This document shows, piece by piece, positions 1 through 64,000 of a stretch of 64,000 bases of DNA. The stretch covers positions 1,632,001 to 1,696,000 of the forward strand of contig CAXXQS010000002.1 in the NCBI GenBank assembly GCA_963674735.2. The letters run 5' to 3'. The translations under genes and the position numbers were made by a program. The notes under the pieces are model-generated. The model searched no databases. It was not told the origin of the DNA and worked only from the letters and a program-made list of their open reading frames with translations. Position 1 is the stretch's first letter, and every line of letters begins with the position of its first letter. This DNA comes from Myxococcota bacterium (GTDB lineage Bacteria > Myxococcota_A > SURF-8).

Positions 1-619
1 GAGAGGCGGTGGTTTCGCGCCAATCGGGCAGGTTAGCGGAACTCTGCAGCAGGTCTTTCAAAAAGAATGTGCGGGCGTCTTTCTCGATTTCCACTTTGGG
101 GGCGGTTTTGCGTGTAACGATGGGGAACAGCCAACTGACCGGGAAAGACATTTCGTCCGTCAGTCGGGTGTAGATGATGCGCTTGAGGTCCACCTCCCGC
201 TTGATGTTGTTGACCCGCTGGGAGAAGAGATCGAGACAGATGAGGGTGTCGGCTCCGCTGTCGTTGAACTTGAAGATCAGTTCCCGCTCGACGTTGAGCG
301 GATTCGCCATTACCGCCACCGCGCCCAGCCGCATCAATGCCAGATAGGCAATGACGAATTGCGGGCAGTTGGGCATCAGCAGGATGGCGCGGTCGCCCGG
401 ACGCACACCCATTTCATACAGGGCGGCGGCGAAGCGGCGCGCTTTCGTGAACAACTCGTCGTAGGTGGTTTCGCGCCCGAAAAACTCCAAGGCCACATGA
501 TTCGGCTCTTTAAGTGCGGCCCGTTCCAAAAATTCCCAGACGGTGATGTTGGGGTAGTCCAGTGAACGGGGGACGAACTTGTCGTAAAGATTCTGCCAGG
601 GCCGGGAAAAGTCTCCCAT
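1..619 (-). CDS. Long-chain-fatty-acid--CoA ligase (AMP-binding family), 3' end truncated by window edge
   Basis: Manual translation from ATG at 619 with upstream AGGAGG gives MGDFSRPWQNLYDKFVPRSLDYPNITVWEFLERAA...GVRPGDRAILLMPNCPQFVIAYLALMRLGAVAVMANPL, a typical FadD/LcfB N-terminus. Not in the ORF track because it has no stop within the window. Confidence 0.85.
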   Translation of the reverse strand, partial: MGDFSRPWQNLYDKFVPRSLDYPNITVWEFLERAALKEPNHVALEFFGRETTYDELFTKARRFAAALYEMGVRPGDRAILLMPNCPQFVIAYLALMRLGAVAVMANPLNVERELIFKFNDSGADTLICLDLFSQRVNNIKREVDLKRIIYTRLTDEMSFPVSWLFPIVTRKTAPKVEIEKDARTFFLKDLLQSSANLPDWRETTAS

Positions 620-738
620 CGGCACCTCCTGAAAGAAGGATCGAATGTTAACCGGTTTCGGATCGGCACGTCCGTTCGTTTATAGCGGGAAAAACCGGCC
701 ATGCCAAGCGAAAGGAGAGGTCTTTTTAGAGGCAGTCT

Positions 739-2046
739 TTAGTGAATCGGCTTGGGAGTGGCGACGCGGATGCCGTTTTGGGCGGCCAGCCGGGCGGCGT
801 TGCGCGGATCGTAAACGCCGTCGCTGGTGGCGATGGACCAATCACTGATTTCATTGGCCGAGAAGACGATCACGTCGCCTTTTGTCATCGACGGGACGGC
901 GAACGGCTCGTTGATCAGTTTGGCCTGAATCCCGTCGGAACCGAGGCTGAGCACCTCGAACCAGAGATGTTCGCTACCGGCCGCCGTTTGGGTGGTGGTG
1001 AAGGCCGTTTTGACCATGAAGGTCCACGCTTCGGGGTCTTGCTGCCGCCAGAGCGCCAGAAAGAGCGGCCAGCGATAACGGGCCTGATGAGCCATGCGGG
1101 CGGTATCGGTTTCGGTGTAATAGACCAGATCCACCCGTTCCAGTTCAGCCAGAAAACCGTCCAACCGGAAACCGGGGCGGCGTGTCGGGAGAAAGGAAAA
1201 AGCGCCGTTCTCGGCGGGAGGCGGCAAGGCCAGCACGACCCGTTCGCTCAGATGATCATCGTCGCGGTCGCGTTGTGCTCCGATGGCATCCGGATGAATG
1301 GCCGCCATCGCTACATCCAGGTTAGCCAGTTCGATTTTGAGCCCCGGAGCGATGGTCAAGGTGTCGCCGACCTCGATTTCGCCGTCCAGCAGACGATCCG
1401 CGATAAGCGCGATGACTTGTGTCGCCGTGGTGCGGTGAATAGCCCAAACATCCACCGCTTCGATGTCGGGGATTCCGGTGCGGGCGAGTCCATGCGTGTG
1501 CAGCCACAGACGATCGGCGTCGTCTTCGTCGTAGACGGCGTGCATGGAAATCATTTCGTGGGCCGAGGGGGCGGCGGGAATTTCCACGATGCTTTCCGCC
1601 ACGGCCTTGGAGACGGCATGCATGGCGTTGTCGTCGTAAATAAACGGCGCGGTGCGGCCCAGTGTCAGGGCGAGTTCCAATTCCAGGCGCCATTGGTCGC
1701 GTGGATTGTCTTGGTTGAAGGTGGTTTCAATGATGAGACCGAACGAGCATTCATCGTAGCGGTCGCGTTCTTCGTCCAGGATATCGGTGCTCGACCACCA
1801 GGCTTCCTCGGGCAGGTCGTCCAATTCTTCGGGCCAGATGTAGACGGGAGAAGGAAGGCCGGGCAGTTTGAGCGCCAACATCCAGGAAACGTTGGCCGGG
1901 ACATCCTCCTGCCATTCATCCAAGGGAATTTGCCTTAAATCCGGATAGGCGATTTCCAGTTTGCGGCGCACCACGATTTCCGTCGGTGCGTCATCGCCTG
2001 GAATCGGGACGATCATCATGCTGGGAATCCACCTGGCCACGAACAA
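739..2046 (-). CDS. Conserved hypothetical protein, DUF4026-like with DUF2314/YegJ-like C-terminus
   Basis: 435-aa acidic ORF with WLHTHGLAR.G.PDIE and C-terminal EHLWFEV...LINEP motifs. Start codon uncertain (2046 or about 2019). Confidence 0.6.
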   Translation of the reverse strand: MFVARWIPSMMIVPIPGDDAPTEIVVRRKLEIAYPDLRQIPLDEWQEDVPANVSWMLALKLPGLPSPVYIWPEELDDLPEEAWWSSTDILDEERDRYDECSFGLIIETTFNQDNPRDQWRLELELALTLGRTAPFIYDDNAMHAVSKAVAESIVEIPAAPSAHEMISMHAVYDEDDADRLWLHTHGLARTGIPDIEAVDVWAIHRTTATQVIALIADRLLDGEIEVGDTLTIAPGLKIELANLDVAMAAIHPDAIGAQRDRDDDHLSERVVLALPPPAENGAFSFLPTRRPGFRLDGFLAELERVDLVYYTETDTARMAHQARYRWPLFLALWRQQDPEAWTFMVKTAFTTTQTAAGSEHLWFEVLSLGSDGIQAKLINEPFAVPSMTKGDVIVFSANEISDWSIATSDGVYDPRNAARLAAQNGIRVATPKPIH

Positions 2047-2145
2047 CCTCGTAAATATGCCATCCGCGATGTTGCGGTCCGGCTAGTTTAATCCGCTTCA
2101 CCGGAAAACGCAAAAAGCGGCCTTTTAAAACGAGTTTTGCTTGTT

Positions 2146-3372
2146 TTATCGAGATCTTCGCCCGATCTGTTCGTGGATCAATTCACCCAGAATACTGATA
2201 GCTTCACGGATCACGGTGTCATCGGCCTGGGAGTAGGAGAGCCGGAAGGTGTGGCGACCGCCGCCGTCGATGAAGAAAGCCCGCCCGGCCACGAATACCA
2301 CTCCGTGTTTGATCGCGGCTTTAAGCAGGTCATCGGCGTCCAGGTGTTCGGGCAGATGCGCAAAGACGAAGAAACCTCCCTGGGGGCGATTGACGGTGAC
2401 TTCTTTCGGGAAATGCTCATCGATCAAGCCAAGCATGAGATCGCGTTTCTGCTTGTAAAACGCGATGTTGCTCTGGATGCGATTGTCGAAGGAACCGCTC
2501 CGAATGAAGGCGAGCGCCAGATACTGGGCCAGCGAATTGGTGCAACAGTCCACAAACTGCTTGGCGATGACCATCCGCCGGGACAGGTCCGCCTCGGCGG
2601 TCATCCAGGCCACGCGCAGACCGGGGGCGAAGGTTTTGCTCATGGAGTGGATGTGAATGACCCGCTCGCCGCCGTCGAGAGCTCTGAGAGACGGCAAGGA
2701 GTCGCCTTCGAAGCGCAGGTCGCCGTAGGGATCGTCTTCGAAGATCAGGAAATCGAAGCGCTCGGCCAACTTCAGCAAACGCTGTCGCCGGGCAAGCGGC
2801 AGAGTGGTTCCGGTCGGATTCTGGAAGTTGGGGATGACATAGACGCCTTTGAGATGGCGGCCCCGGTCGATCAACCCGGTGGCGGTTTCTTCCAAAATAT
2901 CGATATTCAGGCCGTTTTCGTCCACCGGAACGCCGATTACCTCGCCGCCGCAGGCCGTGATGGCACCCGTGCCGCCGAAATAGGTGGGCAGTCCGGCCAG
3001 CACCACGTCACCGGGTTCGATCAACACACGCGCGGCCAGGTCCATGCCCTGTTGCGAGCCGTGCAGGATGGTCAGTTCATTTGTCGTGCTGGAAAACCCG
3101 TAGTGCGTTTCAGTGCGCTCGGCCAGCAATTCGCGCAGGGCGGGCACTCCTTCGGTGGTGCCGTACTGCAGTGCCCGGTCGGCATGCTGTGTGAGTATTT
3201 CGTTGGCGAATTCAGCGAGTTCCACGTCAGGAAAGACCGCCGGATTGGGCCAGCCGCCCGCCAGGGATTTCATGTCGGGCTGGTCGATCAGTTTACAGAT
3301 TTCGCGGATGGCGGACGGTTGCGCGCCTTGAGCTTTAGCGGTGTAGAGATGGGAAAATCGCGCATCTGACAT
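2146..3372 (-). CDS. PLP-dependent aminotransferase, class I/II (LysN/ARO8-like)
   Basis: SLAGGWP, ALQYGTTEG, YVIPNFQNPTG, EDDPYGDL and SMSKTFAPGLRVAW (PLP lysine). Start placed at MSDARF after a GAGGAG RBS. Confidence 0.9.
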   Translation of the reverse strand: MSDARFSHLYTAKAQGAQPSAIREICKLIDQPDMKSLAGGWPNPAVFPDVELAEFANEILTQHADRALQYGTTEGVPALRELLAERTETHYGFSSTTNELTILHGSQQGMDLAARVLIEPGDVVLAGLPTYFGGTGAITACGGEVIGVPVDENGLNIDILEETATGLIDRGRHLKGVYVIPNFQNPTGTTLPLARRQRLLKLAERFDFLIFEDDPYGDLRFEGDSLPSLRALDGGERVIHIHSMSKTFAPGLRVAWMTAEADLSRRMVIAKQFVDCCTNSLAQYLALAFIRSGSFDNRIQSNIAFYKQKRDLMLGLIDEHFPKEVTVNRPQGGFFVFAHLPEHLDADDLLKAAIKHGVVFVAGRAFFIDGGGRHTFRLSYSQADDTVIREAISILGELIHEQIGRRSR

Positions 3373-3439
3373 GAGAATCTCCTCTTCGGGTCGGTTTTCA
3401 ACGCGGTCCCGGCGGAAAATCCGCCGGGACGATGCGGGT

Positions 3440-4702
3440 TCAGCGGTGCAGGTTGGCGGCGACGACGATCCCGATTCCGGCCTTCGTGAGGGCATCGGCG
3501 GTCAGGTTGAGTGAATGATGCTTGTCGAGGTAGTTCCGTTGCATGGCCGCCATCAGGTTTTGTTCGAGAATATCCGCCTTCGGGCTGAAATAATCGAGAA
3601 TATCCGATGGATGCTCGCGGGTGACGTCGATTTCGGGCTCGCCGCCTTCGTGTTTGGCCGAAATGTTGGGGACGTCTTTCGCCACTTCCACCAGTTCCGC
3701 GCGGCGGTTGTAAGGCTGGCGGACGATGGATTTGTAGGTTTCGGTGATGTGATGCTCGATGCGCACCACCTTCTCCAGCCCGAGCTGTTTACGCAGCCAG
3801 GACGCCTGGCGGATGGTGTCGTTGTTGACGGAGTTGGACAGGTTGAAGCCGATGAGGCTGGTGGTGCCGTCTTCGCGGGCGAACAGGCGCGCCGTCATGA
3901 GCGTCCACAACACGGAGAAGGGGTTGTCGTTGCCCATGTAAACCGAGATCTTGAACTCGTTGTCCACGCCGAGTTTGTGTAGCAGGTACGCGGCCAGAAT
4001 GGTGCCGGGATTGACATTGAGCACCTGGCGGATGCCGTAAGTGGTGTAATAGTGCAAAAACTCGTCCAGCCACTTGGCCGGGTAGTCATTCGGTTGGCCC
4101 ACCCCGCCGAAATAGCCGGTGATGGTTTCGGGACCGCCCAGATGAACGTTCGAGCCGTCGGTGCCTTTGGTGTCGAGGGTCTCGACGTAACTGGCGCCCA
4201 CGATTTGCATGGCGGCGGCGATGGCCAGCGTGTCGCCGTTGTCTTCCACCTGTTCGGCCATGGTGCGTACGCGAATGTAGCGTCCCGGCATCAATTCGCG
4301 CTTGTCGATGGCCTGCTTGGCCTGGGCGATCAGCCAGGGAAAGTACTGCAAGGCGCTGATTTCCATGGTGACCGCGTTTTCCTGATTGATCGGCTGATCG
4401 GCTGCGACACCCGGAAGCGTGTCGCGGTAATCGGCCATGGAAATAAACGCGTTTTTCTCGCGCTGCTCCATCAGCCAGTCCAGGTCGGCTCGATAGGAAC
4501 TGCCGCTGGCCTTGAGGCGATCCAGCAGATTGTCGAGTTGGCGTGCCTCGGCGGCTTTTTGGTTGATAACCTCGGGCCCGCCGTGTTTTTCGACGACGTC
4601 GAGCAGGGCGGCGGTGACCGGATTGTCAGGGTTCATGATCAGCGCGTTGATTTCGTCCACGCGCTCGGGGCTGATGGTCAGAAGATGGCGGTAGTCGGTC
4701 AT
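3440..4702 (-). CDS. Hypothetical protein of unknown function (420 aa), in operon with panB and the aminotransferase
   Basis: Long ORF with a GGAG RBS and enzyme-like Gly-rich segments (DTKGTDGSNVHLGG, GYFGGVGQPNDYP, KHEGG). I cannot assign a family. Confidence 0.75.
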   Translation of the reverse strand: MTDYRHLLTISPERVDEINALIMNPDNPVTAALLDVVEKHGGPEVINQKAAEARQLDNLLDRLKASGSSYRADLDWLMEQREKNAFISMADYRDTLPGVAADQPINQENAVTMEISALQYFPWLIAQAKQAIDKRELMPGRYIRVRTMAEQVEDNGDTLAIAAAMQIVGASYVETLDTKGTDGSNVHLGGPETITGYFGGVGQPNDYPAKWLDEFLHYYTTYGIRQVLNVNPGTILAAYLLHKLGVDNEFKISVYMGNDNPFSVLWTLMTARLFAREDGTTSLIGFNLSNSVNNDTIRQASWLRKQLGLEKVVRIEHHITETYKSIVRQPYNRRAELVEVAKDVPNISAKHEGGEPEIDVTREHPSDILDYFSPKADILEQNLMAAMQRNYLDKHHSLNLTADALTKAGIGIVVAANLHR

Positions 4703-4717
4703 GGCGGTGGCTCCTTG

Positions 4718-5572
4718 CTAATCGTATTCTTTGATGAGTTTCTCGAACTTGGGTTGTTCGCCTTCGATCATGTGATAGCAATGCTCGTCCGCCGGGAAGC
4801 TTCCGGCTTTCACCTCTTCGGTATAGCTGCGCATGGCTGTCGTGATCATTTCCGCTACATTGCCGTATTTCTTGACGAATTTCGGCGTAAAGGCCTGGAA
4901 CTGGCCGATCAGGTCGGACACGATCAACAACTGGCCGTCGCAGGTGGGACCGGCACCGATGCTGAGCACGGGGATGTTGAGCTTATTGGTAATGAAACCC
5001 GCGACTTCGGGGGGGACCGCCTCAAGCAGCAACATCTGGATACCCGCCTGTTCCAAGGCCAGGGCGTCTTCGATGACCAGCTTGGCCGACTCCACCGTGC
5101 GACCCTGAGCTTTATGTCCGCCGAGCTGTCCGGAACTCTGCGGCGTGAGACCGATGTGGCCCATCACCACGATTCCGGCATCGAGAATGGCTTCCACCTG
5201 CGGCAGAATGCGCTGACCGCCTTCGAGCTTGATGGCATCGCAACCGGCTTCTTTGAGGAAGCGTCCGGCGTTCTCGACTGCCTTTTCGATCGAACTTTGA
5301 TAGCTCATGAACGGCATATCGCCGACCACGAAGGTGTTGGGTGCACCGCGCCGGACCGCTTCGGCGTGGTAAATCATCTGGTCCATGACGACCGGAATGG
5401 TGCCGGGATAGCCGTACACGCACATGCCGAGCGAGTCGCCGACCAGAAGCATGTCCAAGCCCGCTTCTTCGGCGAACTGGGCGGTGGGATAGTCGTAAGA
5501 GGTCAGGAAGGTGATTTTCCGGCCTTCCGCTTTCATTTTCCTGAAATCATGAATCATTTTCTTTTTCGTCAT
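4718..5572 (-). CDS. panB: 3-methyl-2-oxobutanoate hydroxymethyltransferase
   Basis: LTSYDYP, LLVGDSLGM, VVGDMPFMSY, AIKLEGG, MGHIGLTPQ, IGAGPTCDGQ.LIVSDLIG, PKFVKKY. Start at MTKKK. Confidence 0.95.
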   Translation of the reverse strand: MTKKKMIHDFRKMKAEGRKITFLTSYDYPTAQFAEEAGLDMLLVGDSLGMCVYGYPGTIPVVMDQMIYHAEAVRRGAPNTFVVGDMPFMSYQSSIEKAVENAGRFLKEAGCDAIKLEGGQRILPQVEAILDAGIVVMGHIGLTPQSSGQLGGHKAQGRTVESAKLVIEDALALEQAGIQMLLLEAVPPEVAGFITNKLNIPVLSIGAGPTCDGQLLIVSDLIGQFQAFTPKFVKKYGNVAEMITTAMRSYTEEVKAGSFPADEHCYHMIEGEQPKFEKLIKEYD

Positions 5573-6090
5573 CGGGCCTCTCCTTTTTCGGGTGGGGTGG
5601 ACGATGTGGAATCGTGACCTGTGGGATCGATCAAGCCGGCCAACGGCCAGCCGTTTTCTTCTTTGACATTGGACAGCACCAGGAAGGTTTCGGCCGTTCC
5701 TATGCCCGGAATGGAAGCGATGCGTTCTTTGACCAGCTTGCCCAGGTGCGTCAGATCGCGCGCCACGACGGCCAGCAGGTAGTCGAAGCGGCCGGTCAGG
5801 TGGTAGCAACTTCGCACGTGGGCGATGGTCTGGACGTCGCGCTCGAAACTTTCAATGAGTTTGTGGTCGTGGCGGTCGAGGGTGACCGAGACGAAGGCCT
5901 GGATGGTGTAGCCCAAAGATTCCGGGTCCAGGATGGCGCGGAAACCCTTGAGAACACCATTCTTTTCGAGTTTCCGCATTCGTTCCAGCATGGTGGACGG
6001 GGCCACGCCCAGTTCACGGGCCAGATCGACGTTGCTGATTCGGGCGTTATCCTGAATGGCTTGAAGTATCCGATGATCCAGCTTATCCAT
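5569..6090 (-). CDS. Lrp/AsnC family transcriptional regulator
   Basis: MDKLDHRILQAIQDNARISNVDLARELGVAPST..ERMRKLE HTH and CYHLTGRFDYLL RAM domain. Stop overlaps the panB start. Confidence 0.93.
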   Translation of the reverse strand: MDKLDHRILQAIQDNARISNVDLARELGVAPSTMLERMRKLEKNGVLKGFRAILDPESLGYTIQAFVSVTLDRHDHKLIESFERDVQTIAHVRSCYHLTGRFDYLLAVVARDLTHLGKLVKERIASIPGIGTAETFLVLSNVKEENGWPLAGLIDPTGHDSTSSTPPEKGEAR

Positions 6091-6270
6091 CAATTTGCCG
6101 AATGTTATTTTGTGTTGAGGAATATTCCCTGCTAATCCTTCGGCTGTCAAGTGTTTCCTACGAAAACGATTCGAATACGAGTCGGATGGCAAAAGAGGTC
6201 GATTTGTCTCCTGTTTAGATCTGTGCTAGCTTAAACGGTGACTCGCCACGGAGACGGGGATGGAGGACCG

Positions 6271-6771
6271 ATGCCCCGCCCACATTTCATTTGCGATGCC
6301 ATGCTGGGACGTTTGGCTACCTGGCTGCGGCTGTTGGGCTACGATTGCGCCTATAGACGGGGTCTTGCCCACCAACACCTGCTGGACTGCGCCGAGCGGG
6401 AGGGACGCATCTTGCTGACTCGCGATACACGGCTTCTCAAGCGGCGGCGTATCCGGCAGCTCACACATTTGTGGGTGATGCACGACGATTTCCGGGACCA
6501 GCTGGTGCAAGTGATCGAGTCTTTCGGACTCGATCGCCATCGGGCCGGGCGGAAATGTCCACGTTGCAATCTTGACCTGGAGGAGGTGAGTCGGGAAGCG
6601 GTCACGCCCGTGATTCCGGCTTTCGTGGCCGCCACCCAGCGTTCGTTTCGCCGATGCCCGGCTTGTCGACGCGTGTTCTGGTCGGCCACCCACCAACGTG
6701 CCATCGAAGCGGAACTGGATCGGATTTTCATGCGCGTAGCAGGAAAAGGCACGGGCGGTACAAACAGTTGA
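6271..6771 (+). CDS. Mut7-C RNase domain protein (PIN-like with Zn ribbon)
   Basis: FICDAMLGRLATWLRLLGYD, EGRILLTRD, CPRCN...CPACRRVFW..TH motifs. Confidence 0.85.
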   Translation: MPRPHFICDAMLGRLATWLRLLGYDCAYRRGLAHQHLLDCAEREGRILLTRDTRLLKRRRIRQLTHLWVMHDDFRDQLVQVIESFGLDRHRAGRKCPRCNLDLEEVSREAVTPVIPAFVAATQRSFRRCPACRRVFWSATHQRAIEAELDRIFMRVAGKGTGGTNS

Positions 6772-6837
6772 CAGGTTTCCTAGGCCTGGGGCACCTTATG
6801 AAAACCCGGTGCTGGAAACCTGAAAGGACTGCGGAAT

Positions 6838-8427
6838 ATGGTTAAGTGGGTGTGGCTGGCGCTGATCAGCCTGCTTTGGATGGCCGGACCGGTTTCGGCG
6901 TCCAACGGCAGCGTGATTATCGTCGGCAACGACATCATCAAAACGGAGGCGTTGCTTGATGCAGTGGCGCTGCCTCAGGACGCCTGGGTGACGCCCACCA
7001 TGGCCGTGCGCGTGCGCTATAAAATCGAATCGTTCTATTTTACCCGTGGCTATACTCTGGCGCGCGCCTGGACCAAGGCGCATCGCGGGAAACTGTATGT
7101 TTCCATCGATGAAGGGCGCCTGGAAAAGATCATCGTTCGCGGACGTGGTTCGACCACCACCCTGGCGATCAAATTCCTCTTCAAACTTGAAAAAAACATC
7201 TACAATCGTTTTGAAGTGGAACGGCAGCTGAAAGAGATCCGCCAACAGTTGAATATCGGCGAAATCGAAACGCTTCTTGTGGAATCGCCGAAAGTGCAGG
7301 AAGTGGGCTTTCAATTGTCGGACCTCGACATGAAAATCGAGCTGTTCGAGCAGAAGGTGGCCGCGCATGAACTGCACATCATCATCGCTCCTTCGCGCGG
7401 CAGCGGTCCCAGTATCGGTGCTTACACATCCGCCACCTTCGGTTTCGTACCTTACATTGCGTATACCGAGCGAGGGCCGTTTTTCGACAACAACGACGAC
7501 AAGCTGCGGTTGTCGTTGGAAACCGGCTACAATATCCGAAAAGGCCTCAACAACGATCGCTGGCAAGTGCTTTTTACCCATGCGATGGGCAAGGGCCGCT
7601 ATGATTTTCCTCCCCTGGTTGAATTGCTGCGGTTTTTCCTGGTGGAAAGCCTTCAGGTTTCCAGTTATAGCCGAGCGGATCTGCCGCTCGATGAGTACTG
7701 GCGCTTCCGGGTCCATTCATCGGTCAATCTCGGACTGGATTTACGTCCCGGCCTGTCGTTGTATGTTGGTGGAGGTGTCGAGTACGAGTCGTTGTTTTCG
7801 ATCAAGCCGGTGCTGGACGACGTTTTTCTGGCCGAGCCGTTCAATGATACGGGGTTTCTGTTAACCTACGGCTTTGAATGGGATTTCGATCCCTCTGAGA
7901 TGCGGCGGGATCGCCATCATCGGTTGTTGTTGGAGATCCGGCATTTCTGGCCGGGACAGGATGCCTTTCATCGCTTGAATGTGCGTTATCAAAAGGTTTT
8001 CGTTTTCGGTTATAACGATCTGATCCTGCGTGGACGGCTGCTGGCCACCCTGGGAGACACCAAGTTTTACGAAGAAGTCAGCCTGGGTGGGAAAAACCTG
8101 CGAACGTTTTTCAACGGACGCTACTACGTCGATACCGCGCTTTGGGCGACCCTGGAATTTCGATTGTCATTATGGAAGGACATCATCAAGGTCTCGGTCT
8201 TTCACGATCTGGCCCCGTTTTTCGAGATCGAACGCAAAGAGACTGCGGGCGGGGTCGTCTCGGCGAATTCCGGTGAATCGCACAGCATCGCGATCGCCGA
8301 CTCTTTCGGTCCGGGGTTTCACTGGCTTTTTCTGGATTCCTTCCAGCTTGATTTTTATGGATGTGTCGGTTTTTCTCCTTCCGGATTCGGCTGGAATATC
8401 TATTTCACCTTATTCCGGGTTTTCTAG
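6838..8427 (+). CDS. Outer-membrane beta-barrel protein with N-terminal POTRA-like domain (Omp85/TpsB-like)
   Basis: Signal peptide, POTRA-like Y..RGY..A...IDEGRL segment, LGG..LR loop-6-like motif, alternating aromatic strands and terminal Phe. Confidence 0.6.
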   Translation: MVKWVWLALISLLWMAGPVSASNGSVIIVGNDIIKTEALLDAVALPQDAWVTPTMAVRVRYKIESFYFTRGYTLARAWTKAHRGKLYVSIDEGRLEKIIVRGRGSTTTLAIKFLFKLEKNIYNRFEVERQLKEIRQQLNIGEIETLLVESPKVQEVGFQLSDLDMKIELFEQKVAAHELHIIIAPSRGSGPSIGAYTSATFGFVPYIAYTERGPFFDNNDDKLRLSLETGYNIRKGLNNDRWQVLFTHAMGKGRYDFPPLVELLRFFLVESLQVSSYSRADLPLDEYWRFRVHSSVNLGLDLRPGLSLYVGGGVEYESLFSIKPVLDDVFLAEPFNDTGFLLTYGFEWDFDPSEMRRDRHHRLLLEIRHFWPGQDAFHRLNVRYQKVFVFGYNDLILRGRLLATLGDTKFYEEVSLGGKNLRTFFNGRYYVDTALWATLEFRLSLWKDIIKVSVFHDLAPFFEIERKETAGGVVSANSGESHSIAIADSFGPGFHWLFLDSFQLDFYGCVGFSPSGFGWNIYFTLFRVF

Positions 8428-8525
8428 TGTTCCCCTGTTTGAAACGGCAAGGATTTGCCATGTGTAAAAGCGCGGGGTATACTGCGCCTACGGAACTGGA
8501 CCCCGGAAATCGATAGGAGGGCGCA

Positions 8526-8975
8526 ATGGCCAACATCAAAAAGATGGACACCCGTCAGCGTATGTTGTCCATCCAGGATGAGCTGAACCATATCCTGGCC
8601 GATTTTCTAGAGCCTCAGCAAGAACGCTATCTGGCGCGCTCGCGCAACCTCGAAATTCAGGTGGATGTCTACGAAACCGAAGACGCCATCAACATTCTGG
8701 CCGAGCTTCCGGGAATGGCTATCGACGATATCGGCTTGTTCCTTTCACGCGATCTGCTGGTTATAGAGGGAACCAAACATGCGTCGCCGACATCGGAGAA
8801 TGGACATTATCTGAATCTCGAACGGGAGTACGGCACCTACAAGCGCGATGTGGGAATTCCCAAGCCTATCAACGCCGATAAAATCTCGGCGCGTTTGGAT
8901 AATGGTATTTTGCATGTTGTATTGCCTAAAATTTCGGATCGGCGTGGCAAGCGTAAACGCATACCGATCGATTGA
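8526..8975 (+). CDS. Hsp20/alpha-crystallin small heat-shock protein
   Basis: VDVYETED...AELPGM, EREYGTYKR and ARLDNGILHVVLPK. GGAGG RBS. Confidence 0.93.
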   Translation: MANIKKMDTRQRMLSIQDELNHILADFLEPQQERYLARSRNLEIQVDVYETEDAINILAELPGMAIDDIGLFLSRDLLVIEGTKHASPTSENGHYLNLEREYGTYKRDVGIPKPINADKISARLDNGILHVVLPKISDRRGKRKRIPID

Positions 8976-9034
8976 ATCAGTCTAAGAAAGGGCGGCTCTT
9001 TACCGTGTCGCTTGGCCCCTCAGGAGGATGAGCC

Positions 9035-11659
9035 ATGACAGAAGAAATGGAGAATTTGCCGGTCACGATCCCCGAATCGCTTCCGGTGCTTCCGGTCAAG
9101 GATCTGGTTATTTTTCCGTTTATGATTGTGCCGCTGTTTGTCAATCGCGAAATGACGACGGCCGCCGTCGATACTGCGTTGGCCAGCGACCGTCTGGTAT
9201 TCTTAACGGCCCAGAAGTCTGCCGAGACGGAGGAACCGACAGGCGCAGACATCTACCCCCTCGGTACCGTGGGTATGATCATGCGTATGCGCAAACTGGT
9301 CGATGGCCGTATCAAGATATTGGTGCAGGGCGTGCACCGTGCGCGCATCAAAGAGGTGCTTTCCGAAAAGCCCTATATCACCGTGTCGGTGGAAAAGCAG
9401 GACGAGCCTTACGAAGATGACGAAGAAGCCTTGCGTGCCGAGGCGATTATTCGCACCGTCAAGGAAAACATGGAGAAGGTGATCAATCTGGGTAAGTCGA
9501 TTTCCCCGGATATCCTGCTGATGATGGGGTCGATCGACGAACCGGGCCGTTTGGCCGATCTGGTGGCGACCAACATCATCAACACCGTCGAACAGGCTCA
9601 GGAAGTTCTTGAAATCCTGGATTCCATCGAGCGTTTGCATCATGTCAACGATTTGCTCGACAAGGAAATCAAGGTGCTGACGATGCAGGCCAAGATTCAG
9701 AATCAGGCCCGCGAAGAGATGTCGAAATCGCAGCGCGATTATTATTTGCGCGAACAGTTGCGCGCCATCAAGGCGGAACTGGGCGAGTCGGACAATCAGG
9801 CCAAAGAGATCGAAGAACTGCGCGAAAAGATCCATGCGGTGGGGATGTCGGCCGAGGCGTTGAAGGAAGCCGAAAAGCAGGTCGGACGCCTTGAGACGAT
9901 GAATACCGAGTCGGCCGAGGCGTCGGTGATTCGTACCTACCTCGATTGGCTGGTGGAAATTCCCTGGAGTGCCCGTACGGAAGATACCATCGAAATTCCG
10001 TTTGCGCGCAAAGTGCTCGATGAAGACCACTACGATCTCGAAAAAATCAAGGAACGCATCCTGGAATTTCTCGGGGTGCGCAAACTCAAGGGGACGCATA
10101 AAGGCCCCATCCTCTGCTTTGTCGGCCCGCCGGGAGTGGGGAAAACATCGCTGGGTAAATCCATCGGGCGCGCCATGGGACGCAAATTCGTTCGGATTTC
10201 GCTGGGCGGCGTGCGGGATGAGGCCGAGATTCGCGGACATCGACGGACGTATGTCGGAGCCATGCCCGGTAAGATCATCCAGAGTCTCAAGCAGGCCGGC
10301 AGCCGTAATCCGGTGTTCATGATGGATGAAATCGATAAACTGGGATCCGATTTTCGCGGCGATCCGTCATCGGCGCTTTTGGAAGTGCTCGATCCCGAGC
10401 AGAACCACAGCTTTGTCGATCATTACCTCAACCTGGCCTACGACCTCACGGACGTGATGTTCGTTGCGACAGCCAACGTGCTGGATACCATTCCCCCTGC
10501 TTTGCGCGATCGGATGGAAGTGATTCAACTGGCGGGTTATTCGTCGGATGAAAAACTGCGTATCGCCAAGCGCTATCTGATTCCCAAGCAAATCGAAGAT
10601 AACGGCCTGACACCCGACCAGATCACCATGACCGACGCGGCGATTTCGTTCCTCGTTCACAGTTACACCCGTGAAGCAGGCTTGCGAAACCTGGAACGTC
10701 AGATCGGCGGCGTGTGTCGCAAGTTGGCTCTAGATGTGGCCGAAGGCAAGAAAGTGGCCGGGCGCGTTACGCCCAAGCATGTTGAAAAATACCTCGGCCG
10801 ACCGCTTTACATGGAAGGCGAAGAAGAACAGGAAGATCAGGTGGGCGTGGCCCCCGGCTTGGCCTGGACGCCCGTGGGCGGCGAGGTGCTGTATGTCGAG
10901 GCGCGATTGATGCCCGGACGCGGTCAGTTCATCCTCACCGGCCATCTCGGCGATGTGATGAAAGAATCCGCGCAGGCGGCTTGGAGTTACCTGCGTTCGA
11001 AGGCGAAAGACTACCATATTGCGGATAGCAACTTCACCAATCAGCAGGTGCACGTACACGTGCCCTCGGGCGCCATCCCCAAGGACGGCCCGTCGGCGGG
11101 CGTGACCATGGCGACCGCGCTGTTTTCCGCGTTGACCGGCCGAAAAATACACCATGATGTGGCCATGACCGGTGAAATCACCTTGACCGGCAAGGTGCTG
11201 CCCATCGGCGGCATCAAGAACAAGGTGTTGGCGGCCATGCGCATGAACATCAAAAAAATCGTCATCCCCGAGAGCAACCGCAAGGAAGTGTTGGAATTGC
11301 CGCCGCACGTCCTTCGCCTATTCGAGCCCGTTTTCGTTAAAACCATCGATGATGTTCTTTCGGTAACCATCGCCGACCCGGCACCGGCCAAAAAACGAGC
11401 CTCGAAATCCGGGACGAAAGCGGCAACCCCAAAAAAAGTCGCTCGGACTTCGAAGGGCAACGGCCGCGCTGCGGTGAAAAAAGCGGCAGCGGCCAAGAAA
11501 ACCACCCCGGCCAAAAAAACGACCAAGGCTCCAGCGAGTGCCAAGGCAGTGAAAACCGGAAAAACCCAGAGCTCGGCCAAGGCCAAGAAACCGGTCTCGA
11601 AAAAAGCGGCCGGGACGAAAACAGCCCGGGTTGCGGTCCGCGCCAAACGCGGCAAATAA
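9035..11659 (+). CDS. lon: ATP-dependent Lon protease with Lys/Ala-rich C-terminal extension
   Basis: LON N-domain, Walker A GPPGVGKTS, GHRRTYVGAMPG, PKDGPSAG (catalytic Ser) and PIGGIKNK (catalytic Lys). Confidence 0.97.
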   Translation: MTEEMENLPVTIPESLPVLPVKDLVIFPFMIVPLFVNREMTTAAVDTALASDRLVFLTAQKSAETEEPTGADIYPLGTVGMIMRMRKLVDGRIKILVQGVHRARIKEVLSEKPYITVSVEKQDEPYEDDEEALRAEAIIRTVKENMEKVINLGKSISPDILLMMGSIDEPGRLADLVATNIINTVEQAQEVLEILDSIERLHHVNDLLDKEIKVLTMQAKIQNQAREEMSKSQRDYYLREQLRAIKAELGESDNQAKEIEELREKIHAVGMSAEALKEAEKQVGRLETMNTESAEASVIRTYLDWLVEIPWSARTEDTIEIPFARKVLDEDHYDLEKIKERILEFLGVRKLKGTHKGPILCFVGPPGVGKTSLGKSIGRAMGRKFVRISLGGVRDEAEIRGHRRTYVGAMPGKIIQSLKQAGSRNPVFMMDEIDKLGSDFRGDPSSALLEVLDPEQNHSFVDHYLNLAYDLTDVMFVATANVLDTIPPALRDRMEVIQLAGYSSDEKLRIAKRYLIPKQIEDNGLTPDQITMTDAAISFLVHSYTREAGLRNLERQIGGVCRKLALDVAEGKKVAGRVTPKHVEKYLGRPLYMEGEEEQEDQVGVAPGLAWTPVGGEVLYVEARLMPGRGQFILTGHLGDVMKESAQAAWSYLRSKAKDYHIADSNFTNQQVHVHVPSGAIPKDGPSAGVTMATALFSALTGRKIHHDVAMTGEITLTGKVLPIGGIKNKVLAAMRMNIKKIVIPESNRKEVLELPPHVLRLFEPVFVKTIDDVLSVTIADPAPAKKRASKSGTKAATPKKVARTSKGNGRAAVKKAAAAKKTTPAKKTTKAPASAKAVKTGKTQSSAKAKKPVSKKAAGTKTARVAVRAKRGK

Positions 11660-11693
11660 TCGGACTCTTTGTACGACGCACCAAGGATTGCAC

Positions 11694-12446
11694 ATGGACC
11701 CCGCACGCATCGAGCGTTTGTTGAAAGATGTGGCGACCGGTAAAATCGCCGTGGCTGAAGCGTTGGATGGGTTGCGCCAACTTCCTTTCGAGTCTCTCGG
11801 TCATAGTATGATCGATCACCATCGCCAATTACGGACCGGCGTGCCGGAGGTTATTTACGGCGAAAGCAAAACCGCCGAACAGATCGCCGAGATCGCCCAG
11901 CGTATCACCGCCCGTAAAACCGCCCTTTTAGCCACGCGGGTGGATGCGGAGAAGGCGCGTCTGACTTGCGAGCGCCTGCCCGACGTCACCTATGACGCTG
12001 TTTCACGCACCCTTCGTTGGCTGCCGCCATCGCGCAAAAAGCCCCAGGGTCTGGTTTGCGTGGTAACGGCCGGAACCAGTGACATTCCGGTGGCCGAGGA
12101 AGCGGCGATGACATTGGAAATCATGAACGCCAATCTCGAACGGGTCTATGACGTCGGCGTGGCGGGGGTGCACCGGCTGCTGGATCGGTTGCCGCTGTTG
12201 CAGAAAGCCCGCGCCATTGTCGTGGCGGCCGGGATGGAAGGCGCGCTGGCATCTATCGTGGGCGGCATGGTTCCCGCCCCGGTGGTGGCTTTGCCTACCA
12301 GTGTGGGTTACGGAGCCAGCTTCAAAGGGGTCGCGGCGCTTCTCGGTATGCTGACGTCTTGTGCTCCCGGCGTGGCGGTGGTCAATATCGACAACGGTTT
12401 CGGTGCGGGGGTTATGGCGGGGCTGATCAACCGGCGTGGCCGTTGA
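11694..12446 (+). CDS. larB: Nickel pincer cofactor biosynthesis protein LarB (AIR carboxylase-like)
   Basis: DHHRQLRTGVPEVIYGESK, AGTSDIPVAEEA, DVGVAGVHRL, AGMEGAL, PTSVGYG, VNIDNGFGA. Confidence 0.9.
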   Translation: MDPARIERLLKDVATGKIAVAEALDGLRQLPFESLGHSMIDHHRQLRTGVPEVIYGESKTAEQIAEIAQRITARKTALLATRVDAEKARLTCERLPDVTYDAVSRTLRWLPPSRKKPQGLVCVVTAGTSDIPVAEEAAMTLEIMNANLERVYDVGVAGVHRLLDRLPLLQKARAIVVAAGMEGALASIVGGMVPAPVVALPTSVGYGASFKGVAALLGMLTSCAPGVAVVNIDNGFGAGVMAGLINRRGR

Positions 12447-12456
12447 GAACGAACGT

Positions 12457-13551
12457 CTAAAACAAACGCCGTCGTCCGTATACGTTCAGAAGAAGCGCGA
12501 CACACACCATGCAGATGATCATCGAGGTTCCCCCGTAGCTCATAAAGGGTAGGGTGACACCTACCACGGGCAAAAGCCCGATCACCATCCCGATATTGAT
12601 GAAGATCTGCCAGAATAAAACCGCGGTTGCACCGACGGCCAAGAGCGCGCCGAATTTTTCGCGGGCTTTGCTGGCGACGTGCAATCCGGACAGGATTATC
12701 GTCAGATAAAGCGATAAAACCGCCAGTGACCCCACATAGCCCTGTTCTTCCGCCCATACCGAGAAAATGAAATCGGTGTGCTGCTCCGGCAAAAAACGCA
12801 ACTGGGTTTGCGTGCCGTTTCGGAATCCCTTGCCGTTGACCATTCCCGAACCGATGGCGATCACCGACTGCCGCCGATGGTAGCCGCTGCCCCGAGGGTC
12901 GCTGCCGGGGTCGAAAAGAGTCATAATGCGGGTTTTCTGATAGTCCTTCAAAACGTAATGCCAGCCGACCGGAATGAGGATCAGGGCCGCCAAAACCATC
13001 GCGATCAACGTGCGCCGCTTGATGCGTGTGAAAAGCAGCAGGCTGAAGGCGATAATGGCCAAGAGCAGGCTGGTTCCGAGATCGGGTTCTTTGAGGACAA
13101 GCGCCATCGGAGTCAGAATGATCAGCCAGACCTTACGCAACGACCACAGATCATGTCCTTCTTTGGGAGTGGGGGTGTTGTGAAAGTATTTGGCTAGCGC
13201 CATGACCAGGAAAATTTTCATCGGCTCCGAGGGCTGCAGGTTGAAAATTCCCAGGTTGAGCCACCGCTGCGATCCGCCGATCGGTCGCGAAAACAGCACG
13301 GCGACCAGCAGTACCAGGCAGACCCCGAAAAGGAAATAAGCCAAGCGTTCGTAAACGCGGTAATCGATGGCGTAGGCGACTGCAGCGATGACGACCGCAA
13401 TGGCCGTCCAGCCGATCTGCGAAAAAAAGTAGGTGGGTCGCGTGGCGTAGGCCGCGGAAAACAAGTTGACCAGCCCGATGGCGAGAATCGCCGCTGTGCC
13501 CAGAAAGAGAGGCCAGTGAAAATTATCCGATACGCGGCGATGGGGAGTCAT
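12457..13551 (-). CDS. rodA: Rod shape-determining protein RodA (SEDS glycosyltransferase)
   Basis: GSQRWLNLG..QPSE..K, EPDLGT, YQKTRI, QS.IAIGSG, FLPEQHTDFIF, LPFMSYGGTS. Confidence 0.93.
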   Translation of the reverse strand: MTPHRRVSDNFHWPLFLGTAAILAIGLVNLFSAAYATRPTYFFSQIGWTAIAVVIAAVAYAIDYRVYERLAYFLFGVCLVLLVAVLFSRPIGGSQRWLNLGIFNLQPSEPMKIFLVMALAKYFHNTPTPKEGHDLWSLRKVWLIILTPMALVLKEPDLGTSLLLAIIAFSLLLFTRIKRRTLIAMVLAALILIPVGWHYVLKDYQKTRIMTLFDPGSDPRGSGYHRRQSVIAIGSGMVNGKGFRNGTQTQLRFLPEQHTDFIFSVWAEEQGYVGSLAVLSLYLTIILSGLHVASKAREKFGALLAVGATAVLFWQIFINIGMVIGLLPVVGVTLPFMSYGGTSMIICMVCVALLLNVYGRRRLF

Positions 13552-13565
13552 GTTGCTGTGCCGAC

Positions 13566-14585
13566 CTACAGGCTCAGATAGCCGTAAAATTTTTGGTTGA
13601 AATCGGTGACGATCAGATCGGCCAAACGCATCAGCACCTTTTCTTGGGCATCGGTCCAGTTTTTGGCGCCATCCCGATAGGTGTGTTCCACCAGACCGAA
13701 GGTGGTGCCGTCGAGGTTGTCGATCAGTTCGAGGGTGGCGCGTGTTTTGGCGAAAACGAATCCGGTGCGGTTTTCCGGATTGGTTTTCATCTGTTTTACC
13801 TGGCCGCGCACGATCAAATCGGCACCTTCAACTTCAGGCTGGATCGTCAGCCGTCCGTTGTTGAGGCTTTTCACCACCGCCTCGCGAATGCGCCCGGCAT
13901 TATCTCCTTCGACGGTGATGGCCACCTTCAATTCGGAAAGTGTTCGGTTGAGCTTTTCATTCAGTGTGGCCGGACTGATCAAGGATGAGACTCCGGAACC
14001 GACGGCGTTGACGACGGTCAGCTGGGTGTTTTTGATTTCGCGTTCTTTCATGAGTTCCAATGCTTGAACCAGCGGGCGCGCTTTTTGTACGACGCTGCGG
14101 CCTTTCCCGCTTTGTTCCACACGGCTTTTAATCTCGAAATCGAGAGCGATGACTCGTCGTTCCAGTCGCATCACGGCCGGGGCGCGTTCCAGGGTTGCCA
14201 GAGCGTAGGCTTGCCCGCTTTCCGGGTCGATGAAACTTTCGCGGATGGCGACACCTTCGAGTGTCTGATTGACATAGGTGCGCGTCAACTCGCTGACCGA
14301 TGTTTTCAGTATCCAGGATTGCTGGGTGTTTCCCTCCATCCCGGTGAAGTCCTCCAGTGTTTTCTGGAGTTGCTCGACTTTGATGGAAAACTGTTTGGCG
14401 ATTTCAGCCCGGGCGCGGTCTTGCGCGGTGGCCAGATCCCCGCCTTGACCCATGCCCACCATGAAACGTGAATCCGGATACGAAGGCGGTACTTGCCCTT
14501 CGATCCATGCCGGACGGTCGATGTGGGAGCAAGCGGCGATGAAGCCGATCAGGATGAGGGCGAAGCTGAAAGCTATCGATCTCAT
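13566..14585 (-). CDS. LPP20-family lipoprotein
   Basis: Lipobox IAAC, RPAWIEG, GMG....A.DRARAEIAKQ. Confidence 0.7.
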   Translation of the reverse strand: MRSIAFSFALILIGFIAACSHIDRPAWIEGQVPPSYPDSRFMVGMGQGGDLATAQDRARAEIAKQFSIKVEQLQKTLEDFTGMEGNTQQSWILKTSVSELTRTYVNQTLEGVAIRESFIDPESGQAYALATLERAPAVMRLERRVIALDFEIKSRVEQSGKGRSVVQKARPLVQALELMKEREIKNTQLTVVNAVGSGVSSLISPATLNEKLNRTLSELKVAITVEGDNAGRIREAVVKSLNNGRLTIQPEVEGADLIVRGQVKQMKTNPENRTGFVFAKTRATLELIDNLDGTTFGLVEHTYRDGAKNWTDAQEKVLMRLADLIVTDFNQKFYGYLSL

Positions 14586-16039
14586 GATTCCCTCCTTTGG
14601 GTTGCAAGAGGCCTGGGAGTCTTATCGGGGTTGACCGAGACGGCCGCCTTTTCGTGGGGAGGCGATCCGACCGGAGCCGCGGGCGGCGAAGGAGATTTCG
14701 CTCCGGGTTCGCGGGCTCGCGTAATGAGAAAACGGGTTTGGTCGGGCTCAAGCGTCAAGGTAAAACGTTGACGATCGAGGATGGTGTTGCCGCTGAAATT
14801 GACCGTCACGGTGCGTTTCCCGGGGACGATCGGAACTACCGCCAGCCGCAGGTGATCGGGCAGGGTCATCCAGGAGCGCGTGTCGGCGGCCTCCGCGATA
14901 TCGTAAATATTCATGGCCAGATTCGCGATCAGTGAGGCGGCTTGCAAGCCTTCGTTCTTACTTTTTAAGGCGGCCACCTTGGTGACTTTCTTGATCGCAT
15001 AGCGGGCGATGGCTTTTGCCACCGCGCGGCCTTTCACCTGGCCGTTTTTGTCGTTGAGCATGTTGATGGCCAAGGTGCTGAGGTCGTGGATGCGCGGCAT
15101 CTTGACCGAGCGGCCCATGACGGTCAACGAGGCCTTGCGGGCGGTGAAAAAACTGCGGCGAAATTCGGGATAGGTAACCACGATTGTATCGAGTTGCGGA
15201 TCCGGGATGATCCACTTCTGAGAGAATTTATGCGCCACCACGCCCAGTTCTCCGATCACCACCAGCCGCGCTTTGCCATCCCAGTAGGCGGGATCGCTCT
15301 CGGGATAGCGTCCGAATTCCGGTTCATATTTGGCTATCGCCTCCGTGTATCCGAGTTGCCGGGCGGCGCGCAATACGGAAGCCTTAAGTGCCGTCGGCGT
15401 TTTGATTTTCGTAAGCGTGCCAAGCAGGGCATAGCCGTCCAAGGCATCTTCGTATGAACGGAAGGAGGCGTTGTAATCGCCTTCCGCTTCGTGAATCAGA
15501 CCGGCCAGGAACTGGGCGAAGCCATCTTGTTTGTAGGATGTCTTGACTTTGTTGCGCGCCAGATGATCCGTATAAACTTGCAGCCGGTGGTTGAGTTGGC
15601 GAGCTTCGACGGCGGCCGCTTCCAGGTTGTTGAGATGCAGATAATTGAAGGCCATGATCAGATTGATCATGATGCGTTCGAATTCTTCGCCTTTGAAGGC
15701 GCGTGAGGCTTCATTCCAGGCGATGGCGGCCAGTTCATCCGCGATACTGGTGCCGAACAGTTCGTCCAGTTTGAGCTTGGCGGCATCGAAAGCCCGGTTG
15801 CTCTCATCGTAGCGTCCCAGAAGATGCAGGATTTCGCCTTTATCCATCAAGTCCATGACGAGATCTTTTTTGGAACCCTCTTTGTGCAGTTTCTTCAATT
15901 GCGTCAAGGCTCTTTCATATTCGCCCAGGCGCACGTGGGTGACCATTTCCTTGCGCATCTCGGCATGGGTGGCGCAACCGCTTATGACCAGCAAAAGCAG
16001 GAGCCACCCGGCGCTGATTGAGGAATACCGCGTCGACAT
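14582..16039 (-). CDS. TPR-like lipoprotein (COG3014 type)
   Basis: Lipobox ISGC, FKGEEFER..IN...A.NYL, AAVEAR, ADTRSWMTLP. Confidence 0.75.
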   Translation of the reverse strand: MSTRYSSISAGWLLLLLVISGCATHAEMRKEMVTHVRLGEYERALTQLKKLHKEGSKKDLVMDLMDKGEILHLLGRYDESNRAFDAAKLKLDELFGTSIADELAAIAWNEASRAFKGEEFERIMINLIMAFNYLHLNNLEAAAVEARQLNHRLQVYTDHLARNKVKTSYKQDGFAQFLAGLIHEAEGDYNASFRSYEDALDGYALLGTLTKIKTPTALKASVLRAARQLGYTEAIAKYEPEFGRYPESDPAYWDGKARLVVIGELGVVAHKFSQKWIIPDPQLDTIVVTYPEFRRSFFTARKASLTVMGRSVKMPRIHDLSTLAINMLNDKNGQVKGRAVAKAIARYAIKKVTKVAALKSKNEGLQAASLIANLAMNIYDIAEAADTRSWMTLPDHLRLAVVPIVPGKRTVTVNFSGNTILDRQRFTLTLEPDQTRFLITRAREPGAKSPSPPAAPVGSPPHEKAAVSVNPDKTPRPLATQRRES

Positions 16040-16055
16040 TATGGATTGTCCGGAG

Positions 16056-16670
16056 TTACCAGCGCACCGAATCCTTGTCGATGACTTTTTTGATCTTGTG
16101 CTGGCCGACCCACACGATTTCGTTGGTGGTCAGATTGTGGAGTTCGATATTGGCCTGGTACCAGACCGCTTTGGATCCGCCCAGTTCATCCACGATGGTG
16201 TTGATGGAGCCTTTCATGATGAAGTCGGCGCCGACTTCCTGGCCCACTCCGGCTCGGGTTTCTTCGGAGGTATAGCCCTCATGTTGGTCGGCGCGCTCCT
16301 GGCGTAGTTCGCCGCGTTCGTCGCGCGAAGAGACGAAGCGCACCTTTTGCGAATTGATCAGCGCTCGTTCGATATCCTTGACGAAGGTTTGGACGTTGAT
16401 GTGTTCGTGGCTTTTATTGACGATGGAACCGACGATCACCACGGGCCGTTTGCTTGCGTGAGCCGCTTTCCATTCCGTCAGCCAGGGTTGACTGAGGCAG
16501 TCGCCGACGATGGCACCGGATACCTGCTGAGAGTCGGTATCGTTCCAGCGGCCGGAGATATCGGTTACTTTATCGGCTGCGACGCGGGTGACGCGTTTGC
16601 CGCCACAGGCGATGCAGGAAAGGATAATCAGACAGACAAGAAAAATGAAGCCGATTCGTCGTGGTATCAT
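16056..16670 (-). CDS. lpoB: Penicillin-binding protein activator LpoB-family lipoprotein
   Basis: DISGRWNDTDS, NKSHEHIN, GADFIMKGSI, TNEIVW...KIKK motifs and a lipobox. Confidence 0.75.
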   Translation of the reverse strand: MIPRRIGFIFLVCLIILSCIACGGKRVTRVAADKVTDISGRWNDTDSQQVSGAIVGDCLSQPWLTEWKAAHASKRPVVIVGSIVNKSHEHINVQTFVKDIERALINSQKVRFVSSRDERGELRQERADQHEGYTSEETRAGVGQEVGADFIMKGSINTIVDELGGSKAVWYQANIELHNLTTNEIVWVGQHKIKKVIDKDSVRW

Positions 16671-16715
16671 GGGGTACCTCCAATCGAATGCAAAAATGGG
16701 CCGAAGATCCTGCGT

Positions 16716-17312
16716 TTACAGGGCATTCTTCTTCGGCGTCGGTTTGGGTAGAAGCGTCGGCAGCTTGGCGAACAGGGAATCGGCCTGTTGGCTGGCGAAC
16801 TCTCGCAACCCGACCGGCAGTTCTTCGTTGTCGGTGATCATGCGCAAGAAACCGTCATAGGCGATGACGGCTTTCGAATAATAGACGCCATTGTCATGGT
16901 CGACGTAGCGATCTTCGATGGCGGCGGCGCGGACGTTCATCTTGGTGAAGGCGCGGGTTGCCCGGCTGATCTGATCTTCCGCATCCGGTACGGCGGTAAC
17001 AGTTAGACGCTGCTGATAATCTTTCAGCAGGTTTTCCCCGAATAAATTGAACAATTTTGCAATTTTGGTTCGTGCTTGTCCATCCGCGTTGGTGCGCGCC
17101 ATGGTAGGCGATTTGATGCCGGAGACTTCTCCGATGCCGATCGCCAGGCGTCCGCGCTCGCTGTCTTCCAGAGTACCCGACAGGAACAGACACCATTCAG
17201 GCATTTGAGGTGGGGCCGGTCGGCGAAGCTCACGGGCGGAACAGCCCACCAGAATGAGGACGACCAACAGCCCGAGCAGCTCGATCTTCCATTTTCCACG
17301 AAAAGTCCACAT
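16716..17312 (-). CDS. Putative LPP20-like lipoprotein
   Basis: Lipobox LVGC, PEW..., GIG......MARTNADGQART.IAK. Confidence 0.6.
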   Translation of the reverse strand: MWTFRGKWKIELLGLLVVLILVGCSARELRRPAPPQMPEWCLFLSGTLEDSERGRLAIGIGEVSGIKSPTMARTNADGQARTKIAKLFNLFGENLLKDYQQRLTVTAVPDAEDQISRATRAFTKMNVRAAAIEDRYVDHDNGVYYSKAVIAYDGFLRMITDNEELPVGLREFASQQADSLFAKLPTLLPKPTPKKNAL

Positions 17313-17331
17313 TGGCAGTTACTCCCGTTTT

Positions 17332-18213
17332 TTACTTTATGTCCGCATTTTCCGGGTCGGCATTCGTCATGTCGAGCCGCTTGTCCCCGGCTGCGTTTGG
17401 TGATCGTTTCTCAAGACTCTGAGCCGAGTATACCCTTTGCTCGCCTTCCCGCCAAGGGTCTCGCCGGTCTTTTTCTTCCGAGGGGGATGCCGTTTCGGTG
17501 GTGATGACGGAAATTCTTTTTTCTTTCAGCAAGTTAAGCCATTTTAAAATGCGAACGGAAGCTAAAGGGAGTAGCTTGAATGACGGACTTTCAGGGGCGG
17601 TCAACACCCCTGCCAGACGACCCCGGTCATCAAACAAGGGTGCTCCGAGAAAACCCGGCAGCGCCGGAAGCGTGTCCCCGGTCACTTTCAACATCGACCA
17701 GGGACCCAGATCGGCATGATAACCAAGCGCGCTTAAAGAAGAGGAAGGCTTCTCCTTTTCCAGCCTGAATGCAGGGGCCGCTTCATTGCGGCGTGGGCTG
17801 CGGACGAGCAAGATGGCCAGATCCATTTCCGGGTTCTCGTGCAGGATAAACGCATCGTAATGATGGGCGAAGTCCTGCTTGCGTTTTCCGGTGATCGATG
17901 GGGGTTTGGAGTAGACGATGATACGTTCGGCGGGGCGGTCGAGTTGTTGCATGCGAAGCAGGCTGCGGCTGGTCAGGACCAGTTCTTGTCGAGATAACCG
18001 TACTCCGGCACCCATTCGCACGCCTTCCTCGCCGCAAAAGGCGGCCAGCATGACGACGTTGGGAGCTGTGGCTCGATAGAGATGCGCCAATTCGGCGGGC
18101 GGAGTTTGCGGGTCGGCGGCCGAAAGCGAGTCTGCCGACAGCAAGGTGTGCAGCGTGGTAAGCCACAAGATGACACACAAACCCAACAGAGGACGAAAGG
18201 GAGAAAATCGCAT
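17332..18213 (-). CDS. Trypsin-like (S1) fold protein, probably catalytically inactive
   Basis: Signal peptide, G.GV....LVLT, DLAILLV and G..GAPLFD..G.LAGV scaffold motifs. Catalytic His and Ser positions are substituted. Confidence 0.6.
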   Translation of the reverse strand: MRFSPFRPLLGLCVILWLTTLHTLLSADSLSAADPQTPPAELAHLYRATAPNVVMLAAFCGEEGVRMGAGVRLSRQELVLTSRSLLRMQQLDRPAERIIVYSKPPSITGKRKQDFAHHYDAFILHENPEMDLAILLVRSPRRNEAAPAFRLEKEKPSSSLSALGYHADLGPWSMLKVTGDTLPALPGFLGAPLFDDRGRLAGVLTAPESPSFKLLPLASVRILKWLNLLKEKRISVITTETASPSEEKDRRDPWREGEQRVYSAQSLEKRSPNAAGDKRLDMTNADPENADIK

Positions 18214-18349
18214 CTGAAGACGTCCTTTTATCCGTAATTATTGACCTTTACATGCTAGAAGGATGTCGGTTGTGAGTCAAGTTCTGAAATTCGATGATAA
18301 TCCCGGTTGGAATAAAGGGAAAAAAATGTTGGGGAAGTTCGGAATTATC

Positions 18350-18378
18350 TTGACAGTGAACCCACTTGCTGTTAATTA
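18350..18378 (+). promoter_or_regulatory. Putative sigma70 promoter of the tRNA operon
   Basis: TTGACA at 18350-18355, then 17 nt, then a weak -10 (TAATTA), about 50 bp upstream of tRNA-Lys. Confidence 0.5.
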
Positions 18379-18427
18379 CCGTATCCCGGTTGCCCGGTAG
18401 AGCTGCTGGGCGTTTGAGAGACAAAAC

Positions 18428-18503
18428 GGGCCGGTAGCTCAGCTGGTAGAGCAGCGGACTTTTAATCCGTCGGTCGGGCGTTCGAATCGCCCCCGGCTCA
18501 CCA
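18428..18503 (+). tRNA. tRNA-Lys(UUU)
   Basis: 76-nt cloverleaf: TAGCTCAGCTGGTAGAGC D-arm, anticodon loop CT-TTT-AA, GTTCGAATC T-loop, encoded CCA. Confidence 0.97.
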
Positions 18504-18528
18504 TTTTGTTCTTGTGAAAAGTAGTTTA

Positions 18529-18603
18529 GACCCCATCGTCTAGTGGTTAGGACACCGGCCTTTCACGCCGGCGGCGCGGGTTCAAGTCCCGCTGGGGTCG
18601 CCA
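18529..18603 (+). tRNA. tRNA-Glu(UUC), integration target
   Basis: GACCCCA...TGGGGTC acceptor stem, CCGGC-CTTTCAC-GCCGG anticodon arm, GTTCAAGTC T-loop, CCA. Confidence 0.97.
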
Positions 18604-18664
18604 ACTGTTCATAGCAGGCAGCATTTTCGGTTAACATACTGAAAATGCTGTTTGTTTTTTATGG
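18596..18664 (+). repeat. attL-type 69-bp direct repeat, copy 1
   Basis: GGTCGCCAACTGTTCATAGCAGGCAGCATTTTCGGTTAACATACTGAAAATGCTGTTTGTTTTTTATGG, identical to 31234-31302. The first 8 nt are the tRNA-Glu 3' end. Confidence 0.95.
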
Positions 18665-20075
18665 TTCCAAATTTCTCGCCGTCGAAGTCGATCCCACCTG
18701 TGAATAGGAGTTCCTGAAGTTTCACCCTCTCATCAAACTCCAGTGCTTCCCACAACTTACCGGCATTCATGACGATACGCTCAGCGAAGTCCAACGCGGA
18801 GTCGATATCCATGGTTCCGGAGTTCAGGCGGCCAAGTTCCCGCTCCACCTGTTCGATCTCGGCATCCAGTTCGATCTTCTTACTCTGGTAGGAGTCGTGG
18901 TCGATCTCTTCCTCGATGCGCAGATCGACAAGGCGGCTTTTTTTCTTCTTCAACTTTCGTAGATTGGCTTGCAGCCGTTTCTTGTGCTCCGTCCCTTCCG
19001 ACATGCGCTCCCGGTAGACATCCTTTACGATCTCGCGGAAGAGCCTCATATACTCCATCCTGGGCTTGATGCGGTTGATCTGCTCCAGGAACAGTTCTTC
19101 CATATTCTCCTTGCGGATGTTGACGGCCTTGCACTTGGTGTTCCGACAACGGTAGTAGGCATACTTCTTCCCACGGCCCGTACTCCACGACCCCGTGAGC
19201 GGTGTGCCGCATTTGGCGCAGCGTGTGAAGCGCCGGAGAGGGAAATCTTTGTTGTTCCGGTGGTGGGGGACATTCTGGTACGTGCGACCGTCCAGGATGG
19301 CCTGTACTTTCCGAAACAGATCTTCGGGGACGATGGGCTTGAAGTCGCCCTCGGTATCGATCTGGAAGCTCTCCAGGATCACACGACCGGCATATAACGG
19401 ATTGCGGAGCATGCGCCCGAAGGTCTGTGGATTGAGCTTGCCGCCCTTGGGGCTTGTGAAGCCGAGGGCATTGATCTTGTCCACAACCTGCTGCTTGGAA
19501 TACATGCGTTTGGCGAACAACTCAAAGCCTTTGCGGACAAGGTCGGCACACTCTGGATCATGAATAAGGCTCGGTCCCCCCTTCTTCCCATTGATATAGC
19601 CAATGGGAGCCTGATGGACCCATCGGCCATTCATGGCGGCTTCGAGCATGCCGGTTTTGGTCCGGTCGGAACGTAGGTCGTTATCAAGCTGAGCAAAGGT
19701 GGCGGCCATGTTTTCCATAGCCTTCCCCATCGGGCTGTCGTCGATGGGTTCGGTCACGGATCGAAGGGTAATGCCGAAGCTAGCCAGCTTGGCCTTCACT
19801 GCATGATGATCTTTGGCTTGGCGTGCAAAGCGACTCAGTTGGTAGACGACCAGAACACTAATGCGGCCCTTCGCCTTGCCGCAGTAGTCCAGCATGCGAA
19901 GAAGGGAACGACGGTTGGCGGTCTTGGCCGATTCGCCCTCCTCTACGAAGACCTTGTCCACCTCGTACCCGTTGCGCTCGCAATATTCCCGGCATAGGCG
20001 TTCCTGGCTTGTTAGACTGAAGTTGTCCACCTGTTCCTTCGATGACACCCGGCAATAGATAACGGCTCGTTCCAT
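18609..20075 (-). CDS. Large serine recombinase / integrase
   Basis: AVIYCRVSS catalytic Ser, EEGESAKT, LSRFAR, recombinase domain (APIGY...LRNPLYAG), Zn ribbon CAKCG...YYRC and coiled coil. Confidence 0.95.
   Translation of the reverse strand: MERAVIYCRVSSKEQVDNFSLTSQERLCREYCERNGYEVDKVFVEEGESAKTANRRSLLRMLDYCGKAKGRISVLVVYQLSRFARQAKDHHAVKAKLASFGITLRSVTEPIDDSPMGKAMENMAATFAQLDNDLRSDRTKTGMLEAAMNGRWVHQAPIGYINGKKGGPSLIHDPECADLVRKGFELFAKRMYSKQQVVDKINALGFTSPKGGKLNPQTFGRMLRNPLYAGRVILESFQIDTEGDFKPIVPEDLFRKVQAILDGRTYQNVPHHRNNKDFPLRRFTRCAKCGTPLTGSWSTGRGKKYAYYRCRNTKCKAVNIRKENMEELFLEQINRIKPRMEYMRLFREIVKDVYRERMSEGTEHKKRLQANLRKLKKKKSRLVDLRIEEEIDHDSYQSKKIELDAEIEQVERELGRLNSGTMDIDSALDFAERIVMNAGKLWEALEFDERVKLQELLFTGGIDFDGEKFGTIKNKQHFQYVNRKCCLL
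18619..18660 (+). terminator. Rho-independent terminator-like hairpin after the tRNA operon, inside the att repeat
   Basis: CAGCATTTTC...GAAAATGCTG 10-bp stem followed by TTTGTTTTTT. Confidence 0.7.
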
Positions 20076-20078
20076 GGG

Positions 20079-20399
20079 TCAGTTCCTCTGGCTCTCAATG
20101 TACTCGGTTATGGCCACCCGCTCCGCTTTTTCACGGCACATCCCCTTATCTTGTACCAGAGCGGCGGCGCGTTTTTCCACTTCCTCTTGCTCCTCCGGCG
20201 GCAGGCGTTTAAGAAACTCCTCAAATTCCTCGGATGCAACACCGACATCTACAGCATGATGCTGTTCGGTGTAAGCCGACACCACCACATGCGCCAGTTG
20301 ATACAGCGACTCCCGGATCTCGGTTAACTCTTCGTCCGAGACCGCCGCATCCGCTCCGAGGAGCTTTCTGCAACGATCAAGGCTAATAAGCATGACCAT
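20079..20399 (-). CDS. Small hypothetical protein directly upstream of the integrase
   Basis: 106-aa helical ORF abutting both the HTH gene and the integrase gene. Confidence 0.6.
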   Translation of the reverse strand: MVMLISLDRCRKLLGADAAVSDEELTEIRESLYQLAHVVVSAYTEQHHAVDVGVASEEFEEFLKRLPPEEQEEVEKRAAALVQDKGMCREKAERVAITEYIESQRN

Positions 20400-20624
20400 T
20401 TATTCATGCGCGCCTTGACCACGTAACCATTCCACCACATTGTCTCGGTAGAAGAGTATTCGACGACCAGCCCGGAAGTGGGGGATTTTTCCAGCAACAA
20501 CCATCGAGTACAACGTACGGGCATGAATGCCGAGATAATCAGCAAGCTGCTTCACAGACGAAACCTCGGGAAGTTGAGTGCTAGACTGGTTGTTCTGTTT
20601 GCTTTGTTTGGTGCTCATTTGCAT
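20400..20624 (-). CDS. Excisionase-like helix-turn-helix DNA-binding protein (HTH_17 type)
   Basis: SVKQLADYLGIHARTLYSMVVAGKIPHFRAGRRILFYRDNVVEWL. Confidence 0.88.
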   Translation of the reverse strand: MQMSTKQSKQNNQSSTQLPEVSSVKQLADYLGIHARTLYSMVVAGKIPHFRAGRRILFYRDNVVEWLRGQGAHE

Positions 20625-20987
20625 GTCCTTCCTGGAACACCAATCCCCATCCCTTACCCCGGGTCGGGTGGCGTCCCATTCTGAACATGCTGAACATGCA
20701 GGTCATGGTCCCGAATTACATCCCCCAAGCTGAAAACAAACTACCAAGATTACACTAAATTGTCAAGCTATCGATTCTATACAATATAGTCCCCAGCGGT
20801 TCTAAGCACCTTCCTCCGATGTTTTTTTTTCGGAGCAACACGAATTTTCAGTGAAATCGGGCATAAGGTCGATAGCGAACGAGCATTTACGACCTAAAAA
20901 AGAGACTCGAAAGTCTCTTCGCCGCGATGGAGACAGGGGCGGCTGAGGAATGGAGGCAGGAACGGTGGCGGGAGATTGGTGGGGTTA

Positions 20988-21185
20988 TCACTTGAACCGT
21001 TGCAAGATCGACTTGACCAACACGCGGGCGGCGGTCGCGCAAACTTCAACCATCAGGCGCTCTAACAATTGCACATCGGGGTCCTCTCCTTGAAAATTGA
21101 GTTCCGCGTCTGGCTCATAGTAAGGGTTCGACTCGAACTCACCATCGGAAGCAGGCGCTGGAGCTTTTGCGGTCAGGCGATCCAT
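20988..21185 (-). CDS. Small hypothetical protein
   Basis: 65-aa ORF starting 2 nt after the stop of the upstream gene. Confidence 0.4.
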   Translation of the reverse strand: MDRLTAKAPAPASDGEFESNPYYEPDAELNFQGEDPDVQLLERLMVEVCATAARVLVKSILQRFK

Positions 21186-21187
21186 GC

Positions 21188-21844
21188 CTATGCCTTTACT
21201 GGGACCGGCAACTCCGCTGCTTCAGCCAGATCGAGGCCCAGATCCAGCAGACGGCGGCTGGTCTTACTGACGGAGCAACCGACCGCCCCGGCGGTTTCGG
21301 CGAGCGAATGACCGACCTGGCGCATGGCCAGCATCGTTTGATCGTTTTCGGCCTGTTCATCCATCCACCGGCCCAGGTCGAGGCCGGATACCAGGTGAGC
21401 TTCCACATTGCGCGTTGCTTCAAAACTGATCGTGTCGAGGTAGTTCTGGATGCCGTGTTCATTGCCGGTCTTATGCAGCCCCTCTTCGTCGTCACCGATG
21501 CCATCCAAACGCAGAATCTCTGTTTCGCCGAGGAAGTAACACAGCTCGTTCATAACATCTCTGCGACGACCGGTGCCACCCACCCAGCGATGCGTATAGT
21601 CGATGGCGCCCATCTTTGCCGCGTGGACCAGCAGGGCGTCGTCCACGATCTCGTCCTGTTCAGCCTTGCGGCGGTAGAAGTCCCAGGCTACGGCCACGCC
21701 TTCACCAAACCGATCGTCGGGATCGGGATGGTTCGTTACGTGGCGCTGGATGGGATGAAACATGCCCGCGTTGAATTTCGCGGTGAATGCCTCGTTTACT
21801 GCGCTTGGGGTTTGAAATGGTGAGTCCGTTCTTGCAAGTTCCAT
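21188..21844 (-). CDS. Hypothetical protein with C-terminal sigma70 region-4-like HTH
   Basis: AGGAGG RBS before MELART. C-terminal DQTMLAMRQVGHSLAETAGAVGCSVSKTSRRL resembles a sigma-r4 HTH. Confidence 0.6.
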   Translation of the reverse strand: MELARTDSPFQTPSAVNEAFTAKFNAGMFHPIQRHVTNHPDPDDRFGEGVAVAWDFYRRKAEQDEIVDDALLVHAAKMGAIDYTHRWVGGTGRRRDVMNELCYFLGETEILRLDGIGDDEEGLHKTGNEHGIQNYLDTISFEATRNVEAHLVSGLDLGRWMDEQAENDQTMLAMRQVGHSLAETAGAVGCSVSKTSRRLLDLGLDLAEAAELPVPVKA

Positions 21845-22037
21845 CGTTTGCCTCCTGCCATGTTCAACGCACACGGAGGCCTTGCCCTGGCCCACGCGCG
21901 ACGTCGCCGCCTCTCGCGTGGGCGGTGGGGATGAATTTGCCTTCACAAAAAGAAATGGACATCAACTTACATCGATGCCCACATCTTTCTTATGACCGAT
22001 AATTGCTTAAAATTACTAACAGTTGTACTTAGGGCTT

Positions 22038-25000
22038 TCACCCATCCAGCACCTTCCGTACCATCTTGGCCAGATCTTGTGGCGTATAAGGTTTGCCGAT
22101 GAAGCTTAGACCTTCGTCCAACACACCATGATGGGCGATAACGTCCTCTGTATATCCGGATGTGTAAAGAACCTTCAGGTTCGGTATGATCGACTGGAGT
22201 TCTTCGGCCAATTCACGCCCGTTCATGCCGGGCATGACGATGTCGGTTACGAGCAGGTCTATTTCCAGATTCTCCTTCTTGACCTTGCTCAAAGCCATCG
22301 GACCGGAATCCGAACTATGGACTTTATAGCCTTGCCTTACAAGAATCTTGGTGGCGATGTTGCGCACCATACGCTCGTCTTCCACCAGAAGGACAGTTTC
22401 GCTCCCACTTGGAAGATCATCCATCTTGGTTTTTCTGGTAAGTGTTTCAGCTTTTTCCATGACAGCCGGGAAGGAAATGCGAAATATTGTCCCCTGGCCC
22501 GGTTCGGAATGGACTTCGATATGACCATCATGCTGCTTGACAATCCCGTAAACCATCGCCAGTCCCAAGCCGGTACCTTCGCCTTCTTTCTTTGTCGTGA
22601 AGAATGGATCGAATACCTTCTGCCGGGTGTCCTCATCCATACCCGCTCCATTGTCGGAGACGGTTAAAACAACATACTGGCCATGGGCAATCTTGGAGCA
22701 TGTTTCGCAACGCACATCCTCGAATGAAACATTGGCTGTCTCGATGGTCAGCTTGCCACCATTCGGCATAGCATCTCGCGCATTGACGGCCAGGTTTACC
22801 AAGATCTGTTCAAGTTGACCGGGATCGGCTTTGATGCGTCCCAGATCCCTTGTCGGAATGGTCATAAGTTCCAGATCTTCACCAATCAAGCGCCTTAACA
22901 TCTTGTGCATGTTGTCGATCAACTGATTCAGGTCGAGGACCTTCGGCTTGATGATTTGCTTGCGGCTAAATGCCAGAAGCTGGCGTGTCAGGCTTGCCGC
23001 GCTGTCCGCAGCTTGACCAATTTCCCCTAGTGATTCCAGCAGTGGGTCACCTGGAGAAAGATCCATCATGGCAAGGGACACATTACCTGTAATCCCGGTG
23101 AGCAGATTATTGAAATCATGAGCGACACCTCCGGCTAGACGGCCGACAGATTCCATTTTCTGGGATTGCTGAAGTTGCTCCTGTAGCCTTGCTTTCTCTT
23201 CCTCCGCTGCTTTCCGTTCCGTTATATCATCAATAATCCAGACAGCCCCAAGACTAAGGTCCGGCGGGGCAATGGCGCGACCATTGAACTGACACCATAC
23301 GGTGTGACCGTCCTTATGACGCAATGGATACTCCAATTGAACGATGTTGGTTTCACCGAGTCGCCAATAGTACTTCTCCCCGAATTCTTCAAAGTGCTTT
23401 TTAGAAAGATGGAGTTGTTCCGGTCCTTTGCCCTCCATTTCCTCCACCGAAAATCCCAGCATCTCCGCCATACGTGAATTGACTTTCGTGATGATCCTGT
23501 TGTGCAGCACCATGATGCCCACCATGCTGCTTTCCAGGATGGCGCTTTGCTCTTCGAGGTTGGATTTGAGTGATTGCTCGGCGAGTTTCAATTCAGAGAT
23601 GTCGGTATGCGTGCCAACCATTCGAATGGGTTTATCTTCCTTATCTCGTTCGACGACTTTTCCGCGACCGAGAATCCATTTCCATTCCCCGTTCTTCGTC
23701 TTCAGGCGAAACTCAACACCAAACGACTCTCTCTGGCTCTCAATATGCTGCTGGACGACCGATTGAGCATTATCTGCATCATCCGGGTTCAACAGGCTTT
23801 GCCATGTATCGAACGTCGACGGCAATTCTCCGGGTTCGTAACCCAACATCGTGAAATAGCGCGGACTGAAGTATACTTCCCCTGTCACAATATTCCAGTC
23901 CCACAGCCCATCAGCAGTGGCTGTGAGGGCGTATGACAATCTTTCCTCGCTGGCTCTAAGCGCCTCTTCAGCCCGCCTGCTCTCGGTAATATCCCTGAAT
24001 TCGACAGTCCTGACCTGTTTTCCTTTATATGGGATATTTCTGGCTTCAAGTCTTAAAGGATACTCTTCTCCATTCTTCCGCAAGCCGATAGCCTCATAAG
24101 GTTTTTCATACCCGGTCATGATTTTTTCCATGACCAATTCCCGTTTCGATTCGGCAATAAGCAACAGGCCATCCATGCCGATCAATTCATCCAGGGAGTA
24201 TCCGGTCATCTCGGACATGCCCTGATTGCACTCAAGAATTCTTCCCTTGTCGTGAATGGCAATACCACCGAATGAAGCATTGTGGAGGGATCGAAAACGC
24301 TCTTCGCTCTCTTGTAGAGCATTTTCCGCCTCTTTACGATCCGTGATCTCGCGATTTACCCCAATGATACCGATTGCCTCCCCTTGATCATCGCGCAGGA
24401 AAGAAACCGTTGACTCTACCGGATAGGTGGTGCCATCGGAACGATACATGTCAAGTTCGATGGTTATGGCGGTTGATGGATCAAGCTCCCCCGCCCGTTC
24501 TGATTGTAAATACTGCTGAAGTCTGTCCAATGAAAGCGCGACGGATTCCGGCGTCATGCTTTCCTGCAATGGCTGGTTCAGTTTTTCTTCTACGGAAAAC
24601 CCGCTTTGCTTCTTGATGGAAGGGCTGATGTAAGTGAGATTCAGGTCCAAATCACGAATCCATATGACATCGGAGATGTTGTCGGCCAGCAAACGATATT
24701 TCTTTTCACTTTCCACTATCGCTTTTTGACTGAGTTTCTGATCCGTGATGTCGAAGTTGACACCGATCATGCGAACGGACTGACCTTTCTCCTCTTTGAC
24801 AACCGCTGCATAGGCTTTTATATATTTTACCGTCTCATCAGGCCAGACTACCCGGAATTCAGATTCGAAATTTTCACCCGTTCGAATGGAGTCTTCCACC
24901 TCTCGACTTGCCCGCTCCACATCATCAGGATGAACTCCTTGTAGCCATGTTTCGTAGGCACCGCCAAAACCACTAGGACGGAGACCGTACAACTCGAACA

Positions 25001-28000
25001 TACGCTCGTCCCATTCGAGGTGGTTTTCAATCAAATCAAGATCCCAAATACCGAGTTTTGCCGATTCTTTCGCTAATGTAATTCTTTGATACGCCACTTT
25101 CAGTTTCTGTTCGAATCGGCGACGCTCCGTCATATCTCGCGCAATGCCGATTACCCGCTCGCCTTCATGTGTGTCAAGCACGGAGATGGTGATCTCCACC
25201 GGGTATGTCGTACCATCTTTACGCTTATGATTTGAGTCGTGGCTCATTCTACGGGTTTCAAACAACTCTCGGAAGATGGCATCAAGCGCGTCTTTCGACA
25301 CCGTCTCGGCATCGATATCCGTAATGTTCATGGAGAGCAATTCATCCCGGCTGTAGCCGCTGTCTCGACTGGCTTGAGCATTGACCTGGATGATAGCTCC
25401 CGTTTTATCACTGATGTAGATGGCGTCTGCAGCATTGTCGAGAAAAGCCTGAAGGCGCTCGTTGGTCTCTTTCAGTTCAAGGTCTTTACGTTTTCTTTCG
25501 GTAATATCTCTGGCAAAAACCGTGAACTTCTGCTGGTCTGGAAGATACGTAGTGGAGATTTCAACATCAATGATTCGACCATCTTTCCGCCTGTGACGCG
25601 CTTCGAACCGGGACGACCCGGTTTTCTTGATCTCTTCGGCATGTCGCGCTGTATCTTCGGGATCTTCATCGACATCAATATCCGTGATGGTCATTTCCAA
25701 CACTTCATCTATGGAGTAGCCGAGCATATCAGCGAAGGCCTGATTGACTTCAAGGCAATGACCTTCCGCATCCATCAGCCAGAAACCGTCCATGGTCGTT
25801 TGGATTACGGATTGCGCCTGCTGATACAGCACCTCGTATTCCTCAGCAAGTTCCCGATGCCTGATATTACTTTCCTTTAGCTTTTTCTCTGCATGCTTGC
25901 GTTCTGAAATATCCCGACCGATACTGAGAAAGCAGGATTGACCATCCCACATGATTGGCTTGACTGAAGTCTCTATAGGTAAAACGGAGCCGTCTTTTCG
26001 AAAGTGTCCCACCTCAAAAGTGGATTCACCCGTTTCCATGATCTCCCGGATTCGCGCATCAATTTTTTCCTCACTCTCCGGTACATCCAACTCGTGTAAA
26101 TTGATGGAAAAGAACTCTTCTGGCGCATAGCCGTGAAGCTCGAATGTCTTCCGGTTGGCGTAAACAAAGTTCCCTTCAGAATCATGTACCGTGATGGTAT
26201 TCGGCGCTGAATCTACCATTTCCGCCAGAACCCGATTGCGTTCCTCGGCCTCTATATGCTCGGTAATGTCCTGATGGTTCCCTATCATGCGCACGGCCTC
26301 GCCTTCCGGAGTGCGTTCAACAACGCGAGCGCTGGCCCGTATCCGACGATACTCGCCGCTCTTTGTCCGCAGGCGGAATTCGTTTTCGTAGGTATCGGAT
26401 TTTGTTTCCAGGTATTCGGAAGCCGCTGAAAGGGCGCGATCCAGATCGTCTGGGTGGATCAGCGCTTTCCAGTTTTCAAAATCGGCAGGAAACTCATCCG
26501 GTTCGTAACCGAGCATCGTGTAATATTTGGGACTGAAGGAGAGTTCGTTGGTGATGAAATTCCACTTCCATATACCGTCAGTTGTCGCGTCAACGGTAAG
26601 TTCGAGTTCTCTTTGATATTCCTGAATGCGCTTTTCAGCCCCTATCCGTTCGGAAATATCTTGTACCGTTGCAAGTATCCGGGTTGGCTGACCCTCTTCT
26701 CGTGCAATCGTCCCTTCTACATGCACGTGGATAACCACACCATCTTTCCGAACAATCCGATATTCATTGGGAGTGAGCCTGTTTTTGCCGGAAGCAACAT
26801 TTTCTTCAAGCCAGACCTGAATACGCTCCAGGTCGTCAGGATGATGAACCTCGGCATTCACTTTCGCATAGTCGAGTATTTCACCTTCGCTATATCCCAT
26901 CAGAGTTTGCATTCCAGGAGACCAGGAAACCTTTCCGGTTTCCACCTCCCACATGACATCACCCATTCTGGCGATGTATTGAGAAGCTATCAGCCGTTTT
27001 TCGCTTTCTTGAAGTGCTTCCTCGGCCAGTCTCTGCTCGCTAGTGTCCTCGTACACCGCCACGATCTGTCCGTTGGGAAGTCGATATACCGTATTCTCGA
27101 CCCACTCACGGATGCGATTGTCTTTGTAAGTTCTTAGCGGCAGATGCAGGGTTTTACCGGTGCGATAAACCTCCTGGAATATCTCGAATAAGCCGATATC
27201 CTTGATTCCAGGAAAAACCTCCGTGACCCTTTTGCCGATAATCTCATCCCGGGCAACCTTGCTGTGCTTCTCTCCCGCCGGATTGATATCAACAAAGACA
27301 AAATCTTTGCCATCATCAATCGGCTGGTAAACGGCAACGCAGCTTGCAATCGTATTGAATAAGCCATGGAAGCTACTTTCTCGTTCCGCAAGATTTTGCT
27401 CTGCTTTTCTTTGGTCTGTTGTGTCTTGCCCGTTTACGTTGACATAGATAACCTTACCGTTCTCATCGAAAATCGGCTTGTAAATTCGTGGTCCAAATTT
27501 TCGATTTCCATTGAAATCGAAAAAATAAACCTCATCGGTTACGATTTCTCCCTTTAAGGCACGCTCAAGTGATTTTCTGGAAGTCTCCTCTGCCCCTGAA
27601 TCGAAATCCCACCAGGGAGCCAGAGCAAATTCTTTGCCGATTACCTTAAATCGAGGCGTTTGTGTGACTTCAAAACACAGCTCATTGGCATCAGCGACCA
27701 TACCATTCGGGTCGATAAGCATGTTGAATTGGAAAGATTGATCGAAGGCCAATTTAAATCGCAGATCCTTTTCGCGTACTTTAAGCTCTGCTTCTTTGCG
27801 TTCCGTAATATCAACATTAGCGCCTAAATATCCGGTGATTTCCCCATTTTCATCAGTAAGGGCCACCGCCGATCCTAAAACCCAAGAAACTTTTCCTTCC
27901 GGGGTGCAAAAGCGATACTCCATATTCCAGGGTTTGTGCTGATTCGCGTGCTCATTCCAGAGCTTGAAGATTCTTTCCTTATCTTCAGAATATAAACCAT

Positions 28001-29474
28001 CCTGCCATCCGTCTCCCAAGGATTCTTCTAACGACAGACCGGCCAAGTCCCTCCATTTCTTGTTGACATAGAGACAGCGACCAGTCCGGTCTGTTTCGTA
28101 AATGGCAATGGGCGAGGATTCGGCCAGCGTCGAAAAACGCTTCTCACTTTTTCTTATAGCTTCTTCAGCGTGCTTTTTCTCGGTGATATCGTGAAGCGTT
28201 ACAAACACTTGGTAAGGCGAGTCCTCCCCTTGCCTGAACATCGGTATGGCGTTGATGATCGTCCAAACGAAATCCTGTTTTAACGGGTTGAATACAGCCA
28301 AAACCTCATTTTCTACCGATTTACCTGTCTGCAAAGCGATCACGGATGGATGTAGATCCCCAGGTACTTCGTCACCATTTTCATTCACGACTCGCCAATC
28401 TGGATGCATGGACGTGCGGCCCATAAACTGGTCGCGCGTCAGTCCCCACATGTCAAGCAAGGCCGAATTGCAGTCCGCAAGGGAGCCATCTGCAAGCTGA
28501 TAAAAAGCCCCCTGGGTCATGTTTTCAAACAACGAACGATACTTGGCTTCATTTTCCGCAAAGTCTGCTTCGGCTTTTTTTCGAGCTGAAATATCGTGTG
28601 AAATAATTTGAACGCCGGCAATTTCTGCATCAGATCGAGATATCTTCGTGTAGATGCTCAGGAACCATAGCTTCCCAATTGGTAGGTCGACGCAATCCTC
28701 ATATTCTTCCGGGCCATCAGCTTTGATTGCGGAGTTGATTCGTTTCATGTATTCAGTGCCAGCTTCTGCTGGGAAGAGATCGTTAATCGATTTGCCAATG
28801 AAATCTTGTGGCGCTCCACCCATTCGCTCTGCTGCTACTTTATTGAATGAGAGAACTGTTCCAGCAGGTGAAAAATAGCCGATGCCTATCCCCGCAGTAT
28901 CATAAAGGAGGCGAAATTTCTCTTCGCTTTCCCGTGTATTGTTTTCTGTTTGTTTTCTTTCTGTAATATCGATATGGGAGCCTCGCATGTAGCTTGGCTT
29001 TTGGTTTTTGTCGGCAAAAACGGATGCTTGAGCCAGAATCCAGCGGTAGGAACCATCCTTGTGACGGAATCTGAATTCGACCTGATAATCTTGCAGTAAC
29101 TTATCAATACAATCCTGGACTTGCTCCATGAGTAGCCCAATGTCATCCGGATGAACACGGCTCTCAAATTCTTTGAATTCATTTCCTAATTCGTCCGGCT
29201 CATAGCCAATTTGACGCTTCCATTCATCAGAGAAATCGACCTTGTTTGTCTTCAGGTTCCAGTCCCATAAACCGACCTTTCCTGCTTTTGCTGCCTGAGT
29301 TTCTCGCCAATGAGCTTCCCGCTCAATCTCTTCGATCCTTTGGCGAGCGGATTCAAGCTCCTCAATCAGCTGGGCTTTGGTTTTCTGTTGATCTGACACA
29401 ATGGCCCCCATTGCTTGATGCCATACTTCCCTGAAAATACAGCGAAAATACTTTTCCCTACTGCGATCAAACAT
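22038..29474 (-). CDS. Cytoplasmic hybrid sensor histidine kinase/response regulator with 16 tandem PAS domains
   Basis: 16 PAS/PAC units ending in DITERK-like motifs, then H-box [14 protein letters not shown]-box [11 protein letters not shown]-boxes (DNGAGM, FFTTK, GTGLGL) and a REC domain ([16 protein letters not shown]). The true start may be about 29411 or slightly downstream. Confidence 0.95.
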
Positions 29475-29933
29475 TTTACAACGACGTTAGATAAAAGGAC
29501 AAGTAAAAGTAGGAAAACAGGGCATTAATCGGCTGCTTGTCCGGATTCGGCGTAGCGCAAAAACCGTGCCGTTGGGTAACCTTACGGGCGCTTGGAGTTA
29601 CCCCCGAAATGGCCCAAAAATGTGCCCAGTTGAAAGCCGATATAGCTTCAAAACTGCACAAACTGGGGGGTGTTGCACAATGCTCCCGCCCGCTCGCCAT
29701 CACCTCGATCTCGCCCGCAAGCTGGCGATAATTTCCCCCAAAAAAATCCTCGCATGCTCACGAACCAGGTGGATCAATATTTTTCCGCCTCTTTGAGGGC
29801 TTACACTGAGTGTAACCACCAGGGTCCCCTTTCCAACGCCATAGCCCTTCAGGCGGGCGAGGGCTTGCACACTTCTTGGGGGTAGACCACGCTTCCCAAG
29901 CAACCACCTCGCGCCAGGCTGTATTCTTTTTCG

Positions 29934-30032
29934 AGGGGGAGGCGTCTGCCTCCCCCTACGATACCCCCTCCGATCGGGGGACACCCCCGAACCCCCGGCG
30001 CCTTCGCTTTGTCTAACGCCACGCGAAGGCGC
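29934..30032. other. Hairpin cluster, candidate rolling-circle double-strand origin
   Basis: Perfect 10-bp stems at 29934-29957 (AGGGGGAGGC/GCCTCCCCCT) and 29998-30032 (GCGCCTTCGC/GCGAAGGCGC, 15-nt loop), immediately 3' of rep. Confidence 0.45.
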
Positions 30033-30067
30033 GCAAGAATCAAGAAAAAAAACCAAGCTGCCATCTT

Positions 30068-30925
30068 TCAATCCTCCTCAACCTCCGGACTCCACGCACT
30101 GCCCCACATCAGGAGCAGATTGCGATGCTGGAGGCCTTGATGGAGCTGCAACAGGTGTTCTAATGATGCCTGAGAAGGCTCCTCAGAAGGCTGTGGGCAC
30201 CTCGTAACGGCTTTCATGGCATACTTTGCAAACCCCTCTGCATTCCAAGGCTGTAAATAGCGATCTCGATGCGGAACAAACCATGCACGCGATCCGAGAA
30301 GGCCGTGCCACTGGTCATCGACCCAGAGTGGATCAAACTCATCCGTCACATCCAGAACGACATGCGAATGAACATTCCAGGCCCGTCTATCACGAGTAAG
30401 CGGCACCTCGATTGCACTGATACCACCTTGCACCATCTCCATGAAGCGCTTACGGCGCCTGAGCGTCTTCTGGGCGGTGCGGAAATCATCAAGCGTTTCC
30501 CGCAGATCCCAACGGCATTTCGACCTGAGCTCAAAAATGAAAATCTGAGGCCGTTTCATTCGTTTCAAAGCTCGGAGCACCTTCTGCGCGTTCTCCTGCG
30601 CCACACGCTCAGCACAAATTGGACAGAGGCGGCGGTTGCATTGTGTTCGTTGCGGGATGCCATTGTAGAGCTGGATGGTCCCGCACCGGCGGACCTGTGA
30701 GGCGTATGACAGCAGACCAATTTGCTCCAATTCCTGCGCCCGAATCTCCTGAACGGCATCCACATCATCACCTACAAACTCAGTGGAATAGTCTGCTCTG
30801 TACACATCTTTATTATTCCCCGTCGATCTAAAATTCGCTCCGCACAAATTTCGAGCGGCATCCATCGCTCTGGTTGCTTTCTGGTTTTGGATATCCATCT
30901 CGCGCTCCTTTTTCGGAGCGGTCAT
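30068..30925 (-). CDS. Rolling-circle replication initiator (HUH endonuclease, Rep_1/pC194-like)
   Basis: N-terminal Cys cluster (RRCGT...CNRRLCPIC), GGISAIEV, HUH-like motif WNVHSHVVL and catalytic Tyr motif AKYAMK. Confidence 0.8.
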   Translation of the reverse strand: MTAPKKEREMDIQNQKATRAMDAARNLCGANFRSTGNNKDVYRADYSTEFVGDDVDAVQEIRAQELEQIGLLSYASQVRRCGTIQLYNGIPQRTQCNRRLCPICAERVAQENAQKVLRALKRMKRPQIFIFELRSKCRWDLRETLDDFRTAQKTLRRRKRFMEMVQGGISAIEVPLTRDRRAWNVHSHVVLDVTDEFDPLWVDDQWHGLLGSRAWFVPHRDRYLQPWNAEGFAKYAMKAVTRCPQPSEEPSQASLEHLLQLHQGLQHRNLLLMWGSAWSPEVEED

Positions 30926-31098
30926 GGCAGAAACACAGCAGGAAAAGTGCTTGAGCGAAAAGGCTCAATTCAGTATAATGATTACATTCCCGCCTTGCGC
31001 TACGTCTGCCAGGACCGCAAGGTTATCACCGCCCCTGCCAGGGCGGTTTTCTCGTTCAGGCTTCCGCTTCCGTTCTCAAGGCACACCGGTCCATCGCT

Positions 31099-31275
31099 TC
31101 ATCCCCTCGCTTCTTCTTGTTCGGTGATTAAGTGCCAGAAATCACGGCGGTTCTTGGCCTCGAAAAGAGACGCCTTAAGCATCTCCATACTGTCGAGCCA
31201 GTCGTCAATCTGTTTCCAAGTCAGCGTCTCGTCGGTCGCCAACTGTTCATAGCAGGCAGCATTTTCGGTTAACAT
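31099..31275 (-). other. Open reading stretch crossing attR, a possible alternative C-terminal tail of the integrase
   Basis: MLTENAACYEQLATDETLTWKQIDDWLDSMEMLKASLFEAKNRRDFWHLITEQEEARG* begins inside the repeat and runs into the element end. Confidence 0.5.
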
Positions 31276-31302
31276 ACTGAAAATGCTGTTTGTTTTTTAT
31301 GG
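31234..31302 (+). repeat. attR-type 69-bp direct repeat, copy 2
   Basis: Identical to 18596-18664. Confidence 0.95.
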
Positions 31303-31364
31303 GTTTCTTTTCCGAAGAAGCGAGCAGCCGGGAAATCGCGGAATTTTGAACCCTGATCGACTCC

Positions 31365-32963
31365 TCACTCCGATTCCCTATTGTCGGCGTTGACGGTGAT
31401 TTGGTATTCGCCGTTTACGTCGACATCCAAGCGCCAGCCCCCCGTTACGCGTTGTGCTGTAACTTTTTCAATGCCGATGCCGGTTACCTGGGGGTCGGGT
31501 TCCGATTCCGATTGGGATGGAAACCAGATATCCGCCGTCGAAATACGATCCGTAGAGCCGGCGACGACCAGATTCCCCTCACAGGCGTCTTCTCCAATTG
31601 AAATCAAAAGCCCGGGAACGGCTCTGGGGTAGGCGCGTTCCATGCAACGTGTCGGCGGTTTTGAGTAGCGTCTGGTGTATTCCTCGTCGTCGCACCTTTC
31701 TAGCTGTTGGGTGAGCCAATCCGGAGTGGGGGGGTGTTGTGCGTCATGTGGGTCGCCGCAACGCTGTTCCCATTGCCACCAGGCACTGCCCGCCCCGGGA
31801 TAGTGGTCTTCTCCGGCGGCGAAACGTGCCATCCAGGCTTCATCTTTTTCCTGGTCGGAGAAGGTGCCGTATTCCCCGATCCAGATGCTGACGCCGCCGT
31901 ATTGCTCCCCCAACAAGGCGTAAAGGCCGAAGGATCTGTCGAGCAGGCCTTCTCCTTGCACGATGGACTCCATGTAATTGTGTGGGGCGAAAACCAGGTT
32001 GGGGTCGTCGCTTAAATCAAAATCGGGGAGCATCGCATAGACGCTCGGTTCATAGAAAATCACGTGTCCTTTCGATCCGGTTTCGGCTTCCGCTTTTCGA
32101 ATGGACGCAATTGCCGATCGATAGAAAGCCGTCAATCCCTCAACGGTTGTGTCGGTTCCGTTGCCCGGCTCATTGATCAGATCATACCCGGCGACCCCGG
32201 GTTCGTGGGCGAATTCAGTTGCGATGCGTCCCCAAAGCTCGGCCAATTCATCGCGAATACCGTCCCGATTGGTGTAAAAATTGTCCCAGGCGCGGATGAC
32301 CGCCGGACTGTCTTCCCGGCTGCCAGGCGTGCAGGTAGGTTCGTTATCCGTGAAGGTTGCCCATTCGGGAGCGCCATCCCAGCCCTTTTGGTGTTTGGTT
32401 CCCTCCGGACAGACTTCATCCGCCGGAGTGAATACGACCTTCGACCAGGCGTCCTGGTGCATGTCGATTACGACGTACATATCGTGGGCATTTGCTTCGG
32501 CGATGGCTGCGCGGACTTTTGCCAGGTATTCCTCGTCGAATCGGTCCCGTTCCGGTTCCCAAAACGACCATGACGTCACCAGTCGAATGACATTGATCCC
32601 GAAGGAGGCGGCCTCGTCCCAGTCATCCTCTCCTAGCTCGGCCACCGTCGGAAGCGAAGGATGAACCTGGAAGTAGTCACCCAGGTGGTTGAAATTTACG
32701 CCGCGCAACAGGACTTGGCGGTCACGTGCATCGAAGATTCCGGGGTGGTCGCCACGTTGGGCCGTCAACCAGGGTAAGGACGTTACCGTTTCCTGGTCGC
32801 CATCCGATTCTTTCTCAATCTCCAGGTCCGAATCGGATTCGTCCCCGTCGGTACGGCTGTCTCCATCAAGCGGTTGATCGTCGTTCTCGGACGCATTGGA
32901 GCTGCACCCGATGATTAATGCCGCCAACAATATGAAGAGAGGGAGATGTTTTCGAATCCACAT
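31365..32963 (-). CDS. Glycoside hydrolase family 5 lipoprotein (endoglycoceramidase-like)
   Basis: Lipobox IIGC, acidic DGD linker, RQVLLRGVN, IDMHQDAWS, DGAPEWAT, YDLINEP (acid/base Glu) and WIGEYG (nucleophile Glu). Confidence 0.88.
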   Translation of the reverse strand: MWIRKHLPLFILLAALIIGCSSNASENDDQPLDGDSRTDGDESDSDLEIEKESDGDQETVTSLPWLTAQRGDHPGIFDARDRQVLLRGVNFNHLGDYFQVHPSLPTVAELGEDDWDEAASFGINVIRLVTSWSFWEPERDRFDEEYLAKVRAAIAEANAHDMYVVIDMHQDAWSKVVFTPADEVCPEGTKHQKGWDGAPEWATFTDNEPTCTPGSREDSPAVIRAWDNFYTNRDGIRDELAELWGRIATEFAHEPGVAGYDLINEPGNGTDTTVEGLTAFYRSAIASIRKAEAETGSKGHVIFYEPSVYAMLPDFDLSDDPNLVFAPHNYMESIVQGEGLLDRSFGLYALLGEQYGGVSIWIGEYGTFSDQEKDEAWMARFAAGEDHYPGAGSAWWQWEQRCGDPHDAQHPPTPDWLTQQLERCDDEEYTRRYSKPPTRCMERAYPRAVPGLLISIGEDACEGNLVVAGSTDRISTADIWFPSQSESEPDPQVTGIGIEKVTAQRVTGGWRLDVDVNGEYQITVNADNRESE

Positions 32964-32985
32964 CCTTGAAAGTCCTTTATGCGAG

Positions 32986-33495
32986 TTAACGTTTTTTCTT
33001 CGTTCCGTCGGCTGGGGGCTGGTAACGGTGGAAAGTGGGGAAGACGGCGTTGACATGGTCGCGATAGTGCCGGTAGGTCTTGCCGAAACGACGTTCCAGG
33101 TAAGCGTCTTCCTCGCCGATCAGGCTGCGGAAGATGGTGTACATGGCGATGGGGATCGTTAAGGCAAGCCAGCTTTGGACGAAAAGGGAGAGTGCCGGGA
33201 TGATGAAGATCACGAAGGCGGCGTAGAGCGGATGGCGAAAGCGGCCGTAAACGCTGCGCGTGATCAATTTGTCCTGCTCGTAATCTTCCACAATGGTCGC
33301 AGCGGATAGGACCCACAACGGGATTCCGACCAGTAACAGCAGGACACCCGCATAGACTAGTAAAACGCCGGGAATCAGCGTGATCTTGAACATCGGGTAG
33401 GTCGCGATGTGCAAGCCGATGGCGAGAGCGGCGTAAAAAAGAGTTCCCGCTGCCAGTTTTCCACCGATACCCCAGAGGCTCATGCGTTTGCCCAT
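32986..33495 (-). CDS. Isoprenylcysteine carboxyl methyltransferase / PEMT family membrane protein
   Basis: TM helices, LIT..VYGRFRHPLY and EEDAYL..RFG..Y..Y motifs. Confidence 0.85.
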   Translation of the reverse strand: MGKRMSLWGIGGKLAAGTLFYAALAIGLHIATYPMFKITLIPGVLLVYAGVLLLLVGIPLWVLSAATIVEDYEQDKLITRSVYGRFRHPLYAAFVIFIIPALSLFVQSWLALTIPIAMYTIFRSLIGEEDAYLERRFGKTYRHYRDHVNAVFPTFHRYQPPADGTKKKR

Positions 33496-33603
33496 CTTGC
33501 CGGTCCTTCCTCCTGCTGTTCATGATTAGGTGTAAGATTGATGATGACTGCTGATTGCCCGGCAGTATACTACATCTTTCGACAATTGGGTTAGGGCAAT
33601 TAT

Positions 33604-33634
33604 AAAACGGGCCGCCCCTGAATGAGACGGCCCG
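33604..33634 (-). terminator. Rho-independent terminator downstream of the C1 protease gene
   Basis: On the minus strand, a GACGGGCCG...CGGCCCGT stem followed by a short T tract. Confidence 0.6.
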
Positions 33635-33667
33635 TCGGATATGCCTTAGTCTTGTGCGAAAAAACGA

Positions 33668-35614
33668 CTACCAGGAGGGGAGAATGTTCAATTCGTCCCC
33701 TGGGGCGAATACCGAGCAGGCATCGGCGAAACTGCCGGTGCACAATCCCAGCTTGCTGGGATTGAGAGAGCCGACGTTGACTCCCATGGCCTTGATGTCG
33801 GTTCCATCCAGGGAGAGGCGAATCGGTTCGGTGCGTGTGCCGTTTTCCTTTTTCATGCGGAAAAACGTTTTGGGGTTGCTCACGACCCAAGTCAGATCAT
33901 CGGGCTGGTAAACCTCGACACCGTAGTCGCCGAAGGGAATATCGAAACCGGACCAGCTGCCGTCGGGTAGCTCTTCGTCGTCCACCAGCCGATTGTCGGG
34001 GAAGGGGAATTCGATGTAGATCTTGTTTTCTTCGGTCGAGAAACGTAGCGAGCAAATGAGGTCGTATTCACCCGAACACAAGTACAACACCCCGTCGTCG
34101 ATCTGGCCCACTCGGTCGTTGTCGTAGAGCAAACGACCGGTTTTTTTGCTGTCTTTTACGAGCTCGACCGGGTTGGTGATGTTGGAGCTTTCGCGGATGA
34201 TGACGCGCACGAATACCTTGTCGCCGTCTTCGGCGTAGGCGGAGCGATAGTAGCTTTCGCCGGGGCCGAACAGTCGGATCTCATTCCAGGTCAGGTTTTC
34301 GTAGGGGTCGGGCTCGGGCAGATTGTCGATTTCATCTTCCACTTCGTCGTCGGACTTATCGGTATCGGCATTGGGGTCTTCCTCCGATTCGTCCGGAGTG
34401 TCCGGGGCGCTTTCGTCTTCGGCTTCGTCGTTATTGGGAAGTTCATCGGCTTCCTGCAGGTCTTCGCGCAGCATGACGCTCATAACCATGGGGTGGGTGA
34501 GCTGGTAACCGAAGGTCCACTGCTCCATCCATTTCAGCGTCATGCAGGAGAAACCGTTGACTCCCCAGCCGGTGCCCCAGGAATTCTTGATAACGAAGCA
34601 CATTCCGCCTTCGTCGGCCATGTTGTTCAGCTTTTTGTATCCGACGATCAGATAGGCGTGACCGGCCGCGTGACTGGTGTCGCCGGTGTGACCCGAGTCG
34701 GCGTAGGTGATCAAGCCGTCGTTGCGTTCCCAGTTGGACGACAACGGCGAAGCGAAAGGCACCGGCAGCTTGGTTTCGTGCAACGCCTTGATGATCTGGT
34801 CGGCGCCTTTGACATATTGCAACTGGGCGACTTTGACCGCGCCGGTGGAGCAGGAGCCGATTTGCGGAGTCTGCAGATCGTTGTCGCCACGTTGGGAATT
34901 ATACGGGCAATCGGCTTCCAGCGGGATGTCGAGGTCCGATGCTTCCAAGCTGCCCTCCATTCCCGTGCCGTACCAGCTTCCTTCCTCGTTGAGTGAGCAG
35001 CCCGAGCTATGGCATTCCGGCTTGCTTAGATAGTAGAAGCGTTGTTCGGACAAATCCATGGTGGGCAAGCTGCCGAAGGATTTCAGAGTGGCATATTCGA
35101 TCTGGGCGACACCGGTGAAGGCGGCGCAGGTGCCGCGGCGGCCCTGATTGCGGACTGGAATGGCGTCGAGGTGGTCGACGTAAAATTCGCTCTGCAGCTC
35201 GGACAAATTAACCTTGAAGCGCGCCTTGCGTGCGGCGTCGTCCAAGGGTTCCGAAGAATCGGCGAAGATGGAGAAATCGACACGCTCGAAATCGTCGGTG
35301 GCAATGTTTTTGCGCGGTTTGGTGGTTTTTTTGAGGATTCTCATCAAACCGTCATCCGGTTCGACCCGGCTTGAATCGGTACTTTTCGAGCGCACTTCGC
35401 CCGGACGCAATTTAGCGGACAGGTAGTCGTCCACCGCCCAATCCATGATCTGGCGGATCGATTCCACATCCGTCGGTGGAGCCATCGAAAGATCCTTGCG
35501 AATGTAATCGAAGGCCGAATCGCCGGTTAACTCCACTTCGCCCGAGTCGGAACAGCCCGCCAGGCCGATGGCCGACAGTAGGACGATGATGAGCAGATGA
35601 GCGATGCGTGACAT
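33668..35614 (-). CDS. Papain-family (C1A) cysteine peptidase lipoprotein with C-terminal extension
   Basis: Lipobox LAGC, VRNQGRRGTCAAF (Gln/Cys), DLSEQ, AGHAYLIVGY (His) and IKNSWGTGWG (Asn). Confidence 0.88.
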   Translation of the reverse strand: MSRIAHLLIIVLLSAIGLAGCSDSGEVELTGDSAFDYIRKDLSMAPPTDVESIRQIMDWAVDDYLSAKLRPGEVRSKSTDSSRVEPDDGLMRILKKTTKPRKNIATDDFERVDFSIFADSSEPLDDAARKARFKVNLSELQSEFYVDHLDAIPVRNQGRRGTCAAFTGVAQIEYATLKSFGSLPTMDLSEQRFYYLSKPECHSSGCSLNEEGSWYGTGMEGSLEASDLDIPLEADCPYNSQRGDNDLQTPQIGSCSTGAVKVAQLQYVKGADQIIKALHETKLPVPFASPLSSNWERNDGLITYADSGHTGDTSHAAGHAYLIVGYKKLNNMADEGGMCFVIKNSWGTGWGVNGFSCMTLKWMEQWTFGYQLTHPMVMSVMLREDLQEADELPNNDEAEDESAPDTPDESEEDPNADTDKSDDEVEDEIDNLPEPDPYENLTWNEIRLFGPGESYYRSAYAEDGDKVFVRVIIRESSNITNPVELVKDSKKTGRLLYDNDRVGQIDDGVLYLCSGEYDLICSLRFSTEENKIYIEFPFPDNRLVDDEELPDGSWSGFDIPFGDYGVEVYQPDDLTWVVSNPKTFFRMKKENGTRTEPIRLSLDGTDIKAMGVNVGSLNPSKLGLCTGSFADACSVFAPGDELNILPSW

Positions 35615-35800
35615 GCAAACCCCCTTGTGATTTTGGGTTCATACCCCTTGTTTCGATCTATCGATCAATTGATAGAGAACATTGTAATGCGTCCAATTCC
35701 CTCTGGCAAGCCGCTTTCGCCCGAAAGCCGTGTATTCTCCGTTGAGATTTCCCCGTGACTTTGCTAAGGTGGCTTCGCAGAACACGCAGGAGGATGCGGC

Positions 35801-36538
35801 ATGATCCAGATGTTTCACGTCGCCAAAGCATATCAAGCGGATAAGCCCGTGTTATTCGATGTTACTTTGCAGGTGGAAAAAGGCGAATTCGTCTACCTGA
35901 CCGGTCCGTCCGGTGCGGGCAAGACCACACTTCTCAAGTTGATTTTCTGCGAAATCGAGCCCAATTCCGGGCAGGTGTTGGTGATGGGACGCAATGTCTC
36001 ACGTTTATCGATTCCCTCCATTCCCTTTTTACGTCGGAAAATCGGGGTTGTTTTCCAGGACTTCCGTCTGCTGCCGCGCCGCACGGTTTTCCAAAATGTG
36101 GCGGTGACGTTGGAAGTGCTCAACCGGCCGCGCCGGGATATCGATCGCCGCGTGCACGTGATGTTGAAGCGCGTGGGGCTTTCCCATCGGGCTCGGGCCT
36201 ATCCCGAACAATTATCCGGCGGCGAACAGCAGCGGGTGGCGGTGGCGCGCGCCCTGATCAACGAACCGCCGATTCTGTTGGCCGACGAACCCACCGGCAA
36301 CCTCGACGAAGATACCACCCGCGATATCATGGACTTGTTTTTCGATGCCAATGCCCGTGGAACGACGGTGTTGTTGGCGACCCATGACCGGCGTCTGTTC
36401 GACAAAACCGGTCGCCGGGTGGTGCGGCTGGAAGGGGGACGGGCGGTGTTCGATTCGGAAATCAAGCTCGAACAGGCCGAGGCCCAGGCGCAGGCGGCGC
36501 TTTCGAGTGCCGGGTTTCGGCGTGGGGGTGGCGCATGA
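35801..36538 (+). CDS. ftsE: Cell division ATP-binding protein FtsE
   Basis: [50 protein letters not shown]. Confidence 0.95.
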
Positions 36539-37434
36539 TCCGGCTGGCTCGCTATTTCATGGCCCGTGCGCTGGAATCCATGCGGCGCTCGTTTTGGCTG
36601 GTGGCGGCCACGGTGGGGATGCTGGTCGTGATTCTGTTACTGTTCAACGTCTTCCTGATGGTCGCGATCAATGTCAATGCCCTGACCGACCGCTGGGTGG
36701 GGGCGGTACGCATGATCGTCTTCCTCGATCCGGTCGTCAATCCGGCCGAAGCACAGGATCTGGCGTTGGAATTGCGCAAACGGCCCGAAGTTCTGAATGC
36801 CTTTTATGTGACTCAACAGGATGCTACCGCACGTTTTTTAGCTGATTTTCCGTCTGATAAGGACATTTTGGAGGGTTTGCCTCAGAATCCTTTGCCGGCT
36901 TCATTGGAGTTGGAGTTGTCACCGACCGCCATGAATCTCGATGATCTTTCCCGCTTGGCAGAGGAGTTGAGCGCCCGTCCCGAAGTGGACGAGGCGGTGT
37001 TTGGACGGGAGCTTTTCGCAAAGCTGTCGGCTCTGGTGGGTCTCTTAAAACTGATCGGGGGTATTTTCGGGCTGGCGCTGGCGGTGGCGGTTTTATTTTT
37101 AAGCGCCAACACCATTCGTCTGAACCTTTACGCTCGTCGTGAAGAGATCGAAGTGATGCAAAATGTGGGGGCCACGCGCTGGTTTATCCGCTGGCCCTAC
37201 CTTATCGAAGGCCTGATCCAGGGTGCCGGGGGCGCGCTTTGCTCGCTTCTGCTCGCCTATGGTCTGTTCCGTCTGACCCTGCAACCGCTGACCGAGGCGC
37301 TGTTGGGGCCGCTGGGTCATGTGAATCTGGGCTTTTTGTCGCTTCCGGTAATGGTGACGCTCGTCCTTGCGGGTATGGCGCTGGGCGCGGGCGGAAGCAT
37401 GGTTGCGCTGGGGCGTTTCTGGAGGTCGATGTGA
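36535..37434 (+). CDS. ftsX: Cell division permease FtsX
   Basis: 4-TM layout, NPLPAS and [26 protein letters not shown]. Coupled to ftsE. Confidence 0.93.
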
Positions 37435-38510
37435 TGCAATTGCGGGGCCTCGAATGGATGGTCGGGCTGCTGGCCGTCATTCAGGTGCTGCTTCTGCCGC
37501 TGGGGGCCGCCGCCGAAACGGAATCTTCGATTCTGGAACAACTGGACAAACTGGAAGAACAGCTCGAAACCCACCGTAAAAACGCCGATAATCTGGATAA
37601 ACGCCGCAAGGCGCTGGATGCCAAATTGGAAGAATCGCTGGCTTTGGCGCTTGAGGCCGAAGCGGCGGCTAAACTGCAGTTCGACCTATTGGCGCAGCGG
37701 ATGGGTGAAGGTTATAAGCTGGCACGCGCGGCCAAGTGGGAATACCTGCTTTCCAGCCGGGATTTCTCGGATTTCGTTCTGCGACGCGAATATCTCATGC
37801 GTGTGTTGCACGAAGATCGGCGCCTGTTCGACCGGCACGCCTCATCGTTCAAGGAAATTCTTGCACGACGGCGGCGGATCGAATCGGAAAAAGTCGAACT
37901 GGATACAATCATCGCTTCGCAAAAGAACGAAAAGAAGGCCCTGACCGAGCAGGTGCTAAAGAAAAAAGCTTTCCTGGATAAGATCGTCAGCGAAGACCGG
38001 CTGCGCAAGCAGGCCGAACATGAAGTGGCTGAGGCCAAACGCAAACTGAACCGGCGCGTGGCTTCACTGGAAGGGAAGCCACGGGCGAATGCCGGACCGG
38101 CGGGCAAGTTTGCCGAGCGTAAAGGGAACATGCCTTGCCCGGTCAAAGGGCGTATCGAGATCGGCTTCGGCGAGGAAATCAGGGGATCCGCCAAGCGGTT
38201 TCACGGGGGATGGGATCTGGCCAGCCCGGCCGGGACGTCGATTCGGGCTCCGGCGGCGGGCAAAGTGGTATTTGCCGGACGTTTCAGGGGCTTTGGTAAT
38301 CTGTTGATCCTGGACCACGGCGATAAATATTATTCGCTATACGGGCATTTGCGGGAAATCAACAAGGCCGCCGGGCAACAGCTGCGAGCCGGAGAAATCA
38401 TTGGCGCCGTGGGCGACAGTGGATCGCTGAAAGGCGCGTTTTTGTATTTCGAGTTGCGGCATAGAGGCAAGCCGCTTGATCCGACCGGATGGTTTGCCTG
38501 TCGACCGTAA
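37434..38510 (+). CDS. envC: Murein hydrolase activator EnvC family (coiled coil + M23/LytM)
   Basis: Long coiled coil and M23 domain GFGNLLILDHG..YYSLYGHL...LYFELR. Follows ftsEX. Confidence 0.85.
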   Translation: MQLRGLEWMVGLLAVIQVLLLPLGAAAETESSILEQLDKLEEQLETHRKNADNLDKRRKALDAKLEESLALALEAEAAAKLQFDLLAQRMGEGYKLARAAKWEYLLSSRDFSDFVLRREYLMRVLHEDRRLFDRHASSFKEILARRRRIESEKVELDTIIASQKNEKKALTEQVLKKKAFLDKIVSEDRLRKQAEHEVAEAKRKLNRRVASLEGKPRANAGPAGKFAERKGNMPCPVKGRIEIGFGEEIRGSAKRFHGGWDLASPAGTSIRAPAAGKVVFAGRFRGFGNLLILDHGDKYYSLYGHLREINKAAGQQLRAGEIIGAVGDSGSLKGAFLYFELRHRGKPLDPTGWFACRP

Positions 38511-38696
38511 TTAAGCAGCCGGAAAATGATGTTTGAGAGTATAGTTTTTTGTCAATTGGCCGATTAACCGAGATACCCCCAAAAAACTTGATATAATAGG
38601 GGGTCGGGTGATACGATATTAGGGGAAGAGAAAGAATATGGGGATTGACGGAAACAGGCAAGACGGGGAAACACCGGCCTGTTGAAGGAGAATCAG

Positions 38697-39065
38697 ATGA
38701 GTTCGCCAGAGCAGAGAATCGCATCCCGCGTCAGCTTGAAGGTGGAAATCGACATTCACACCGAGACCAATTTCTATACCGGGTTTTCCGTCAATATTTC
38801 GACTGGCGGTATTTTCGTTGCGACACATGTTCCCGCCAAGGTTGGAGAGGAAATTCCGCTTTCGTTCAAACTGCCCAATCGCGACGAGGCCATTGAAGCT
38901 GTCGGCTATGTCTGCTGGTACCGGGAGTACAACCCCCTTTACCCCGACACCCACCCAGGCATGGGATTGCGCTTCAGGGGCTTGAATGAGGAAGATGCCA
39001 AAACCATCAACGACTATATTCAGCATTTCCGTGAGCCGTATTTCCACCCGGAAGATGACGAGTAG
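38697..39065 (+). CDS. PilZ-domain protein (TIGR02266 myxobacterial-type)
   Basis: QRIASR (RxxxR), NFYTGFSVNISTGGIFVAT and PGMGLRF. Confidence 0.85.
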   Translation: MSSPEQRIASRVSLKVEIDIHTETNFYTGFSVNISTGGIFVATHVPAKVGEEIPLSFKLPNRDEAIEAVGYVCWYREYNPLYPDTHPGMGLRFRGLNEEDAKTINDYIQHFREPYFHPEDDE

Positions 39066-39100
39066 GCTTCGCGCCTGAAGCCGGATGCGGGAGAGAAACC

Positions 39101-39433
39101 ATGTGCGCCGTACAAAATAAACGCAAGCATACCAGAAAGCGGGCAGTAGGGAGAGTGTGGTTTCATTTTCCGGGACGCGAGCGGGTTAAGGCGGCCTTGG
39201 TGGATGTGTCTCAAGGCGGTTTCTGTGCACACATTCCCCAAAAGCTGGAACCGGATCGTGAAATTCAGGTTCAGCTTCATCTGGAAGCGGTTGAGCAGCC
39301 TATCCACGCCCGTGCGGTTTCCCGTTGGACGCGGGGAGAGGAAGAATATCTGGATTCCGGGTTGCAGTTTGTCGACATCAATCCGGAAGATCAGGATATC
39401 CTCAACGAATTCATGCTTCTTGATCCAGATTAG
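39101..39433 (+). CDS. PilZ-domain protein
   Basis: KRKHTR (RxxxR), DVSQGG (DxSxxG) and GLQF. Confidence 0.8.
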   Translation: MCAVQNKRKHTRKRAVGRVWFHFPGRERVKAALVDVSQGGFCAHIPQKLEPDREIQVQLHLEAVEQPIHARAVSRWTRGEEEYLDSGLQFVDINPEDQDILNEFMLLDPD

Positions 39434-39721
39434 ACCGGTGATGGATAGGTTCGGCAGGGTGAATCCCTGCTTTTTCACTCCCTTTGAGAGTGAAAATACC
39501 ATTTTTATCAATCACCGGGATTGTCTTGAGCGTCATTCTTGTCTATATAAGTTGGGAGGTCTTGCCTGATTTCGATTTGGGCAAGTGTGAGGCCGCCTAT
39601 CGCTCGGTGGTTGAAAAGAGCTTGTTTTGTTTCGACCGTTGTGATCGGATGAGCGTATATCGGATGATTTTATCAAACGTGCCCTGCATGGCAGGTCTGT
39701 AGATTGGGAATCGTAGGCAAA

Positions 39722-42700
39722 ATGAAGAAACTAAAGCTGCTTATCTTATCCGTGCTGGCGCTTGTCATCCTCGGTGTTCTGGTTTTGCGGGCGGATTGGG
39801 TCGAGAAGATCGATGCCCCGAGTTTCAGTGTTGCCCCGGCCGTGGCCAAGGCCAATCCCAATCCGGACTATGACCTCTCCAGTATCGTGGTCATGACGCG
39901 CGTGATCAGTTATATCAAGAACTACTATTACGATCCCGGCCTTGTCGATCCGCAGAAAATGTTCAAGGGCGCACTGGAAGAAGTGGCGCGTTTTGTTCCC
40001 GCCGTCATGGTGGATTTCAATGACGAGACCCAGAGTGTTTTAGTGCAGATGGATACCGAGCAGAAGGTTTATCCCTATGCCGACATCGATTCGGTTTGGA
40101 AAATCCAATATCGCATGGCGGACATTTTGCGCTTTTTGCAGCCGCATTTGGATCGCGATATCGATCCCAAGGACATCGAATACGCCGCTATCAACGGAAT
40201 GCTGAGCACCCTCGATCCGCATAGTGTGCATCTGTCGCCCCGCATTTACAAAGAGTTGAGGTTGTCCACGGTCGGGAACTTCGGCGGGTTGGGCATTCAG
40301 ATCGGCATTCGCGAGGGCCGGTTGACGATCGTCGCTCCCATCAAAGGCACTCCCGCTTGGCGTGCCGGGTTGAAAGCCGACGATGTGATCGAGAAAATCG
40401 ACGGTCAGTCCTCGATCAATATGTCGCTGGACGAGGCCGTGCAATTGATGCGCGGGAAGAAAGGGACTCCCTGCATTCTGACGATCATGCGCAAGGGTTT
40501 CGCTCAATCGAAAGACTACAATATCGTACGCGATATCATCAAGATACGCTCGGTGCTGTCGGAGCTTCTGCCCGGCAACATCGGCTATATCCAGGTAAAG
40601 AATTTCCAGGGTAACACGGTCAGCGATTTCAAAGACCAGTTGTCCGAGATGCGCAGGCATGGAAGCCTGCGCGGGTTGATTCTCGATCTGCGCGGCAACC
40701 CCGGCGGGCTGTTGGAAGCCGCCGTCAAAATGTCCGATCTGTTCCTCGATTCCGGCGTGATCGTAACGACGGTTGGAGCCGGAAACGAACCGCTCGACAT
40801 GAGCGAGGCGTCCTTTATCGGTACTGAGTCCAAATATCCGATTACCGTACTGATCGGTTCCAGTTCGGCTTCGGCGTCCGAAATCGTGGCGGGAGCCCTG
40901 CGCAACAACAATCGGGCCATCCTGATCGGCGATCGGACCTTCGGTAAAGGATCGGTGCAGGTGCTCTACGATATGGATGATGATTCGGCTCTCAAGCTGA
41001 CGGTGGCGCAATACCTCACCCCCGGCAATGTTTCGATTCAATCGGTGGGGATCGTGCCGGACATCGAGTTGACGCCCGTGCGAATCACCGAGGATTTCAT
41101 CGATTTCTATTCCTCCGACCGCATGCGGCGTGAAAAGGATCTCGACCGCCATCTGATGCACGCGTCGGTGATGCAGGATAAATCTTTTGAAACCCTGCGC
41201 TACCTGTACGATGAGAAGCGTGATGAAGTCGATGTCGATGCCCCGCCCGATACCGTCAACACCAATGATTTCACCATCCAATTGGCTCAGAAGGTCTTGC
41301 GCAAGGTCGGCAGCATCAGCCGCCGCGAGATCATCCTGCAGCGTTCGTTGGATGTTCTGAAAGACATGGAGAAGCAGGAAGAAGCCAAGATGATCCGTGA
41401 GTTCAAAAAACTCGGGATCGACTGGACGCTCCAAAAGAGCGACGCACCAAGCACCGCCACCGTGACGGCTTCCTTCAACCAACCGCTGCCTCTCGAAGCC
41501 GGGGCGGAAGTCGAAATGGTTTTAAAAGTAGCCAATACCGGCCGGAAACCGTTGGTGCGGCTCCGGGCGATTACGGATTCCGACAGCTATATTTTCGACG
41601 GGGTGGAGTTTTTCTTCGGCTTGATCAAACCAGGGCATCAAAAGGAATACAAAGCCAAAGTCACGCTGCCCAAAGATATGGATGATCGTTCCGACGACGT
41701 GGTCTTCACCTTCAGCGAAGCAAATGGACATGCGCCCGATAGTCTGGTTCAGCGGGTAGACGTCAAGGGCCTCAAACGGCCGGTTTTCGCCTACACCTTC
41801 CAGGTTGACGATCACCGGGGTAACGGGGATGGTCTGCTCCAAAAAGGGGAAGAGATCGATCTGCGGCTCGACGTTGAGAATATCGGAGAAGGACCGGCTC
41901 TCGAAGGTCTTGCCATGTTGAAGAACAGCGATAACATCAAAGCCGTATTCATCGAAAAAGGTCGGGAGGAATTTAAAAACCTGAAGCCCGGCGAACGCAA
42001 GTCCATCGCTTTTAAGTTCAAGATCCAGGCGGATTTGAAAGAGCAGAACTTCCCGATGGAAATCACCATCATGGATACCGATCTGCGCGAATTCGTTTCA
42101 GAATCGGTGACCTTGCACGTGCAGCCTGCGCTTTCGTTAACTCCGGTTCCGGCGGGGCGCGTGGTTAAACTGACGGCGGGAACCACGGTATTCGGGTCGC
42201 CCGATGAGCGTTTACCCGAAATTGCGACGATTGGGAAGGATTTGGCGGTTGCCGCTTCGGCTTTGTCCGGACGCTGGGTCCGTATCGGTCTGCAAAATGA
42301 TCGGATTGGCTGGGTGTTGGGAACCGATGCCTTCCAACCTCAGGCGGGAAAGGCGGCTTCGCCGGTCTTGAGCATGAGCCATCGTAGTCCGCAGGTTACG
42401 ATCGAAAACGGACCGGAGTTGCACTATACCCACAAAGATCGTCTCATTTTGAAGGGGATCGCGCGTGATGACAACAACGTGCAGGATCTTTACATTTTGA
42501 GCAACGGGAAAAAAGTCTACTTCAAGTCGAACAAAATCGGCAGCGATCCGCTATCGATGGCATTCATGACGGATATCGAGTTGGAGGAAGGGAACAACCG
42601 TATCGTGATCGTTGCGCGGGAAAGCGATGATTTCGTCGGCCGCAAGTTCCTGAATGTGTATCGCGTCAAGAAGCCGGAGACGACGGTCAGCCAGGCTGGA

Positions 42701-42724
42701 GATGCCGCGATTTCGCCGAAATAA
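39722..42724 (+). CDS. S41 family C-terminal processing peptidase with PDZ and long C-terminal Ig/SH3-like extension (MXAN_5808-like)
   Basis: LDPHS, PDZ FGGLGIQI, LDLRGNPGGLL, SASASEIVAGAL (Ser), TFGKGSVQ (Lys), then a beta-rich C-terminal half. Confidence 0.88.
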   Translation: MKKLKLLILSVLALVILGVLVLRADWVEKIDAPSFSVAPAVAKANPNPDYDLSSIVVMTRVISYIKNYYYDPGLVDPQKMFKGALEEVARFVPAVMVDFNDETQSVLVQMDTEQKVYPYADIDSVWKIQYRMADILRFLQPHLDRDIDPKDIEYAAINGMLSTLDPHSVHLSPRIYKELRLSTVGNFGGLGIQIGIREGRLTIVAPIKGTPAWRAGLKADDVIEKIDGQSSINMSLDEAVQLMRGKKGTPCILTIMRKGFAQSKDYNIVRDIIKIRSVLSELLPGNIGYIQVKNFQGNTVSDFKDQLSEMRRHGSLRGLILDLRGNPGGLLEAAVKMSDLFLDSGVIVTTVGAGNEPLDMSEASFIGTESKYPITVLIGSSSASASEIVAGALRNNNRAILIGDRTFGKGSVQVLYDMDDDSALKLTVAQYLTPGNVSIQSVGIVPDIELTPVRITEDFIDFYSSDRMRREKDLDRHLMHASVMQDKSFETLRYLYDEKRDEVDVDAPPDTVNTNDFTIQLAQKVLRKVGSISRREIILQRSLDVLKDMEKQEEAKMIREFKKLGIDWTLQKSDAPSTATVTASFNQPLPLEAGAEVEMVLKVANTGRKPLVRLRAITDSDSYIFDGVEFFFGLIKPGHQKEYKAKVTLPKDMDDRSDDVVFTFSEANGHAPDSLVQRVDVKGLKRPVFAYTFQVDDHRGNGDGLLQKGEEIDLRLDVENIGEGPALEGLAMLKNSDNIKAVFIEKGREEFKNLKPGERKSIAFKFKIQADLKEQNFPMEITIMDTDLREFVSESVTLHVQPALSLTPVPAGRVVKLTAGTTVFGSPDERLPEIATIGKDLAVAASALSGRWVRIGLQNDRIGWVLGTDAFQPQAGKAASPVLSMSHRSPQVTIENGPELHYTHKDRLILKGIARDDNNVQDLYILSNGKKVYFKSNKIGSDPLSMAFMTDIELEEGNNRIVIVARESDDFVGRKFLNVYRVKKPETTVSQAGDAAISPK

Positions 42725-42853
42725 AAAAAAACGTAGGCAGATCCCCAAAAATATGATATCAGCAGCAGCGCGGTTTCGTTCGGCCGAGATCGGCCCGACC
42801 GTGAATATGCCGACGAAACGGGAAATCCGTTTGTAAGAATCGAGGAGTGAACG

Positions 42854-43111
42854 ATGATCGTCAGAGAAATTCGTATGGGCGGCAAGCTGAGAAAGTTCGA
42901 GTGCTTCCCCGTCGTCGAAAAGTGTGAAGGCTGCAGCAATATCGCCGAAGTCGAGGGCGCGAATTACTGTAACGTGTATGCCAAGCCGGATGCCATGTGG
43001 ACGACGGATGACTGCCTCGGCGCCACGCATGTCGATCGCAAAATCGTCAGCGTCACCGATAAAAAGGTCAATCCGCTCAAGGCGTCGAAGAAGGCCAGCC
43101 GCAACCGCTAA
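42854..43111 (+). CDS. PxxKW-family small cysteine-rich protein
   Basis: PVVEKCEGC...YC..YAKPDAMW...CLGATH...KKVNPLKASKK. Confidence 0.75.
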   Translation: MIVREIRMGGKLRKFECFPVVEKCEGCSNIAEVEGANYCNVYAKPDAMWTTDDCLGATHVDRKIVSVTDKKVNPLKASKKASRNR

Positions 43112-43220
43112 CGACTCGTTTTCGCAAGTCGTTTTGCGCCTACCGGACATTCATGTCTTCCCTGCCGCAAAGCCGTATTCGCAAGAGTTACGGTTAGGTG
43201 GTGGGGTTTGTCTTTTTTCG

Positions 43221-43850
43221 TCAGCGTACACCGATCAGTTTGTGCAGTTGCAGTGAAAGCCGCCAGCGGGGGTGACGCAGGCAATAGTCCAGCGCCTGTC
43301 GGATGTGGACGGAACCGTCGGGAATATCGACCGGCTGCAGGAAGAAGTAGCGGAAATCAAGGTTCTCGAAATCTGCCGGGTCAAGCCCGATTGGATAGAG
43401 CAACTTCAGCTCGTCTCCTTGGATAATCGTCAATGATTGTCCGGGCTTGGGGCTGACCGTCACCCAGTCGAGTTCTTCCGGAAGAGCGCGCGTACCGTTG
43501 GTTTCGACCGCCAGCGTGAAACCGGCGGTTTTACAGGCGGTTAGAAGCGGCGCGTCCAGTTGCAACGACGGTTCCCCGCCGGTGAAGACCAGGTAGGGGG
43601 CTTCCTCCGATTTCGGCCAGCATGAAATGAGATGATCGGCCAGGGATGCTGCGGTGTCGAATACCCCCCCGCCTTTGCCGTCGGTCCCGACAAAATCCGT
43701 GTCGCAGAACGGGCAGGCGCTGCCGGGCTTGTCGGCTGCTTTGCCGCTCCACAGGTTACAACCCGAAAAACGGCAGAAGACCGCCGGTCGTCCGGCTTGC
43801 AGGCCTTCACCTTGAATCGAATAGAATGCTTCTTTGACGCGATAGGCCAT
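43221..43850 (-). CDS. queE: 7-carboxy-7-deazaguanine synthase (radical SAM)
   Basis: KEAFYSIQGEG..AGRPAVFCRFSGCNLWSG...CPFCDTDF (Cx14CxxC), TGGEP, ETNGT, VSPK, SLQLHK. Confidence 0.93.
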   Translation of the reverse strand: MAYRVKEAFYSIQGEGLQAGRPAVFCRFSGCNLWSGKAADKPGSACPFCDTDFVGTDGKGGGVFDTAASLADHLISCWPKSEEAPYLVFTGGEPSLQLDAPLLTACKTAGFTLAVETNGTRALPEELDWVTVSPKPGQSLTIIQGDELKLLYPIGLDPADFENLDFRYFFLQPVDIPDGSVHIRQALDYCLRHPRWRLSLQLHKLIGVR

Positions 43851-44558
43851 TCAGCCCTCCGCGTAACGTGTAGGATCGGGGACTTGCGCCTCAGCGAAAC
43901 CTCGTTTTCGCAAAATACAGCTATCGCAGTGGCCGCAGGCCAAGCCTTCCGGGCTTGGGTCGTAGCAGCTATGGGTGAGACCGTAATCGATACCGAGCTT
44001 GACGCCTTCGCGGATGATCTGGGCTTTCGTGAGGTTCAACAGCGGGCTATGGACGGTGAATGTCCCACTGCCTTCCACCCCGGCGCGCGTGGCCAGATTC
44101 GCGGTTCGCTCGAAGGCGCGGATAAATTCCGGGCGGCAATCGGGATAGCCGGAGTAGTCGATAGCGTTGACGCCGATGAAAATATCGAAGGCTCCCAGCA
44201 CTTCGGCCCAACCGAGTGCGAACGACAGGAAAATCGTGTTGCGTGCCGGGACGTAGGTAATTGGAATGTCAGCCGAATGATCCACGTCCTGGTCTTTCGG
44301 GACGGCCAGATCGGCGGTCAGGGCCGAGCCGCCGAAGCGGCGCAAATCGAAGCGGATGGTGGCGACGTCTTCCGCACCGTAAACATCAGCGATACGCCGG
44401 GCGGCCTGCAATTCCACTGCGTGACGCTGGCCATAGTCGAAGGTCAAGGCATAGCAGGTGAAGCCTTGTTGGCGTGCGATGGCCAGGCAAGTGGCGGAAT
44501 CGAGTCCTCCGGACAGTAAAACGACGGCTTTTTTCGACGATGTTTGGCTCATGCTCAT
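43851..44558 (-). CDS. queC: 7-cyano-7-deazaguanine synthase
   Basis: [36 protein letters not shown]...CGHCDSC..R. Confidence 0.96.
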
Positions 44559-44714
44559 CTCCCAATCCTGTTCCCTTTCTTCTACCCCTCCCTGCCGGGA
44601 AGATCAAGTGAATCGAGTGTTTGAAAGAATGCTTAACAATCTCCTCTCTTTACATCGCTCTTTGCCTGGGTGATAATGCGGTCAATCCGACAGCCGAGCA
44701 AAGGAGAAACCGAC

Positions 44715-46862
44715 ATGTCCGCGTTTTTCAGCCGTTTTGCCGCATTCAGTGTTCTCGTTGTTTTTCTCTTGGCTCCGTCCGTTGTTTTCGCTTGGGGGGC
44801 GGGGATGCATACCGCTTTGACCGGGCATGCTTACGATCGTATGACCGCCCGCTGGAAGTCGGCGATGGACCCGGCGCTCATGTACTACGGTTCCTGGGGA
44901 CCGGACGCCTGGTATATTCTCTCGGATGATTTCATGAGTCTTCTGTGCCCGGTGTCCTGCGGCGGAGCCAACGGTGCGCTGTCGAATGAGGGTTGGGGCC
45001 ATTATACCGATCCCGACCGCTACTACAACATGACGCGCCATCTGATGGTCCATGCCGACAGCCTCCCGGCTTTGTCCTGGGCTTTTGGATACGGTGCGCA
45101 TACGGTGGAAGATTGGCGCGGGCATATCGAATACATTATTTTATCAAATCCTTCCGGCAGCTTATACAATCGGCATACTTTCATCGACAGCACCGGGGCG
45201 GCCCTGGCTTTCAACGTGGAGGGACTTTACGGCTATCCCACCGACTTCACCCTCAATCGGCTGGCCTTCGGTTACGCTGAAGGAGGTTTTGTCACCGATA
45301 GCAATGCCGAACAGACCGGTGGGCGCATTCCGGGCTTGGGGCTGAGTGTCGCCGTCGAGGAAGTGGCCGGTCAGCTCAAGGCACGCTGGAAGGGCATTTT
45401 GGATCCCGAGGTGTCGGGCCTGGAACCGGCGGCCGTCAGCGCCATGTCGGATCTCACGGCTTATTCCAGTGCTTCGGAAGGCATTCTGGCCGCCCAATAC
45501 GGCGTGAGCGACTGGGATTCCGCCGGGCGGGATTTTCCCATTTACATCGAAGACGGCGAACCGGCTATCGTGTGCGCGAACGATTACAAGCAGCGCCTCG
45601 CCTGCGAGGAAGGCTTCGGCTATCCCATGGCCTGCCAAATCAGTTATGGCGGCATCAGCGGGCTGGTTCAATGGCACGATTACCTCAAACCTGCCGACGA
45701 AACATCCCAGGAAGTGGTGGTGGATCGCGATCAGGTGGCGCGCTGGATGGAGAAAATCGCCGAGAATCAGGAATCGGGCGGGGTGCGCATGGATGATGCC
45801 GCGGTTTTCGATGTCGATCCCGATACGGGCCTCTCACGGCGGCATTTCACGGGTATCGATGGCCGCGATTTCAGCTTTGGCCGCACGGTGCCGGAAATCG
45901 TATATGAAGTTCTGGATTTATCGGTTCAGGACGTGGTGGAGCGCCTGTTCGAGAATCCGCATATCGTTGGGACCATCTGGCAGTCGCGCTTGAATCCCTT
46001 CGACAAGGCGCGCTTTGTGGCTTTCGGGTTTCACGCGCGTCCGCGTCTGTCGGCCTGGCCGGATACTTTGTCTTACGAAGACGAAACCATCGCCCTCAAG
46101 CCCGCCGCACCGGGGCCTTTCGCGCTGGCCGAGTTGTCCATCGATCTGCGGCCGGAGGTCGACAATGCGGCACCGGAGATGGTCTTCCCGCATTATCTGG
46201 TTGAAATCAGGCCGGAATTGGATGGCTTTTTCGGAACGGGTCGTGTCGATTTCGAAGCCGGTTATGTTGATGAAGCCGGGTTGCTTGACGTCCTCCAGCA
46301 GGCGTCCTTCGATCTCGCCACGGCGAGTGTCGGCGGTGATGAGGATTTCGCCGTGCAGGCGACGGACGCGGAGGAACGTTCGGTGTTGCGCTTATGGCTC
46401 GACAATCGCGAGGGGGGCTGGCATTTTTACCCGGAAGGTCATTCCGAACGCGCCCTGATGCTTCGCATCTCACTGGCCGTCACTGACGCCGTGCAACCGC
46501 CTTTTGACCTGATTCTCGATACAACCGTTCAGGGTTATTGCGAAAAGCCGGATCTGGCCGATCCCGGCGATGCCTCCACCTCGAATGCCGCCTGCCCGCT
46601 CGTCAAACCGGATTTCCCCGAAGAGCCGGAGATGGAGGGCGATGGCGATGAAGAATCGAGCGAGTTGAATGAGGATGGCGATACCGAAGCGGAATCCGGT
46701 GATGAGGATCAGTCCGCTTCCGATGGCGATGCGTCGGAGTCACCTTTGGTGTCGGACGACGCGGGCGGGGGTGGTTGTCAAGCGGCCACTCCGTCCGCGC
46801 TGGGAATGCTCCTGCTCGTCTTGAGCGGGGCTTGGTTGCGTCGTCGTCGCCTAGTCTTCTGA
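44715..46862 (+). CDS. Secreted protein with Zn-dependent phospholipase C-like N-terminus and MYXO-CTERM-type sorting signal
   Basis: Signal peptide then W-G-x3-H, G..GPD and GY..H...D...H motifs. C-terminal acidic linker, GGGGC, TM helix and RRRR. Confidence 0.6.
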
Positions 46863-47624
46863 GGCTGTCGTCTTGGTTTGTGCCTGATAAATCGGCAGGT
46901 TGAGGATTCCCCACTTCTGCCCTAAAAACTGAAGCAGCGTGCGCAGTGTTTCCAACCCATAGGTCGTCGAACGCAAAAAATTGATTTGCGAAGCTTCCGG
47001 CATGTAGCGACAAGGGACCGGGACGTCGCCCACATTGAAGCCGAAATACGCGGCTTGGGTGAGAAACTGCGAATCGAAAACGAAGTCTTCGGAGTTTTGC
47101 ATGAAGGGGATGGTTTCGAGCACCTGCCGTGAGTAAGCGCGAAAGCCGGTGTGACATTCCCCCAAGTTCAGGTCCAGCACGATATTTTCGAGGATGCTGA
47201 GGGCGCGGTTCGAGATGTATTTGTAAAGCGGCATGCCGGATTCGAGCGTATAGCGCCGATTGCGTACCCGGTTGCCGAAAACCACGTCGCAGATGCCCTG
47301 CTCGATGAAGCCGGTCATGTAAGGAATCAGGCGCGGGTCGTACTGGTAATCCGGGTGGACCATGACCACAATGTCGGCGCCATGCTCCAGGGCCAGGGTA
47401 TAGCAGGTTTTCTGGTTGCCGCCGTAACCGCGGTTTTCGGAATGCTCCACCACCGTCAATCCGAGTCGTTTGGCGACCTCGACCGTATTGTCCTTCGATG
47501 CGTCGTCGACCAGAATGATTTCATCTACGCTGTTCTCGGGGATATCGGCAACCGTTTTTTCCACGGTTTGTGCGGCATTGTAGGCCGGCATGACCACAAT
47601 CACTTTGCTTTTTCGCTCGCTCAT
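46851..47624 (-). CDS. Glycosyltransferase family 2 (polyprenol-phosphate sugar synthase-like)
   Basis: [40 protein letters not shown]. Confidence 0.9.
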
Positions 47625-49378
47625 GGTGCTCCTTCGTCTCCTTTTTCACGGGGTGTCGGGAACCGGTTTTGCCAAAGGTAAACGCCTTGGCTTGTCTTGT
47701 CAAATCGCGTGGGTTCCCGATAACGATGCAAATGGGGTTCGGGACGCGTGGTGTCCCACCCATAGACGGGCAAGGCCGCCACCCGCTCGAAACGGCTTTC
47801 CAGCACACGCGTCAGGCCCGGCACGGGGGAGCCGTATTGCAGAATCCATTGTGCATCGGCAGGCGGCTGCCAAATCCACCTGGGCAGTTTGTCGGCGACC
47901 ACTTGGCCGATGGTGGAACTCTTCGGGGCGATGATGGAGGAAAAGAGAGTGCGGTCGCCCAGGTACACGATCAGAGCCAGGGCCTCCGATTCCGGATAAA
48001 CGTAAAGGGTGTCGTCGGCTGGAACCGTTTTCTGCAGCAGATCAAACGCCGCCTCGGTCATGGTGCTGCGCGGTGTGCTGATTTCTTCTATATATCCGGG
48101 CAGCGGGAAACTGATGTAACGGGCCAGGGCCTCGTTTCCACCGCTCAACTTGGCGTAAAACGGCAGCAGGCCGAGTAGATTGGTGCCGATGAACAACAGC
48201 GCCGTACCCATGGCCGCCAGGCGGTTGAATTGCCACAGACGCATGAAGACGAGCGCGCTCAGCAGCGCGAGCATGGGAAGCAGCGGCACCTGATAGCGGA
48301 AATCGGAGAAAGCCGTGCTTTGGATGAATTGAGGGGAGAAGGTGGCCAAGGCCAGGCTGAAAACAAAAGAGAAAACGAGCAGTTGACGTACCCCCGACTC
48401 GTCGCTGTTCCGATTGCGCCAGGCCCAATAGAGGGACGGCGCGGCAAAAAGGAAGGGGAACAGGCTAAAGGCGTTGAAATCACGCCAGATCAGCCACAGG
48501 AGCCGCAGACGGTCGCCTAAAGAGTTGCCGTAGCCCTCGGCCAGTTCACGTCCCACCGCATAGCCGGGAGAAGCGAAGCGGATGATTTCCGCTACCGAGA
48601 CGTCCCAGGGGCGGCTGTAGATGATCCAAGGGAGGGCAAGCAGTCCGGCGAAGGCGGTGGCCCAACAAAAGGGCTTCAGGCGGCTTCGGTGTTGCGGTAA
48701 GAGCAATAAGGCGGTCAGCCCGGCCCCGGTGGCGAGGCACCCGAGGGTGTGCGTGTAGAACAGCAGCGTCATGACCAGCGAAAACCCGAATATCGAGCGC
48801 CATTTACCCGATTGCAGATAGGTAAACAACCCCACCGCCAGCAGTGTCAGCAACACAGCCAGGGCGTAATAGCGGCATTGCCGAATGTAAAGCAGATACG
48901 TGGGTGTCAGCGTCAGCAGCGCCAGGGCGGCGAGCCCCGGCCGGGCGCGTCCGTACAGACGCCCCGATAGCCACGGCAAGAGCGCCAGTGCGGCCAGTCC
49001 GCAAAGCACCATCGGTAGACGTCCCGCCCAGGTGGTGACGCCGAAGAGGGCGAACGAGGCGGCGATCAGGTAATGCTGGGCCCAGGTTTCCTTCACATTG
49101 ACGAAGGTTTCGTTCAGGTGCAGACCGTTGCGGTAGGCGGCCAGATTGCGGCCGTCGAAACCGGTGGGGTAGCCGAAGTCGAGGATATTTTTGGCGAAAA
49201 CCGCCGCATGCGCTTCGTCCTCCCAGAAGGGCGTCTCATCCAAGCCGACGAAAGCCAGAACGGTTGCCATGAGCAGCAGCGCCAGCCACAGCACGCGTTC
49301 CCGCCCGGATGAAACCGGCGAAGCGGCGGGTGACGAGGAGCTTTGGGGATCGCTGGGCATGGCTGTGTTTCTCGGCAT
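47621..49378 (-). CDS. GT-C fold membrane glycosyltransferase (ArnT/PMT-like)
   Basis: Multi-TM, FWEDEA acidic motif after TM1, AGRLP and RQCRYY. Coupled to the GT2 gene. Confidence 0.78.
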
Positions 49379-49522
49379 TTCATGTGTGGTAATCGGCGGT
49401 TAGTCGCGTCCAGCGACATTAGCGCGAGCCGGGCGGCGCGGTCAAGGGAATTTCGGAATGCGCCCTGGCGTATCCCGGTTTCCATGGGGTGCATCACAAG
49501 ATATTGCAAATCGCTTGATTTC

Positions 49523-49611
49523 GGGGTGGCACGGGCCAAGCCGCAGGCTTGCCCGTGTTCGAGAGCTGCATGGGCAAGCTTCGTTGCACTTCGCTTCGCC
49601 CATGGCACCCC
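49523..49611. repeat. REP-like palindromic element
   Basis: GGGGTG...CACCCC outer stem enclosing two hairpins (CACGGGC..GCCCGTG and CATGGGC..GCCCATG). Confidence 0.55.
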
Positions 49612-49769
49612 TTAATAAACCAATCGCAGTTTTCTGGTATGCATTCGTTTCCCTGCACAACAAGCCGATTTTTTTGCCATTCCGATAGTCGATTAGTATA
49701 ACTGGATTACAGCACAGATAGATCAATCTATCAGATACGTACAGAACTGCTTGAGGATGTAGGAAAGCG

Positions 49770-50741
49770 ATGCAAAGAAAACGTCAGTGGTTGTTGATTT
49801 TTTTATCGAGCCTGCTGATTTCCTGTGGCGGAGATGATGACGCAAGTGACAGCGGTGTCTTTAGCCGTGAAGGCGAGAGCTGTACGAAGACGGCGGACTG
49901 CGAAAGCGGTCTGCGCTGTGTGGATTTGGAGTGTGTGCAGGATAATGAAACTTCGGACGGCGACGAAACCGACGGGGATACGTCCGAGGGCGACTTTGCC
50001 GACGGCGACTCGACAGAGCGCGATCTCTCCTGGTTATCGATTCCGGGCGGAAGTTTTGAAATGGGCTGCTCGATAGACGACAATCGTTGCAATTCCAGCG
50101 AAAATCCGCGTCATCGCGTGACCGTCCCCGGCTTCAAGATGACGAAGTATGAGGTAACGAACGCGCAGTACGTGGAGTTTATAAACAACCGTGGGAGCAA
50201 TGAATGCTCGACTTTTCCCTGCATGAGCCTGCACCCTTATCGTTGGCATGAATCGGGCGGTTTGTGGAGGGTGATTCGTGGCCACGAGAACCATCCGGTT
50301 GTGCAAGTGACCTGGTATGGGGCGAAGGCGTTTTGCCAGGCGGCGGGCGGCCGCTTGCCCAGCGAAGCGGAATGGGAGTATGCGGCACGCGCCGGAACGA
50401 CGACGAGATACTATTGCGGCGATGAATCAATCTGCCTGCCTGATGTTGCGCGTTGGAATACGGGGAGCACCTGCCCGGTAGGCCAGTACGATCCAAACGA
50501 TTTCGGGTTGTACGACATGCTGGGCGGCGTGTGGGAGTGGGTGGAGGATTGCTGGCACGATGATTACGATGGTGCTCCCACGGACGGCACTGTTTGGGAC
50601 AGACAATTTTACACGACTCGTGTGTTGCGCGGCGGTTCCTACTGGTCCTATTCTTCCCGGAGCCTGGGCGCGTCGAGCCGCTCCAGGCTATTTCCCTACG
50701 AATTGGACACTGACATCGGCTTCCGCTGCGCCCGGGACTGA
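49770..50741 (+). CDS. Formylglycine-generating enzyme (FGE/SUMF1)-domain lipoprotein
   Basis: Lipobox LISC, Cys-rich knot, IPGGSFEMG, ENP.H.V, EVTNAQY, HPVVQVTW, RLPSEAEWEYAARAG, GLYDMLGGVWEW, RGGS..GFRCAR. Confidence 0.9.
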   Translation: MQRKRQWLLIFLSSLLISCGGDDDASDSGVFSREGESCTKTADCESGLRCVDLECVQDNETSDGDETDGDTSEGDFADGDSTERDLSWLSIPGGSFEMGCSIDDNRCNSSENPRHRVTVPGFKMTKYEVTNAQYVEFINNRGSNECSTFPCMSLHPYRWHESGGLWRVIRGHENHPVVQVTWYGAKAFCQAAGGRLPSEAEWEYAARAGTTTRYYCGDESICLPDVARWNTGSTCPVGQYDPNDFGLYDMLGGVWEWVEDCWHDDYDGAPTDGTVWDRQFYTTRVLRGGSYWSYSSRSLGASSRSRLFPYELDTDIGFRCARD

Positions 50742-50770
50742 GTCACTTTTATTCATTCTGCGCGATCACA

Positions 50771-50841
50771 CATCATTTCCGCGAAAGCGGGAATCCATTG
50801 CAATATCAGAAGCCTGGACCCCCGCGTGCGCGGGGGTGACG
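50771..50841. repeat. REP-like inverted repeat pair
   Basis: TCATTTCCGCGAAAGCGGGAATCCA ... TGGACCCCCGCGTGCGCGGGGGTGAC: two imperfect inverted copies, each a hairpin. Confidence 0.65.
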
Positions 50842-51024
50842 ATTTCCTTTCTCGTGTAAACAGAGTAATACTCAGCACAAAATGACCCTTGAGCGCGTTT
50901 GCCATTGTGATTGCTGCTAGAAATCTCCCCTCGCAATCCGCTTGCCCACGCTGCACGCTTGCGTTACCATGGAGTCGGATGGAGTGATTCATCCGGTAAC
51001 CGAACAACGCGAAGAGGGATAAGC

Positions 51025-52029
51025 ATGTCGGATCGTATCCTGGTGCTCGGTGGCAGCGGTTTGATCGGGTCGCATATCGTCAAGGCTTTGGTGGCGCGCG
51101 ATTGGCCGGTGCGGGTGTTGTTGCGCGACAACAGCCCAACGTTGAACCTCGACGGCCTGCCGGTCGAGCGCGTCAAGGGCGACCTGCGCGACCATCCGTC
51201 GCTTTTGGCCGCGATGAGCGACTGCCGGGCCGTGTTTCATGCGGCGGGCTATTATCCGCTGTATTCGAAACCGGAGGAGGATGAGCGCCAGGCCATGCGG
51301 GAGATCCACAATGTGCTGGAAGCGGCGGCCGCCTCGGGGATCGGTCGCCTGGTCTACACCAGCAGCCCCGCTACCATCGGGAGTTATGGCAAAGACGGCC
51401 CCATGGCCAACGAAGATGCGCCGTATCATCTGGAAAACGAACGGTCCTCCTATTTTCGCGTGAAATACCGGATGGAGCAGGAAGTCCTGAACTGGAGTCC
51501 GCGCGGACTCGACGTGGTTCTACTGAACCCGGCTTTCGTGTTCGGGCCGGGAGACGTCAAACCGAGCTCCGGTCAATTGCTGCTCGATCTGGCCAACCGG
51601 CGCATACCGGCGTTTTTGGATGGTCCGCTCAATGTCGTGGATGTGCGGGATGTGGCTGAGAGCCATATTGCGGCTTTCGAGCGGGGAAAACGGGCGGAAC
51701 GCTACATTCTCGGCGGCACCAACACCCGCATGTCGGAGGTGATCGCCTTGGCTGCGACCATTGCCGATGTTCGGCCTCCCACGATTAAATTGCCCCTCTG
51801 GGCGGCGGAACTGGCGGCGGATTTTTCGGAAATGTGGAGCCAGTCCGTGCGCAAATCTCCCAAACCGGGAATTCCGCGTGTCGGGGTGGATATGCTGAAA
51901 CATGCGCAGCATCTCGACGATTCGCGGGCGCGGCAACGGTTGGGACATGCCGCCCGGCCCTTGGAGGAAACGTTGCGCGATACCTATGCCTGGTTTGCGC
52001 AGAACGACTACTGGACGCGCAAAGCCTAG
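51025..52029 (+). CDS. NAD-dependent epimerase/dehydratase (extended SDR, HpnA/DFR-like)
   Basis: LVLGGSGLIG, VFHAAG, VYTSS, YFRVK (YxxxK), NVVDVRDVA. Confidence 0.88.
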   Translation: MSDRILVLGGSGLIGSHIVKALVARDWPVRVLLRDNSPTLNLDGLPVERVKGDLRDHPSLLAAMSDCRAVFHAAGYYPLYSKPEEDERQAMREIHNVLEAAAASGIGRLVYTSSPATIGSYGKDGPMANEDAPYHLENERSSYFRVKYRMEQEVLNWSPRGLDVVLLNPAFVFGPGDVKPSSGQLLLDLANRRIPAFLDGPLNVVDVRDVAESHIAAFERGKRAERYILGGTNTRMSEVIALAATIADVRPPTIKLPLWAAELAADFSEMWSQSVRKSPKPGIPRVGVDMLKHAQHLDDSRARQRLGHAARPLEETLRDTYAWFAQNDYWTRKA

Positions 52030-52042
52030 CGAAATCAGTCGA

Positions 52043-52570
52043 TTAGTCGCCTTCGAACTCGACCAGATGGAAGGTCGAGATTCCGGCTTCCGAAAGTTTT
52101 TTGGTGCCTCCGATGTCGGGCAGATTGATCACGAAGCCCGCTTCAACCACTTCGGCTCCCATTTTACGACAGAGATTGGATACGGCCAGAGCCGTGCCGC
52201 CGGTGGCCAGCAGATCGTCGATCACCACCACTTTATCGCCGGAATCGAGTGCGTCGACGTGGATTTCGACGGCGTCCGTCCCATACTCCAGGGCGTATTC
52301 CTCACGCATCGTTTTCACCGGTAATTTTCCCGGTTTACGTGCGATTACGAGTCCTTTTCCGAGATCTTTGGCCAACACGGAACCGAAGATGAATCCGCGT
52401 GACTCGATGGCGACGAATTTGTCGAAGTCCAGGCCGCGATAATGCGTGAGAAGCGCGTCACACGTTTGTGCGAAACCTTCCGGATTGAGCATCAAGGTGC
52501 TGATATCGCGGAACATAATGCCCTCTTTCGGCCAATCGGGGACCGTGCGGATGTAGGACTTCAGAGTCAT
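52043..52570 (-). CDS. apt: Adenine phosphoribosyltransferase
   Basis: DWPKEGIMFRDI, ESRGFIFG, RKPGKLP, YALEYG, VIDDLLATGGT. Confidence 0.96.
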   Translation of the reverse strand: MTLKSYIRTVPDWPKEGIMFRDISTLMLNPEGFAQTCDALLTHYRGLDFDKFVAIESRGFIFGSVLAKDLGKGLVIARKPGKLPVKTMREEYALEYGTDAVEIHVDALDSGDKVVVIDDLLATGGTALAVSNLCRKMGAEVVEAGFVINLPDIGGTKKLSEAGISTFHLVEFEGD

Positions 52571-52633
52571 GGATGGAATCCTTTCGCTGAATGACGCTCT
52601 TTATTTGGGTTGTAACGCTATGTTTTTAAACAA

Positions 52634-53200
52634 CTAAATGATCATTTTCTGCATCTTTTTAAAGGCTTCGGTGCCTGCACGCTCCAGGAGTTGAAAAAGG
52701 GCGGCTTCGGTGGTGGTCACCACCGCACCGGCACGCTCCATCAAGGCCAGACCGGCGGCCTGATTGTGGGGGAGACGCGTGGCGGTGGCATCGGCGACGA
52801 CGTGGACATCGTAGCCGAGCTTCAGAAGCCCGAGGGCGGTCTGATACACGCAGATGTGTGCTTCCATCCCCGTAAGCAGGATTTGTTTACGTCCCTTGCG
52901 GTCCAGCTGGCGAACCACTTCTTCTTCTTCCGTGGCGGCAAAATCGATTTTAGCAACGGTTAATGCGTCTGTAATCGACTGTTTTATATCGGGAATCGTG
53001 GGTCCGATCCCCTTCGGGTATTGCTCGGTGACGAGAATGGGGATTTTGAGTTCGTTTGCCGCGGCGGTCAGGATCGGGACATTTTTGAGTAAATTTGTCT
53101 GTCCTTCTTCCGTCATAACCTTAAAGAGACGCTCTTGAATATCCACCACCATCAGGTGGGTGCTTGCCGTGCCAAGAAACTGCGGGTGTTGATGATTCAT
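52634..53200 (-). CDS. Isochorismatase-family hydrolase
   Basis: VVDIQERL, VTEQYPKGIGPT, GMEAHICVYQT. Confidence 0.9.
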   Translation of the reverse strand: MNHQHPQFLGTASTHLMVVDIQERLFKVMTEEGQTNLLKNVPILTAAANELKIPILVTEQYPKGIGPTIPDIKQSITDALTVAKIDFAATEEEEVVRQLDRKGRKQILLTGMEAHICVYQTALGLLKLGYDVHVVADATATRLPHNQAAGLALMERAGAVVTTTEAALFQLLERAGTEAFKKMQKMII

Positions 53201-53617
53201 TATTTTTCTCCAAGTCAAAGGATGAATTTAATTAGCATGTCCCGGCACTATCGTCAATGGAAACGAGATGGGTAACAACCCGGTACGGTGTTTCATTCAC
53301 GAATCCAGAAAAAATGAGCTAAACTTGTGATTGCAGCAACCGTTATTAAAAGGGAAGACCTGTTTTACTGCTACGGCTTAAGGTTTGAGGTGGTCCCATC
53401 CACAGCAGCCGGCCATGTGGGGAATGCATGAACGATAGCCATCGCACAACGCAATCGATCGGAAGTGATGACAAACTTTGGGCGGTTGTGGCACATTTAC
53501 GGCGATCTTTATGTTTTTCTCATCGCAATCGCCACTGAAAGGCATTGACACAAGGTGGGGAGGCTGGGTAGGATTAAGTCTCACGCAGGGAGAAAGGGAA
53601 GGGAAACGGAAACAAGC

Positions 53618-53893
53618 ATGACTTATCCGTTCAGAAATCCGCGTGCGGCGACACGAACCATTGAAGGCGAGGCGGTTGCCGTTTCGCCGGACGATGCGAT
53701 GCTGCACAATTTCAACGAAGTGGGAACCCTGATTTGGGAACTGGCGGATGGTCGACACGACCTCGACGCCATTGCCGATCGCGTTTCGGCTACCTATGAC
53801 GTCGGCTTGGCCGAAGCCCGGCGCGATGTGGAAGCGTTTTGCAGCCAGTTGGCCGATCGCAAGATTCTCGTTTGGCGAGATAAGCCTCGATAA
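53618..53893 (+). CDS. Standalone PqqD-family / RiPP recognition element (RRE) protein
   Basis: 91 aa: R.IEGEAV.V......HNFNEVGTLIWELADG.....IADRV...YDV....A.RDV..F...L....IL, the PqqD/RRE pattern. Confidence 0.88.
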   Translation: MTYPFRNPRAATRTIEGEAVAVSPDDAMLHNFNEVGTLIWELADGRHDLDAIADRVSATYDVGLAEARRDVEAFCSQLADRKILVWRDKPR

Positions 53894-53978
53894 ATTATTA
53901 AGGAAACGTCGATAACCGACAAATGAAATTGGGAATACTTTAAGTAAACTTTTCAGTACCGAAAAGAAGGAGATGGTC

Positions 53979-56900
53979 ATGAAACGGATTCCGGAGATCC
54001 TGATGGTGTTGATCGCCACTACGCTATTGGCGGGGTTGGCGGTTGGATGCTCCAGCTCCAGTTCCATCGGCGGCGATTACGACCTGAGCAGCGAAACCGA
54101 CCTCGATGGCGATATGGAAGACACGGAAGAGCCGGAAGGCGACACCGACGGAGATGCGGACGAAGACGGTGATGTCGAAGAGGAGACGGCCATCCCGACG
54201 GTTTCCTTCGATGACGGAGATTCTTGGTCGGTGACGTATGCCGATGATGCCAATGGCAGTCTCGACGGTGTACAGATTTCGGTCGGAATCAGCACCGAAA
54301 ACATCGATGCCGGGGTTGCGGTCAGCTTGACCGTCGGGGATTCGACCGAGCCCTTGTCCGGCACGCTTGGAGACGATGGCAAAGCGACATTTGCCGATGT
54401 AACGCTGGAGCCGGGCACGAACAACCTGGGGGTTACGGTGGACTTGGAAGGCGATGACGACCTGACCGCCGCTGCCGCCGTTACCTTGACCGGTTGCCGG
54501 ATCATCTTTGTCGATCCCATCGAGGCCCAGAGCCTGACGGATGCGGGGGGAACCTGCTCAGCCGACGATTGCGGCGATGATCTCGATTGCAACATGCCGA
54601 ACCTGCAATACAACGTGTCGTTGACCGTCGAAAACGTCGGTGTCGGCCGCGCGGCGGCTCTGACCGTCGGGGATGTCGATCCGTTGACGGCCAATGTGGC
54701 GGCCGACGGTTTGACCTTCAGCATGGTGAGCCTGCCGCACAACGCCTCGCTTCCGCTTAGCGTCGAAGTAACCAATGCTGCGGGCTTCACCTGCGAGGCG
54801 GAGATCAATGTGGCGGTGGATATCCAGTGCGATTGCCATCTTGTCATTGATCCGATTCCCGAAGATTACAATCTGGCGGTTACCGACGATGACGACCAGA
54901 CCGACGGTTTCCAGAAGCGCTTCACCGCGACTTCCGATAACTGTCTGGACGGCTCGCAGGTCAGCTTCACTGTGGATGCCGGAACGCGCGCCGATCCGGT
55001 CGTGGTAACATTGGAAAACCAGCAAGCTGTTGCCTTACTGACCTTGCCCGATGGCTCGCATACGCTTGAAATGGGGATCACCGAGCCCGATACCGCGCGT
55101 ACCGGCGCGGCCGGTCCTTACAGCTTCCGCGTCGATCGGGAGGCTCCGCTGTTCGATTCGGTCAACCCGACCGATGGTATGACGCTTTCCAAGCTCAACG
55201 ACAGCGACCTGGATCTCAGCAACGGCATTCAAATTGCCGTTTCGGGTGTTACGACGGGCGTTGAAGCCTTGGATCCGGCCTTGACCGTCGCTTTGACCAT
55301 CGACGATGTGGATTGGCCGGAAACGGCGGATGTGGCCAACAACCAGTTCAATTTCGCTTCGGTTACCCTGTCGCGTCCCGATGGCGCGGCCGATCCGGTC
55401 GCTATGGTTCTTGAGTTGACCGTCCAAGACGAATTGGGGAATCCCACAACGGAGACGATCAACCTCAACGTGTATTTCGATGAACCGGAGTTGACCCTCA
55501 CTGAAGTCGGCACCAAACCGGTTGCCGATCCGCTGATTCTCAACATCGGTGACGATGAGGACGGCGTTGCAAACCTGCTGCAGGTTACCGTTACCGCCAG
55601 CAGCAACCTGATTCCCGAGAACTCCAATGCTCGGCTGTTTGTCGATTCGGGTGCGCCGGTTGATGGGACGATCGGGTCCGATGGCTCCGTCACCTGGGAA
55701 ATAGCCTTGGATAACGGTGCGCATACCCTGAGTGCCGATGCGGAACTATCGGGTGTCGCCGGAGCCGTTGAGGCCGAAGATGTGGATCTCTGGGCAGACT
55801 GGGAAGCTCCGATGATTCAGTTTGTCTCACCACAGAATAACGATTACGTCGATACCAATGTGATGGATGTTACCGTTTATTCGGATGCGGAGAACGCGTC
55901 CGATGGCGATAAAGGTCAGAAAGTGACCTTGCTGGTCAACGGCAGTGCGCTGGCGTCCGGTCCGGTGGCCCTTGATGCCGATGGATTGGCGCTTTTCGAA
56001 GACGTGGATGTTTCGATGTCGCGACTTTCGACTTTCCAACTGGAGGCGGAGATTTCGGATTACGCCGGAAACGATGCCGATACGCAACTTAGCTTGAATG
56101 TCGACAATCAGGCTCCGACCGTTGCCGTGACGGCTACCCCGGATGTTGGCAATCCCGCTCAAGTCGAAATCCTGATCACGGTTAGCGATGATGCGCCGAC
56201 GGAAGGACGCGATGTGACGCTGACGTTGTTTAACGTCAACAGTGCGCCTGTCCAGCAGGATCAACGAACCCTCAGCCTGGCTTCCGGAGAAGCGACCTAT
56301 ACCTACAATAGTCTTCCCGACAGCAGCTACAGCGTAACGGCTCGCTATGAAGATCAGGCCGGGAACGACGATAGCAGCAGTGACGATTTCGAGGTTGATA
56401 CCGGTTGTTATACCATGTCGATCACGGCGCCGACCAATGGCGTTTTCTATGGGATTGCCGATGCCGTCGGTGGGAACCCGGCCAATGGTGTTGACATTTC
56501 CGTTGTTGTCGAGGCCGGTGGCGTTCGACCCATCCCGGATGCCAGCGCGGTTTTCCTGCAAGTCGACGGCGCTTTGCCGGGCATAAGCGGAACGATGGCT
56601 TCAGGTGTGGCGACGTTTGCGAACGTCAACCTCGATGCCGGATCGCATACTTTGGAAGTGTACACTCTCAAACAGCCGGGACCGGTGTTCTGCTATGCGT
56701 CGCCGCGACCGGTTAATGTGACCGTCGATTTCACGGCCCCGACGCTCAGCCTGACGAGCCCCGCGCCTCCAGTCCCCGCGACGGACCCGCTGGTGTACAA
56801 TCTGGCCAGCACCGATGTTTCTCCCGATGCGGGTTTCCAGGCCGCTTTCACGTATCGCAGTCTGGATGCCGGTGAAGGTCAGGATGTCACGTTGGTGGTG

Positions 56901-59900
56901 AGCGACGGTTCGCGTGCGCAACAGTCGTACACGGCGGCGCTCAATGCTTCGGGCGATGCCCTTTTCAATTCCGTCACCCTTTCCGGCAGCACTTTTGCAC
57001 AAGGAACGCTGCTGACTCTGACGGCGACCGTGGAAGACGAATCCGGCAACACATCGGATCCGGTGGCTTATTTTGCCATCGTCGACCGCCTGGCGCCGAC
57101 TTTCAGCAATATCATGCCGACAGCGGGATCCACCTTGAATTCCGGTGATGACAACGATCCGGTTGCGGAAAACTTCCAGCTGCTGATGACTCTCACCATC
57201 GCCGATGGAACGCCGGGTTCCGGTAATGTGAGCGTCGAGGTGGTTCCGTCCGCCGATCCGGGCAACCCTTATGATCTTGGGCCCTTCAATCTGCAGGCGA
57301 ATGGCTCGGTGACGATTACCGGGTCTTTCACCGAAGGCAGCTACACCTTGAACATCGCCCATACCGATGAAGCCGGAAACAGCGGCGATACCAGCGTATT
57401 CTATCAGATCGACTTCGTGGCCGAACTGACGCTGCTTGACAAGAATTTCGATCCCATTCCTCCCGATGGCGGTGGAGATACGGTTCTCGACAGCTCGTTC
57501 GATACCAGCGGCGATGCCGGTTTCCAGACCAACTTCTATGCGAATACGCGTGGTTTCCAACAAGGTCTGCCGGTTTATCTGTGCTCGACCCTCGCGTCGG
57601 AAGGGACCAATGGAGTCTGTACCTCCGCTCCTGGCGGGGTTACGGCTTATCGCGTAGCCAGCGCGCTGGTTACCGCCGGCTCCGGCGATGCCGGGTCGGC
57701 CACGTTCAGCGATATCGATCTTGACGATCAGGCCACCCGCCTACTGTTTGTCGAAGGTACCGATGGGGCCAACAACTACAGCTCGTCCGAACCGGCAACG
57801 GTTATCGTCGATGCGACCGCTCCGACCGTGGATGCCTTTGTTATTACGGACAATCTGGTCGGCAACGATTTTCCGCCCAACATCGTTCTGAACCGCAATG
57901 AAGGTGACATCGTAACGGGTCTGTTGGTTGTCGATATGAGAGTGGATAGTGCCGACAGCGACGCTGAAACGGTACGTGTTTATGTCGGGGCCGTGGATGG
58001 TACCATCGAAGCCAGCGCGAGTCTCTCTGCCGGTTCGGCGGTTTTACGTTTGCCGGATGTCTCCGGTTTGCCGAACGGATATACGGATGAGCTGAATGCG
58101 GTGGTCGTCGATGAAAACGGCAATGAGTCCGATCCGTTCACATTGCCGGTTATCGTGGATCTGCGGAGTCCCTCGATTGCCTTTGTCGGAAGCGGTCTCT
58201 TGAGCGTCAATGCCGATGATTGCTCGGGCTTCAGCGGCGACGCTTGCGAGACGTCGGTTTCCGTTACGGTCACACGCGCCGCCAATGATCTTTTCGATCT
58301 GGACGGCGGAGTTGTCACGATTACCGATTCGGCCAGCCGGGCGGTGGTCGGTACGGCGGTTATTCCCAGCATCGCCGCCGGAGCTTCGGCCGAAATTCCG
58401 GTTGATGTGACGCTGGACGAAGGATCCTACACGCTCTATGCCAGCGCTGCCGATCCTTATGGCAATTTGTCCGAGACCGTCAACCGGAGTGTCAGCGTCG
58501 ATGTGTTTGCTCCGACGGTGGCGTTTGTAACGCCGTCGAGCGCATCGATTACGTATGATGGCGGCACGGATGATCAGGCTACCTGCGGCGGCAGCACCAC
58601 CGATCAGTACTTCACCCGCTGCGACTGGCAGGTTTCAGCCAGTGGCGTGACGAGTAATACGACCTTACAGCTTTATTACAAGGTTTCCACGGACCCGGGC
58701 GACTTCAACCCCTTCGACCTGCCCAGTCAGGGTTCGACCAGCGTGAGTGCGGACGGCAACTGGTCGATCAGTCGCGCGGATTTCCAACTGGACGGCAGTG
58801 AAACTTTCCTGGTTAAAGTGCAGGCCACCGAAGTTGCGACCGGTAACGTCGGGTGGTCGGACGAGGTGTCGGTTACCATCAATGGTTTCAGTCCGACCTG
58901 GACGATCGCGTTCAAACGTCTGGATGATTCAACGTTTGCCAGCGGCGCAATCTTTGATGAGAACGATGAAAAGGATGGCGATTTGACCAATGCCTCCGTA
59001 ACCATCGATTTCAAGGTTTCCACCAACATTCCGGATGGCGAAACGATGAGCCTGTCCGTTAACGGCAACGGCCCCGCCAGCCAAAGCATCGCCAGCGGAA
59101 TCGCGACGTTTAGCGATGTGGTTCTCAATGAAGGTGCGCAGAACACCTTGAGCGTCGAGGTGGTTGGTTATACCAGTTCATCGGTAACGGTTATCGCCGA
59201 TACCAAAAATCCGGAGCTGGTTTTCACCTCTCCCGTATTTAAAGCGACGTACAACGTGGCGGACGATACGGATACCGGTGATCGTACCGGCGTGTTGCTG
59301 GGATCCAGCGTCGTGGTCAAAACCACGGATATCATGCCCCAGTCGGGACAACCGGGTTACACGGTTCGTCTGGTGGCCGACGATGGAACGAAGGCTGTGA
59401 CCACCTTGGCCACGGCGAATTGGACGACCGATACCGGTGTCTACAAATACAAAGCGACCTTCACCAATGTCAGCCTGCCGAACGGGGCTATTTCGCTGGA
59501 TGTCAAAGCCGACGATACCGGGGCGGCTCCGGTGGATCGCGCCGAACACCAGGGGGCCGTGCAGACGCCTCTGCCGTCGATGACGGTCGATGCCGATCCT
59601 CCGGCGGATGCTACCAGCCTGGAAGTCTGTCTGGGCTCGGATACGGGCACGACGGGCAGTTTCGATCAGGATGGTGTCAACTGTACGTCGGCTTATGCCT
59701 GTAACAGTCTGAGCAGCCGCTGTGACCGCCATGCCGGCACGGCCGCCCTTGTGTGGACGGCACCCTCCGGTGATGGAACGACCGGTAGCGTGACGCCGAG
59801 CAGTTATGAAATCCATTACGTCAAGAAAACCGGCACGGTCGACCCGTGTTCGGGTGTTACCTGGGCGACGGCCAACAGCCCATCCGCCGGTGTAACCGTT

Positions 59901-61475
59901 ACCGTGGATGCGCTCGTTGCGCCAAGTAGCAAACAAGGGGCGGTGGTTACGGGGCTGTCGGTCAATACCGATACCAGCTATTGCTTCCTGGTCAAGGCCA
60001 AGGATGCGGCCGGGAACAGCTCGATCAATGCGGTTTCTGTGGCCCGTGAAGTGGCGTTCATCAAAGAAACGCTGGTGTCGGGTGTGGGCGGAAGCGAATT
60101 GGTCTATCCGGGGTATTACGTCGAATTCGGCGATTTCAACGGAGATGGTTGCGCTGATGTCGCCGTCGCCGATCCTTATTGGGGCACGCAGAGCACCTGC
60201 GCTGAAGTTGACAAGAGCGACTGCACACAGGAGGGTGGAAAAGTCAGCGTGATTTATGGCGATGACGGCGATGCCTGTACGCCTGAAAGCGATTGGGAAA
60301 CCAACGGTTTCTACCAGTCTGCGAACTCGTTTGGCGACAACCTTGGCTGGAGCCTGGGGGTGGGCGATCTGAACGGCGATTGCATCGATGACTTGGCTGT
60401 GAGCGCCTCCCGTTACAATTCCGATGATGGCGGCGTGTTTGTTTACCTCGGTAGTTCCTCGGGTCTCAAAACCACCGCCGGTGATGTGGCGGGTGGTGAG
60501 CCGAGCATCGAACCCGATGTCACGATCGGGTCGGATGCGGGGGGATATCAGGGTCTTGGCAACCATATCGAGGTCATGAACTGGAACGGCGATACGGTGA
60601 ATTGCGGCGGAACCGATAGGCCGGTGCACGACCTGTTTGTTTCGACTTACTTCTATTCGGACTATGCCACCATCTTCTTCCCGGTTTATGCGTTCCTGGG
60701 CGGCTCCGGCTTTACCAGCGGTGCGAACTTCAATGTCACCAGTGGCGACGAAGATTTCAGTGTTCAGGGATTGTACGACGATCCGACCACTACTTATTCG
60801 TGGTACTTCGGCTTCTTCCTGTCTCATGGCGATTTAGATGGTGACGGCTATGAAGATCTACTGATCAGCGATACCGATTACCAGTGGTCGGGCGGTACTC
60901 GCGATCATTTCTGGGTGGTTTGGGGCAACTCCACCGTATCGAGTTCGATCCAAGCGCCTGCCGCGGGCTTCCTCGAACTTCCGCCTGATACCGCCGATCA
61001 GGTCGAGGATTATGGATTCTATGTCGGAGGTGTGCTCGATACCGACAATGACGGTCTTGACGAGGCTCTGGTGCGCAAACTCGCCACCAATTCCGTGCAC
61101 TATTGGAAAAGCACGACAGGCAGCGAGCGTGATGTTGCCGATACAACGCGCTTCTTCCAGTATGAGACATCGCCGGGTAGCACGGATACCTACTATGGCA
61201 TCGAACCGGCCACGGCGGGCGATTTCAACCATAGCGGCTTCAACGATGTCATTTTGTCCGGCACCGGTATCGTGCGTGTCTTCTGGGGCCGCACCGGTGG
61301 CATCAAGAATGACAGCGAAGCGCCGGGCGCACCGGAAGACGACTTCATCAACATCAACGGTCTGTCGACGGTCAACACCTTGCAGGCTAAGGGTAACGGC
61401 GATTTCGACAATGATGGTTCCGCCGATATCGTCGTGGTGGATCAGTCGACCGGTGACGTTTACCTGATTCACTAA
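53979..61475 (+). CDS. Giant acidic surface lipoprotein with tandem Ig-like repeats, an FN3-like domain and C-terminal FG-GAP repeats (adhesin-like)
   Basis: AAGGAG RBS, lipobox AVGC, DGD linker, repeated D.AGN...VD..AP Ig motifs, WTAPSGDG...Y...Y..VKAKDAAGN FN3-like unit, and several GD.NGDG.DD FG-GAP motifs. Confidence 0.88.
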   Translation: MKRIPEILMVLIATTLLAGLAVGCSSSSSIGGDYDLSSETDLDGDMEDTEEPEGDTDGDADEDGDVEEETAIPTVSFDDGDSWSVTYADDANGSLDGVQISVGISTENIDAGVAVSLTVGDSTEPLSGTLGDDGKATFADVTLEPGTNNLGVTVDLEGDDDLTAAAAVTLTGCRIIFVDPIEAQSLTDAGGTCSADDCGDDLDCNMPNLQYNVSLTVENVGVGRAAALTVGDVDPLTANVAADGLTFSMVSLPHNASLPLSVEVTNAAGFTCEAEINVAVDIQCDCHLVIDPIPEDYNLAVTDDDDQTDGFQKRFTATSDNCLDGSQVSFTVDAGTRADPVVVTLENQQAVALLTLPDGSHTLEMGITEPDTARTGAAGPYSFRVDREAPLFDSVNPTDGMTLSKLNDSDLDLSNGIQIAVSGVTTGVEALDPALTVALTIDDVDWPETADVANNQFNFASVTLSRPDGAADPVAMVLELTVQDELGNPTTETINLNVYFDEPELTLTEVGTKPVADPLILNIGDDEDGVANLLQVTVTASSNLIPENSNARLFVDSGAPVDGTIGSDGSVTWEIALDNGAHTLSADAELSGVAGAVEAEDVDLWADWEAPMIQFVSPQNNDYVDTNVMDVTVYSDAENASDGDKGQKVTLLVNGSALASGPVALDADGLALFEDVDVSMSRLSTFQLEAEISDYAGNDADTQLSLNVDNQAPTVAVTATPDVGNPAQVEILITVSDDAPTEGRDVTLTLFNVNSAPVQQDQRTLSLASGEATYTYNSLPDSSYSVTARYEDQAGNDDSSSDDFEVDTGCYTMSITAPTNGVFYGIADAVGGNPANGVDISVVVEAGGVRPIPDASAVFLQVDGALPGISGTMASGVATFANVNLDAGSHTLEVYTLKQPGPVFCYASPRPVNVTVDFTAPTLSLTSPAPPVPATDPLVYNLASTDVSPDAGFQAAFTYRSLDAGEGQDVTLVVSDGSRAQQSYTAALNASGDALFNSVTLSGSTFAQGTLLTLTATVEDESGNTSDPVAYFAIVDRLAPTFSNIMPTAGSTLNSGDDNDPVAENFQLLMTLTIADGTPGSGNVSVEVVPSADPGNPYDLGPFNLQANGSVTITGSFTEGSYTLNIAHTDEAGNSGDTSVFYQIDFVAELTLLDKNFDPIPPDGGGDTVLDSSFDTSGDAGFQTNFYANTRGFQQGLPVYLCSTLASEGTNGVCTSAPGGVTAYRVASALVTAGSGDAGSATFSDIDLDDQATRLLFVEGTDGANNYSSSEPATVIVDATAPTVDAFVITDNLVGNDFPPNIVLNRNEGDIVTGLLVVDMRVDSADSDAETVRVYVGAVDGTIEASASLSAGSAVLRLPDVSGLPNGYTDELNAVVVDENGNESDPFTLPVIVDLRSPSIAFVGSGLLSVNADDCSGFSGDACETSVSVTVTRAANDLFDLDGGVVTITDSASRAVVGTAVIPSIAAGASAEIPVDVTLDEGSYTLYASAADPYGNLSETVNRSVSVDVFAPTVAFVTPSSASITYDGGTDDQATCGGSTTDQYFTRCDWQVSASGVTSNTTLQLYYKVSTDPGDFNPFDLPSQGSTSVSADGNWSISRADFQLDGSETFLVKVQATEVATGNVGWSDEVSVTINGFSPTWTIAFKRLDDSTFASGAIFDENDEKDGDLTNASVTIDFKVSTNIPDGETMSLSVNGNGPASQSIASGIATFSDVVLNEGAQNTLSVEVVGYTSSSVTVIADTKNPELVFTSPVFKATYNVADDTDTGDRTGVLLGSSVVVKTTDIMPQSGQPGYTVRLVADDGTKAVTTLATANWTTDTGVYKYKATFTNVSLPNGAISLDVKADDTGAAPVDRAEHQGAVQTPLPSMTVDADPPADATSLEVCLGSDTGTTGSFDQDGVNCTSAYACNSLSSRCDRHAGTAALVWTAPSGDGTTGSVTPSSYEIHYVKKTGTVDPCSGVTWATANSPSAGVTVTVDALVAPSSKQGAVVTGLSVNTDTSYCFLVKAKDAAGNSSINAVSVAREVAFIKETLVSGVGGSELVYPGYYVEFGDFNGDGCADVAVADPYWGTQSTCAEVDKSDCTQEGGKVSVIYGDDGDACTPESDWETNGFYQSANSFGDNLGWSLGVGDLNGDCIDDLAVSASRYNSDDGGVFVYLGSSSGLKTTAGDVAGGEPSIEPDVTIGSDAGGYQGLGNHIEVMNWNGDTVNCGGTDRPVHDLFVSTYFYSDYATIFFPVYAFLGGSGFTSGANFNVTSGDEDFSVQGLYDDPTTTYSWYFGFFLSHGDLDGDGYEDLLISDTDYQWSGGTRDHFWVVWGNSTVSSSIQAPAAGFLELPPDTADQVEDYGFYVGGVLDTDNDGLDEALVRKLATNSVHYWKSTTGSERDVADTTRFFQYETSPGSTDTYYGIEPATAGDFNHSGFNDVILSGTGIVRVFWGRTGGIKNDSEAPGAPEDDFININGLSTVNTLQAKGNGDFDNDGSADIVVVDQSTGDVYLIH

Positions 61476-61492
61476 TCCGGGTTGATTATGAC

Positions 61493-61530
61493 GGCCCGGG
61501 GCTGGCTCTGGCCTGGCCCCGGGTCTTTAG
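61493..61530 (+). terminator. Hairpin terminator after the giant lipoprotein gene
   Basis: GCCCGGGGC...GCCCCGGGT stem followed by CTTTAGTT. Confidence 0.5.
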
Positions 61531-61564
61531 TTAATTCGGTTAGTTGGAAATCTCTTTGAATCGC

Positions 61565-61593
61565 TTGACAGTCTGGTGACACCTATTGATAAT
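61565..61593 (+). promoter_or_regulatory. Sigma70-type promoter for the peptide-kinase unit
   Basis: TTGACA-N17-GATAAT, 50 bp upstream of the peptide ATG. Confidence 0.7.
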
Positions 61594-61643
61594 TGCGAGA
61601 TCGGAAGACCCAAAACTTCGCATTCTTTGAACGAGAGGACAGC

Positions 61644-61802
61644 ATGAGCGACAGAACGAAGACTACGGAACAAGAAGTCCGGAGCAGCAAGAAGCCATAT
61701 AAAAAACCCGAAGTCGAAAGCGCCAAGATTTACGAGCGTTTATCGCTGGCCTGCGGTAAAGCTACGCAGCCTCCCTGCCGCACTCCGCTTAAGTCGGCTT
61801 AA
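61644..61802 (+). CDS. Putative RiPP-like precursor peptide (52 aa)
   Basis: GAGAGGA RBS. Sequence MSDRTKTTEQEVRSSKKPYKKPEVESAKIYERLSLACGKATQPPCRTPLKSA has a KKPYxKP (YxxP) leader motif and a Cys-x7-Cys core. Confidence 0.75.
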   Translation: MSDRTKTTEQEVRSSKKPYKKPEVESAKIYERLSLACGKATQPPCRTPLKSA

Positions 61803-61824
61803 TTCAAGGTCTACAGGTTAGCTG

Positions 61825-62679
61825 TTGCCTCACACATCGGAAGGCTTTTGTATTGCGGGCGTTTTCTTTTCGCTGGATGCTGCGCCTGAGGTATATAAAG
61901 CTTGCGTCATTCCTCGATATCTTTCGGCATTCATCTCCGATGGCATGAGTCGTCACGACTTGGTGCATGCGCGGATCGAAGCGCTTGACAAGCCGGAAGA
62001 ATTCGTGAGCGATTCAACCGTACCGGATGTTCGGATTCTGCCTCATCATCAAGGCTATCGTATTGAAGTTCCAGGGGGTATTTTCGCTAATGTCGATGAG
62101 GAAAACCGATCGATCGTGATGATGATTCCGCGCGCATTGCTTGAAGGCGATTGTTTCACGGCCTGGATCCCATTTTCTTCCCTGCTCCGTATCTTCTTTT
62201 CGATCGAATTACCCAAGCGGAACAGCGGACTTCTCATGCATGCTTCCTCGATTGAAACAACCCAAGGGGCACAACTGTTTCTCGGGCCTTCGGGGGCGGG
62301 AAAATCCACGGTTTGCGATCTGGGGGGTGAACGAAATATTTTGAATGACGAAGTATCGATTTTACGCCGGATTTCAGGCTCTTGGGTCGTGGAACCTTCT
62401 CCGTTCTTTTCCCGCGAAACACGGGAAAATCGCGCGATTCGGCCCGGTCCTGTGGCCGGGATTCATCTGCTAACTCAATCGGAATTCGATTCTCTTGAAT
62501 CTCTATCCATTCCGCAGGCGCTAGCTCCCTTCATGCGCTGCATCATGAATTTTTTGGATGGCCCCGAGGTGGCGGAAAGACTTCTGGAGCTTTCCACGGA
62601 CTGTCTGATGGCCCATCCGGCCACCCGCCTGTATTTCACTCCAACCCCGGCATTTTGGTCGCACATCGAAGCGGATTGA
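61825..62679 (+). CDS. HPr kinase-related P-loop protein (ScmC / RiPP-kinase-like)
   Basis: GLLMHASSI...LFLGPSGAGKST (Walker A)...LNDE, the HprK-like His / P-loop / acidic-pair layout. Confidence 0.75.
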   Translation: MPHTSEGFCIAGVFFSLDAAPEVYKACVIPRYLSAFISDGMSRHDLVHARIEALDKPEEFVSDSTVPDVRILPHHQGYRIEVPGGIFANVDEENRSIVMMIPRALLEGDCFTAWIPFSSLLRIFFSIELPKRNSGLLMHASSIETTQGAQLFLGPSGAGKSTVCDLGGERNILNDEVSILRRISGSWVVEPSPFFSRETRENRAIRPGPVAGIHLLTQSEFDSLESLSIPQALAPFMRCIMNFLDGPEVAERLLELSTDCLMAHPATRLYFTPTPAFWSHIEAD

Positions 62680-62687
62680 TTTCGCGG

Positions 62688-64000
62688 CTATTTCTCCTTG
62701 TGAGGGAAGGCTTGCGGACTGTTGAAATACGCCTTGGTTTCCTTGGCAACCAGGCCTGAGAGGAATAGCAGCCCGATCAGGTTCGGGAAGGCCATCAACC
62801 CGTTGAAAATATCTGAAACGGTCCACACGACCGGCAAAGCCAGTGTCGCACCGAGCGGGATGGCCAGGGTGTAGAGCGTTCGATAGACAATCACGGATTT
62901 TGCTCCAAAGATGAACTCAGTCGAACGATCTCCATAATAACTCCATGAAATTATGGTCGAAAAAGCAAAGAAAACGAGTCCAAAGCTGACGATGTAGCGG
63001 CCGATTCCCGGCAGCGCTTGCTGAAAAGCGCTGGCGGACAGGACAGCTCCCGTCAGTTGTTTGCCCGTTTCGGGGTCTGTGTGCGTCCACAAGCCACTAA
63101 TCAAGATGACCAGGGCTGTCATAGAGCAAATCACGATCGTGTCGATAAATGGCCCCAACATGGCGACCAATCCCTCACGCGGGGGATACTTGGTTTTGGC
63201 GGCGGCATGGGCGATGGGAGCCGATCCCAAACCGGCTTCATTGGAAAAAAGACCGCGAGCCACACCGAATCGCATGGTCTCCATCACCGTGGCGCCCAAA
63301 AAGCCTCCGGCGGCGGAAGTCGGGGTGAAGGCGTGCTTGACGATCAGGGCGAATGTGGCCGGAATCAGGTCGAAATGCATCACCAGAATCGTCAGGGATC
63401 CCAGAACGTAGATGATGGACATAAACGGCACGATACGAGACGCCACATTGGCGATGCGTCGGATGCCGCCAAGAATGACCAATCCCACCAATATCCCTAA
63501 AACAATGCCGGTTATCCATTTGGGGATTCCCAATTCCGCCAGTGGTTCGGCGACGGAATTGGCTTGCACCATGTTGCCGATACCGAAGGAGGCGATGACG
63601 GCGAACAGCGCGAATAGCCAACCCAGCCATTTTTGTCCAAGCCCCTCGGCCAGGTAATACATCGGGCCGCCGGAAACCGAGCCGTCGGGATTGATGCGCC
63701 GGTATTTGCTGCTCAGGGTGCACGAAGTGAATTTGGTGGCCATACCCACAAACGCCGTCACCCACATCCAGAAAATCGCTCCCGGACCGCCCGCCGCGAT
63801 CGCAGTGGCGACTCCGGCGATGTTGCCGGTCCCGATGGTGGCCGATAGCGCAGTTGCTAACGCCTGAAAATGACTGATGTCGCCTTCGTCCTCGGGATCG
63901 TCGAATTTCCCGGAAATCAATGTCCAGGCATAGCGAAAGCGTAATAGTTGGATGAGTTTCAGTCGTAGGGTAAGAAAGATTCCCGTGCCCACCAATAAAA
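62688..64000 (-). CDS. Sodium:alanine/glycine symporter (AGCS family), 5' end outside window
   Basis: ISHFQALATALSATIGTGNIAGVA, GGPGAIFWMW, GGPMYY, GVARGLFSNEAGLGSAP, FIDTIVICSMT. Confidence 0.93.
   Translation of the reverse strand, partial: LLVGTGIFLTLRLKLIQLLRFRYAWTLISGKFDDPEDEGDISHFQALATALSATIGTGNIAGVATAIAAGGPGAIFWMWVTAFVGMATKFTSCTLSSKYRRINPDGSVSGGPMYYLAEGLGQKWLGWLFALFAVIASFGIGNMVQANSVAEPLAELGIPKWITGIVLGILVGLVILGGIRRIANVASRIVPFMSIIYVLGSLTILVMHFDLIPATFALIVKHAFTPTSAAGGFLGATVMETMRFGVARGLFSNEAGLGSAPIAHAAAKTKYPPREGLVAMLGPFIDTIVICSMTALVILISGLWTHTDPETGKQLTGAVLSASAFQQALPGIGRYIVSFGLVFFAFSTIISWSYYGDRSTEFIFGAKSVIVYRTLYTLAIPLGATLALPVVWTVSDIFNGLMAFPNLIGLLFLSGLVAKETKAYFNSPQAFPHKEK

Follow-up and report, generated by a model that had tools for sequence, protein, structure and literature searches.

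A 12,638-bp stretch within the 64,000 nt of DNA analysed here (the window) is a real mobile island of the AICE- or IME-like kind. We give a probability of about 0.7 to the explanation, taken as a whole, that it is a site-specific integrative element put into the 3' end of tRNA-Glu(UUC) by a large serine recombinase (LSR). Islands of this kind are largely known; an integrase gene that crosses the recombination site is the unusual part. This reading is built on the anatomy of the island, its family relations, the motifs and predicted HUH fold of its Rep protein and the position of its crossover core. The features are as follows, with the basis of each in brackets. L001 is a sister element, a locus in a Myxococcota MAG of another genus that sits at the same tRNA-Lys/tRNA-Glu pair.

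18428..18503, plus strand: tRNA-Lys(UUU), first gene of the two-tRNA target unit (ARAGORN)
18529..18603, plus strand: tRNA-Glu(UUC), intact; integration target and B arm of attL (ARAGORN)
18596..18664, no strand: attL copy of the 69-bp repeat; likely crossover zone and P' arm (repeat search, L001 comparison)
18609..20075, minus strand: LSR, 488 aa as assembled (Pfam, phrog_95, L001 identity)
20079..20399, minus strand: o106, small acidic protein, gene immediately upstream of the LSR (51% identity to L001)
20400..20624, minus strand: HTH_17 / TIGR01764 excisionase-family HTH (Pfam 4.2e-14)
20988..21185, minus strand: o65, small ORF of uncertain coding status (ORF list)
21188..21946, minus strand: o252, backbone protein and putative regulator (35% identity to L001:3939-4700)
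22038..29474, minus strand: cargo, 2,478-aa multi-PAS hybrid histidine kinase with receiver domain (Pfam, GC profile)
29475..30067, no strand: non-coding-looking stretch downstream of rep (inverted repeats, low-complexity translations, no families)
30068..30925, minus strand: Rep_1-like HUH endonuclease, 285 aa (Pfam, homologues, AF2, fold matches)
31029..31247, no strand: conserved P-arm region (blastn and alignment, 86% identical to L001 over 220 nt)
31099..31275, minus strand: ORF58, P-arm-encoded peptide (89% identity to L001:1900-2043)
31234..31302, no strand: attR copy of the 69-bp repeat; core and apparent second 56-bp P' arm copy (repeat search, alignment to L001)
31365-33056, minus strand: GH5 cellulase gene, unrelated flank beyond attR (Pfam)

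The exact 69-nt direct repeats (18596-18664 and 31234-31302) are spaced 12,638 bp apart; a repeat search and ARAGORN agree on this and on the adjoining tRNA-Glu, as the original prediction had it. A 32-nt part of the repeat has exactly two matches in the 5.26-Mb genome, and its reversed control has none. The overlap with tRNA-Glu is limited to the last 8 nt of the tRNA, and all enclosed genes lie on the minus strand. Pfam matches above cut-offs bear out the LSR, the Xis-like HTH and the Rep_1-like initiator that had been named inside the repeats, so the earlier gene inventory stands for these genes; it had overlooked the 2,478-aa kinase ORF (7,437 of the 12,638 bp). Relaxase, T4SS, capsid and terminase genes were found neither in 11 + 15 ORFs scanned with Pfam nor in eight scanned with PHROGs, both in agreement with the earlier view that the element carries no transfer or virion genes.

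Comparison with L001 corroborated the integrative nature of the island. The two elements have tRNA-Glu and a backbone of LSR, o106, o252 and Rep_1-like gene in common and differ in cargo and far flank; a search of other genomes for recombinase, HTH and Rep_1 at tRNA-Glu with different cargo had been proposed earlier. Identity between them is 93% for the LSR, 51% for o106, 35% for o252, 37% for Rep and 89% for the ORF58 tail. The cargo of L001 is a 1,123-aa FGE-sulfatase-domain protein, with no counterpart to the kinase of the window, and its far flank is unrelated to that of the window by blastn. Conservation of the P arm (86% over 220 nt) far exceeds that of the neighbouring rep gene (37%, at the protein level).

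L001 also located the crossover. Its attL and attR have only TCGCCAACTGTT (about 12 bp) in common, so the crossover maps to the tRNA end of the 69-bp repeat, and the full repeat is ruled out as the recombination core. In the window, the likely crossover zone is the first ~14 nt of the repeat (18596-18609), with the remaining 55-56 nt as the P' arm. The extra 56 bp at attR align as a duplicate of the LSR-proximal P' arm of the element itself, which a previous or tandem copy of this element would have left behind; the long repeat would thus reflect history, not mechanism. The P' arm at attL holds a terminator-like hairpin and T-run for the tRNA operon and includes the LSR gene's 3' end. The repeat copies are identical at 69 of 69 positions, which is unexpected for an old relic and counts against our best explanation.

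The LSR retains the catalytic motif YCRVSSKEQ and matches the Pfam families Resolvase (1.2e-34), Recombinase (8.9e-13) and Zn_ribbon_recom (4.1e-11), as well as the PHROGs integrase family phrog_95 (9.2e-102). In relatives, its reading frame runs 29-117 nt into the tRNA (8/10 in the phylum and 49/49 of the tRNA-adjacent ones across phyla). Since the frame enters the tRNA in all 49, the attachment site lies inside the integrase gene, and integration would swap the C-terminal tail, an exchange predicted to be confined to the last ~15-45 codons. As assembled, the window LSR is truncated relative to all intact relatives by comparison of stop offsets: its frame ends 6 nt short of the tRNA because the T-run at 18650-18655 is T6, and the equivalent run is T5 in relatives and relics (L001, L045, L008 and L013). 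This copy may therefore be crippled, one extra T ending the frame ahead of the core, and may not move. Contigs of run X2 contain a variant one base shorter at 18655 (depth 10.9 of 18.3), so T6 may reflect variation within the population or an error in assembling the homopolymer. The first 18 residues of ORF58 match the C-terminus of the L001 LSR, and in relatives ORF58 would be the LSR C-terminal tail of the excised form, judging in part from circle-junction translations. In the window, the T6 frameshift makes it an overlapping ORF of its own.

The LSR belongs to a cross-phylum clade. A relative at E<=1e-50 was present in 12 of 401 genomes of the phylum. Among 11 further phylum loci scanned for tRNAs, seven adjoin tRNA-Glu, one adjoins tRNA-Val and three adjoin none. 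For the cross-phylum set, 80 loci were kept from 518 confirmed LSR relatives, and 63 of these 80 were usable. A convergent tRNA adjoins the LSR in 49 of the 63 (Glu 30, Arg 9, Leu 4, Met 2, Phe 2, Lys 1, Ala 1) and none does in the other 14. The clade is rich in decayed LSRs and footprints (L024, L025, L008, L013); two of these (L008, L013) are P'-arm footprints downstream of tRNA-Glu without an LSR gene. One locus (L037) has four P-arm copies in tandem, and in another (L036) a second LSR abuts attR. The Rep HMM matched one of the 80 clade loci, the sister element only, and Rep is thus rare there. LSR relatives were not found in a viral contig collection.

The remaining genes of the island differ in their conservation. 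In 19 of the 80 cross-phylum loci, a homologue of o106 immediately precedes the LSR on its upstream side, with the N-terminal ~45 aa conserved, and o106 has no family match in Pfam, PHROGs or NCBIfam. We regard this clade-conserved accessory gene as the strongest candidate for encoding a directionality factor or accessory factor of recombination. The HTH_17 protein matches TIGR01764 'excise' at 49.3 bits (cut-off 28.8), and a gene of this type next to the LSR is not conserved among relatives. For o65, there was no family match in Pfam or PHROGs and no homologue in the cross-phylum loci. The 252-aa o252, previously labelled sigma-r4-like, has no Pfam or NCBIfam match itself; faint backing for the label comes from its L001 homologue, with a sub-threshold sigma70-ECF match (22.8 vs cut-off 42.9 bits), and from the nearest Atlas clusters, in which 12-59% of members carry Sigma70_r4. 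A sigma-70 region-4-like C-terminal HTH is thus probable, as a lead only. The kinase contains 11-13 PAS domains, HisKA, HATPase_c and a receiver (Pfam), makes up 59% of the element and has a GC content (0.45-0.51) below that of the flanks (0.54-0.58) and of the backbone. Two GC-rich hairpins (29934-29957 and 29998-30032) lie downstream of rep in 29475..30067, a candidate origin or terminator region whose ORFs, o75 and o123, look spurious.

Rep matches Pfam Rep_1 with 47 bits (cut-off 33.2), over profile positions 6-119 of 253 only, and has 823 homologues at E<=1e-3. Its motifs are a Cys cluster (C81, C96, C101, C104), an HUH motif (H186-S-H188) and YxxK (Y235/K238). In an alignment of 86 sequences, C96, C101, C104, H186 and H188 are invariant and Y235, K238 and E173 nearly so. 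An HUH motif before the tyrosine marks Rep-class HUH enzymes, and this order separates them from the Mob class. Rep is predicted to fold as an HUH nuclease, in line with what had been anticipated: the AF2 model (pLDDT 88.7, pTM 0.78) aligns in VIA-align with SIRV1 ORF119 Rep (Z 8.8), AAV5 Rep (Z 7.0), Helitron (Z 6.9) and pMV158 RepB (Z 6.6), modest matches given that the tool calls Z 7-9 a common range. The best Foldseek matches were circovirus Rep domains at E 2.1e-3, none reaching E<=1e-3; ferredoxin-like ribosomal and ACT domains score alongside HUH Reps in the fold searches, and no relative with a solved structure was found by sequence. CTTGATA, the pC194-type nick motif, is absent near rep: the window has six matches vs 3.9 expected, and within the island the sole match falls in the LSR gene. 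No replication origin was identified in the element. Relatives of Rep appear to be replication or mobilisation modules of integrative elements, as in cassettes of a Tyr-integrase, then HTH_17 or a small ORF, then Rep (L040, L041 and L130), with a tRNA beside the integrase in L040 and L041.

We propose an integration module made up of o106, the LSR and an attP embedded in the 3'-terminal part of the LSR gene. The crossover would take place at the very end of the tRNA (TCGCCA and a few further bases), and the integrated P' arm would supply a new terminator to the tRNA operon. Once excised, the circle would most likely be copied by rolling-circle replication with the Rep_1-like HUH protein as initiator, as in actinomycete elements of the pSAM2 type, and nicking by Rep could also deliver single-stranded DNA to transfer machinery acting in trans. 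In this scheme, the giant PAS kinase is cargo. Assembled contigs of three public runs break at the repeat and contain no circle junction or empty site. Contig depth, whose values are not copy numbers, is alike inside (6.2-11.9) and outside (4.9-12.7) the element.

A possible, if doubtful, alternative is that LSR integration brought the island in but that it is now an immobilised remnant, the loss of an open LSR frame through the core having fixed it in place, with repeats and Rep as leftovers. The early stop of the LSR, 6 nt before a tRNA that 8/10 phylum and 49/49 cross-phylum relatives read into, would fit this, as would T6 in place of the T5 of relatives and relics and the abundance of decayed LSRs and footprints in the clade (L024, L025, L008, L013). 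However, the repeats are 100% identical, the 488-aa LSR retains all three catalytic/DNA-binding domains, no other backbone ORF is broken, nor is the 2,478-aa cargo gene, and the shorter X2 variant at 18655 argues against fixation.

We consider it unlikely that the island is an integrative mobilizable element in which Rep serves mainly as a non-canonical relaxase nicking oriT on the circle, a resident conjugative element exports the strand and replication is secondary. According to the available part of PMC5357655, the relaxases of streptococcal IMEs are mostly relatives of rolling-circle initiators, and PF01446 Reps of some Firmicute plasmids perform both replication and mobilisation. In L042, an island more distantly placed in the same LSR clade, a MobA/VirD2 relaxase and a NikA-like protein adjoin the LSR, in the place expected for Rep-type functions, and a Rep-family island (L130) has an ArdC-N anti-restriction domain, typical of DNA entering single-stranded. 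Yet the 94%-complete host genome has no match to VirB4 (PF03135) or MobA/VirD2 and only a weak T4CP-like one (22.8 bits), the Pfam-scanned ORFs and sequence of the element gave no coupling protein or oriT, and the motif order of Rep is Rep-class, not Mob-class. A phage-related origin, as a helper-packaged satellite or a filamentous (inovirus-like) phiRSM-type prophage, is highly improbable. The phiRSM type likewise combines serine recombinase, rolling-circle Rep and tRNA target, phiRSM1 entering tRNA-Ser by a serine recombinase (cited in PMC3218068); Thermotogota siphovirus proviruses have serine recombinases at tRNA-Glu (bioRxiv 10.1101/2020.11.07.368316, in part), and without cargo the element would measure about 5 kb. 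Against this, Zot-like ATPase, coat, capsid, terminase, portal and packaging-redirection families are absent from the 26 scanned ORFs, L001 likewise lacks such genes, and the viral contig collection yielded no relative of the LSR.

Compared with known systems, the site-specific integrative element that we favour is not unprecedented in pairing a serine recombinase, a rolling-circle Rep and a tRNA. In the available part of PMC3218068, actinomycete AICEs combine all three, Mycobacterium AICEs use serine recombinases at tRNA-Leu, and pSAM2, an int-xis-rep element, replicates as a rolling circle driven by RepSA, which nicks a double-strand origin. The island resembles the pSAM2 type in its integrase beside attP at one end, excisionase-type HTH, rolling-circle HUH initiator and tRNA 3'-end integration. 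It differs in lacking an FtsK/SpoIIIE Tra protein, in its Myxococcota host, in the cargo between rep and integration module, and in a Rep that matches Pfam Rep_1, RepSA not being among its reported families. With Streptococcus IMEs, as covered by parts of PMC5357655 and PMC5704250, it has in common a small size, an outward-facing integrase at one end, no mating-pore genes, no DNA-processing enzyme other than a Rep-like HUH protein, and tandem accretion with decayed elements. Their serine-integrase members, however, enter protein-coding genes and have very short repeats, and their Rep-like relaxases are PF02486 or PF01719, vs PF01446 here. No helper for the island was found in the 94%-complete host genome. 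Like the pC194/pUB110 initiators, Rep matches Rep_1 above cut-off and has the HUH motif before a single YxxK tyrosine; unlike them, it matches half of the profile, has an N-terminal Cys4 cluster, has no such nick motif near its gene and is chromosomally integrated with a recombinase.

In group 1 proviruses of Thermotogota, the serine recombinase gene adjoins tRNA-Glu, with relatives at other tRNAs (bioRxiv 10.1101/2020.11.07.368316, in part). The LSR clade of the window repeats this pattern of positions. Those proviruses are tailed phages of about 40 kb, whereas the island is non-viral. An attachment site within the integrase coding sequence, as here, is described for Mx8 IntP of Myxococcus xanthus and for SSV-type archaeal integrases, and on integration the gene is therefore rewritten in Mx8 and split in SSV (PMC6070905, PMC4383910, PMC8371274, each in part). 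Those integrases are tyrosine recombinases, whereas the island has a large serine recombinase of which only the last ~15-45 codons would be exchanged.

The island is a real, well-bounded element of the large serine recombinase (LSR) type at tRNA-Glu(UUC); it encodes a rolling-circle Rep and carries a giant kinase as its cargo. Its boundaries agreed with the original prediction: exact 69-nt direct repeats, attL on the tRNA side and attR on the far side, lie 12,638 bp apart, and a 32-nt piece of the repeat occurs exactly twice in the 5.26-Mb genome. The repeat starts 8 nt inside the tRNA-Glu end, and every gene between the repeats is on the minus strand. Profile matches also agreed on the enclosed LSR, Xis-like HTH protein and Rep_1-like gene, and profile searches of the element's 26 ORFs found no relaxase, T4SS, capsid or terminase family, as predicted. 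The inventory that had been proposed was correct for the backbone genes but did not mention the 2,478-aa kinase, which makes up 59% of the element and has a GC content below that of the backbone and flanks. The features of the island and its target are as follows.

18428–18503, tRNA-Lys(UUU), ARAGORN
18529–18603, tRNA-Glu(UUC), ARAGORN
18596–18664, attL copy of the exact 69-nt repeat
18609–20075, minus strand, LSR with Resolvase, Recombinase and Zn_ribbon_recom domains
20079–20399, minus strand, o106 (ORFs are named by length in aa)
20400–20624, minus strand, HTH_17 excisionase-type protein, TIGR01764 match also above cut-off
between the HTH_17 gene and o252, minus strand, o65
21188–21946, minus strand, o252
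22038–29474, minus strand, 2,478-aa multi-PAS hybrid histidine kinase (cargo)
between the kinase gene and rep, minus strand, two small, doubtful ORFs
30068–30925, minus strand, Rep_1-like protein
31099–31275, overlapping ORF, ORF58, surviving LSR tail
31234–31302, attR copy of the repeat

The region was found in three runs of one study as assembled contigs that break at 18625/18635 and at 31234–31302; these contigs span neither the circle junction nor the empty site, and their depths do not equal copy numbers. One contig of run X3 (second sample) joined 20907 directly to 26210, skipping 5,302 bp in which lie o65, o252 and the half of the kinase gene that encodes the C-terminus. This junction is either an island deletion variant or an assembly chimera. 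No empty site was seen in relatives either, as the island's right flank stood beside a tRNA-Glu in none of 40.

By its domains, the integrase is a large serine recombinase and is predicted to catalyse attP x attB recombination. The catalytic domain (PF00239, 1.2e-34) spans residues 4–152, PF07508 (8.9e-13) and PF13408 (4.1e-11) matched C-terminal to it, and R9, V10 and S11 of the R-x-S nucleophile motif were invariant in nine clade members. Relatives at E ≤ 1e-50 were present in 12 of 401 genomes of the phylum; when 11 further phylum loci were scanned for tRNAs, seven adjoined tRNA-Glu (UUC or CUC), one tRNA-Val and three none. A profile of the nine members retrieved 518 confirmed relatives from a species-representative collection, of which the best 80 were analysed. 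These came from Myxococcota, Acidobacteriota, Bacteroidota, Patescibacteria, Gammaproteobacteria and others, and included three redundant loci (L048 = L001, L049 = L033, L058 = L034). Of the 80, 63 were usable, with the C-terminus of the LSR and 150 nt or more beyond it. A convergent tRNA lay within 250 nt in 49 of these 63 loci (Glu 30, Arg 9, Leu 4, Met 2, Phe 2, Lys 1, Ala 1) and was absent from the other 14. A search of viral contigs gave no LSR relatives, and one of metagenome contigs yielded two loci only, L044 at tRNA-Glu(CUC) and L045. For a long time tRNA genes were said not to be natural targets of serine integrases (PMC4383910) or to be only rare ones (PMC3218068). Large pieces of DNA are inserted mainly with serine integrases. 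A clade that occurs across many phyla and targets tRNA 3′ ends, mostly of tRNA-Glu, provides a set of conserved, ready-made landing sites in little-studied bacteria.

The position of the crossover was estimated by comparison with a sister element (L001) from the same collection, carried by a Myxococcota MAG of the window's family and a different genus. Its LSR is 93% identical to that of the window and convergent to the equivalent tRNA-Lys/tRNA-Glu pair. It has homologues of o106 (51%), o252 (35%), Rep (37%) and the short far-end ORF58 (89%), its cargo gene encodes a 1,123-aa protein with an FGE-sulfatase domain, and its far flank bears no relation to that of the island. Alignment of the four junctions showed that the ends of the sister element have only the 12 nt TCGCCAACTGTT in common and that its attR runs past this core into a different, native-looking terminator; the element ends of other clade members have 11–16 nt in common. 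Since the LSRs and the P arms (one element half of attP; 86% identity over 220 nt) are nearly identical between the two elements, and the sister's ends share only the core, these alignments indicate that the window's crossover must lie at the tRNA end of its repeat, which gives an approximate core. The other 56 nt of the repeat at attR are a copy of the element's own P′ arm (the other half of attP), consisting of the LSR gene 3′ end and a hairpin with a T-run that is the terminator of the tRNA operon once integrated. The short core of an LSR is therefore present, and the 69-nt identity is an exception that comes from the duplicated P′ arm. We rejected the 69-bp repeat as an identity segment of the tyrosine-integrase style, as the element has no tyrosine recombinase and the sister element no long identity. 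The hexamer CAAGTC stands 9 nt from TCGCCA in the B arm, formed by the tRNA, and 13 nt from it in the P arm (18571–18603 vs 31209–31241). LSRs are known for a recognition motif that lies further out in attP than in attB.

Across the clade, the attachment core lies within the LSR coding sequence, because the LSR frame crosses the tRNA 3′ end. The frame ran beyond that end by 29–117 nt, with 40 the commonest value, in all 49 tRNA-adjacent loci, and entered the tRNA in eight of ten phylum loci, the remaining two being truncated genes. We modelled the excised junction by script for loci with a findable attR; candidates in L033/L049, L080, L106 and L110 looked like chance matches and were not used. 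In the modelled excised form, the LSR frame enters the P arm and stops after 20–48 codons, and the resulting tails have the motif S/T-W-N/K-Q/E-hydrophobic-x-x-W in common (the window–L001 lineage, L036, L037 with four copies, L053, L054 and L055). Conservation of the tail peptide could partly be conservation of a DNA site, because its first codons coincide with the P half-site bound by the enzyme.

The window LSR is an exception in its clade, as its frame stops 6 nt short of the tRNA. The T-run at 18650–18655 is T6 in the window and T5 in the sister element, L045 and the element footprints L008 and L013, and because of T6 the LSR stops early and its tail survives as the separate, overlapping ORF58. 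Contigs of one run carried a variant one base shorter at 18655 (10.9 of 18.3 depth), so that T6 may be genuine frameshifting mutation, variation within the population or an error in a homopolymer. A predicted complex of the LSR with ORF58 scored 0.11 against a mark of 0.34, and a search for longer fused proteins containing ORF58 gave seven candidates, none at E ≤ 0.01, which is weak evidence. At 18640–18660 (minus strand), the LSR mRNA contains an A-AAA-AAC run followed, 3 nt on, by a strong hairpin, which is the tRNA terminator read on the other strand. The arrangement looks like a slippery site with a stimulator; reaching the tail frame would take a +1 shift or the loss of one base from the transcript, and recoding at the A-run is only a thought.

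One check proposed earlier was to look for the same backbone at tRNA-Glu in other genomes with different cargo, and the sister element has the LSR and Rep of this backbone. The HTH_17 gene is not kept next to the LSR in relatives. By contrast, a single-sequence search placed an o106 homologue directly upstream of the LSR in 19 of 80 loci, and its N-terminal ~45 residues are conserved. For these reasons, o106 is a better clade-wide candidate than HTH_17 for an accessory or directionality factor. An Atlas search with o106 was uninformative, its best score being 0.80.

A more speculative reading, with a probability of roughly 0.35, is that the clade's LSR gene straddles attP so that the full-length enzyme, with its conserved amphipathic tail, would be made only from the circle, that integration would swap this tail for tRNA-antisense residues, and that the tail swap together with o106 would form a directionality or activity switch, a serine counterpart of Mx8 IntP/IntX. 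Should direction be set by the tail swap, serine integrases would have a novel, simple means of telling the integrated from the free state.

Accretion and decay are common at these tRNAs, as seen from footprints, tandem P arms and a second LSR. P′-arm footprints downstream of tRNA-Glu in L008 and L013 retain the hairpin and ~30 nt of LSR 3′ coding sequence without an LSR gene. In L037 (genome G050), four homologous P-arm copies stand in tandem behind one LSR, at 5.4, 6.9, 10.1 and 10.9 kb from tRNA-Glu(CUC). The ~23-aa tails that they encode resemble one another, and the whole looks like accreted elements without an LSR, lined up in an array. In L036, a second LSR abuts attR. The long repeat of the window is best read as integration beside the stump of an earlier copy, or a tandem copy, of the same element, and its perfect 69-nt identity argues for a recent copy of the same lineage. 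A rolling-circle dimer that integrated and then lost a part would fit the long repeat as well, as a speculation.

At positions 1–170 of the metagenome contig L045, a window-subtype LSR 3′ end leads into a 23-nt tRNA-Glu fragment and then into AT-rich, unrelated DNA, which could be an attP-like site or a junction inside a tandem array. The genome of the window has a second tRNA-Glu (CUC; contig 1, 1408936–1409010), which is unoccupied and followed by an ordinary GC-rich terminator, making it a natural candidate for attB. Elsewhere on contig 1, a region rich in mobile-element genes (~552000–592000, L046 and L047) contains two tyrosine integrases, two serine recombinases, a MazF-like toxin, a Replic_Relax protein, a weakly T4CP-like 782-aa ORF, DUF5131 and type I restriction-modification; no VirB4 was found in it.

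The prediction that Rep models as an HUH endonuclease was borne out by fold matches, motifs and the Pfam match taken together. Rep scored 47 bits against PF01446 (gathering threshold 33.2), covering only profile positions 6–119 of 253, and its relatives scored 28.9–35.6 bits, some of them under the cut-off. Exhaustive HMMER searching gave 823 homologues at E ≤ 1e-3 and 131 at E ≤ 1e-10; a word-indexed search matched only Rep itself, and a profile search of PDB sequences gave one irrelevant match (E 0.3). In an alignment of 86 sequences, C96, C101, C104, H186 and H188 were invariant and C81, E173, Y235 and K238 were conserved in at least 90%. These residues form a Cys cluster and an HUH motif with YxxK further downstream, and the HUH catalytic set is intact. 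The AlphaFold model was confident, with a pLDDT of 88.7 and a pTM of 0.78. Circovirus Rep nuclease domains filled the top Foldseek rows, none reaching E 1e-3. A search independent of Foldseek ranked SIRV1 ORF119 Rep first (Z 8.8, rmsd 3.8, 112 aligned), followed at Z 6–7 by AAV5 Rep, Helitron, pMV158 RepB, parvovirus NS1 and geminivirus and nanovirus Reps; generic ferredoxin-like domains also ranked among these matches, and all scores were modest. The nick motif of pC194-type Reps is CTTGATA. It was not found near rep and occurred at chance level; hairpins are present at 29934–30032, and searches for nick motifs and inverted repeats identified no origin.

The Rep family is rare in the phylum (4 of 401 genomes, the window's own included), and a closer alignment searched against genome contigs gave three loci. 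Three of the six Rep loci outside the window (L040, L041 and L130) are cassettes of a tyrosine integrase, an HTH_17 or small ORF and Rep, two of them adjoining a tRNA; the others are the LSR sister element and L038 and L039, with no integrase within ~8 kb. Among the 80 LSR-clade loci, this Rep was present in the sister element only, and in other islands of the clade the genes are MerR-like, for defence or, at locus L042, for a MobA/VirD2 relaxase and NikA. The relatives are thus modular, their integration and replication modules being shuffled independently, which also fits the 93% LSR and 37% Rep identity between the sister elements. L039 is a second Rep_1-like paralogue (31–33% identity) in the same genome (contig 2, 1534064–1534723), ~98 kb before the window; it neighbours an Lcl_C protein, a HEPN RiboL-PSP protein, a C-5 DNA methylase and a HATPase_c_3 protein, with no integrase or tRNA within ~8–10 kb. 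The L130 island (8395–9315) also carries a small resolvase and a protein with an ArdC-N anti-restriction domain, a hint that such elements may enter cells as single strands.

In the lifestyle that we favour, the LSR with o106, and perhaps the HTH protein, would excise the island as a circle, on which Rep would nick an origin and start rolling-circle copying, as RepSA does for pSAM2 (PMC3218068), before the circle re-integrates at a tRNA-Glu. It is possible, though we lean against it, that this copy is stuck, which would be compatible with the same lifestyle. An integrative mobilizable element (IME), with Rep acting as relaxase for a helper's conjugation system, appears unlikely: the element has its own integration and excision module and its ORFs lack mating-pore genes by profile search, as in an IME, but it has no canonical relaxase, although Rep could serve, and the host genome (94% complete) lacks VirB4 and a MobA-type relaxase and has one weak T4CP-like match. 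A phiRSM-type inovirus-like prophage appears very unlikely, as profile searches found no Zot-like ATPase or coat family, with the proviso that short coat proteins can escape profile searches. For the host, the island is an example of how a 5-kb backbone can bring a 2,478-aa sensor kinase from one genome to another as cargo.

The attP within a serine integrase gene across the clade is a more interesting point than the LSR/Rep pairing. Among tyrosine recombinases, Mx8 and SSV-type elements have integrase genes that are described as spanning attP (PMC4383910, PMC6070905, PMC8371274). The clade shares with the Mx8 IntP-like arrangement a frame across the crossover and C-termini that differ between integrated and excised forms, whereas the window's own frame ends 6 nt short (T6) and its tail is kept as ORF58. 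The literature searched contained no description of attP-spanning serine integrase genes in the text available, and the supplements of integrase catalogues may list such sites.

The proposed pairing of an LSR with an HUH Rep is real and rare within the clade but not unprecedented. In actinomycete integrative conjugative elements (AICEs), an integrase, an excisionase and a rolling-circle Rep occur together at tRNA genes, and some of those in Mycobacterium use serine recombinases at tRNA-Leu (PMC3218068). The island resembles them in having an integrase and a replication initiator within att-bounded DNA, and differs in lacking the defining FtsK/SpoIIIE-type Tra for double-stranded DNA transfer: neither PF01580 nor any ATPase family was found in the 26 ORFs. 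Streptococcal IMEs carry Rep-like relaxases, but their serine integrases insert inside genes (PMC5357655, PMC5704250), whereas the island sits at tRNA-Glu, beside which serine recombinases have been reported in Thermotogota proviruses (bioRxiv 10.1101/2020.11.07.368316). The island is a variant of already known kinds of element rather than a wholly new kind.

Follow-up and report, generated by a model that had tools for sequence, protein, structure and literature searches.

The account that best explains the window, the stretch of 64,000 nucleotides of Myxococcota DNA analyzed here, and that is very probably correct as a whole, is that an integrative element was inserted at a tRNA gene by its own large serine recombinase (LSR), that the attachment site of the element (attP) lies within the integrase coding sequence, that integration consequently swaps one C-terminal tail of the enzyme for another, that attP and attB are told apart by a 5-bp spacing rule known from other LSRs, and that the copy in the window departs from its relatives in two features of its own, an additional A in the integrase gene and an atypical right junction.

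Serine integrases are prized tools of genome engineering; to our knowledge, their directionality is generally ascribed to site geometry together with a separate directionality factor, and to nothing else. The clade that includes the window integrase appears to target the near-universal T-arm/CCA end of tRNA genes, to carry attP in its own coding sequence and to change its C-terminus with each integration and excision. If true, the control of these enzymes would have a further layer, a new pool of enzymes with predictable targets would become available, and many odd annotations would be explained, such as orphan mini-ORFs at the ends of islands and recombinases said to "end in a tRNA".

The Element and Its Target tRNA

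A perfect direct repeat of 69 nt (18596-18664 and 31234-31302; copies 12,638 nt apart) is made up of the final 8 nt of a tRNA-Glu(TTC) gene and the 61 nt that lie 3' of it, and a search of the whole 5.26-Mb genome found only these two occurrences. The segment from 18596 to 31302 is recognizable as a 12.6-kb integrative element at the extreme 3' end of tRNA-Glu(TTC), with the following features (identities are to counterparts in G004, a related genome described below):

18428-18503, + strand: tRNA-Lys(TTT), first of a tRNA pair (ARAGORN)
18529-18603, + strand: tRNA-Glu(TTC), the integration target (ARAGORN)
18596-18664: attL copy of the repeat, with the tRNA end, core and P' arm (repeat search)
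18609-20075, − strand: LSR open reading frame as it stands, 488 aa (ORF list; Pfam)
20079-20399, − strand: 106-aa backbone ORF, 51% identity, no family match
20400-20624, − strand: HTH_17/excisionase-like protein, 74 aa (Pfam HTH_17, 4.2e-14; phrog_66, 7.6e-11)
21188-21946, − strand: 252-aa backbone ORF, 35% identity, no family match
22038-29474, − strand: cargo gene for a 2478-aa hybrid histidine kinase (many PAS domains, HisKA, HATPase_c and a receiver domain)
30068-30925, − strand: Rep_1-like rolling-circle replication protein (Pfam Rep_1, 3e-12), 37% identity

The HTH_17/excisionase-like gene adjoins the integrase gene (int), and its 74-aa product is a likely candidate for the recombination directionality factor. 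The cargo has a GC content of 46-51%, against 55-59% in the flanks. Elsewhere in the same genome, a search for further copies or scars of the integrase family found none, which leaves one integrase and one tail in total.

An orthologous element occupies the same tRNA-Lys/tRNA-Glu site in G004, a genome of the same family and another genus. The two elements share 92% nucleotide identity over 1670 nt, and they have a common backbone in one orientation, consisting of the tail, the Rep_1-like gene (37%), the 252-aa ORF (35%), the 106-aa ORF (51%) and the integrase (93%). Their cargo differs, the 2478-aa PAS-rich hybrid histidine kinase of the window being replaced in G004 by an ORF of 1123 aa.

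The Integrase and Its Conserved Reading Frame

By its domains, the window integrase is an LSR. Pfam matches to Resolvase (1.2e-34, residues 4-152), Recombinase (8.9e-13) and Zn_ribbon_recom (4.1e-11) stand in the order typical of LSRs, with the Recombinase domain (DBD1) followed by the zinc ribbon (DBD2), and R9, S11 and other columns of the catalytic domain are invariant among 40 aligned sequences.

The integrase ORF (18609-20075, − strand) runs into the left copy of the repeat, where its C-terminus reads ...FGTIKNKQHFQYVNRKCCLL*; its 488 aa comprise 471 conserved residues and 17 residues that are out of frame. Past a run of six A's, the +1 frame reads KTNSIFSMLTENAACYEQLAT, which continues in the left copy into the antisense tRNA as PAGLEPAPPA* and in the right copy as DETLTWKQIDDWLDSMEMLKASLFEAKNRRDFWHLITEQEEARG*. 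An earlier sequence-only reading of the window had described the ORF, its stop at 18609 and both +1 tails, and all of its coordinates were confirmed.

18563-18659, − strand: integrase continuation in the conserved (+1) frame, TNSIFSMLTENAACYEQLATPAGLEPAPPA (stop at 18563-18565)

Read with one base skipped, the window gene yields a protein of 502 aa; the modal length of the listed relatives is ~505 aa, 17 more than the 488-aa ORF. Among 8000 candidates scored in a protein search, at least 2614 were relatives at E ≤ 0.001; 120 matches were listed, and 119 listed relatives were examined. An antisense-tRNA peptide occurs within the last 110 residues of 101 of these 119 relatives among the matches listed, compared with 0-2 of 119 when the same pattern was sought in other segments or in reversed tails; the peptide is of the type ...L-A-S-P-T-G-F-E-P-V-L-P-P, the translated antisense of a tRNA acceptor stem and T arm. 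The nearest relative among the matches listed (P0002, 69% identity) ends ...FGTIKTDSIFSMLTENAVRNDTLATPAGIEPALPA / ...GEKFGTIKTDSIFSMLTENAVRNDTLATPAGIEPALPA, that is, in the +1 frame of the window. The G004 integrase passes in a single frame into the antisense tRNA and ends ...FGTIKTNSIFSMLTKNAACYEQLATPAGIEPASPA / ...GTIKTNSIFSMLTKNAACYEQLATPAGIEPASPA.

The same arrangement was seen at the level of loci, in a set that took one genome per species and the best 80 of 533 confirmed relatives. At 62 of these 80 loci, the stop codon of the integrase ORF falls within a tRNA gene read antisense; its distance from the 3' end of the tRNA is most commonly 40 nt (32 loci) or 37 nt (13 loci). The targets of the 62 loci are genes for tRNA-Glu (37), tRNA-Ala (13), tRNA-Lys (7) and others (5), with Glu-TTC (20), Glu-CTC (17), Ala-GGC (12) and Lys-CTT (6) as the main anticodons and seven others besides. 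At the remaining 18 loci, the integrase runs off the contig (6), has internal stops (2), carries a fused tail (2; L084 and L094, see below), ends in a tRNA-like peptide for which ARAGORN makes no call (5), or is truncated or otherwise different (3). Judged against these relatives, the +1 frame of the window is the conserved integrase frame; for the stretch past the FGT motif, P0002 and the G004 orthologue decide in favor of the +1 frame, as the sequence-only reading implied, and against the alternative KNKQHF-type ending.

Core and Geometry of the Attachment Sites

18598-18609: attL core, TCGCCAACTGTT (comparison with G004)
31236-31247: attR core, TCGCCAACTGTT (comparison with G004)
18579-18585, − strand: B-arm box TTGAACC (tRNA T-arm, antisense), 12 nt from the core
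31212-31218, − strand: P-arm box TGGAAAC (codons W-K), 17 nt from the core

The only sequence common to attL and attR of the G004 element is the 12-bp TCGCCAACTGTT, and the crossover must therefore lie within 18598-18609 and 31236-31247. This core comprises the end of the acceptor stem with the discriminator and CCA, and the 6 nt that follow; across loci, the overlap shrinks to ~4 nt at the discriminator/CCA. The earlier proposal that the repeat is the attachment site holds insofar as the repeat bounds the element, whereas the crossover belongs to the 12-bp core and not to just any position in the 69 bp. The 69-bp repeat as a recombination site in its own right, centred on its AT hairpin, was ruled out by the same comparison of the G004 ends.

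Alignment of attL and attR for the window and 13 further loci (14 elements) revealed a common box, T[CGT]GAA[ACT]C, on either side of the exchange. The antisense of tRNA-Glu(TTC), which forms the B arm of attL and also supplies the last codons of the integrated-form integrase, contributes the T-arm box, and the P arm contributes a second box that is mostly TGGAACC (codons W-N), such that the S-W-N codons of the tail copy the T-arm box of the tRNA. Measured from the core, the P-arm box is exactly 5 bp more distant than the B-arm box in 14 of 14 elements. For serine integrases, two papers place the motif bound by DBD2 (the zinc ribbon) 5 bp nearer to the centre in attB than in attP (PMC3783163, PMC11722253). 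By position and spacing, the 5-bp shift of the T-arm box is the known rule by which LSRs distinguish attP from attB. A mirror-image box was not found in the P' arm, where the best offset of the position weight matrix, ~38 bp from the centre, falls on conserved F-x-x-L codons; the B' arms have no common motif, and no P'/B' pair was resolved.

The Stranded C-Terminal Tail

31099-31233, − strand: stranded C-terminal tail of the excised-form integrase, 44 codons and stop (G004 conservation, tail profile)

The stretch at 31099-31233 contains the P arm of attP and is, by its pattern of substitution, real coding sequence. The sequence-only reading had singled it out as a stranded alternative C-terminus that should be conserved next to attR, and it is: only 4 of 44 residues differ between the window and G004, where the tail in the frame set by the core reads QLANDKTLTWKQIDDWLDSMEMLKASLFEAKNCHDFWHLITEQQEARG*, and the frame is open through the 12-bp core. 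Between the two genomes, the tail has 8 synonymous and 5 non-synonymous differences (ratio 0.10, from 13 differences only) and the integrase body (471 codons) has 84 and 22 (ratio 0.06); the tail reading frame scores best of the six frames.

To look for related tails, 13 known ones (one from the window, 7 from loci and 5 from proteins) were combined into a profile, which was run on the six-frame translation of the 80 loci. There were 23 matches at E < 0.01 in 17 of these 80 loci, 10 of them outside the training set. All 23 matches share the strand of int and stand 2.4-9.7 kb upstream of it, and reversed sequences scored no better than E = 0.26. The motif W-x-x-x-x-x-W-L-x-x-L-x-x-L-R recurs at the distal element end of the 17 loci, the place where the sequence-only reading had proposed to look for a W..I..W tail. 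Eleven of 29 tails end in Ala-Ala. The tail of the window and G004 is longer than most and is without this usual ending. A protein search with the tail alone against longer proteins gave no match at E ≤ 10, weak evidence with so short a query, and a sequence search of the excised-form protein P0049 against solved structures matched catalytic domains only.

The tail also occurs fused to the integrase, in a few copies that are unintegrated or in tandem. Fused forms make up 5 of the 119 proteins among the matches listed, and they are found on a 15-kb contig that has no tRNA (L084), upstream of another integrase locus (L062) on one chromosome (L094) and in the middle of a 46-kb viral contig (L114); viral contigs with the integrase near the contig end have antisense-tRNA tails instead (Arg, Ala, Arg, His). 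A further fused case is L057, whose tail frame stays open over 332 codons and leads into a second integrase, and stacked tails were seen at several loci (among them L054 with four or five and L063 with two). Together with the in-frame tail of G004, the fused forms bear out the suggestion that the integrase gene spans its own attP and that the C-termini of the excised and integrated forms differ.

Two other readings of the tail were weighed. The first makes the 58-codon ORF at 31099-31275 an independent small gene, for example for a directionality factor, and is very improbable. The ORF has an ATG in the window, its tail portion is under purifying selection, and a TTG or GTG always stands 7-8 codons ahead of the tail W; however, the ATG lies within a duplicated P' segment that is absent from G004, and the tails have no conserved start codon: 8 of 15 are without an ATG between the upstream stop and the W motif, L026 lacks a start codon altogether, and the TTG or GTG that recurs is nothing but the core at the CCA end. 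The integrase also exists in full-length fused forms, and the ORF has no match in Pfam or PHROG.

The second reading holds that the tail peptide is functionless, its conservation reflecting a constraint on P-arm DNA only and the read-through being incidental. Such a constraint does exist in part: the S-W-N codons (AGT TGG AAC C), which mimic the T-arm box, are conserved even at third codon positions, and some of the tail conservation is therefore owed to the att-site DNA; the integrated-form tail, for its part, is plainly dictated by the tRNA. Conservation nevertheless extends 30-55 bp past the core, beyond the usual 25-bp half-site, where W-L-x-x-[LVM]-x-x-L-R is kept while synonymous Leu codons vary among CTG, CTC, CTT, TTG and TTA, which argues for selection on the protein. 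With a dN/dS of 0.10 over 44 codons, an Ala-Ala end in 11 of 29 tails and a frame open to the integrase in every case examined, a functionless peptide is decidedly unlikely.

Proposed Tail Swap and Its Possible Role

In the mechanism favored here, the P' arm, the 12-bp core and the P arm of attP are all codons of the integrase 3' coding region, and integration therefore cuts the gene at the core. The integrated gene then reads ~11 codons into the antisense tRNA and ends in the region of the anticodon loop, and the 44 codons cut off, which encode an amphipathic tail rich in W, remain at the opposite end of the element; excision would rejoin them. Among the contigs of runs X4-X6, neither an attP nor an attB junction was seen, nor could one have been, the 69-bp repeat exceeding the word length of the assembler. 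We infer that the enzyme with the W-rich helix is made only from the excised element or from an array junction and that the tail functions only when fused to that enzyme.

The swap may also make the excised and integrated states differ in activity or direction; by analogy, a regulatory role of this kind is plausible, although the odds are somewhat against it. A fuller version, doubtful as a whole, would combine three propositions: the excised form alone, with its W-L-x-x-L-x-x-L-R helix, would be competent for integration and perhaps short-lived; the integrated form would be unable to re-integrate or would favor excision with the excisionase-like partner; and the P arm would be at once tail and T-arm mimic. 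Under such a switch, the Ala-Ala end of the excised-form helix could be taken as ssrA-like, and a single stretch of DNA would specify both a protein tail (S-W-N) and the identity of the site, as a 5-bp-shifted mimic of the universal tRNA T-arm.

Relation to Known Systems

In Myxococcus phage Mx8, attP is said to lie inside intP (IntP/IntX), and the resulting swap was reportedly proposed to alter activity or direction. The window element is like Mx8 in having the attP core within the integrase ORF, and its host is likewise a member of Myxococcota; Mx8 IntP, to which the sequence-only reading had pointed, is the right analogue in gene layout. The likeness ends there, in that Mx8 Int is a tyrosine recombinase and the window enzyme a serine recombinase, with other chemistry and other site logic, and in that the new tail of the window element is antisense tRNA and the arrangement is common to a very large clade in many phyla. 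By domain content, the window integrase is an LSR with an Mx8-like gene layout and not a member of the Mx8 family.

The 2015 Islander paper names Mx8 and SSV integrases as extending across attP and states that no serine integrase was known to use a tRNA gene as its target (PMC4383910). SSV1-type integrases, in an accessible account, also have the recombination site inside the ORF, the gene being disrupted on integration (PMC7253208), and in this the window element resembles them. SSV-type enzymes, however, are tyrosine recombinases whose gene is cut into two large halves and inactivated, whereas the window family exchanges only the last ~45 codons and keeps all domains intact.

With the LSRs of LI/A118, Bxb1, phiC31 and SPbeta, the window integrase shares the set of domains, the short core, the 5-bp shift and a nearby excisionase-like gene; the accessible accounts of these phages describe neither tRNA targeting nor an attP within the enzyme's own ORF, and in the window element, unlike in the phage systems, the B-arm motif is the universal tRNA T-arm. 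Tycheposons, which flank tRNA genes, are also site-specific elements of which a minority have an LSR (910 of 937 have a tyrosine recombinase and the rest an LSR), and the accessible text of the preprint makes no mention of an integrase that spans attP or of a tail swap (10.1101/2020.12.28.424599). A search of the wider literature, which extended to neither supplements nor most subscription journals, yielded no account of an LSR whose gene spans attP, and none of a tail swap at a tRNA.

The Extra A in the Window Copy

18655-18660, − strand: run of six A's (T6 on the + strand), one base more than in G004, L106, G004b and G009

A second run of six (31293-31298, T6 on the + strand) is found in the right copy of the repeat. 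Five A's stand at this place in G004, in a metagenome contig (L106, in frame) and in remnants near other tRNA-Glu genes (G004b and G009), and among the sequences compared the six-base run occurs in the window alone; in the DNA-pattern scan of metagenomes, a first pattern gave 0 matches and a second 13 loci, of which L106 alone was related. The additional A puts the integrase out of frame after residue ~471-473, and both tails are therefore lost; the frameshifted gene is also without the conserved T-x-x-x-F-x-x-L segment that follows FGT.

The contigs of two sequencing runs from the same sample bear on whether the base is real. The contigs of run X4 (records 12, 15 and 16) have T6 at both copies without gaps, and a contig of run X5 (record 24) has T6 at the right copy; three X5 contigs are one T short at 18655 (depth 14.4 of 21.8), one of which is a divergent 237-nt contig with 10 other differences. 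These runs are probably the assembly's own source, and the support that they lend to T6 is thus not independent. Runs X1-X3 have small shares only, in the tRNA part. We take the extra A to be genuine in some of the population at least, and it may be a polymorphism or, in part, a platform error.

An error of assembly or sequencing throughout, with a true gene that has five A's and encodes an intact integrated form of 502 aa, is rather unlikely. It would agree with the one-base deletion in the three X5 contigs at a depth of 14.4 of 21.8, with the run of five in all relatives compared, and with the presence of six A's in both copies, which offer a systematic homopolymer error the same context; it is opposed by the ungapped T6 of the X4 contigs at both copies and of X5 record 24 at the right copy, by the divergence of one of the three deletion contigs, and by the length of the run, six bases being short for a systematic error.

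Programmed recoding at the A run, by ribosomal frameshifting or transcriptional slippage, to give a short and a long integrase is scarcely credible. The run does sit exactly where the frames part, and the frame-0 A-AAA-AAC of the window is what we take to be a classic -1 slippery heptamer; the conserved frame, however, is the +1 frame, a shift to -1 would meet a stop after 10 codons, the G004 orthologue and L106 have five A's and need no shift, 62 of 62 integrated relatives are in a single frame, and six A's are short for polymerase slippage. The run of six is, in comparison with its relatives, a departure and not a conserved slippage site; a slippage site was one of the origins that the sequence-only reading had offered for the extra base, beside a mutation and an assembly artefact.

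The Atypical Right Junction

31248-31302, − strand: extra P' arm copy (last integrase codons, including the A6 at 31293-31298), absent from G004 attR

The right junction of the window has 55 nt more of integrase 3' sequence than attR of G004. With this extra P' copy, attR of the window has the order P'-core-P and is a whole attP-like site. The extra copy may be what is left of a head-to-tail array after deletion of the outer copy, the family being known to include both arrays and fused junctions; it may have arisen by integration into a scar-type site, as suggested by the short remnants of integrase 3' sequence at other tRNA-Glu genes of relatives (G004b, G009, G003b and L005); or gene conversion may have made the two copies of the repeat identical.

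Given the frameshift in its integrase and its atypical right junction, the element in the window has probably been crippled or fixed in place. For the host genome, the element would then be a cargo-carrying island with a giant PAS sensor kinase that is probably no longer mobile.

A Terminator-Like Hairpin Beside the tRNA

18613-18656, + strand: hairpin of 19 pairs with a T run after it, resembling a terminator of the tRNA operon (pattern match, folding)

A scan for terminator patterns found 3 sites against 3.3 expected, a count that is not enriched. The hairpin at 18613-18656 has a minimum free energy of -29.8 kcal/mol (z = -6.7), and 0 of 200 shuffles folded as well. It overlaps integrase codons on the opposite strand, the A run of the integrase being the U tract of the hairpin. 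Relatives that are without the element keep the order core, hairpin, T run and ATGGT, with different stems. The element appears to bring a replacement terminator for the tRNA operon, and scars would survive for that use. Beyond the core, the right end of the G004 element runs into another hairpin, rich in GC and likewise followed by T's, that is presumably the native terminator of the tRNA.

Stacked Tails and Arrays at tRNA Sites

At tRNA-Ala and tRNA-Glu sites of related genomes, orphan tails (C-terminal integrase codons left at the distal end of an element) occur in stacks, and elements also form head-to-tail arrays in which an integrase is fused to the tail of the next element:

L054, near 288, 1145, 2059 and 2975: orphan tails
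L063, 1848 and 2671: orphan tails
L094/L062, same contig: array
L057, 794-1843: array/fused junction

Such stacks and arrays imply that tRNA-Ala and tRNA-Glu sites already occupied by an element received repeated insertions. Downstream of other tRNA-Glu genes of the relatives, short pieces of integrase 3′ sequence remain, comprising a hairpin and a T run with or without GLDFDGEKF codons:

G004b, L016, about 10001-10151: integrase 3′ remnant
G003b, L017; G009, L008/L018; also L005: integrase 3′ remnants

Neither an integrase nor a tail was found near these remnants in the stretches fetched around those tRNA-Glu genes.

The genome of the window (G000) carries three further serine recombinase genes, distant relatives at 28–35% identity, none of which (0/3) belongs to the window integrase's family:

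C1 559886-561108
C1 895812-896807
C2 138988-139425

C-Terminal Ends of the Tails

Ala-Ala forms the C-terminal end of 11 of the 29 excised-form tails (L023, L026, L040, L054, L057, L084, L088, L094 and L114; proteins P0049 and P0120) and Ala that of 17, typically 18 residues past W. This pattern is reminiscent of the ssrA-type C-terminal degron. Six of the 119 homologues listed have Ala-Ala at the C-terminus; a plain tRNA-type tail accounts for just one of these. The C-terminal residues of the window tail are ARG.

Cargo and Right-Hand Surroundings of the Element

The cargo encodes a large kinase, recognized by domain matches, with at least 13 PAS-type stretches and with HisKA, HATPase_c and receiver domains:

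22038-29474, − strand: hybrid histidine kinase, 2478 aa

GC content is 46–51% in this cargo, whereas the flanks have 55–59%. One contig of sequencing run X6, from a different sample of the same organism, fuses 20907 to 26210 and leaves out 5302 nt (depth 17.8; shorter side 255 nt); this joint would be an element variant with shorter or different cargo.

Two features lie at the right-hand side:

about 31028-31060, + strand: GC-rich hairpin CCGCCCCTGCCAGGGCGG, then TTTT, just past the tail's stop codon
31365-33056, − strand: GH5 cellulase-family gene (Pfam Cellulase, 1.4e-24)

The hairpin and TTTT are kept in the orthologous element of G004, and their orientation makes them a candidate terminator for + strand transcripts. 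The GH5 cellulase-family gene directly adjoins the element's right side.

Follow-up and report, generated by a model that had tools for sequence, protein, structure and literature searches.

Four co-oriented genes in the window, meaning the whole 64,000-nucleotide stretch of Myxococcota bacterium DNA that was analysed, are probably a reduced copy of a widespread, undescribed peptide-maturation gene set, which is the best explanation of their arrangement. The region would, on balance, represent a reduced RRE-dependent cassette in which a small peptide is matured and its product acts with a giant lipoprotein. The same explanation of the region as a whole, to which we give better than even weight, divides the window cassette into two transcription units, one holding the RRE and the giant and the other the peptide and the kinase. 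In its full form, the cassette would comprise a PqqD-RRE, a giant integrin-like lipoprotein, a peptide, an HprK-fold kinase, a radical SAM/SPASM (rSAM/SPASM) enzyme, and a soluble Ser/His peptidase resembling signal peptidase I (SpI).

A sequence-only reading of the region had described a standalone PqqD/RRE, a giant Ig/FG-GAP lipoprotein, a peptide with a YxxP-type leader and its own promoter and ribosome-binding site (RBS), and an HPr-kinase-like P-loop protein, co-oriented between opposite-strand neighbours, and every element of this description was borne out. All four ORFs lie on the + strand at the expected places, bordered on the left by an isochorismatase family ORF (52634-53218, - strand) and on the right by an agcS amino-acid carrier ORF (62688-63995, - strand; 534.7 bits). 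The PqqD-type RRE gene (ORF 53555-53893; coding 53618-53893 from the ATG at 53618, +) encodes a discrete protein of 91 aa, residues 18-84 of which align with positions 1-67 of the 67-position PF05402 model at 60.5 bits, well over the cut-off of 23.4. A genome-wide search returned this single match and no other PqqD gene, and orthologues 51-64% identical occupy the same position in three related genomes (G004, G001, and G003). Upstream of it lies a promoter-like TTGACA-18-TAGGAT (53545-53574, +) with 10/12 matches, which is a consensus match only.

The giant lipoprotein gene (53973-61475, +) encodes 2,500 aa, within the range of 2,000-2,900 aa seen for cassette giants across families, and its orthologues in the same three genomes are 35-38% identical. 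The protein begins with a signal peptide and the lipobox LAVGC, followed by an acidic linker, many Ig-like (Big_13-type) domains, an FN3-like domain, and a C-terminal seven-blade FG-GAP propeller at about residues 1920-2500; the Pfam matches are FG-GAP (PF01839) at 50.6 bits over three stretches and Big_13 at 49.9 bits. The other alternative of the sequence-only reading, a peptide/RRE/kinase module that modifies or regulates the giant, may hold; the Sec/lipoprotein signal of the giant makes a cytoplasmic modification seem improbable. The predicted structure of its C-terminal 651 aa (pLDDT 70.4) was matched by Foldseek to integrin alpha chains with an E-value of 4e-12 and TM-scores (target) of 0.60-0.63, and in this model the C-terminus is a seven-blade propeller resembling the integrin alpha head. 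The giant alignment contains invariant Asp and Gly columns, as in the Ca-binding DxDxDG-type loops of an integrin-alpha-like propeller.

Directly 3' of the giant stop codon lies a terminator-like hairpin with a T tail (hairpin 61493-61525, whole element 61493-61535, +), containing 13 pairs, 10 of them G-C. In G004, G001, and G003 a hairpin and T run occupy the corresponding position, with different stem sequences. The element is followed by a promoter-like TTGACA-17-GATAAT (61565-61593, +; 11/12 matches) assigned to the peptide-kinase unit; its CTTGAC recurs in this position in the three relatives, being invariant across all four genomes of the window's family. The region contains four promoter-like sites, which is not above the number in shuffles (5.3 +/- 2.7), so the promoter argument rests on position and conservation. 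With a terminator and a promoter between them, co-expression of the giant and the peptide is not required in the window.

The precursor peptide gene (ORF 61593-61802; coding 61644-61802 from the ATG at 61644, +) encodes 52 aa, is preceded by the RBS GAGAGGA 7 nt upstream of its ATG, and is present as a single copy in the genome. The peptide has a basic N-terminus, the motif KKPYKKPEV of the RRE-binding type, the segment IYERLSL, Cys37, Cys45, and Ser51 next to last. It belongs to no family in Pfam or NCBIfam; it is conserved beside the kinase-like gene in relatives, and its family counts 1,462 database representatives of sequence clusters. Among the best 150 of these 1,462, an aromatic-x-x-P motif is found in all 150 and at least two Cys in 146, and Ser is located at the C-terminus in 133 and within the last two residues in 140. 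The window peptide ends in KSA, with Ser penultimate rather than final, which counts against a C-terminal Ser model. After the FE(R) motif the family mostly has Ala or Leu and no conserved Ser.

The fourth gene (61825-62679, +; 284 aa) has a TTG start, this start codon being uncertain. Its product gave only weak matches in NCBIfam, such as ScmC TIGR04249 at 30.1 bits against a cut-off of 125, and a sequence search of solved structures returned P-loop-level matches only. Its Walker A motif is GPSGAGKST. The AF2 model (pLDDT 88.7) was aligned by VIA-align to the PEPCK chain 1ii2_B with a Z-score of 15.1 over 239 aligned residues, and its residues 133-284 were aligned to four HprK/P chains with Z-scores of 10.3-11.4 and an rmsd of 2.5-3.0 over 115-120 residues; the next unrelated structural match has a Z-score of 4.2. 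As modelled, the protein has the HprK/P-PEPCK P-loop fold. Among its homologues, His139 and Lys160 are present in 94/94 and Asp175 in 84/94, while position 176 is Glu in 51 and Asp in 40. All nine homologues checked carry PF27840.1 as their precomputed Pfam family, and sequence-cluster names were uninformative, being "hypothetical protein" or none. The protein is described here as a putative peptide kinase of a still unnamed family.

The cassette was surveyed at 89 loci anchored on homologues of this kinase-like protein, spanning 87 genomes and 33 families of the same phylum, from a phylum sample of 401 genomes. The usual set consists of PqqD, giant, peptide, kinase, an rSAM/SPASM enzyme, and a soluble SpI-like peptidase. 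An rSAM/SPASM gene occurs in 78/89 loci, an S24/SpI-like peptidase in 67/89, PqqD in 65/89, and the giant in 54/89, representing 24/33 families, as counted with profiles that were built from 2 to 11 of these same loci; the peptide, counted with a 35-sequence profile, occurs in 76/89. Where giant and peptide are both present, the peptide gene ends no more than 450 nt after the giant stop in 48/49 loci, in two gene orders. G004, G001, and G003 retain the order PqqD-giant-peptide-kinase, although the flanks differ in G003, and this order also appears in other families (L063, L074, L076, and others). The cassette peptidases show a weak sigpep_I_arch match (30-32 bits), a GxSMxP...LHR pattern, and no TM segment, and a subset of the window's relatives additionally carries an NTP_transf_5 protein in the cassette. 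A search of genome contigs with the kinase P-loop pattern yielded at least two loci, both in Anaerolineales. Among the papers listed in full-text literature searches none describes the cassette, and the available portions of PMC12710340 and PMC4289311 contain nothing on it.

The window's family alone keeps the giant without the rSAM and the peptidase in cis. The sequence-only reading had asked whether giant surface proteins recur beside such genes, which they do, as the 54 loci indicate; its description of the cassette as minimal gives way to that of a reduced form of a larger, widespread one. Its statement that the window holds no lasso cyclase, transglutaminase-like protease, or associated radical SAM enzyme agrees with the profile searches, which detected in the window neither a SPASM enzyme nor a Transglut_core3 protease nor a complete cyclase of the Asn-synthase type; the sole Asn_synthase match is a 28-bit partial one in a 250-aa ORF at about 44370-44540. 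Neither the window cassette nor its related copies L013-L015 contain an MsbA-type exporter, SpI-like peptidase, or NTP transferase. The absence of an exporter gene from the cassette counts against a cytoplasmic peptide meeting an exported lipoprotein.

The genome search proposed for rSAM-SPASM, S24/S26 peptidase, and nucleotidyltransferase partners returned unlinked homologues of all three. Of the genome's six SPASM matches, none lies in the window; two unlinked rSAM/SPASM genes nest in the cassette clade with local support of 0.905 and 0.803, in a tree whose deep node is weak (0.226). These two genes occupy C2:831964-833298 and C1:1361543-1363003. The C1 copy, the only one searched for elsewhere, has unlinked orthologues in G002, G003, G004, and G008 and none in G001. 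A single unlinked SpI-like homologue, at C2:261591-262103, has orthologues in G001, G003, and G004, and a single NTP_transf_5 homologue also lies elsewhere in the genome. It is plausible from these homologies that the unlinked rSAM and peptidase serve the window cassette. The earlier suggestion of an uncharacterised RiPP class with maturases encoded elsewhere survives in part: the RiPP-like reading holds and the unlinked homologues make it plausible, but the cassette is not a minimal stand-alone class.

In the proposed mechanism, the leader motif PYxKPxV would be bound by the RRE, which would present the peptide, and the kinase would transfer phosphate from ATP to the conserved last or penultimate Ser. 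The two conserved Cys would be cross-linked, probably by one of the two unlinked rSAM/SPASM paralogues, and the unlinked SpI-like peptidase would cut the leader near the conserved FER motif. The product may then work together with the giant, whose gene the peptide gene nearly always follows, an association that itself suggests joint action. More tentatively, the modified peptide, Cys cross-linked, Ser phosphorylated, and freed of its leader, could serve the integrin-like propeller at the giant's tip as its dedicated ligand or as a small subunit, a possibility that we hold at rather low confidence.

The reduced gene content could also be read as a regulatory phospho-switch, in which the peptide would in this family no longer mature into a product and, like the HPr of HprK, would be a small cytoplasmic kinase substrate controlling the giant's expression, export, or assembly. 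This is unlikely, albeit with several observations in its favour: peptide-kinase pairs occur whose surroundings of about 20 kb (L017, L094, and L101; 8 kb on the short contig of L016) hold no RRE, giant, rSAM, or peptidase, the window pair has its own conserved promoter after a terminator, and the four genomes of the window's family all lack an exporter, peptidase, or rSAM in cis. Nevertheless, that family has retained the RRE together with the peptide's leader motif and its two Cys, which would be unexpected if presentation and cross-linking had been lost, unlinked rSAM and peptidase homologues persist in the same genomes, and no DNA-binding or signalling domain is present. The two enzymes missing from cis could instead mark a decaying remnant, the four genes being non-functional leftovers after rSAM and peptidase loss. 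Such decay is very improbable, given that each of the four ORFs is unbroken in four genomes sharing only 35-64% identity at the protein level, with the kinase catalytic residues, the peptide motifs, and the regulatory signals between giant and peptide all retained.

Another explanation makes the giant a passenger, its adhesin gene occupying a permissive site between RRE and peptide in a cassette that makes a diffusible secondary metabolite. The giant is absent from 35/89 loci, including all of the group ordered kinase-PqqD-rSAM-peptide with an added nucleotidyltransferase (family f17, 9/10 loci); giants diverge fast; and within family f31 the peptides with and without an adjoining giant are alike. 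Set against this are the presence of the giant in 24 families and of the peptide gene directly behind it in 48/49 loci holding both, in both gene orders. FG-GAP repeats are common, which counts against the favoured reading; in five genomes the matched stretches number between 1 and 27 each, read as roughly 1-9 ORFs. At that frequency chance adjacency within 12 kb would be a few percent, and the best genome-wide match to the giant C-terminal profile is the cassette giant in 4/5 other genomes tested. We consider the passenger explanation quite improbable. Finally, a discrete RRE, a YxxP leader, an HprK-like kinase, and a C-terminal Ser also characterise the paeninodin group, and a phosphorylated lasso peptide with its cyclase and B2 protease encoded elsewhere could be imagined. 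It is hardly credible here: no Transglut_core3 (PF13471) match exceeds the cut-off in the genome, the only full Asn_synthase genes are two in tandem at C2:1.92 Mb, 230 kb away, no Pfam-annotated neighbourhood contains a cyclase, and the usual partner is rSAM/SPASM.

RRE-dependent peptide maturation is usually read as natural-product biosynthesis, and here it is tied to a giant in at least 24 bacterial families. If the peptide and the giant act together, as the favoured reading of a reduced maturation cassette proposes, bacteria would have a new means of building or controlling a surface structure, phosphorylated RiPPs would extend beyond Bacillota, and an unnamed kinase family would gain a function. 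If the ligand or subunit reading is true, the pair would form a bipartite device on the cell surface, a kind of bacterial integrin that brings a ribosomal peptide ligand of its own, and not a diffusible product, and the window lineage would show that the peptide-kinase and RRE-giant halves are separately regulable. With rSAM and peptidase missing from cis, the window's cassette gives a simple place to begin, namely the peptide and kinase pair, either by itself or together with the RRE.

Several known systems share parts of this cassette. The SynChlorMet-type systems (ScmC, ScmD, ScmE, and ScmF; TIGR04248-04251) likewise combine an HprK-like protein, a PqqD homologue, and rSAM/SPASM, and the parallel drawn in the sequence-only reading stands in that, within NCBIfam, the kinase-like gene matches Scm models best and the PqqD gene has them among its top matches. 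It fails at the curated cut-offs, with ScmC TIGR04249 at 30.1 bits (cut-off 125) and ScmD TIGR04248 at 32.4 (cut-off 100), and at the two rSAM enzymes ScmE and ScmF, for which related cassettes reach 60-93 bits against a cut-off of 400. Relatives have one rSAM and the window none, and the giant and SpI-like peptidase are not among the Scm models; a full-text literature search for SynChlorMet found no paper. rSAM/SPASM RiPPs of the sacti- or ranthipeptide type have their maturase encoded with a Cys-bearing precursor; an rSAM/SPASM gene is present in 78/89 related loci and absent from the window, whose genome holds the two unlinked paralogues of the cassette clade. The quinohemoprotein amine dehydrogenase (QHNDH) assembly includes a seven-blade propeller subunit. 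In the available part of PMC7876137, the qhp operon encodes a small ribosomal peptide that is cross-linked at Cys by rSAM/SPASM, loses its leader, and becomes a subunit of a larger periplasmic assembly. This comparison concerns a similar way of working only. QHNDH is not known to have a kinase or a discrete RRE, and enzymes, as opposed to adhesin-like lipoproteins with Ig repeats, make up its large subunits.

The available portions of PMC9266682 describe lasso-peptide kinases (PadeK, ThcoK, SyanK, and PsmK) that carry a His-Lys-Asp-Asp motif and have the precursor's conserved C-terminal Ser as their phosphorylation target, and those of PMC10368454 describe the bsf cluster of Bradymonas sediminis, in which the RRE BsfB1 speeds the kinase BsfK. 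The cassette resembles this paeninodin type in its kinase tetrad and in an RRE that may assist the kinase; a conserved C-terminal Ser may be a further likeness, being last in most of the best 150 family representatives and penultimate in the window peptide. It differs from this type in lacking a lasso cyclase, a B2 protease, and lasso ring logic in the core. According to the parts of PMC13381572 available, an RRE, an HprK-like kinase, together with a signal peptidase I of the archaeal type, yield linear phosphorylated peptides (LPPs), stated there to be restricted to Bacillota, from LppA, LppB (RRE), LppK (HprK-like kinase), LppS (archaeal-type signal peptidase I), LppN, and LppD. BsfK (PMC10368454) and LppK (PMC13381572), as far as these portions describe them, target Ser3 of the core and not the C-terminus, which counts against a C-terminal Ser site here. 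The SpI-like peptidase, NTP transferase, and MsbA-like exporter of LPP systems are not in the window cassette, and no core Ser3 is conserved after FE(R). The cassette further differs in belonging to another phylum, in its mostly present rSAM/SPASM partner, two conserved Cys, and giant FG-GAP lipoprotein, and in a conserved Ser that is C-terminal, whereas LPPs, as the available text has it, carry theirs as the third core residue following the FET cleavage site. It shares with LPPs (PMC13381572, in the same portions) a discrete RRE, a YxxPxV leader followed by a hydrophobic-FE motif, an HprK-like kinase, and the lack of a macrolactam cyclase, and the window's relatives add a small SpI-like Ser/His peptidase, some of them also an NTP_transf_5 protein. 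As far as the available portions of these sources extend, the closest known systems are the LPPs and the paeninodin-type phosphorylated RiPPs.

The locus at 53618–62679 (plus strand) represents a pared-down and split form of an RRE–kinase–rSAM–peptidase cassette that is widespread, hitherto undescribed and tied to a giant integrin-like lipoprotein. Its four plus-strand genes, confirmed by ORF listing with domain matches, lie between opposite-strand neighbors, an isochorismatase-family gene (52634–53218, minus) and an agcS-type carrier gene (62688–63995, minus). The standalone PqqD-family RRE (ORF 53555–53893, plus; 91 aa from the ATG at 53618) scores 60.5 bits on PF05402 (cut-off 23.4). The giant Ig/FG-GAP lipoprotein (53973–61475, plus; 2,500 aa) begins with a signal peptide, the lipobox LAVGC and an acidic linker, and carries Big_13 and FG-GAP matches. 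The ORF list gives the precursor peptide (ORF 61593–61802, plus; 52 aa from the ATG at 61644) and, 22 nt after its stop, the TTG start of a 284-aa HPr-kinase-like P-loop protein (61825–62679, plus), for which a structure model was also obtained. The four ORFs and their domain matches, with structure models of the giant's C-terminal part and of the kinase-like protein, therefore bear out what the sequence-only reading had observed. Upstream, and unrelated to the cassette, are genes for an FGE-sulfatase/EgtB-like protein (49770–50741), an HpnA-like sugar epimerase (50911–52029) and adenine phosphoribosyltransferase (apt, 52043–52570).

Two transcription units are predicted from sequence, RRE with giant and peptide with kinase-like protein, because a hairpin with a T run and a promoter-like site separate giant from peptide and are kept in relatives. 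The 13-bp hairpin with its T tail (61493–61525, plus) lies directly 3' of the giant's stop, and the promoter-like TTGACA-17-GATAAT (61565–61593, plus) precedes the peptide gene. Three related genomes keep a hairpin rich in G+C and a T run at the equivalent intergenic place; the stems differ in sequence, and CTTGAC is invariant. The earlier suggestion that the peptide has its own promoter is favored by the 11 of 12 consensus matches and by this conserved CTTGAC, but promoter-like sites in the region show no excess (4, against 5.3 ± 2.7 in shuffles).

Sequence matches of the kinase-like protein are weak (ScmC TIGR04249, 30.1 bits against a cut-off of 125). Its model (pLDDT 88.7) scores Z 15.1 against PEPCK and, over residues 133–284, Z 10.3–11.4 against four HprK/P catalytic domains, with the next unrelated entry at Z 4.2, in keeping with the fold first proposed. 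All 94 kinase-like ORFs compared have His139 and Lys160, 84 have Asp175, and position 176 is mostly Glu (51 ORFs) or Asp (40); all nine kinase homologues found in a large protein collection bear the precomputed label PF27840.1. Lasso-peptide kinases have a common catalytic His-Lys-Asp-Asp motif, and PadeK, ThcoK, SyanK and PsmK phosphorylate a conserved C-terminal precursor Ser, according to a review (PMC9266682). Bradymonas BsfK, by contrast, targets Ser3 of the core, and the RRE BsfB1 speeds up the reaction (PMC10368454). As BsfK and the LPP family show, the phosphorylation site can differ among HprK-like RiPP kinases.

The modeled C-terminal 651 residues of the giant (mean pLDDT 70.4; residues 1–72 of the model below 50) comprise an FN3-like domain and a propeller, with Foldseek matches to the head pieces of integrin alpha (E 4e-12; TM normalized to target 0.60–0.63). 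Beyond this C-terminal module, giants diverge rapidly. A simple pattern detects a signal peptide and lipobox Cys at the start of 24 of 37 long giants, and several more, the window's among them, show both by eye. As a specificity check, five other genomes were searched with a profile built from the C-terminal 650 residues; the cassette's giant was the top and sole full-length match in four, and the five held 1 to 27 matched stretches each, interpreted as about 1–9 ORFs. In one genome (G323, C1:6565007–6566281), the top match to the module is a 2,260-aa ORF distant from the examined cassette, which may represent another copy of the system. The one additional FG-GAP hit in the window's own genome is an unrelated 572-aa protein.

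The kinase-like query found a match in 15 of 41 related genomes. By tblastn and ORF maps, the order PqqD–giant–peptide–kinase is retained in G004, G001 and G003; the first keeps both apt and isochorismatase, the second apt only, and the third neither, with PriA in their place. Peptide–kinase pairs without RRE or giant occur in G002 (window's family, short contig) and in G008 (another family of the same order), where a PRMT-like methyltransferase gene adjoins. Such arginine methyltransferase-type genes stand beside the kinase-like gene at two distant loci, L017 of G008 (3442–4584, minus) and L062 of G272 (8700–10256, plus), the latter also carrying an ABC transporter and a radical SAM gene of the B12-binding type; both loci are cassette variants that use different tailoring enzymes.

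A nine-sequence kinase-like profile (E ≤ 1e-5) matched 185 of 401 sampled genomes of the phylum, a figure that counts a superfamily because most matches span the P-loop half only. Regions of up to 20 kb around the profile matches listed, to about E 1e-16, together with loci already gathered, gave 89 loci from 87 genomes and 33 families, the window included, which were scanned in six frames with purpose-built profiles. An rSAM/SPASM gene was present in 78 loci (28 families), the peptide, by a 35-sequence profile, in 76 (27), an S24/SpI-like peptidase in 67 (28), PqqD in 65 (24), an FG-GAP giant on the kinase's strand in 54 (24) and NTP_transf_5 in 16 (8). These counts involve profiles each built from 2 to 11 of the loci counted (the peptidase profile from two sequences), overlapping stop-to-stop ORFs in G+C-rich genomes, many cut contigs and non-independent genomes. 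Pfam searches of 56 neighbors agreed where checked (Radical_SAM with SPASM, PqqD, Peptidase_S24, FG-GAP/Big_13, NTP_transf_5). The recurrence of giant surface proteins, a point raised by the initial reading, is seen in 24 of the 33 families. Most often the genes run PqqD, giant (1,900–2,900 aa), peptide, kinase, rSAM/SPASM, peptidase; the second order is kinase, PqqD, rSAM, a propeller protein of 850–1,550 aa, peptide, peptidase; and the third, without a giant, is kinase, PqqD, rSAM, peptide, often with a nucleotidyltransferase. L111 (G230, 363–6765) carries two divergent copies of kinase-like and rSAM/SPASM genes on one short contig, one copy adjoining a propeller protein. In L028 (9635–15563), from an Anaerolineales MAG of another phylum, kinase-like, weak peptide-like, S24/SpI-like and PqqD ORFs surround a 1,242-aa Peptidase_C25 protein in the FG-GAP giant's place; the partner slot may thus be open to other large secreted proteins.

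The window's peptide matched no Pfam or NCBIfam family. Seven aligned peptides share invariant Tyr19, Pro22, Glu31 and Cys37, and the 35-sequence profile (E ≤ 1e-3; 1.84 billion database sequences) retrieved 1,462 representatives. Among the best 150 of these, aromatic-x-x-P occurs in all 150, at least two Cys in 146, a C-terminal Ser in 133 and a Ser within the last two residues in 140. The share is lower for peptides of the fetched loci (terminal Ser 39 of 77; within the last two, 50 of 77); the window's peptide ends in KSA.

The window's family is the only one sampled that has the giant yet lacks a nearby rSAM or peptidase gene (four loci); L078 lacks them likewise, but its contig stops right after the kinase. 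In the window's own genome the peptide, kinase-like and PqqD genes are single-copy, and the other partner families occur unlinked: two rSAM/SPASM genes scoring like cassette members (E 2e-70), one SpI-like gene with a GHSMRP...LHR motif and no hydrophobic segment, and one NTP_transf_5 gene 406 kb from the cassette. Their presence fits the idea of maturases encoded elsewhere, a role in the cassette that homology suggests. In a FastTree phylogeny of 99 sequences, the cassette clade takes in both rSAM/SPASM genes (local supports 0.905 and 0.803; 0.226 at one deeper node) and none of the genome's other 17 rSAM hits. Neither gene has an RRE, kinase or peptide in its neighborhood. The copy on contig C1 (1361543–1363003), the one searched, has unlinked orthologues in G003, G002, G008 and G004, with none found in G001; the SpI-like gene has them in G003, G001 and G004, with none found in G002 or G008. 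The C1 enzyme and its orthologues (L145–L149) share a conserved N-terminal extension of ~100–160 residues before the radical SAM core, covered by orthologue alignments from residue 57–61 and without a Pfam call, which could be a fused peptide-binding domain. Outside the window, the same genome encodes HxsB, a His-Xaa-Ser radical SAM maturase (C1:2646723–2648204; 554 bits on TIGR03978, cut-off 370), of a separate peptide-modification system, and tandem large Asn_synthase genes (C2:1924524–1925642 and 1927523–1928635) about 230 kb from the cassette, with a below-threshold Transglut_core3 match 18 kb from them.

The most likely mechanism has five steps. The RRE would bind PYxKPxV, the kinase-like protein would phosphorylate Ser51, an rSAM/SPASM enzyme would cross-link the Cys pair in trans, and the SpI-like peptidase would remove the leader near YER; in the least defined step, the product would act with the giant lipoprotein, whose predicted export route is Sec/lipoprotein, the cassette having no exporter. 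Less probably, the peptide–kinase pair could be a phospho-switch regulating the giant, for which the pairs standing alone in four loci speak. The giant might, though this is unlikely, be a passenger; against this, the peptide gene ends ≤450 nt past the giant's stop in 48 of 49 loci having both, in both giant-containing orders. A decaying remnant is a further, improbable rival. A lasso system is excluded on its defining enzymes, as the genome has no Transglut_core3 match above cut-off and its full Asn_synthase genes are only the distant tandem pair. Overall, the initial reading's interpretation is partly supported.

A full-text literature search, with subscription journals outside its reach, found no description of the cassette, and in full cassettes every component stays below the curated NCBIfam cut-offs. 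In Bacillota, the LPP family pairs a discrete RRE with the HprK-like kinase LppK and also includes LppS, a signal peptidase I of archaeal type, together with an exporter and an NTP transferase; its leader motif is YxxPxVLxHQxIxFETxxS, and Ser3 becomes polyphosphorylated (PMC13381572). The terms "radical SAM", "FG-GAP" and "Myxococc" are absent from the text of that paper. The LPP Ser3 follows FET, whereas the aligned peptides of the present family have no conserved Ser directly after FE(R). For a peptide acting with the giant, quinohemoprotein amine dehydrogenase provides a works-like precedent, in which a small peptide cross-linked by an rSAM enzyme (PMC7876137) serves as one subunit within a larger assembly.
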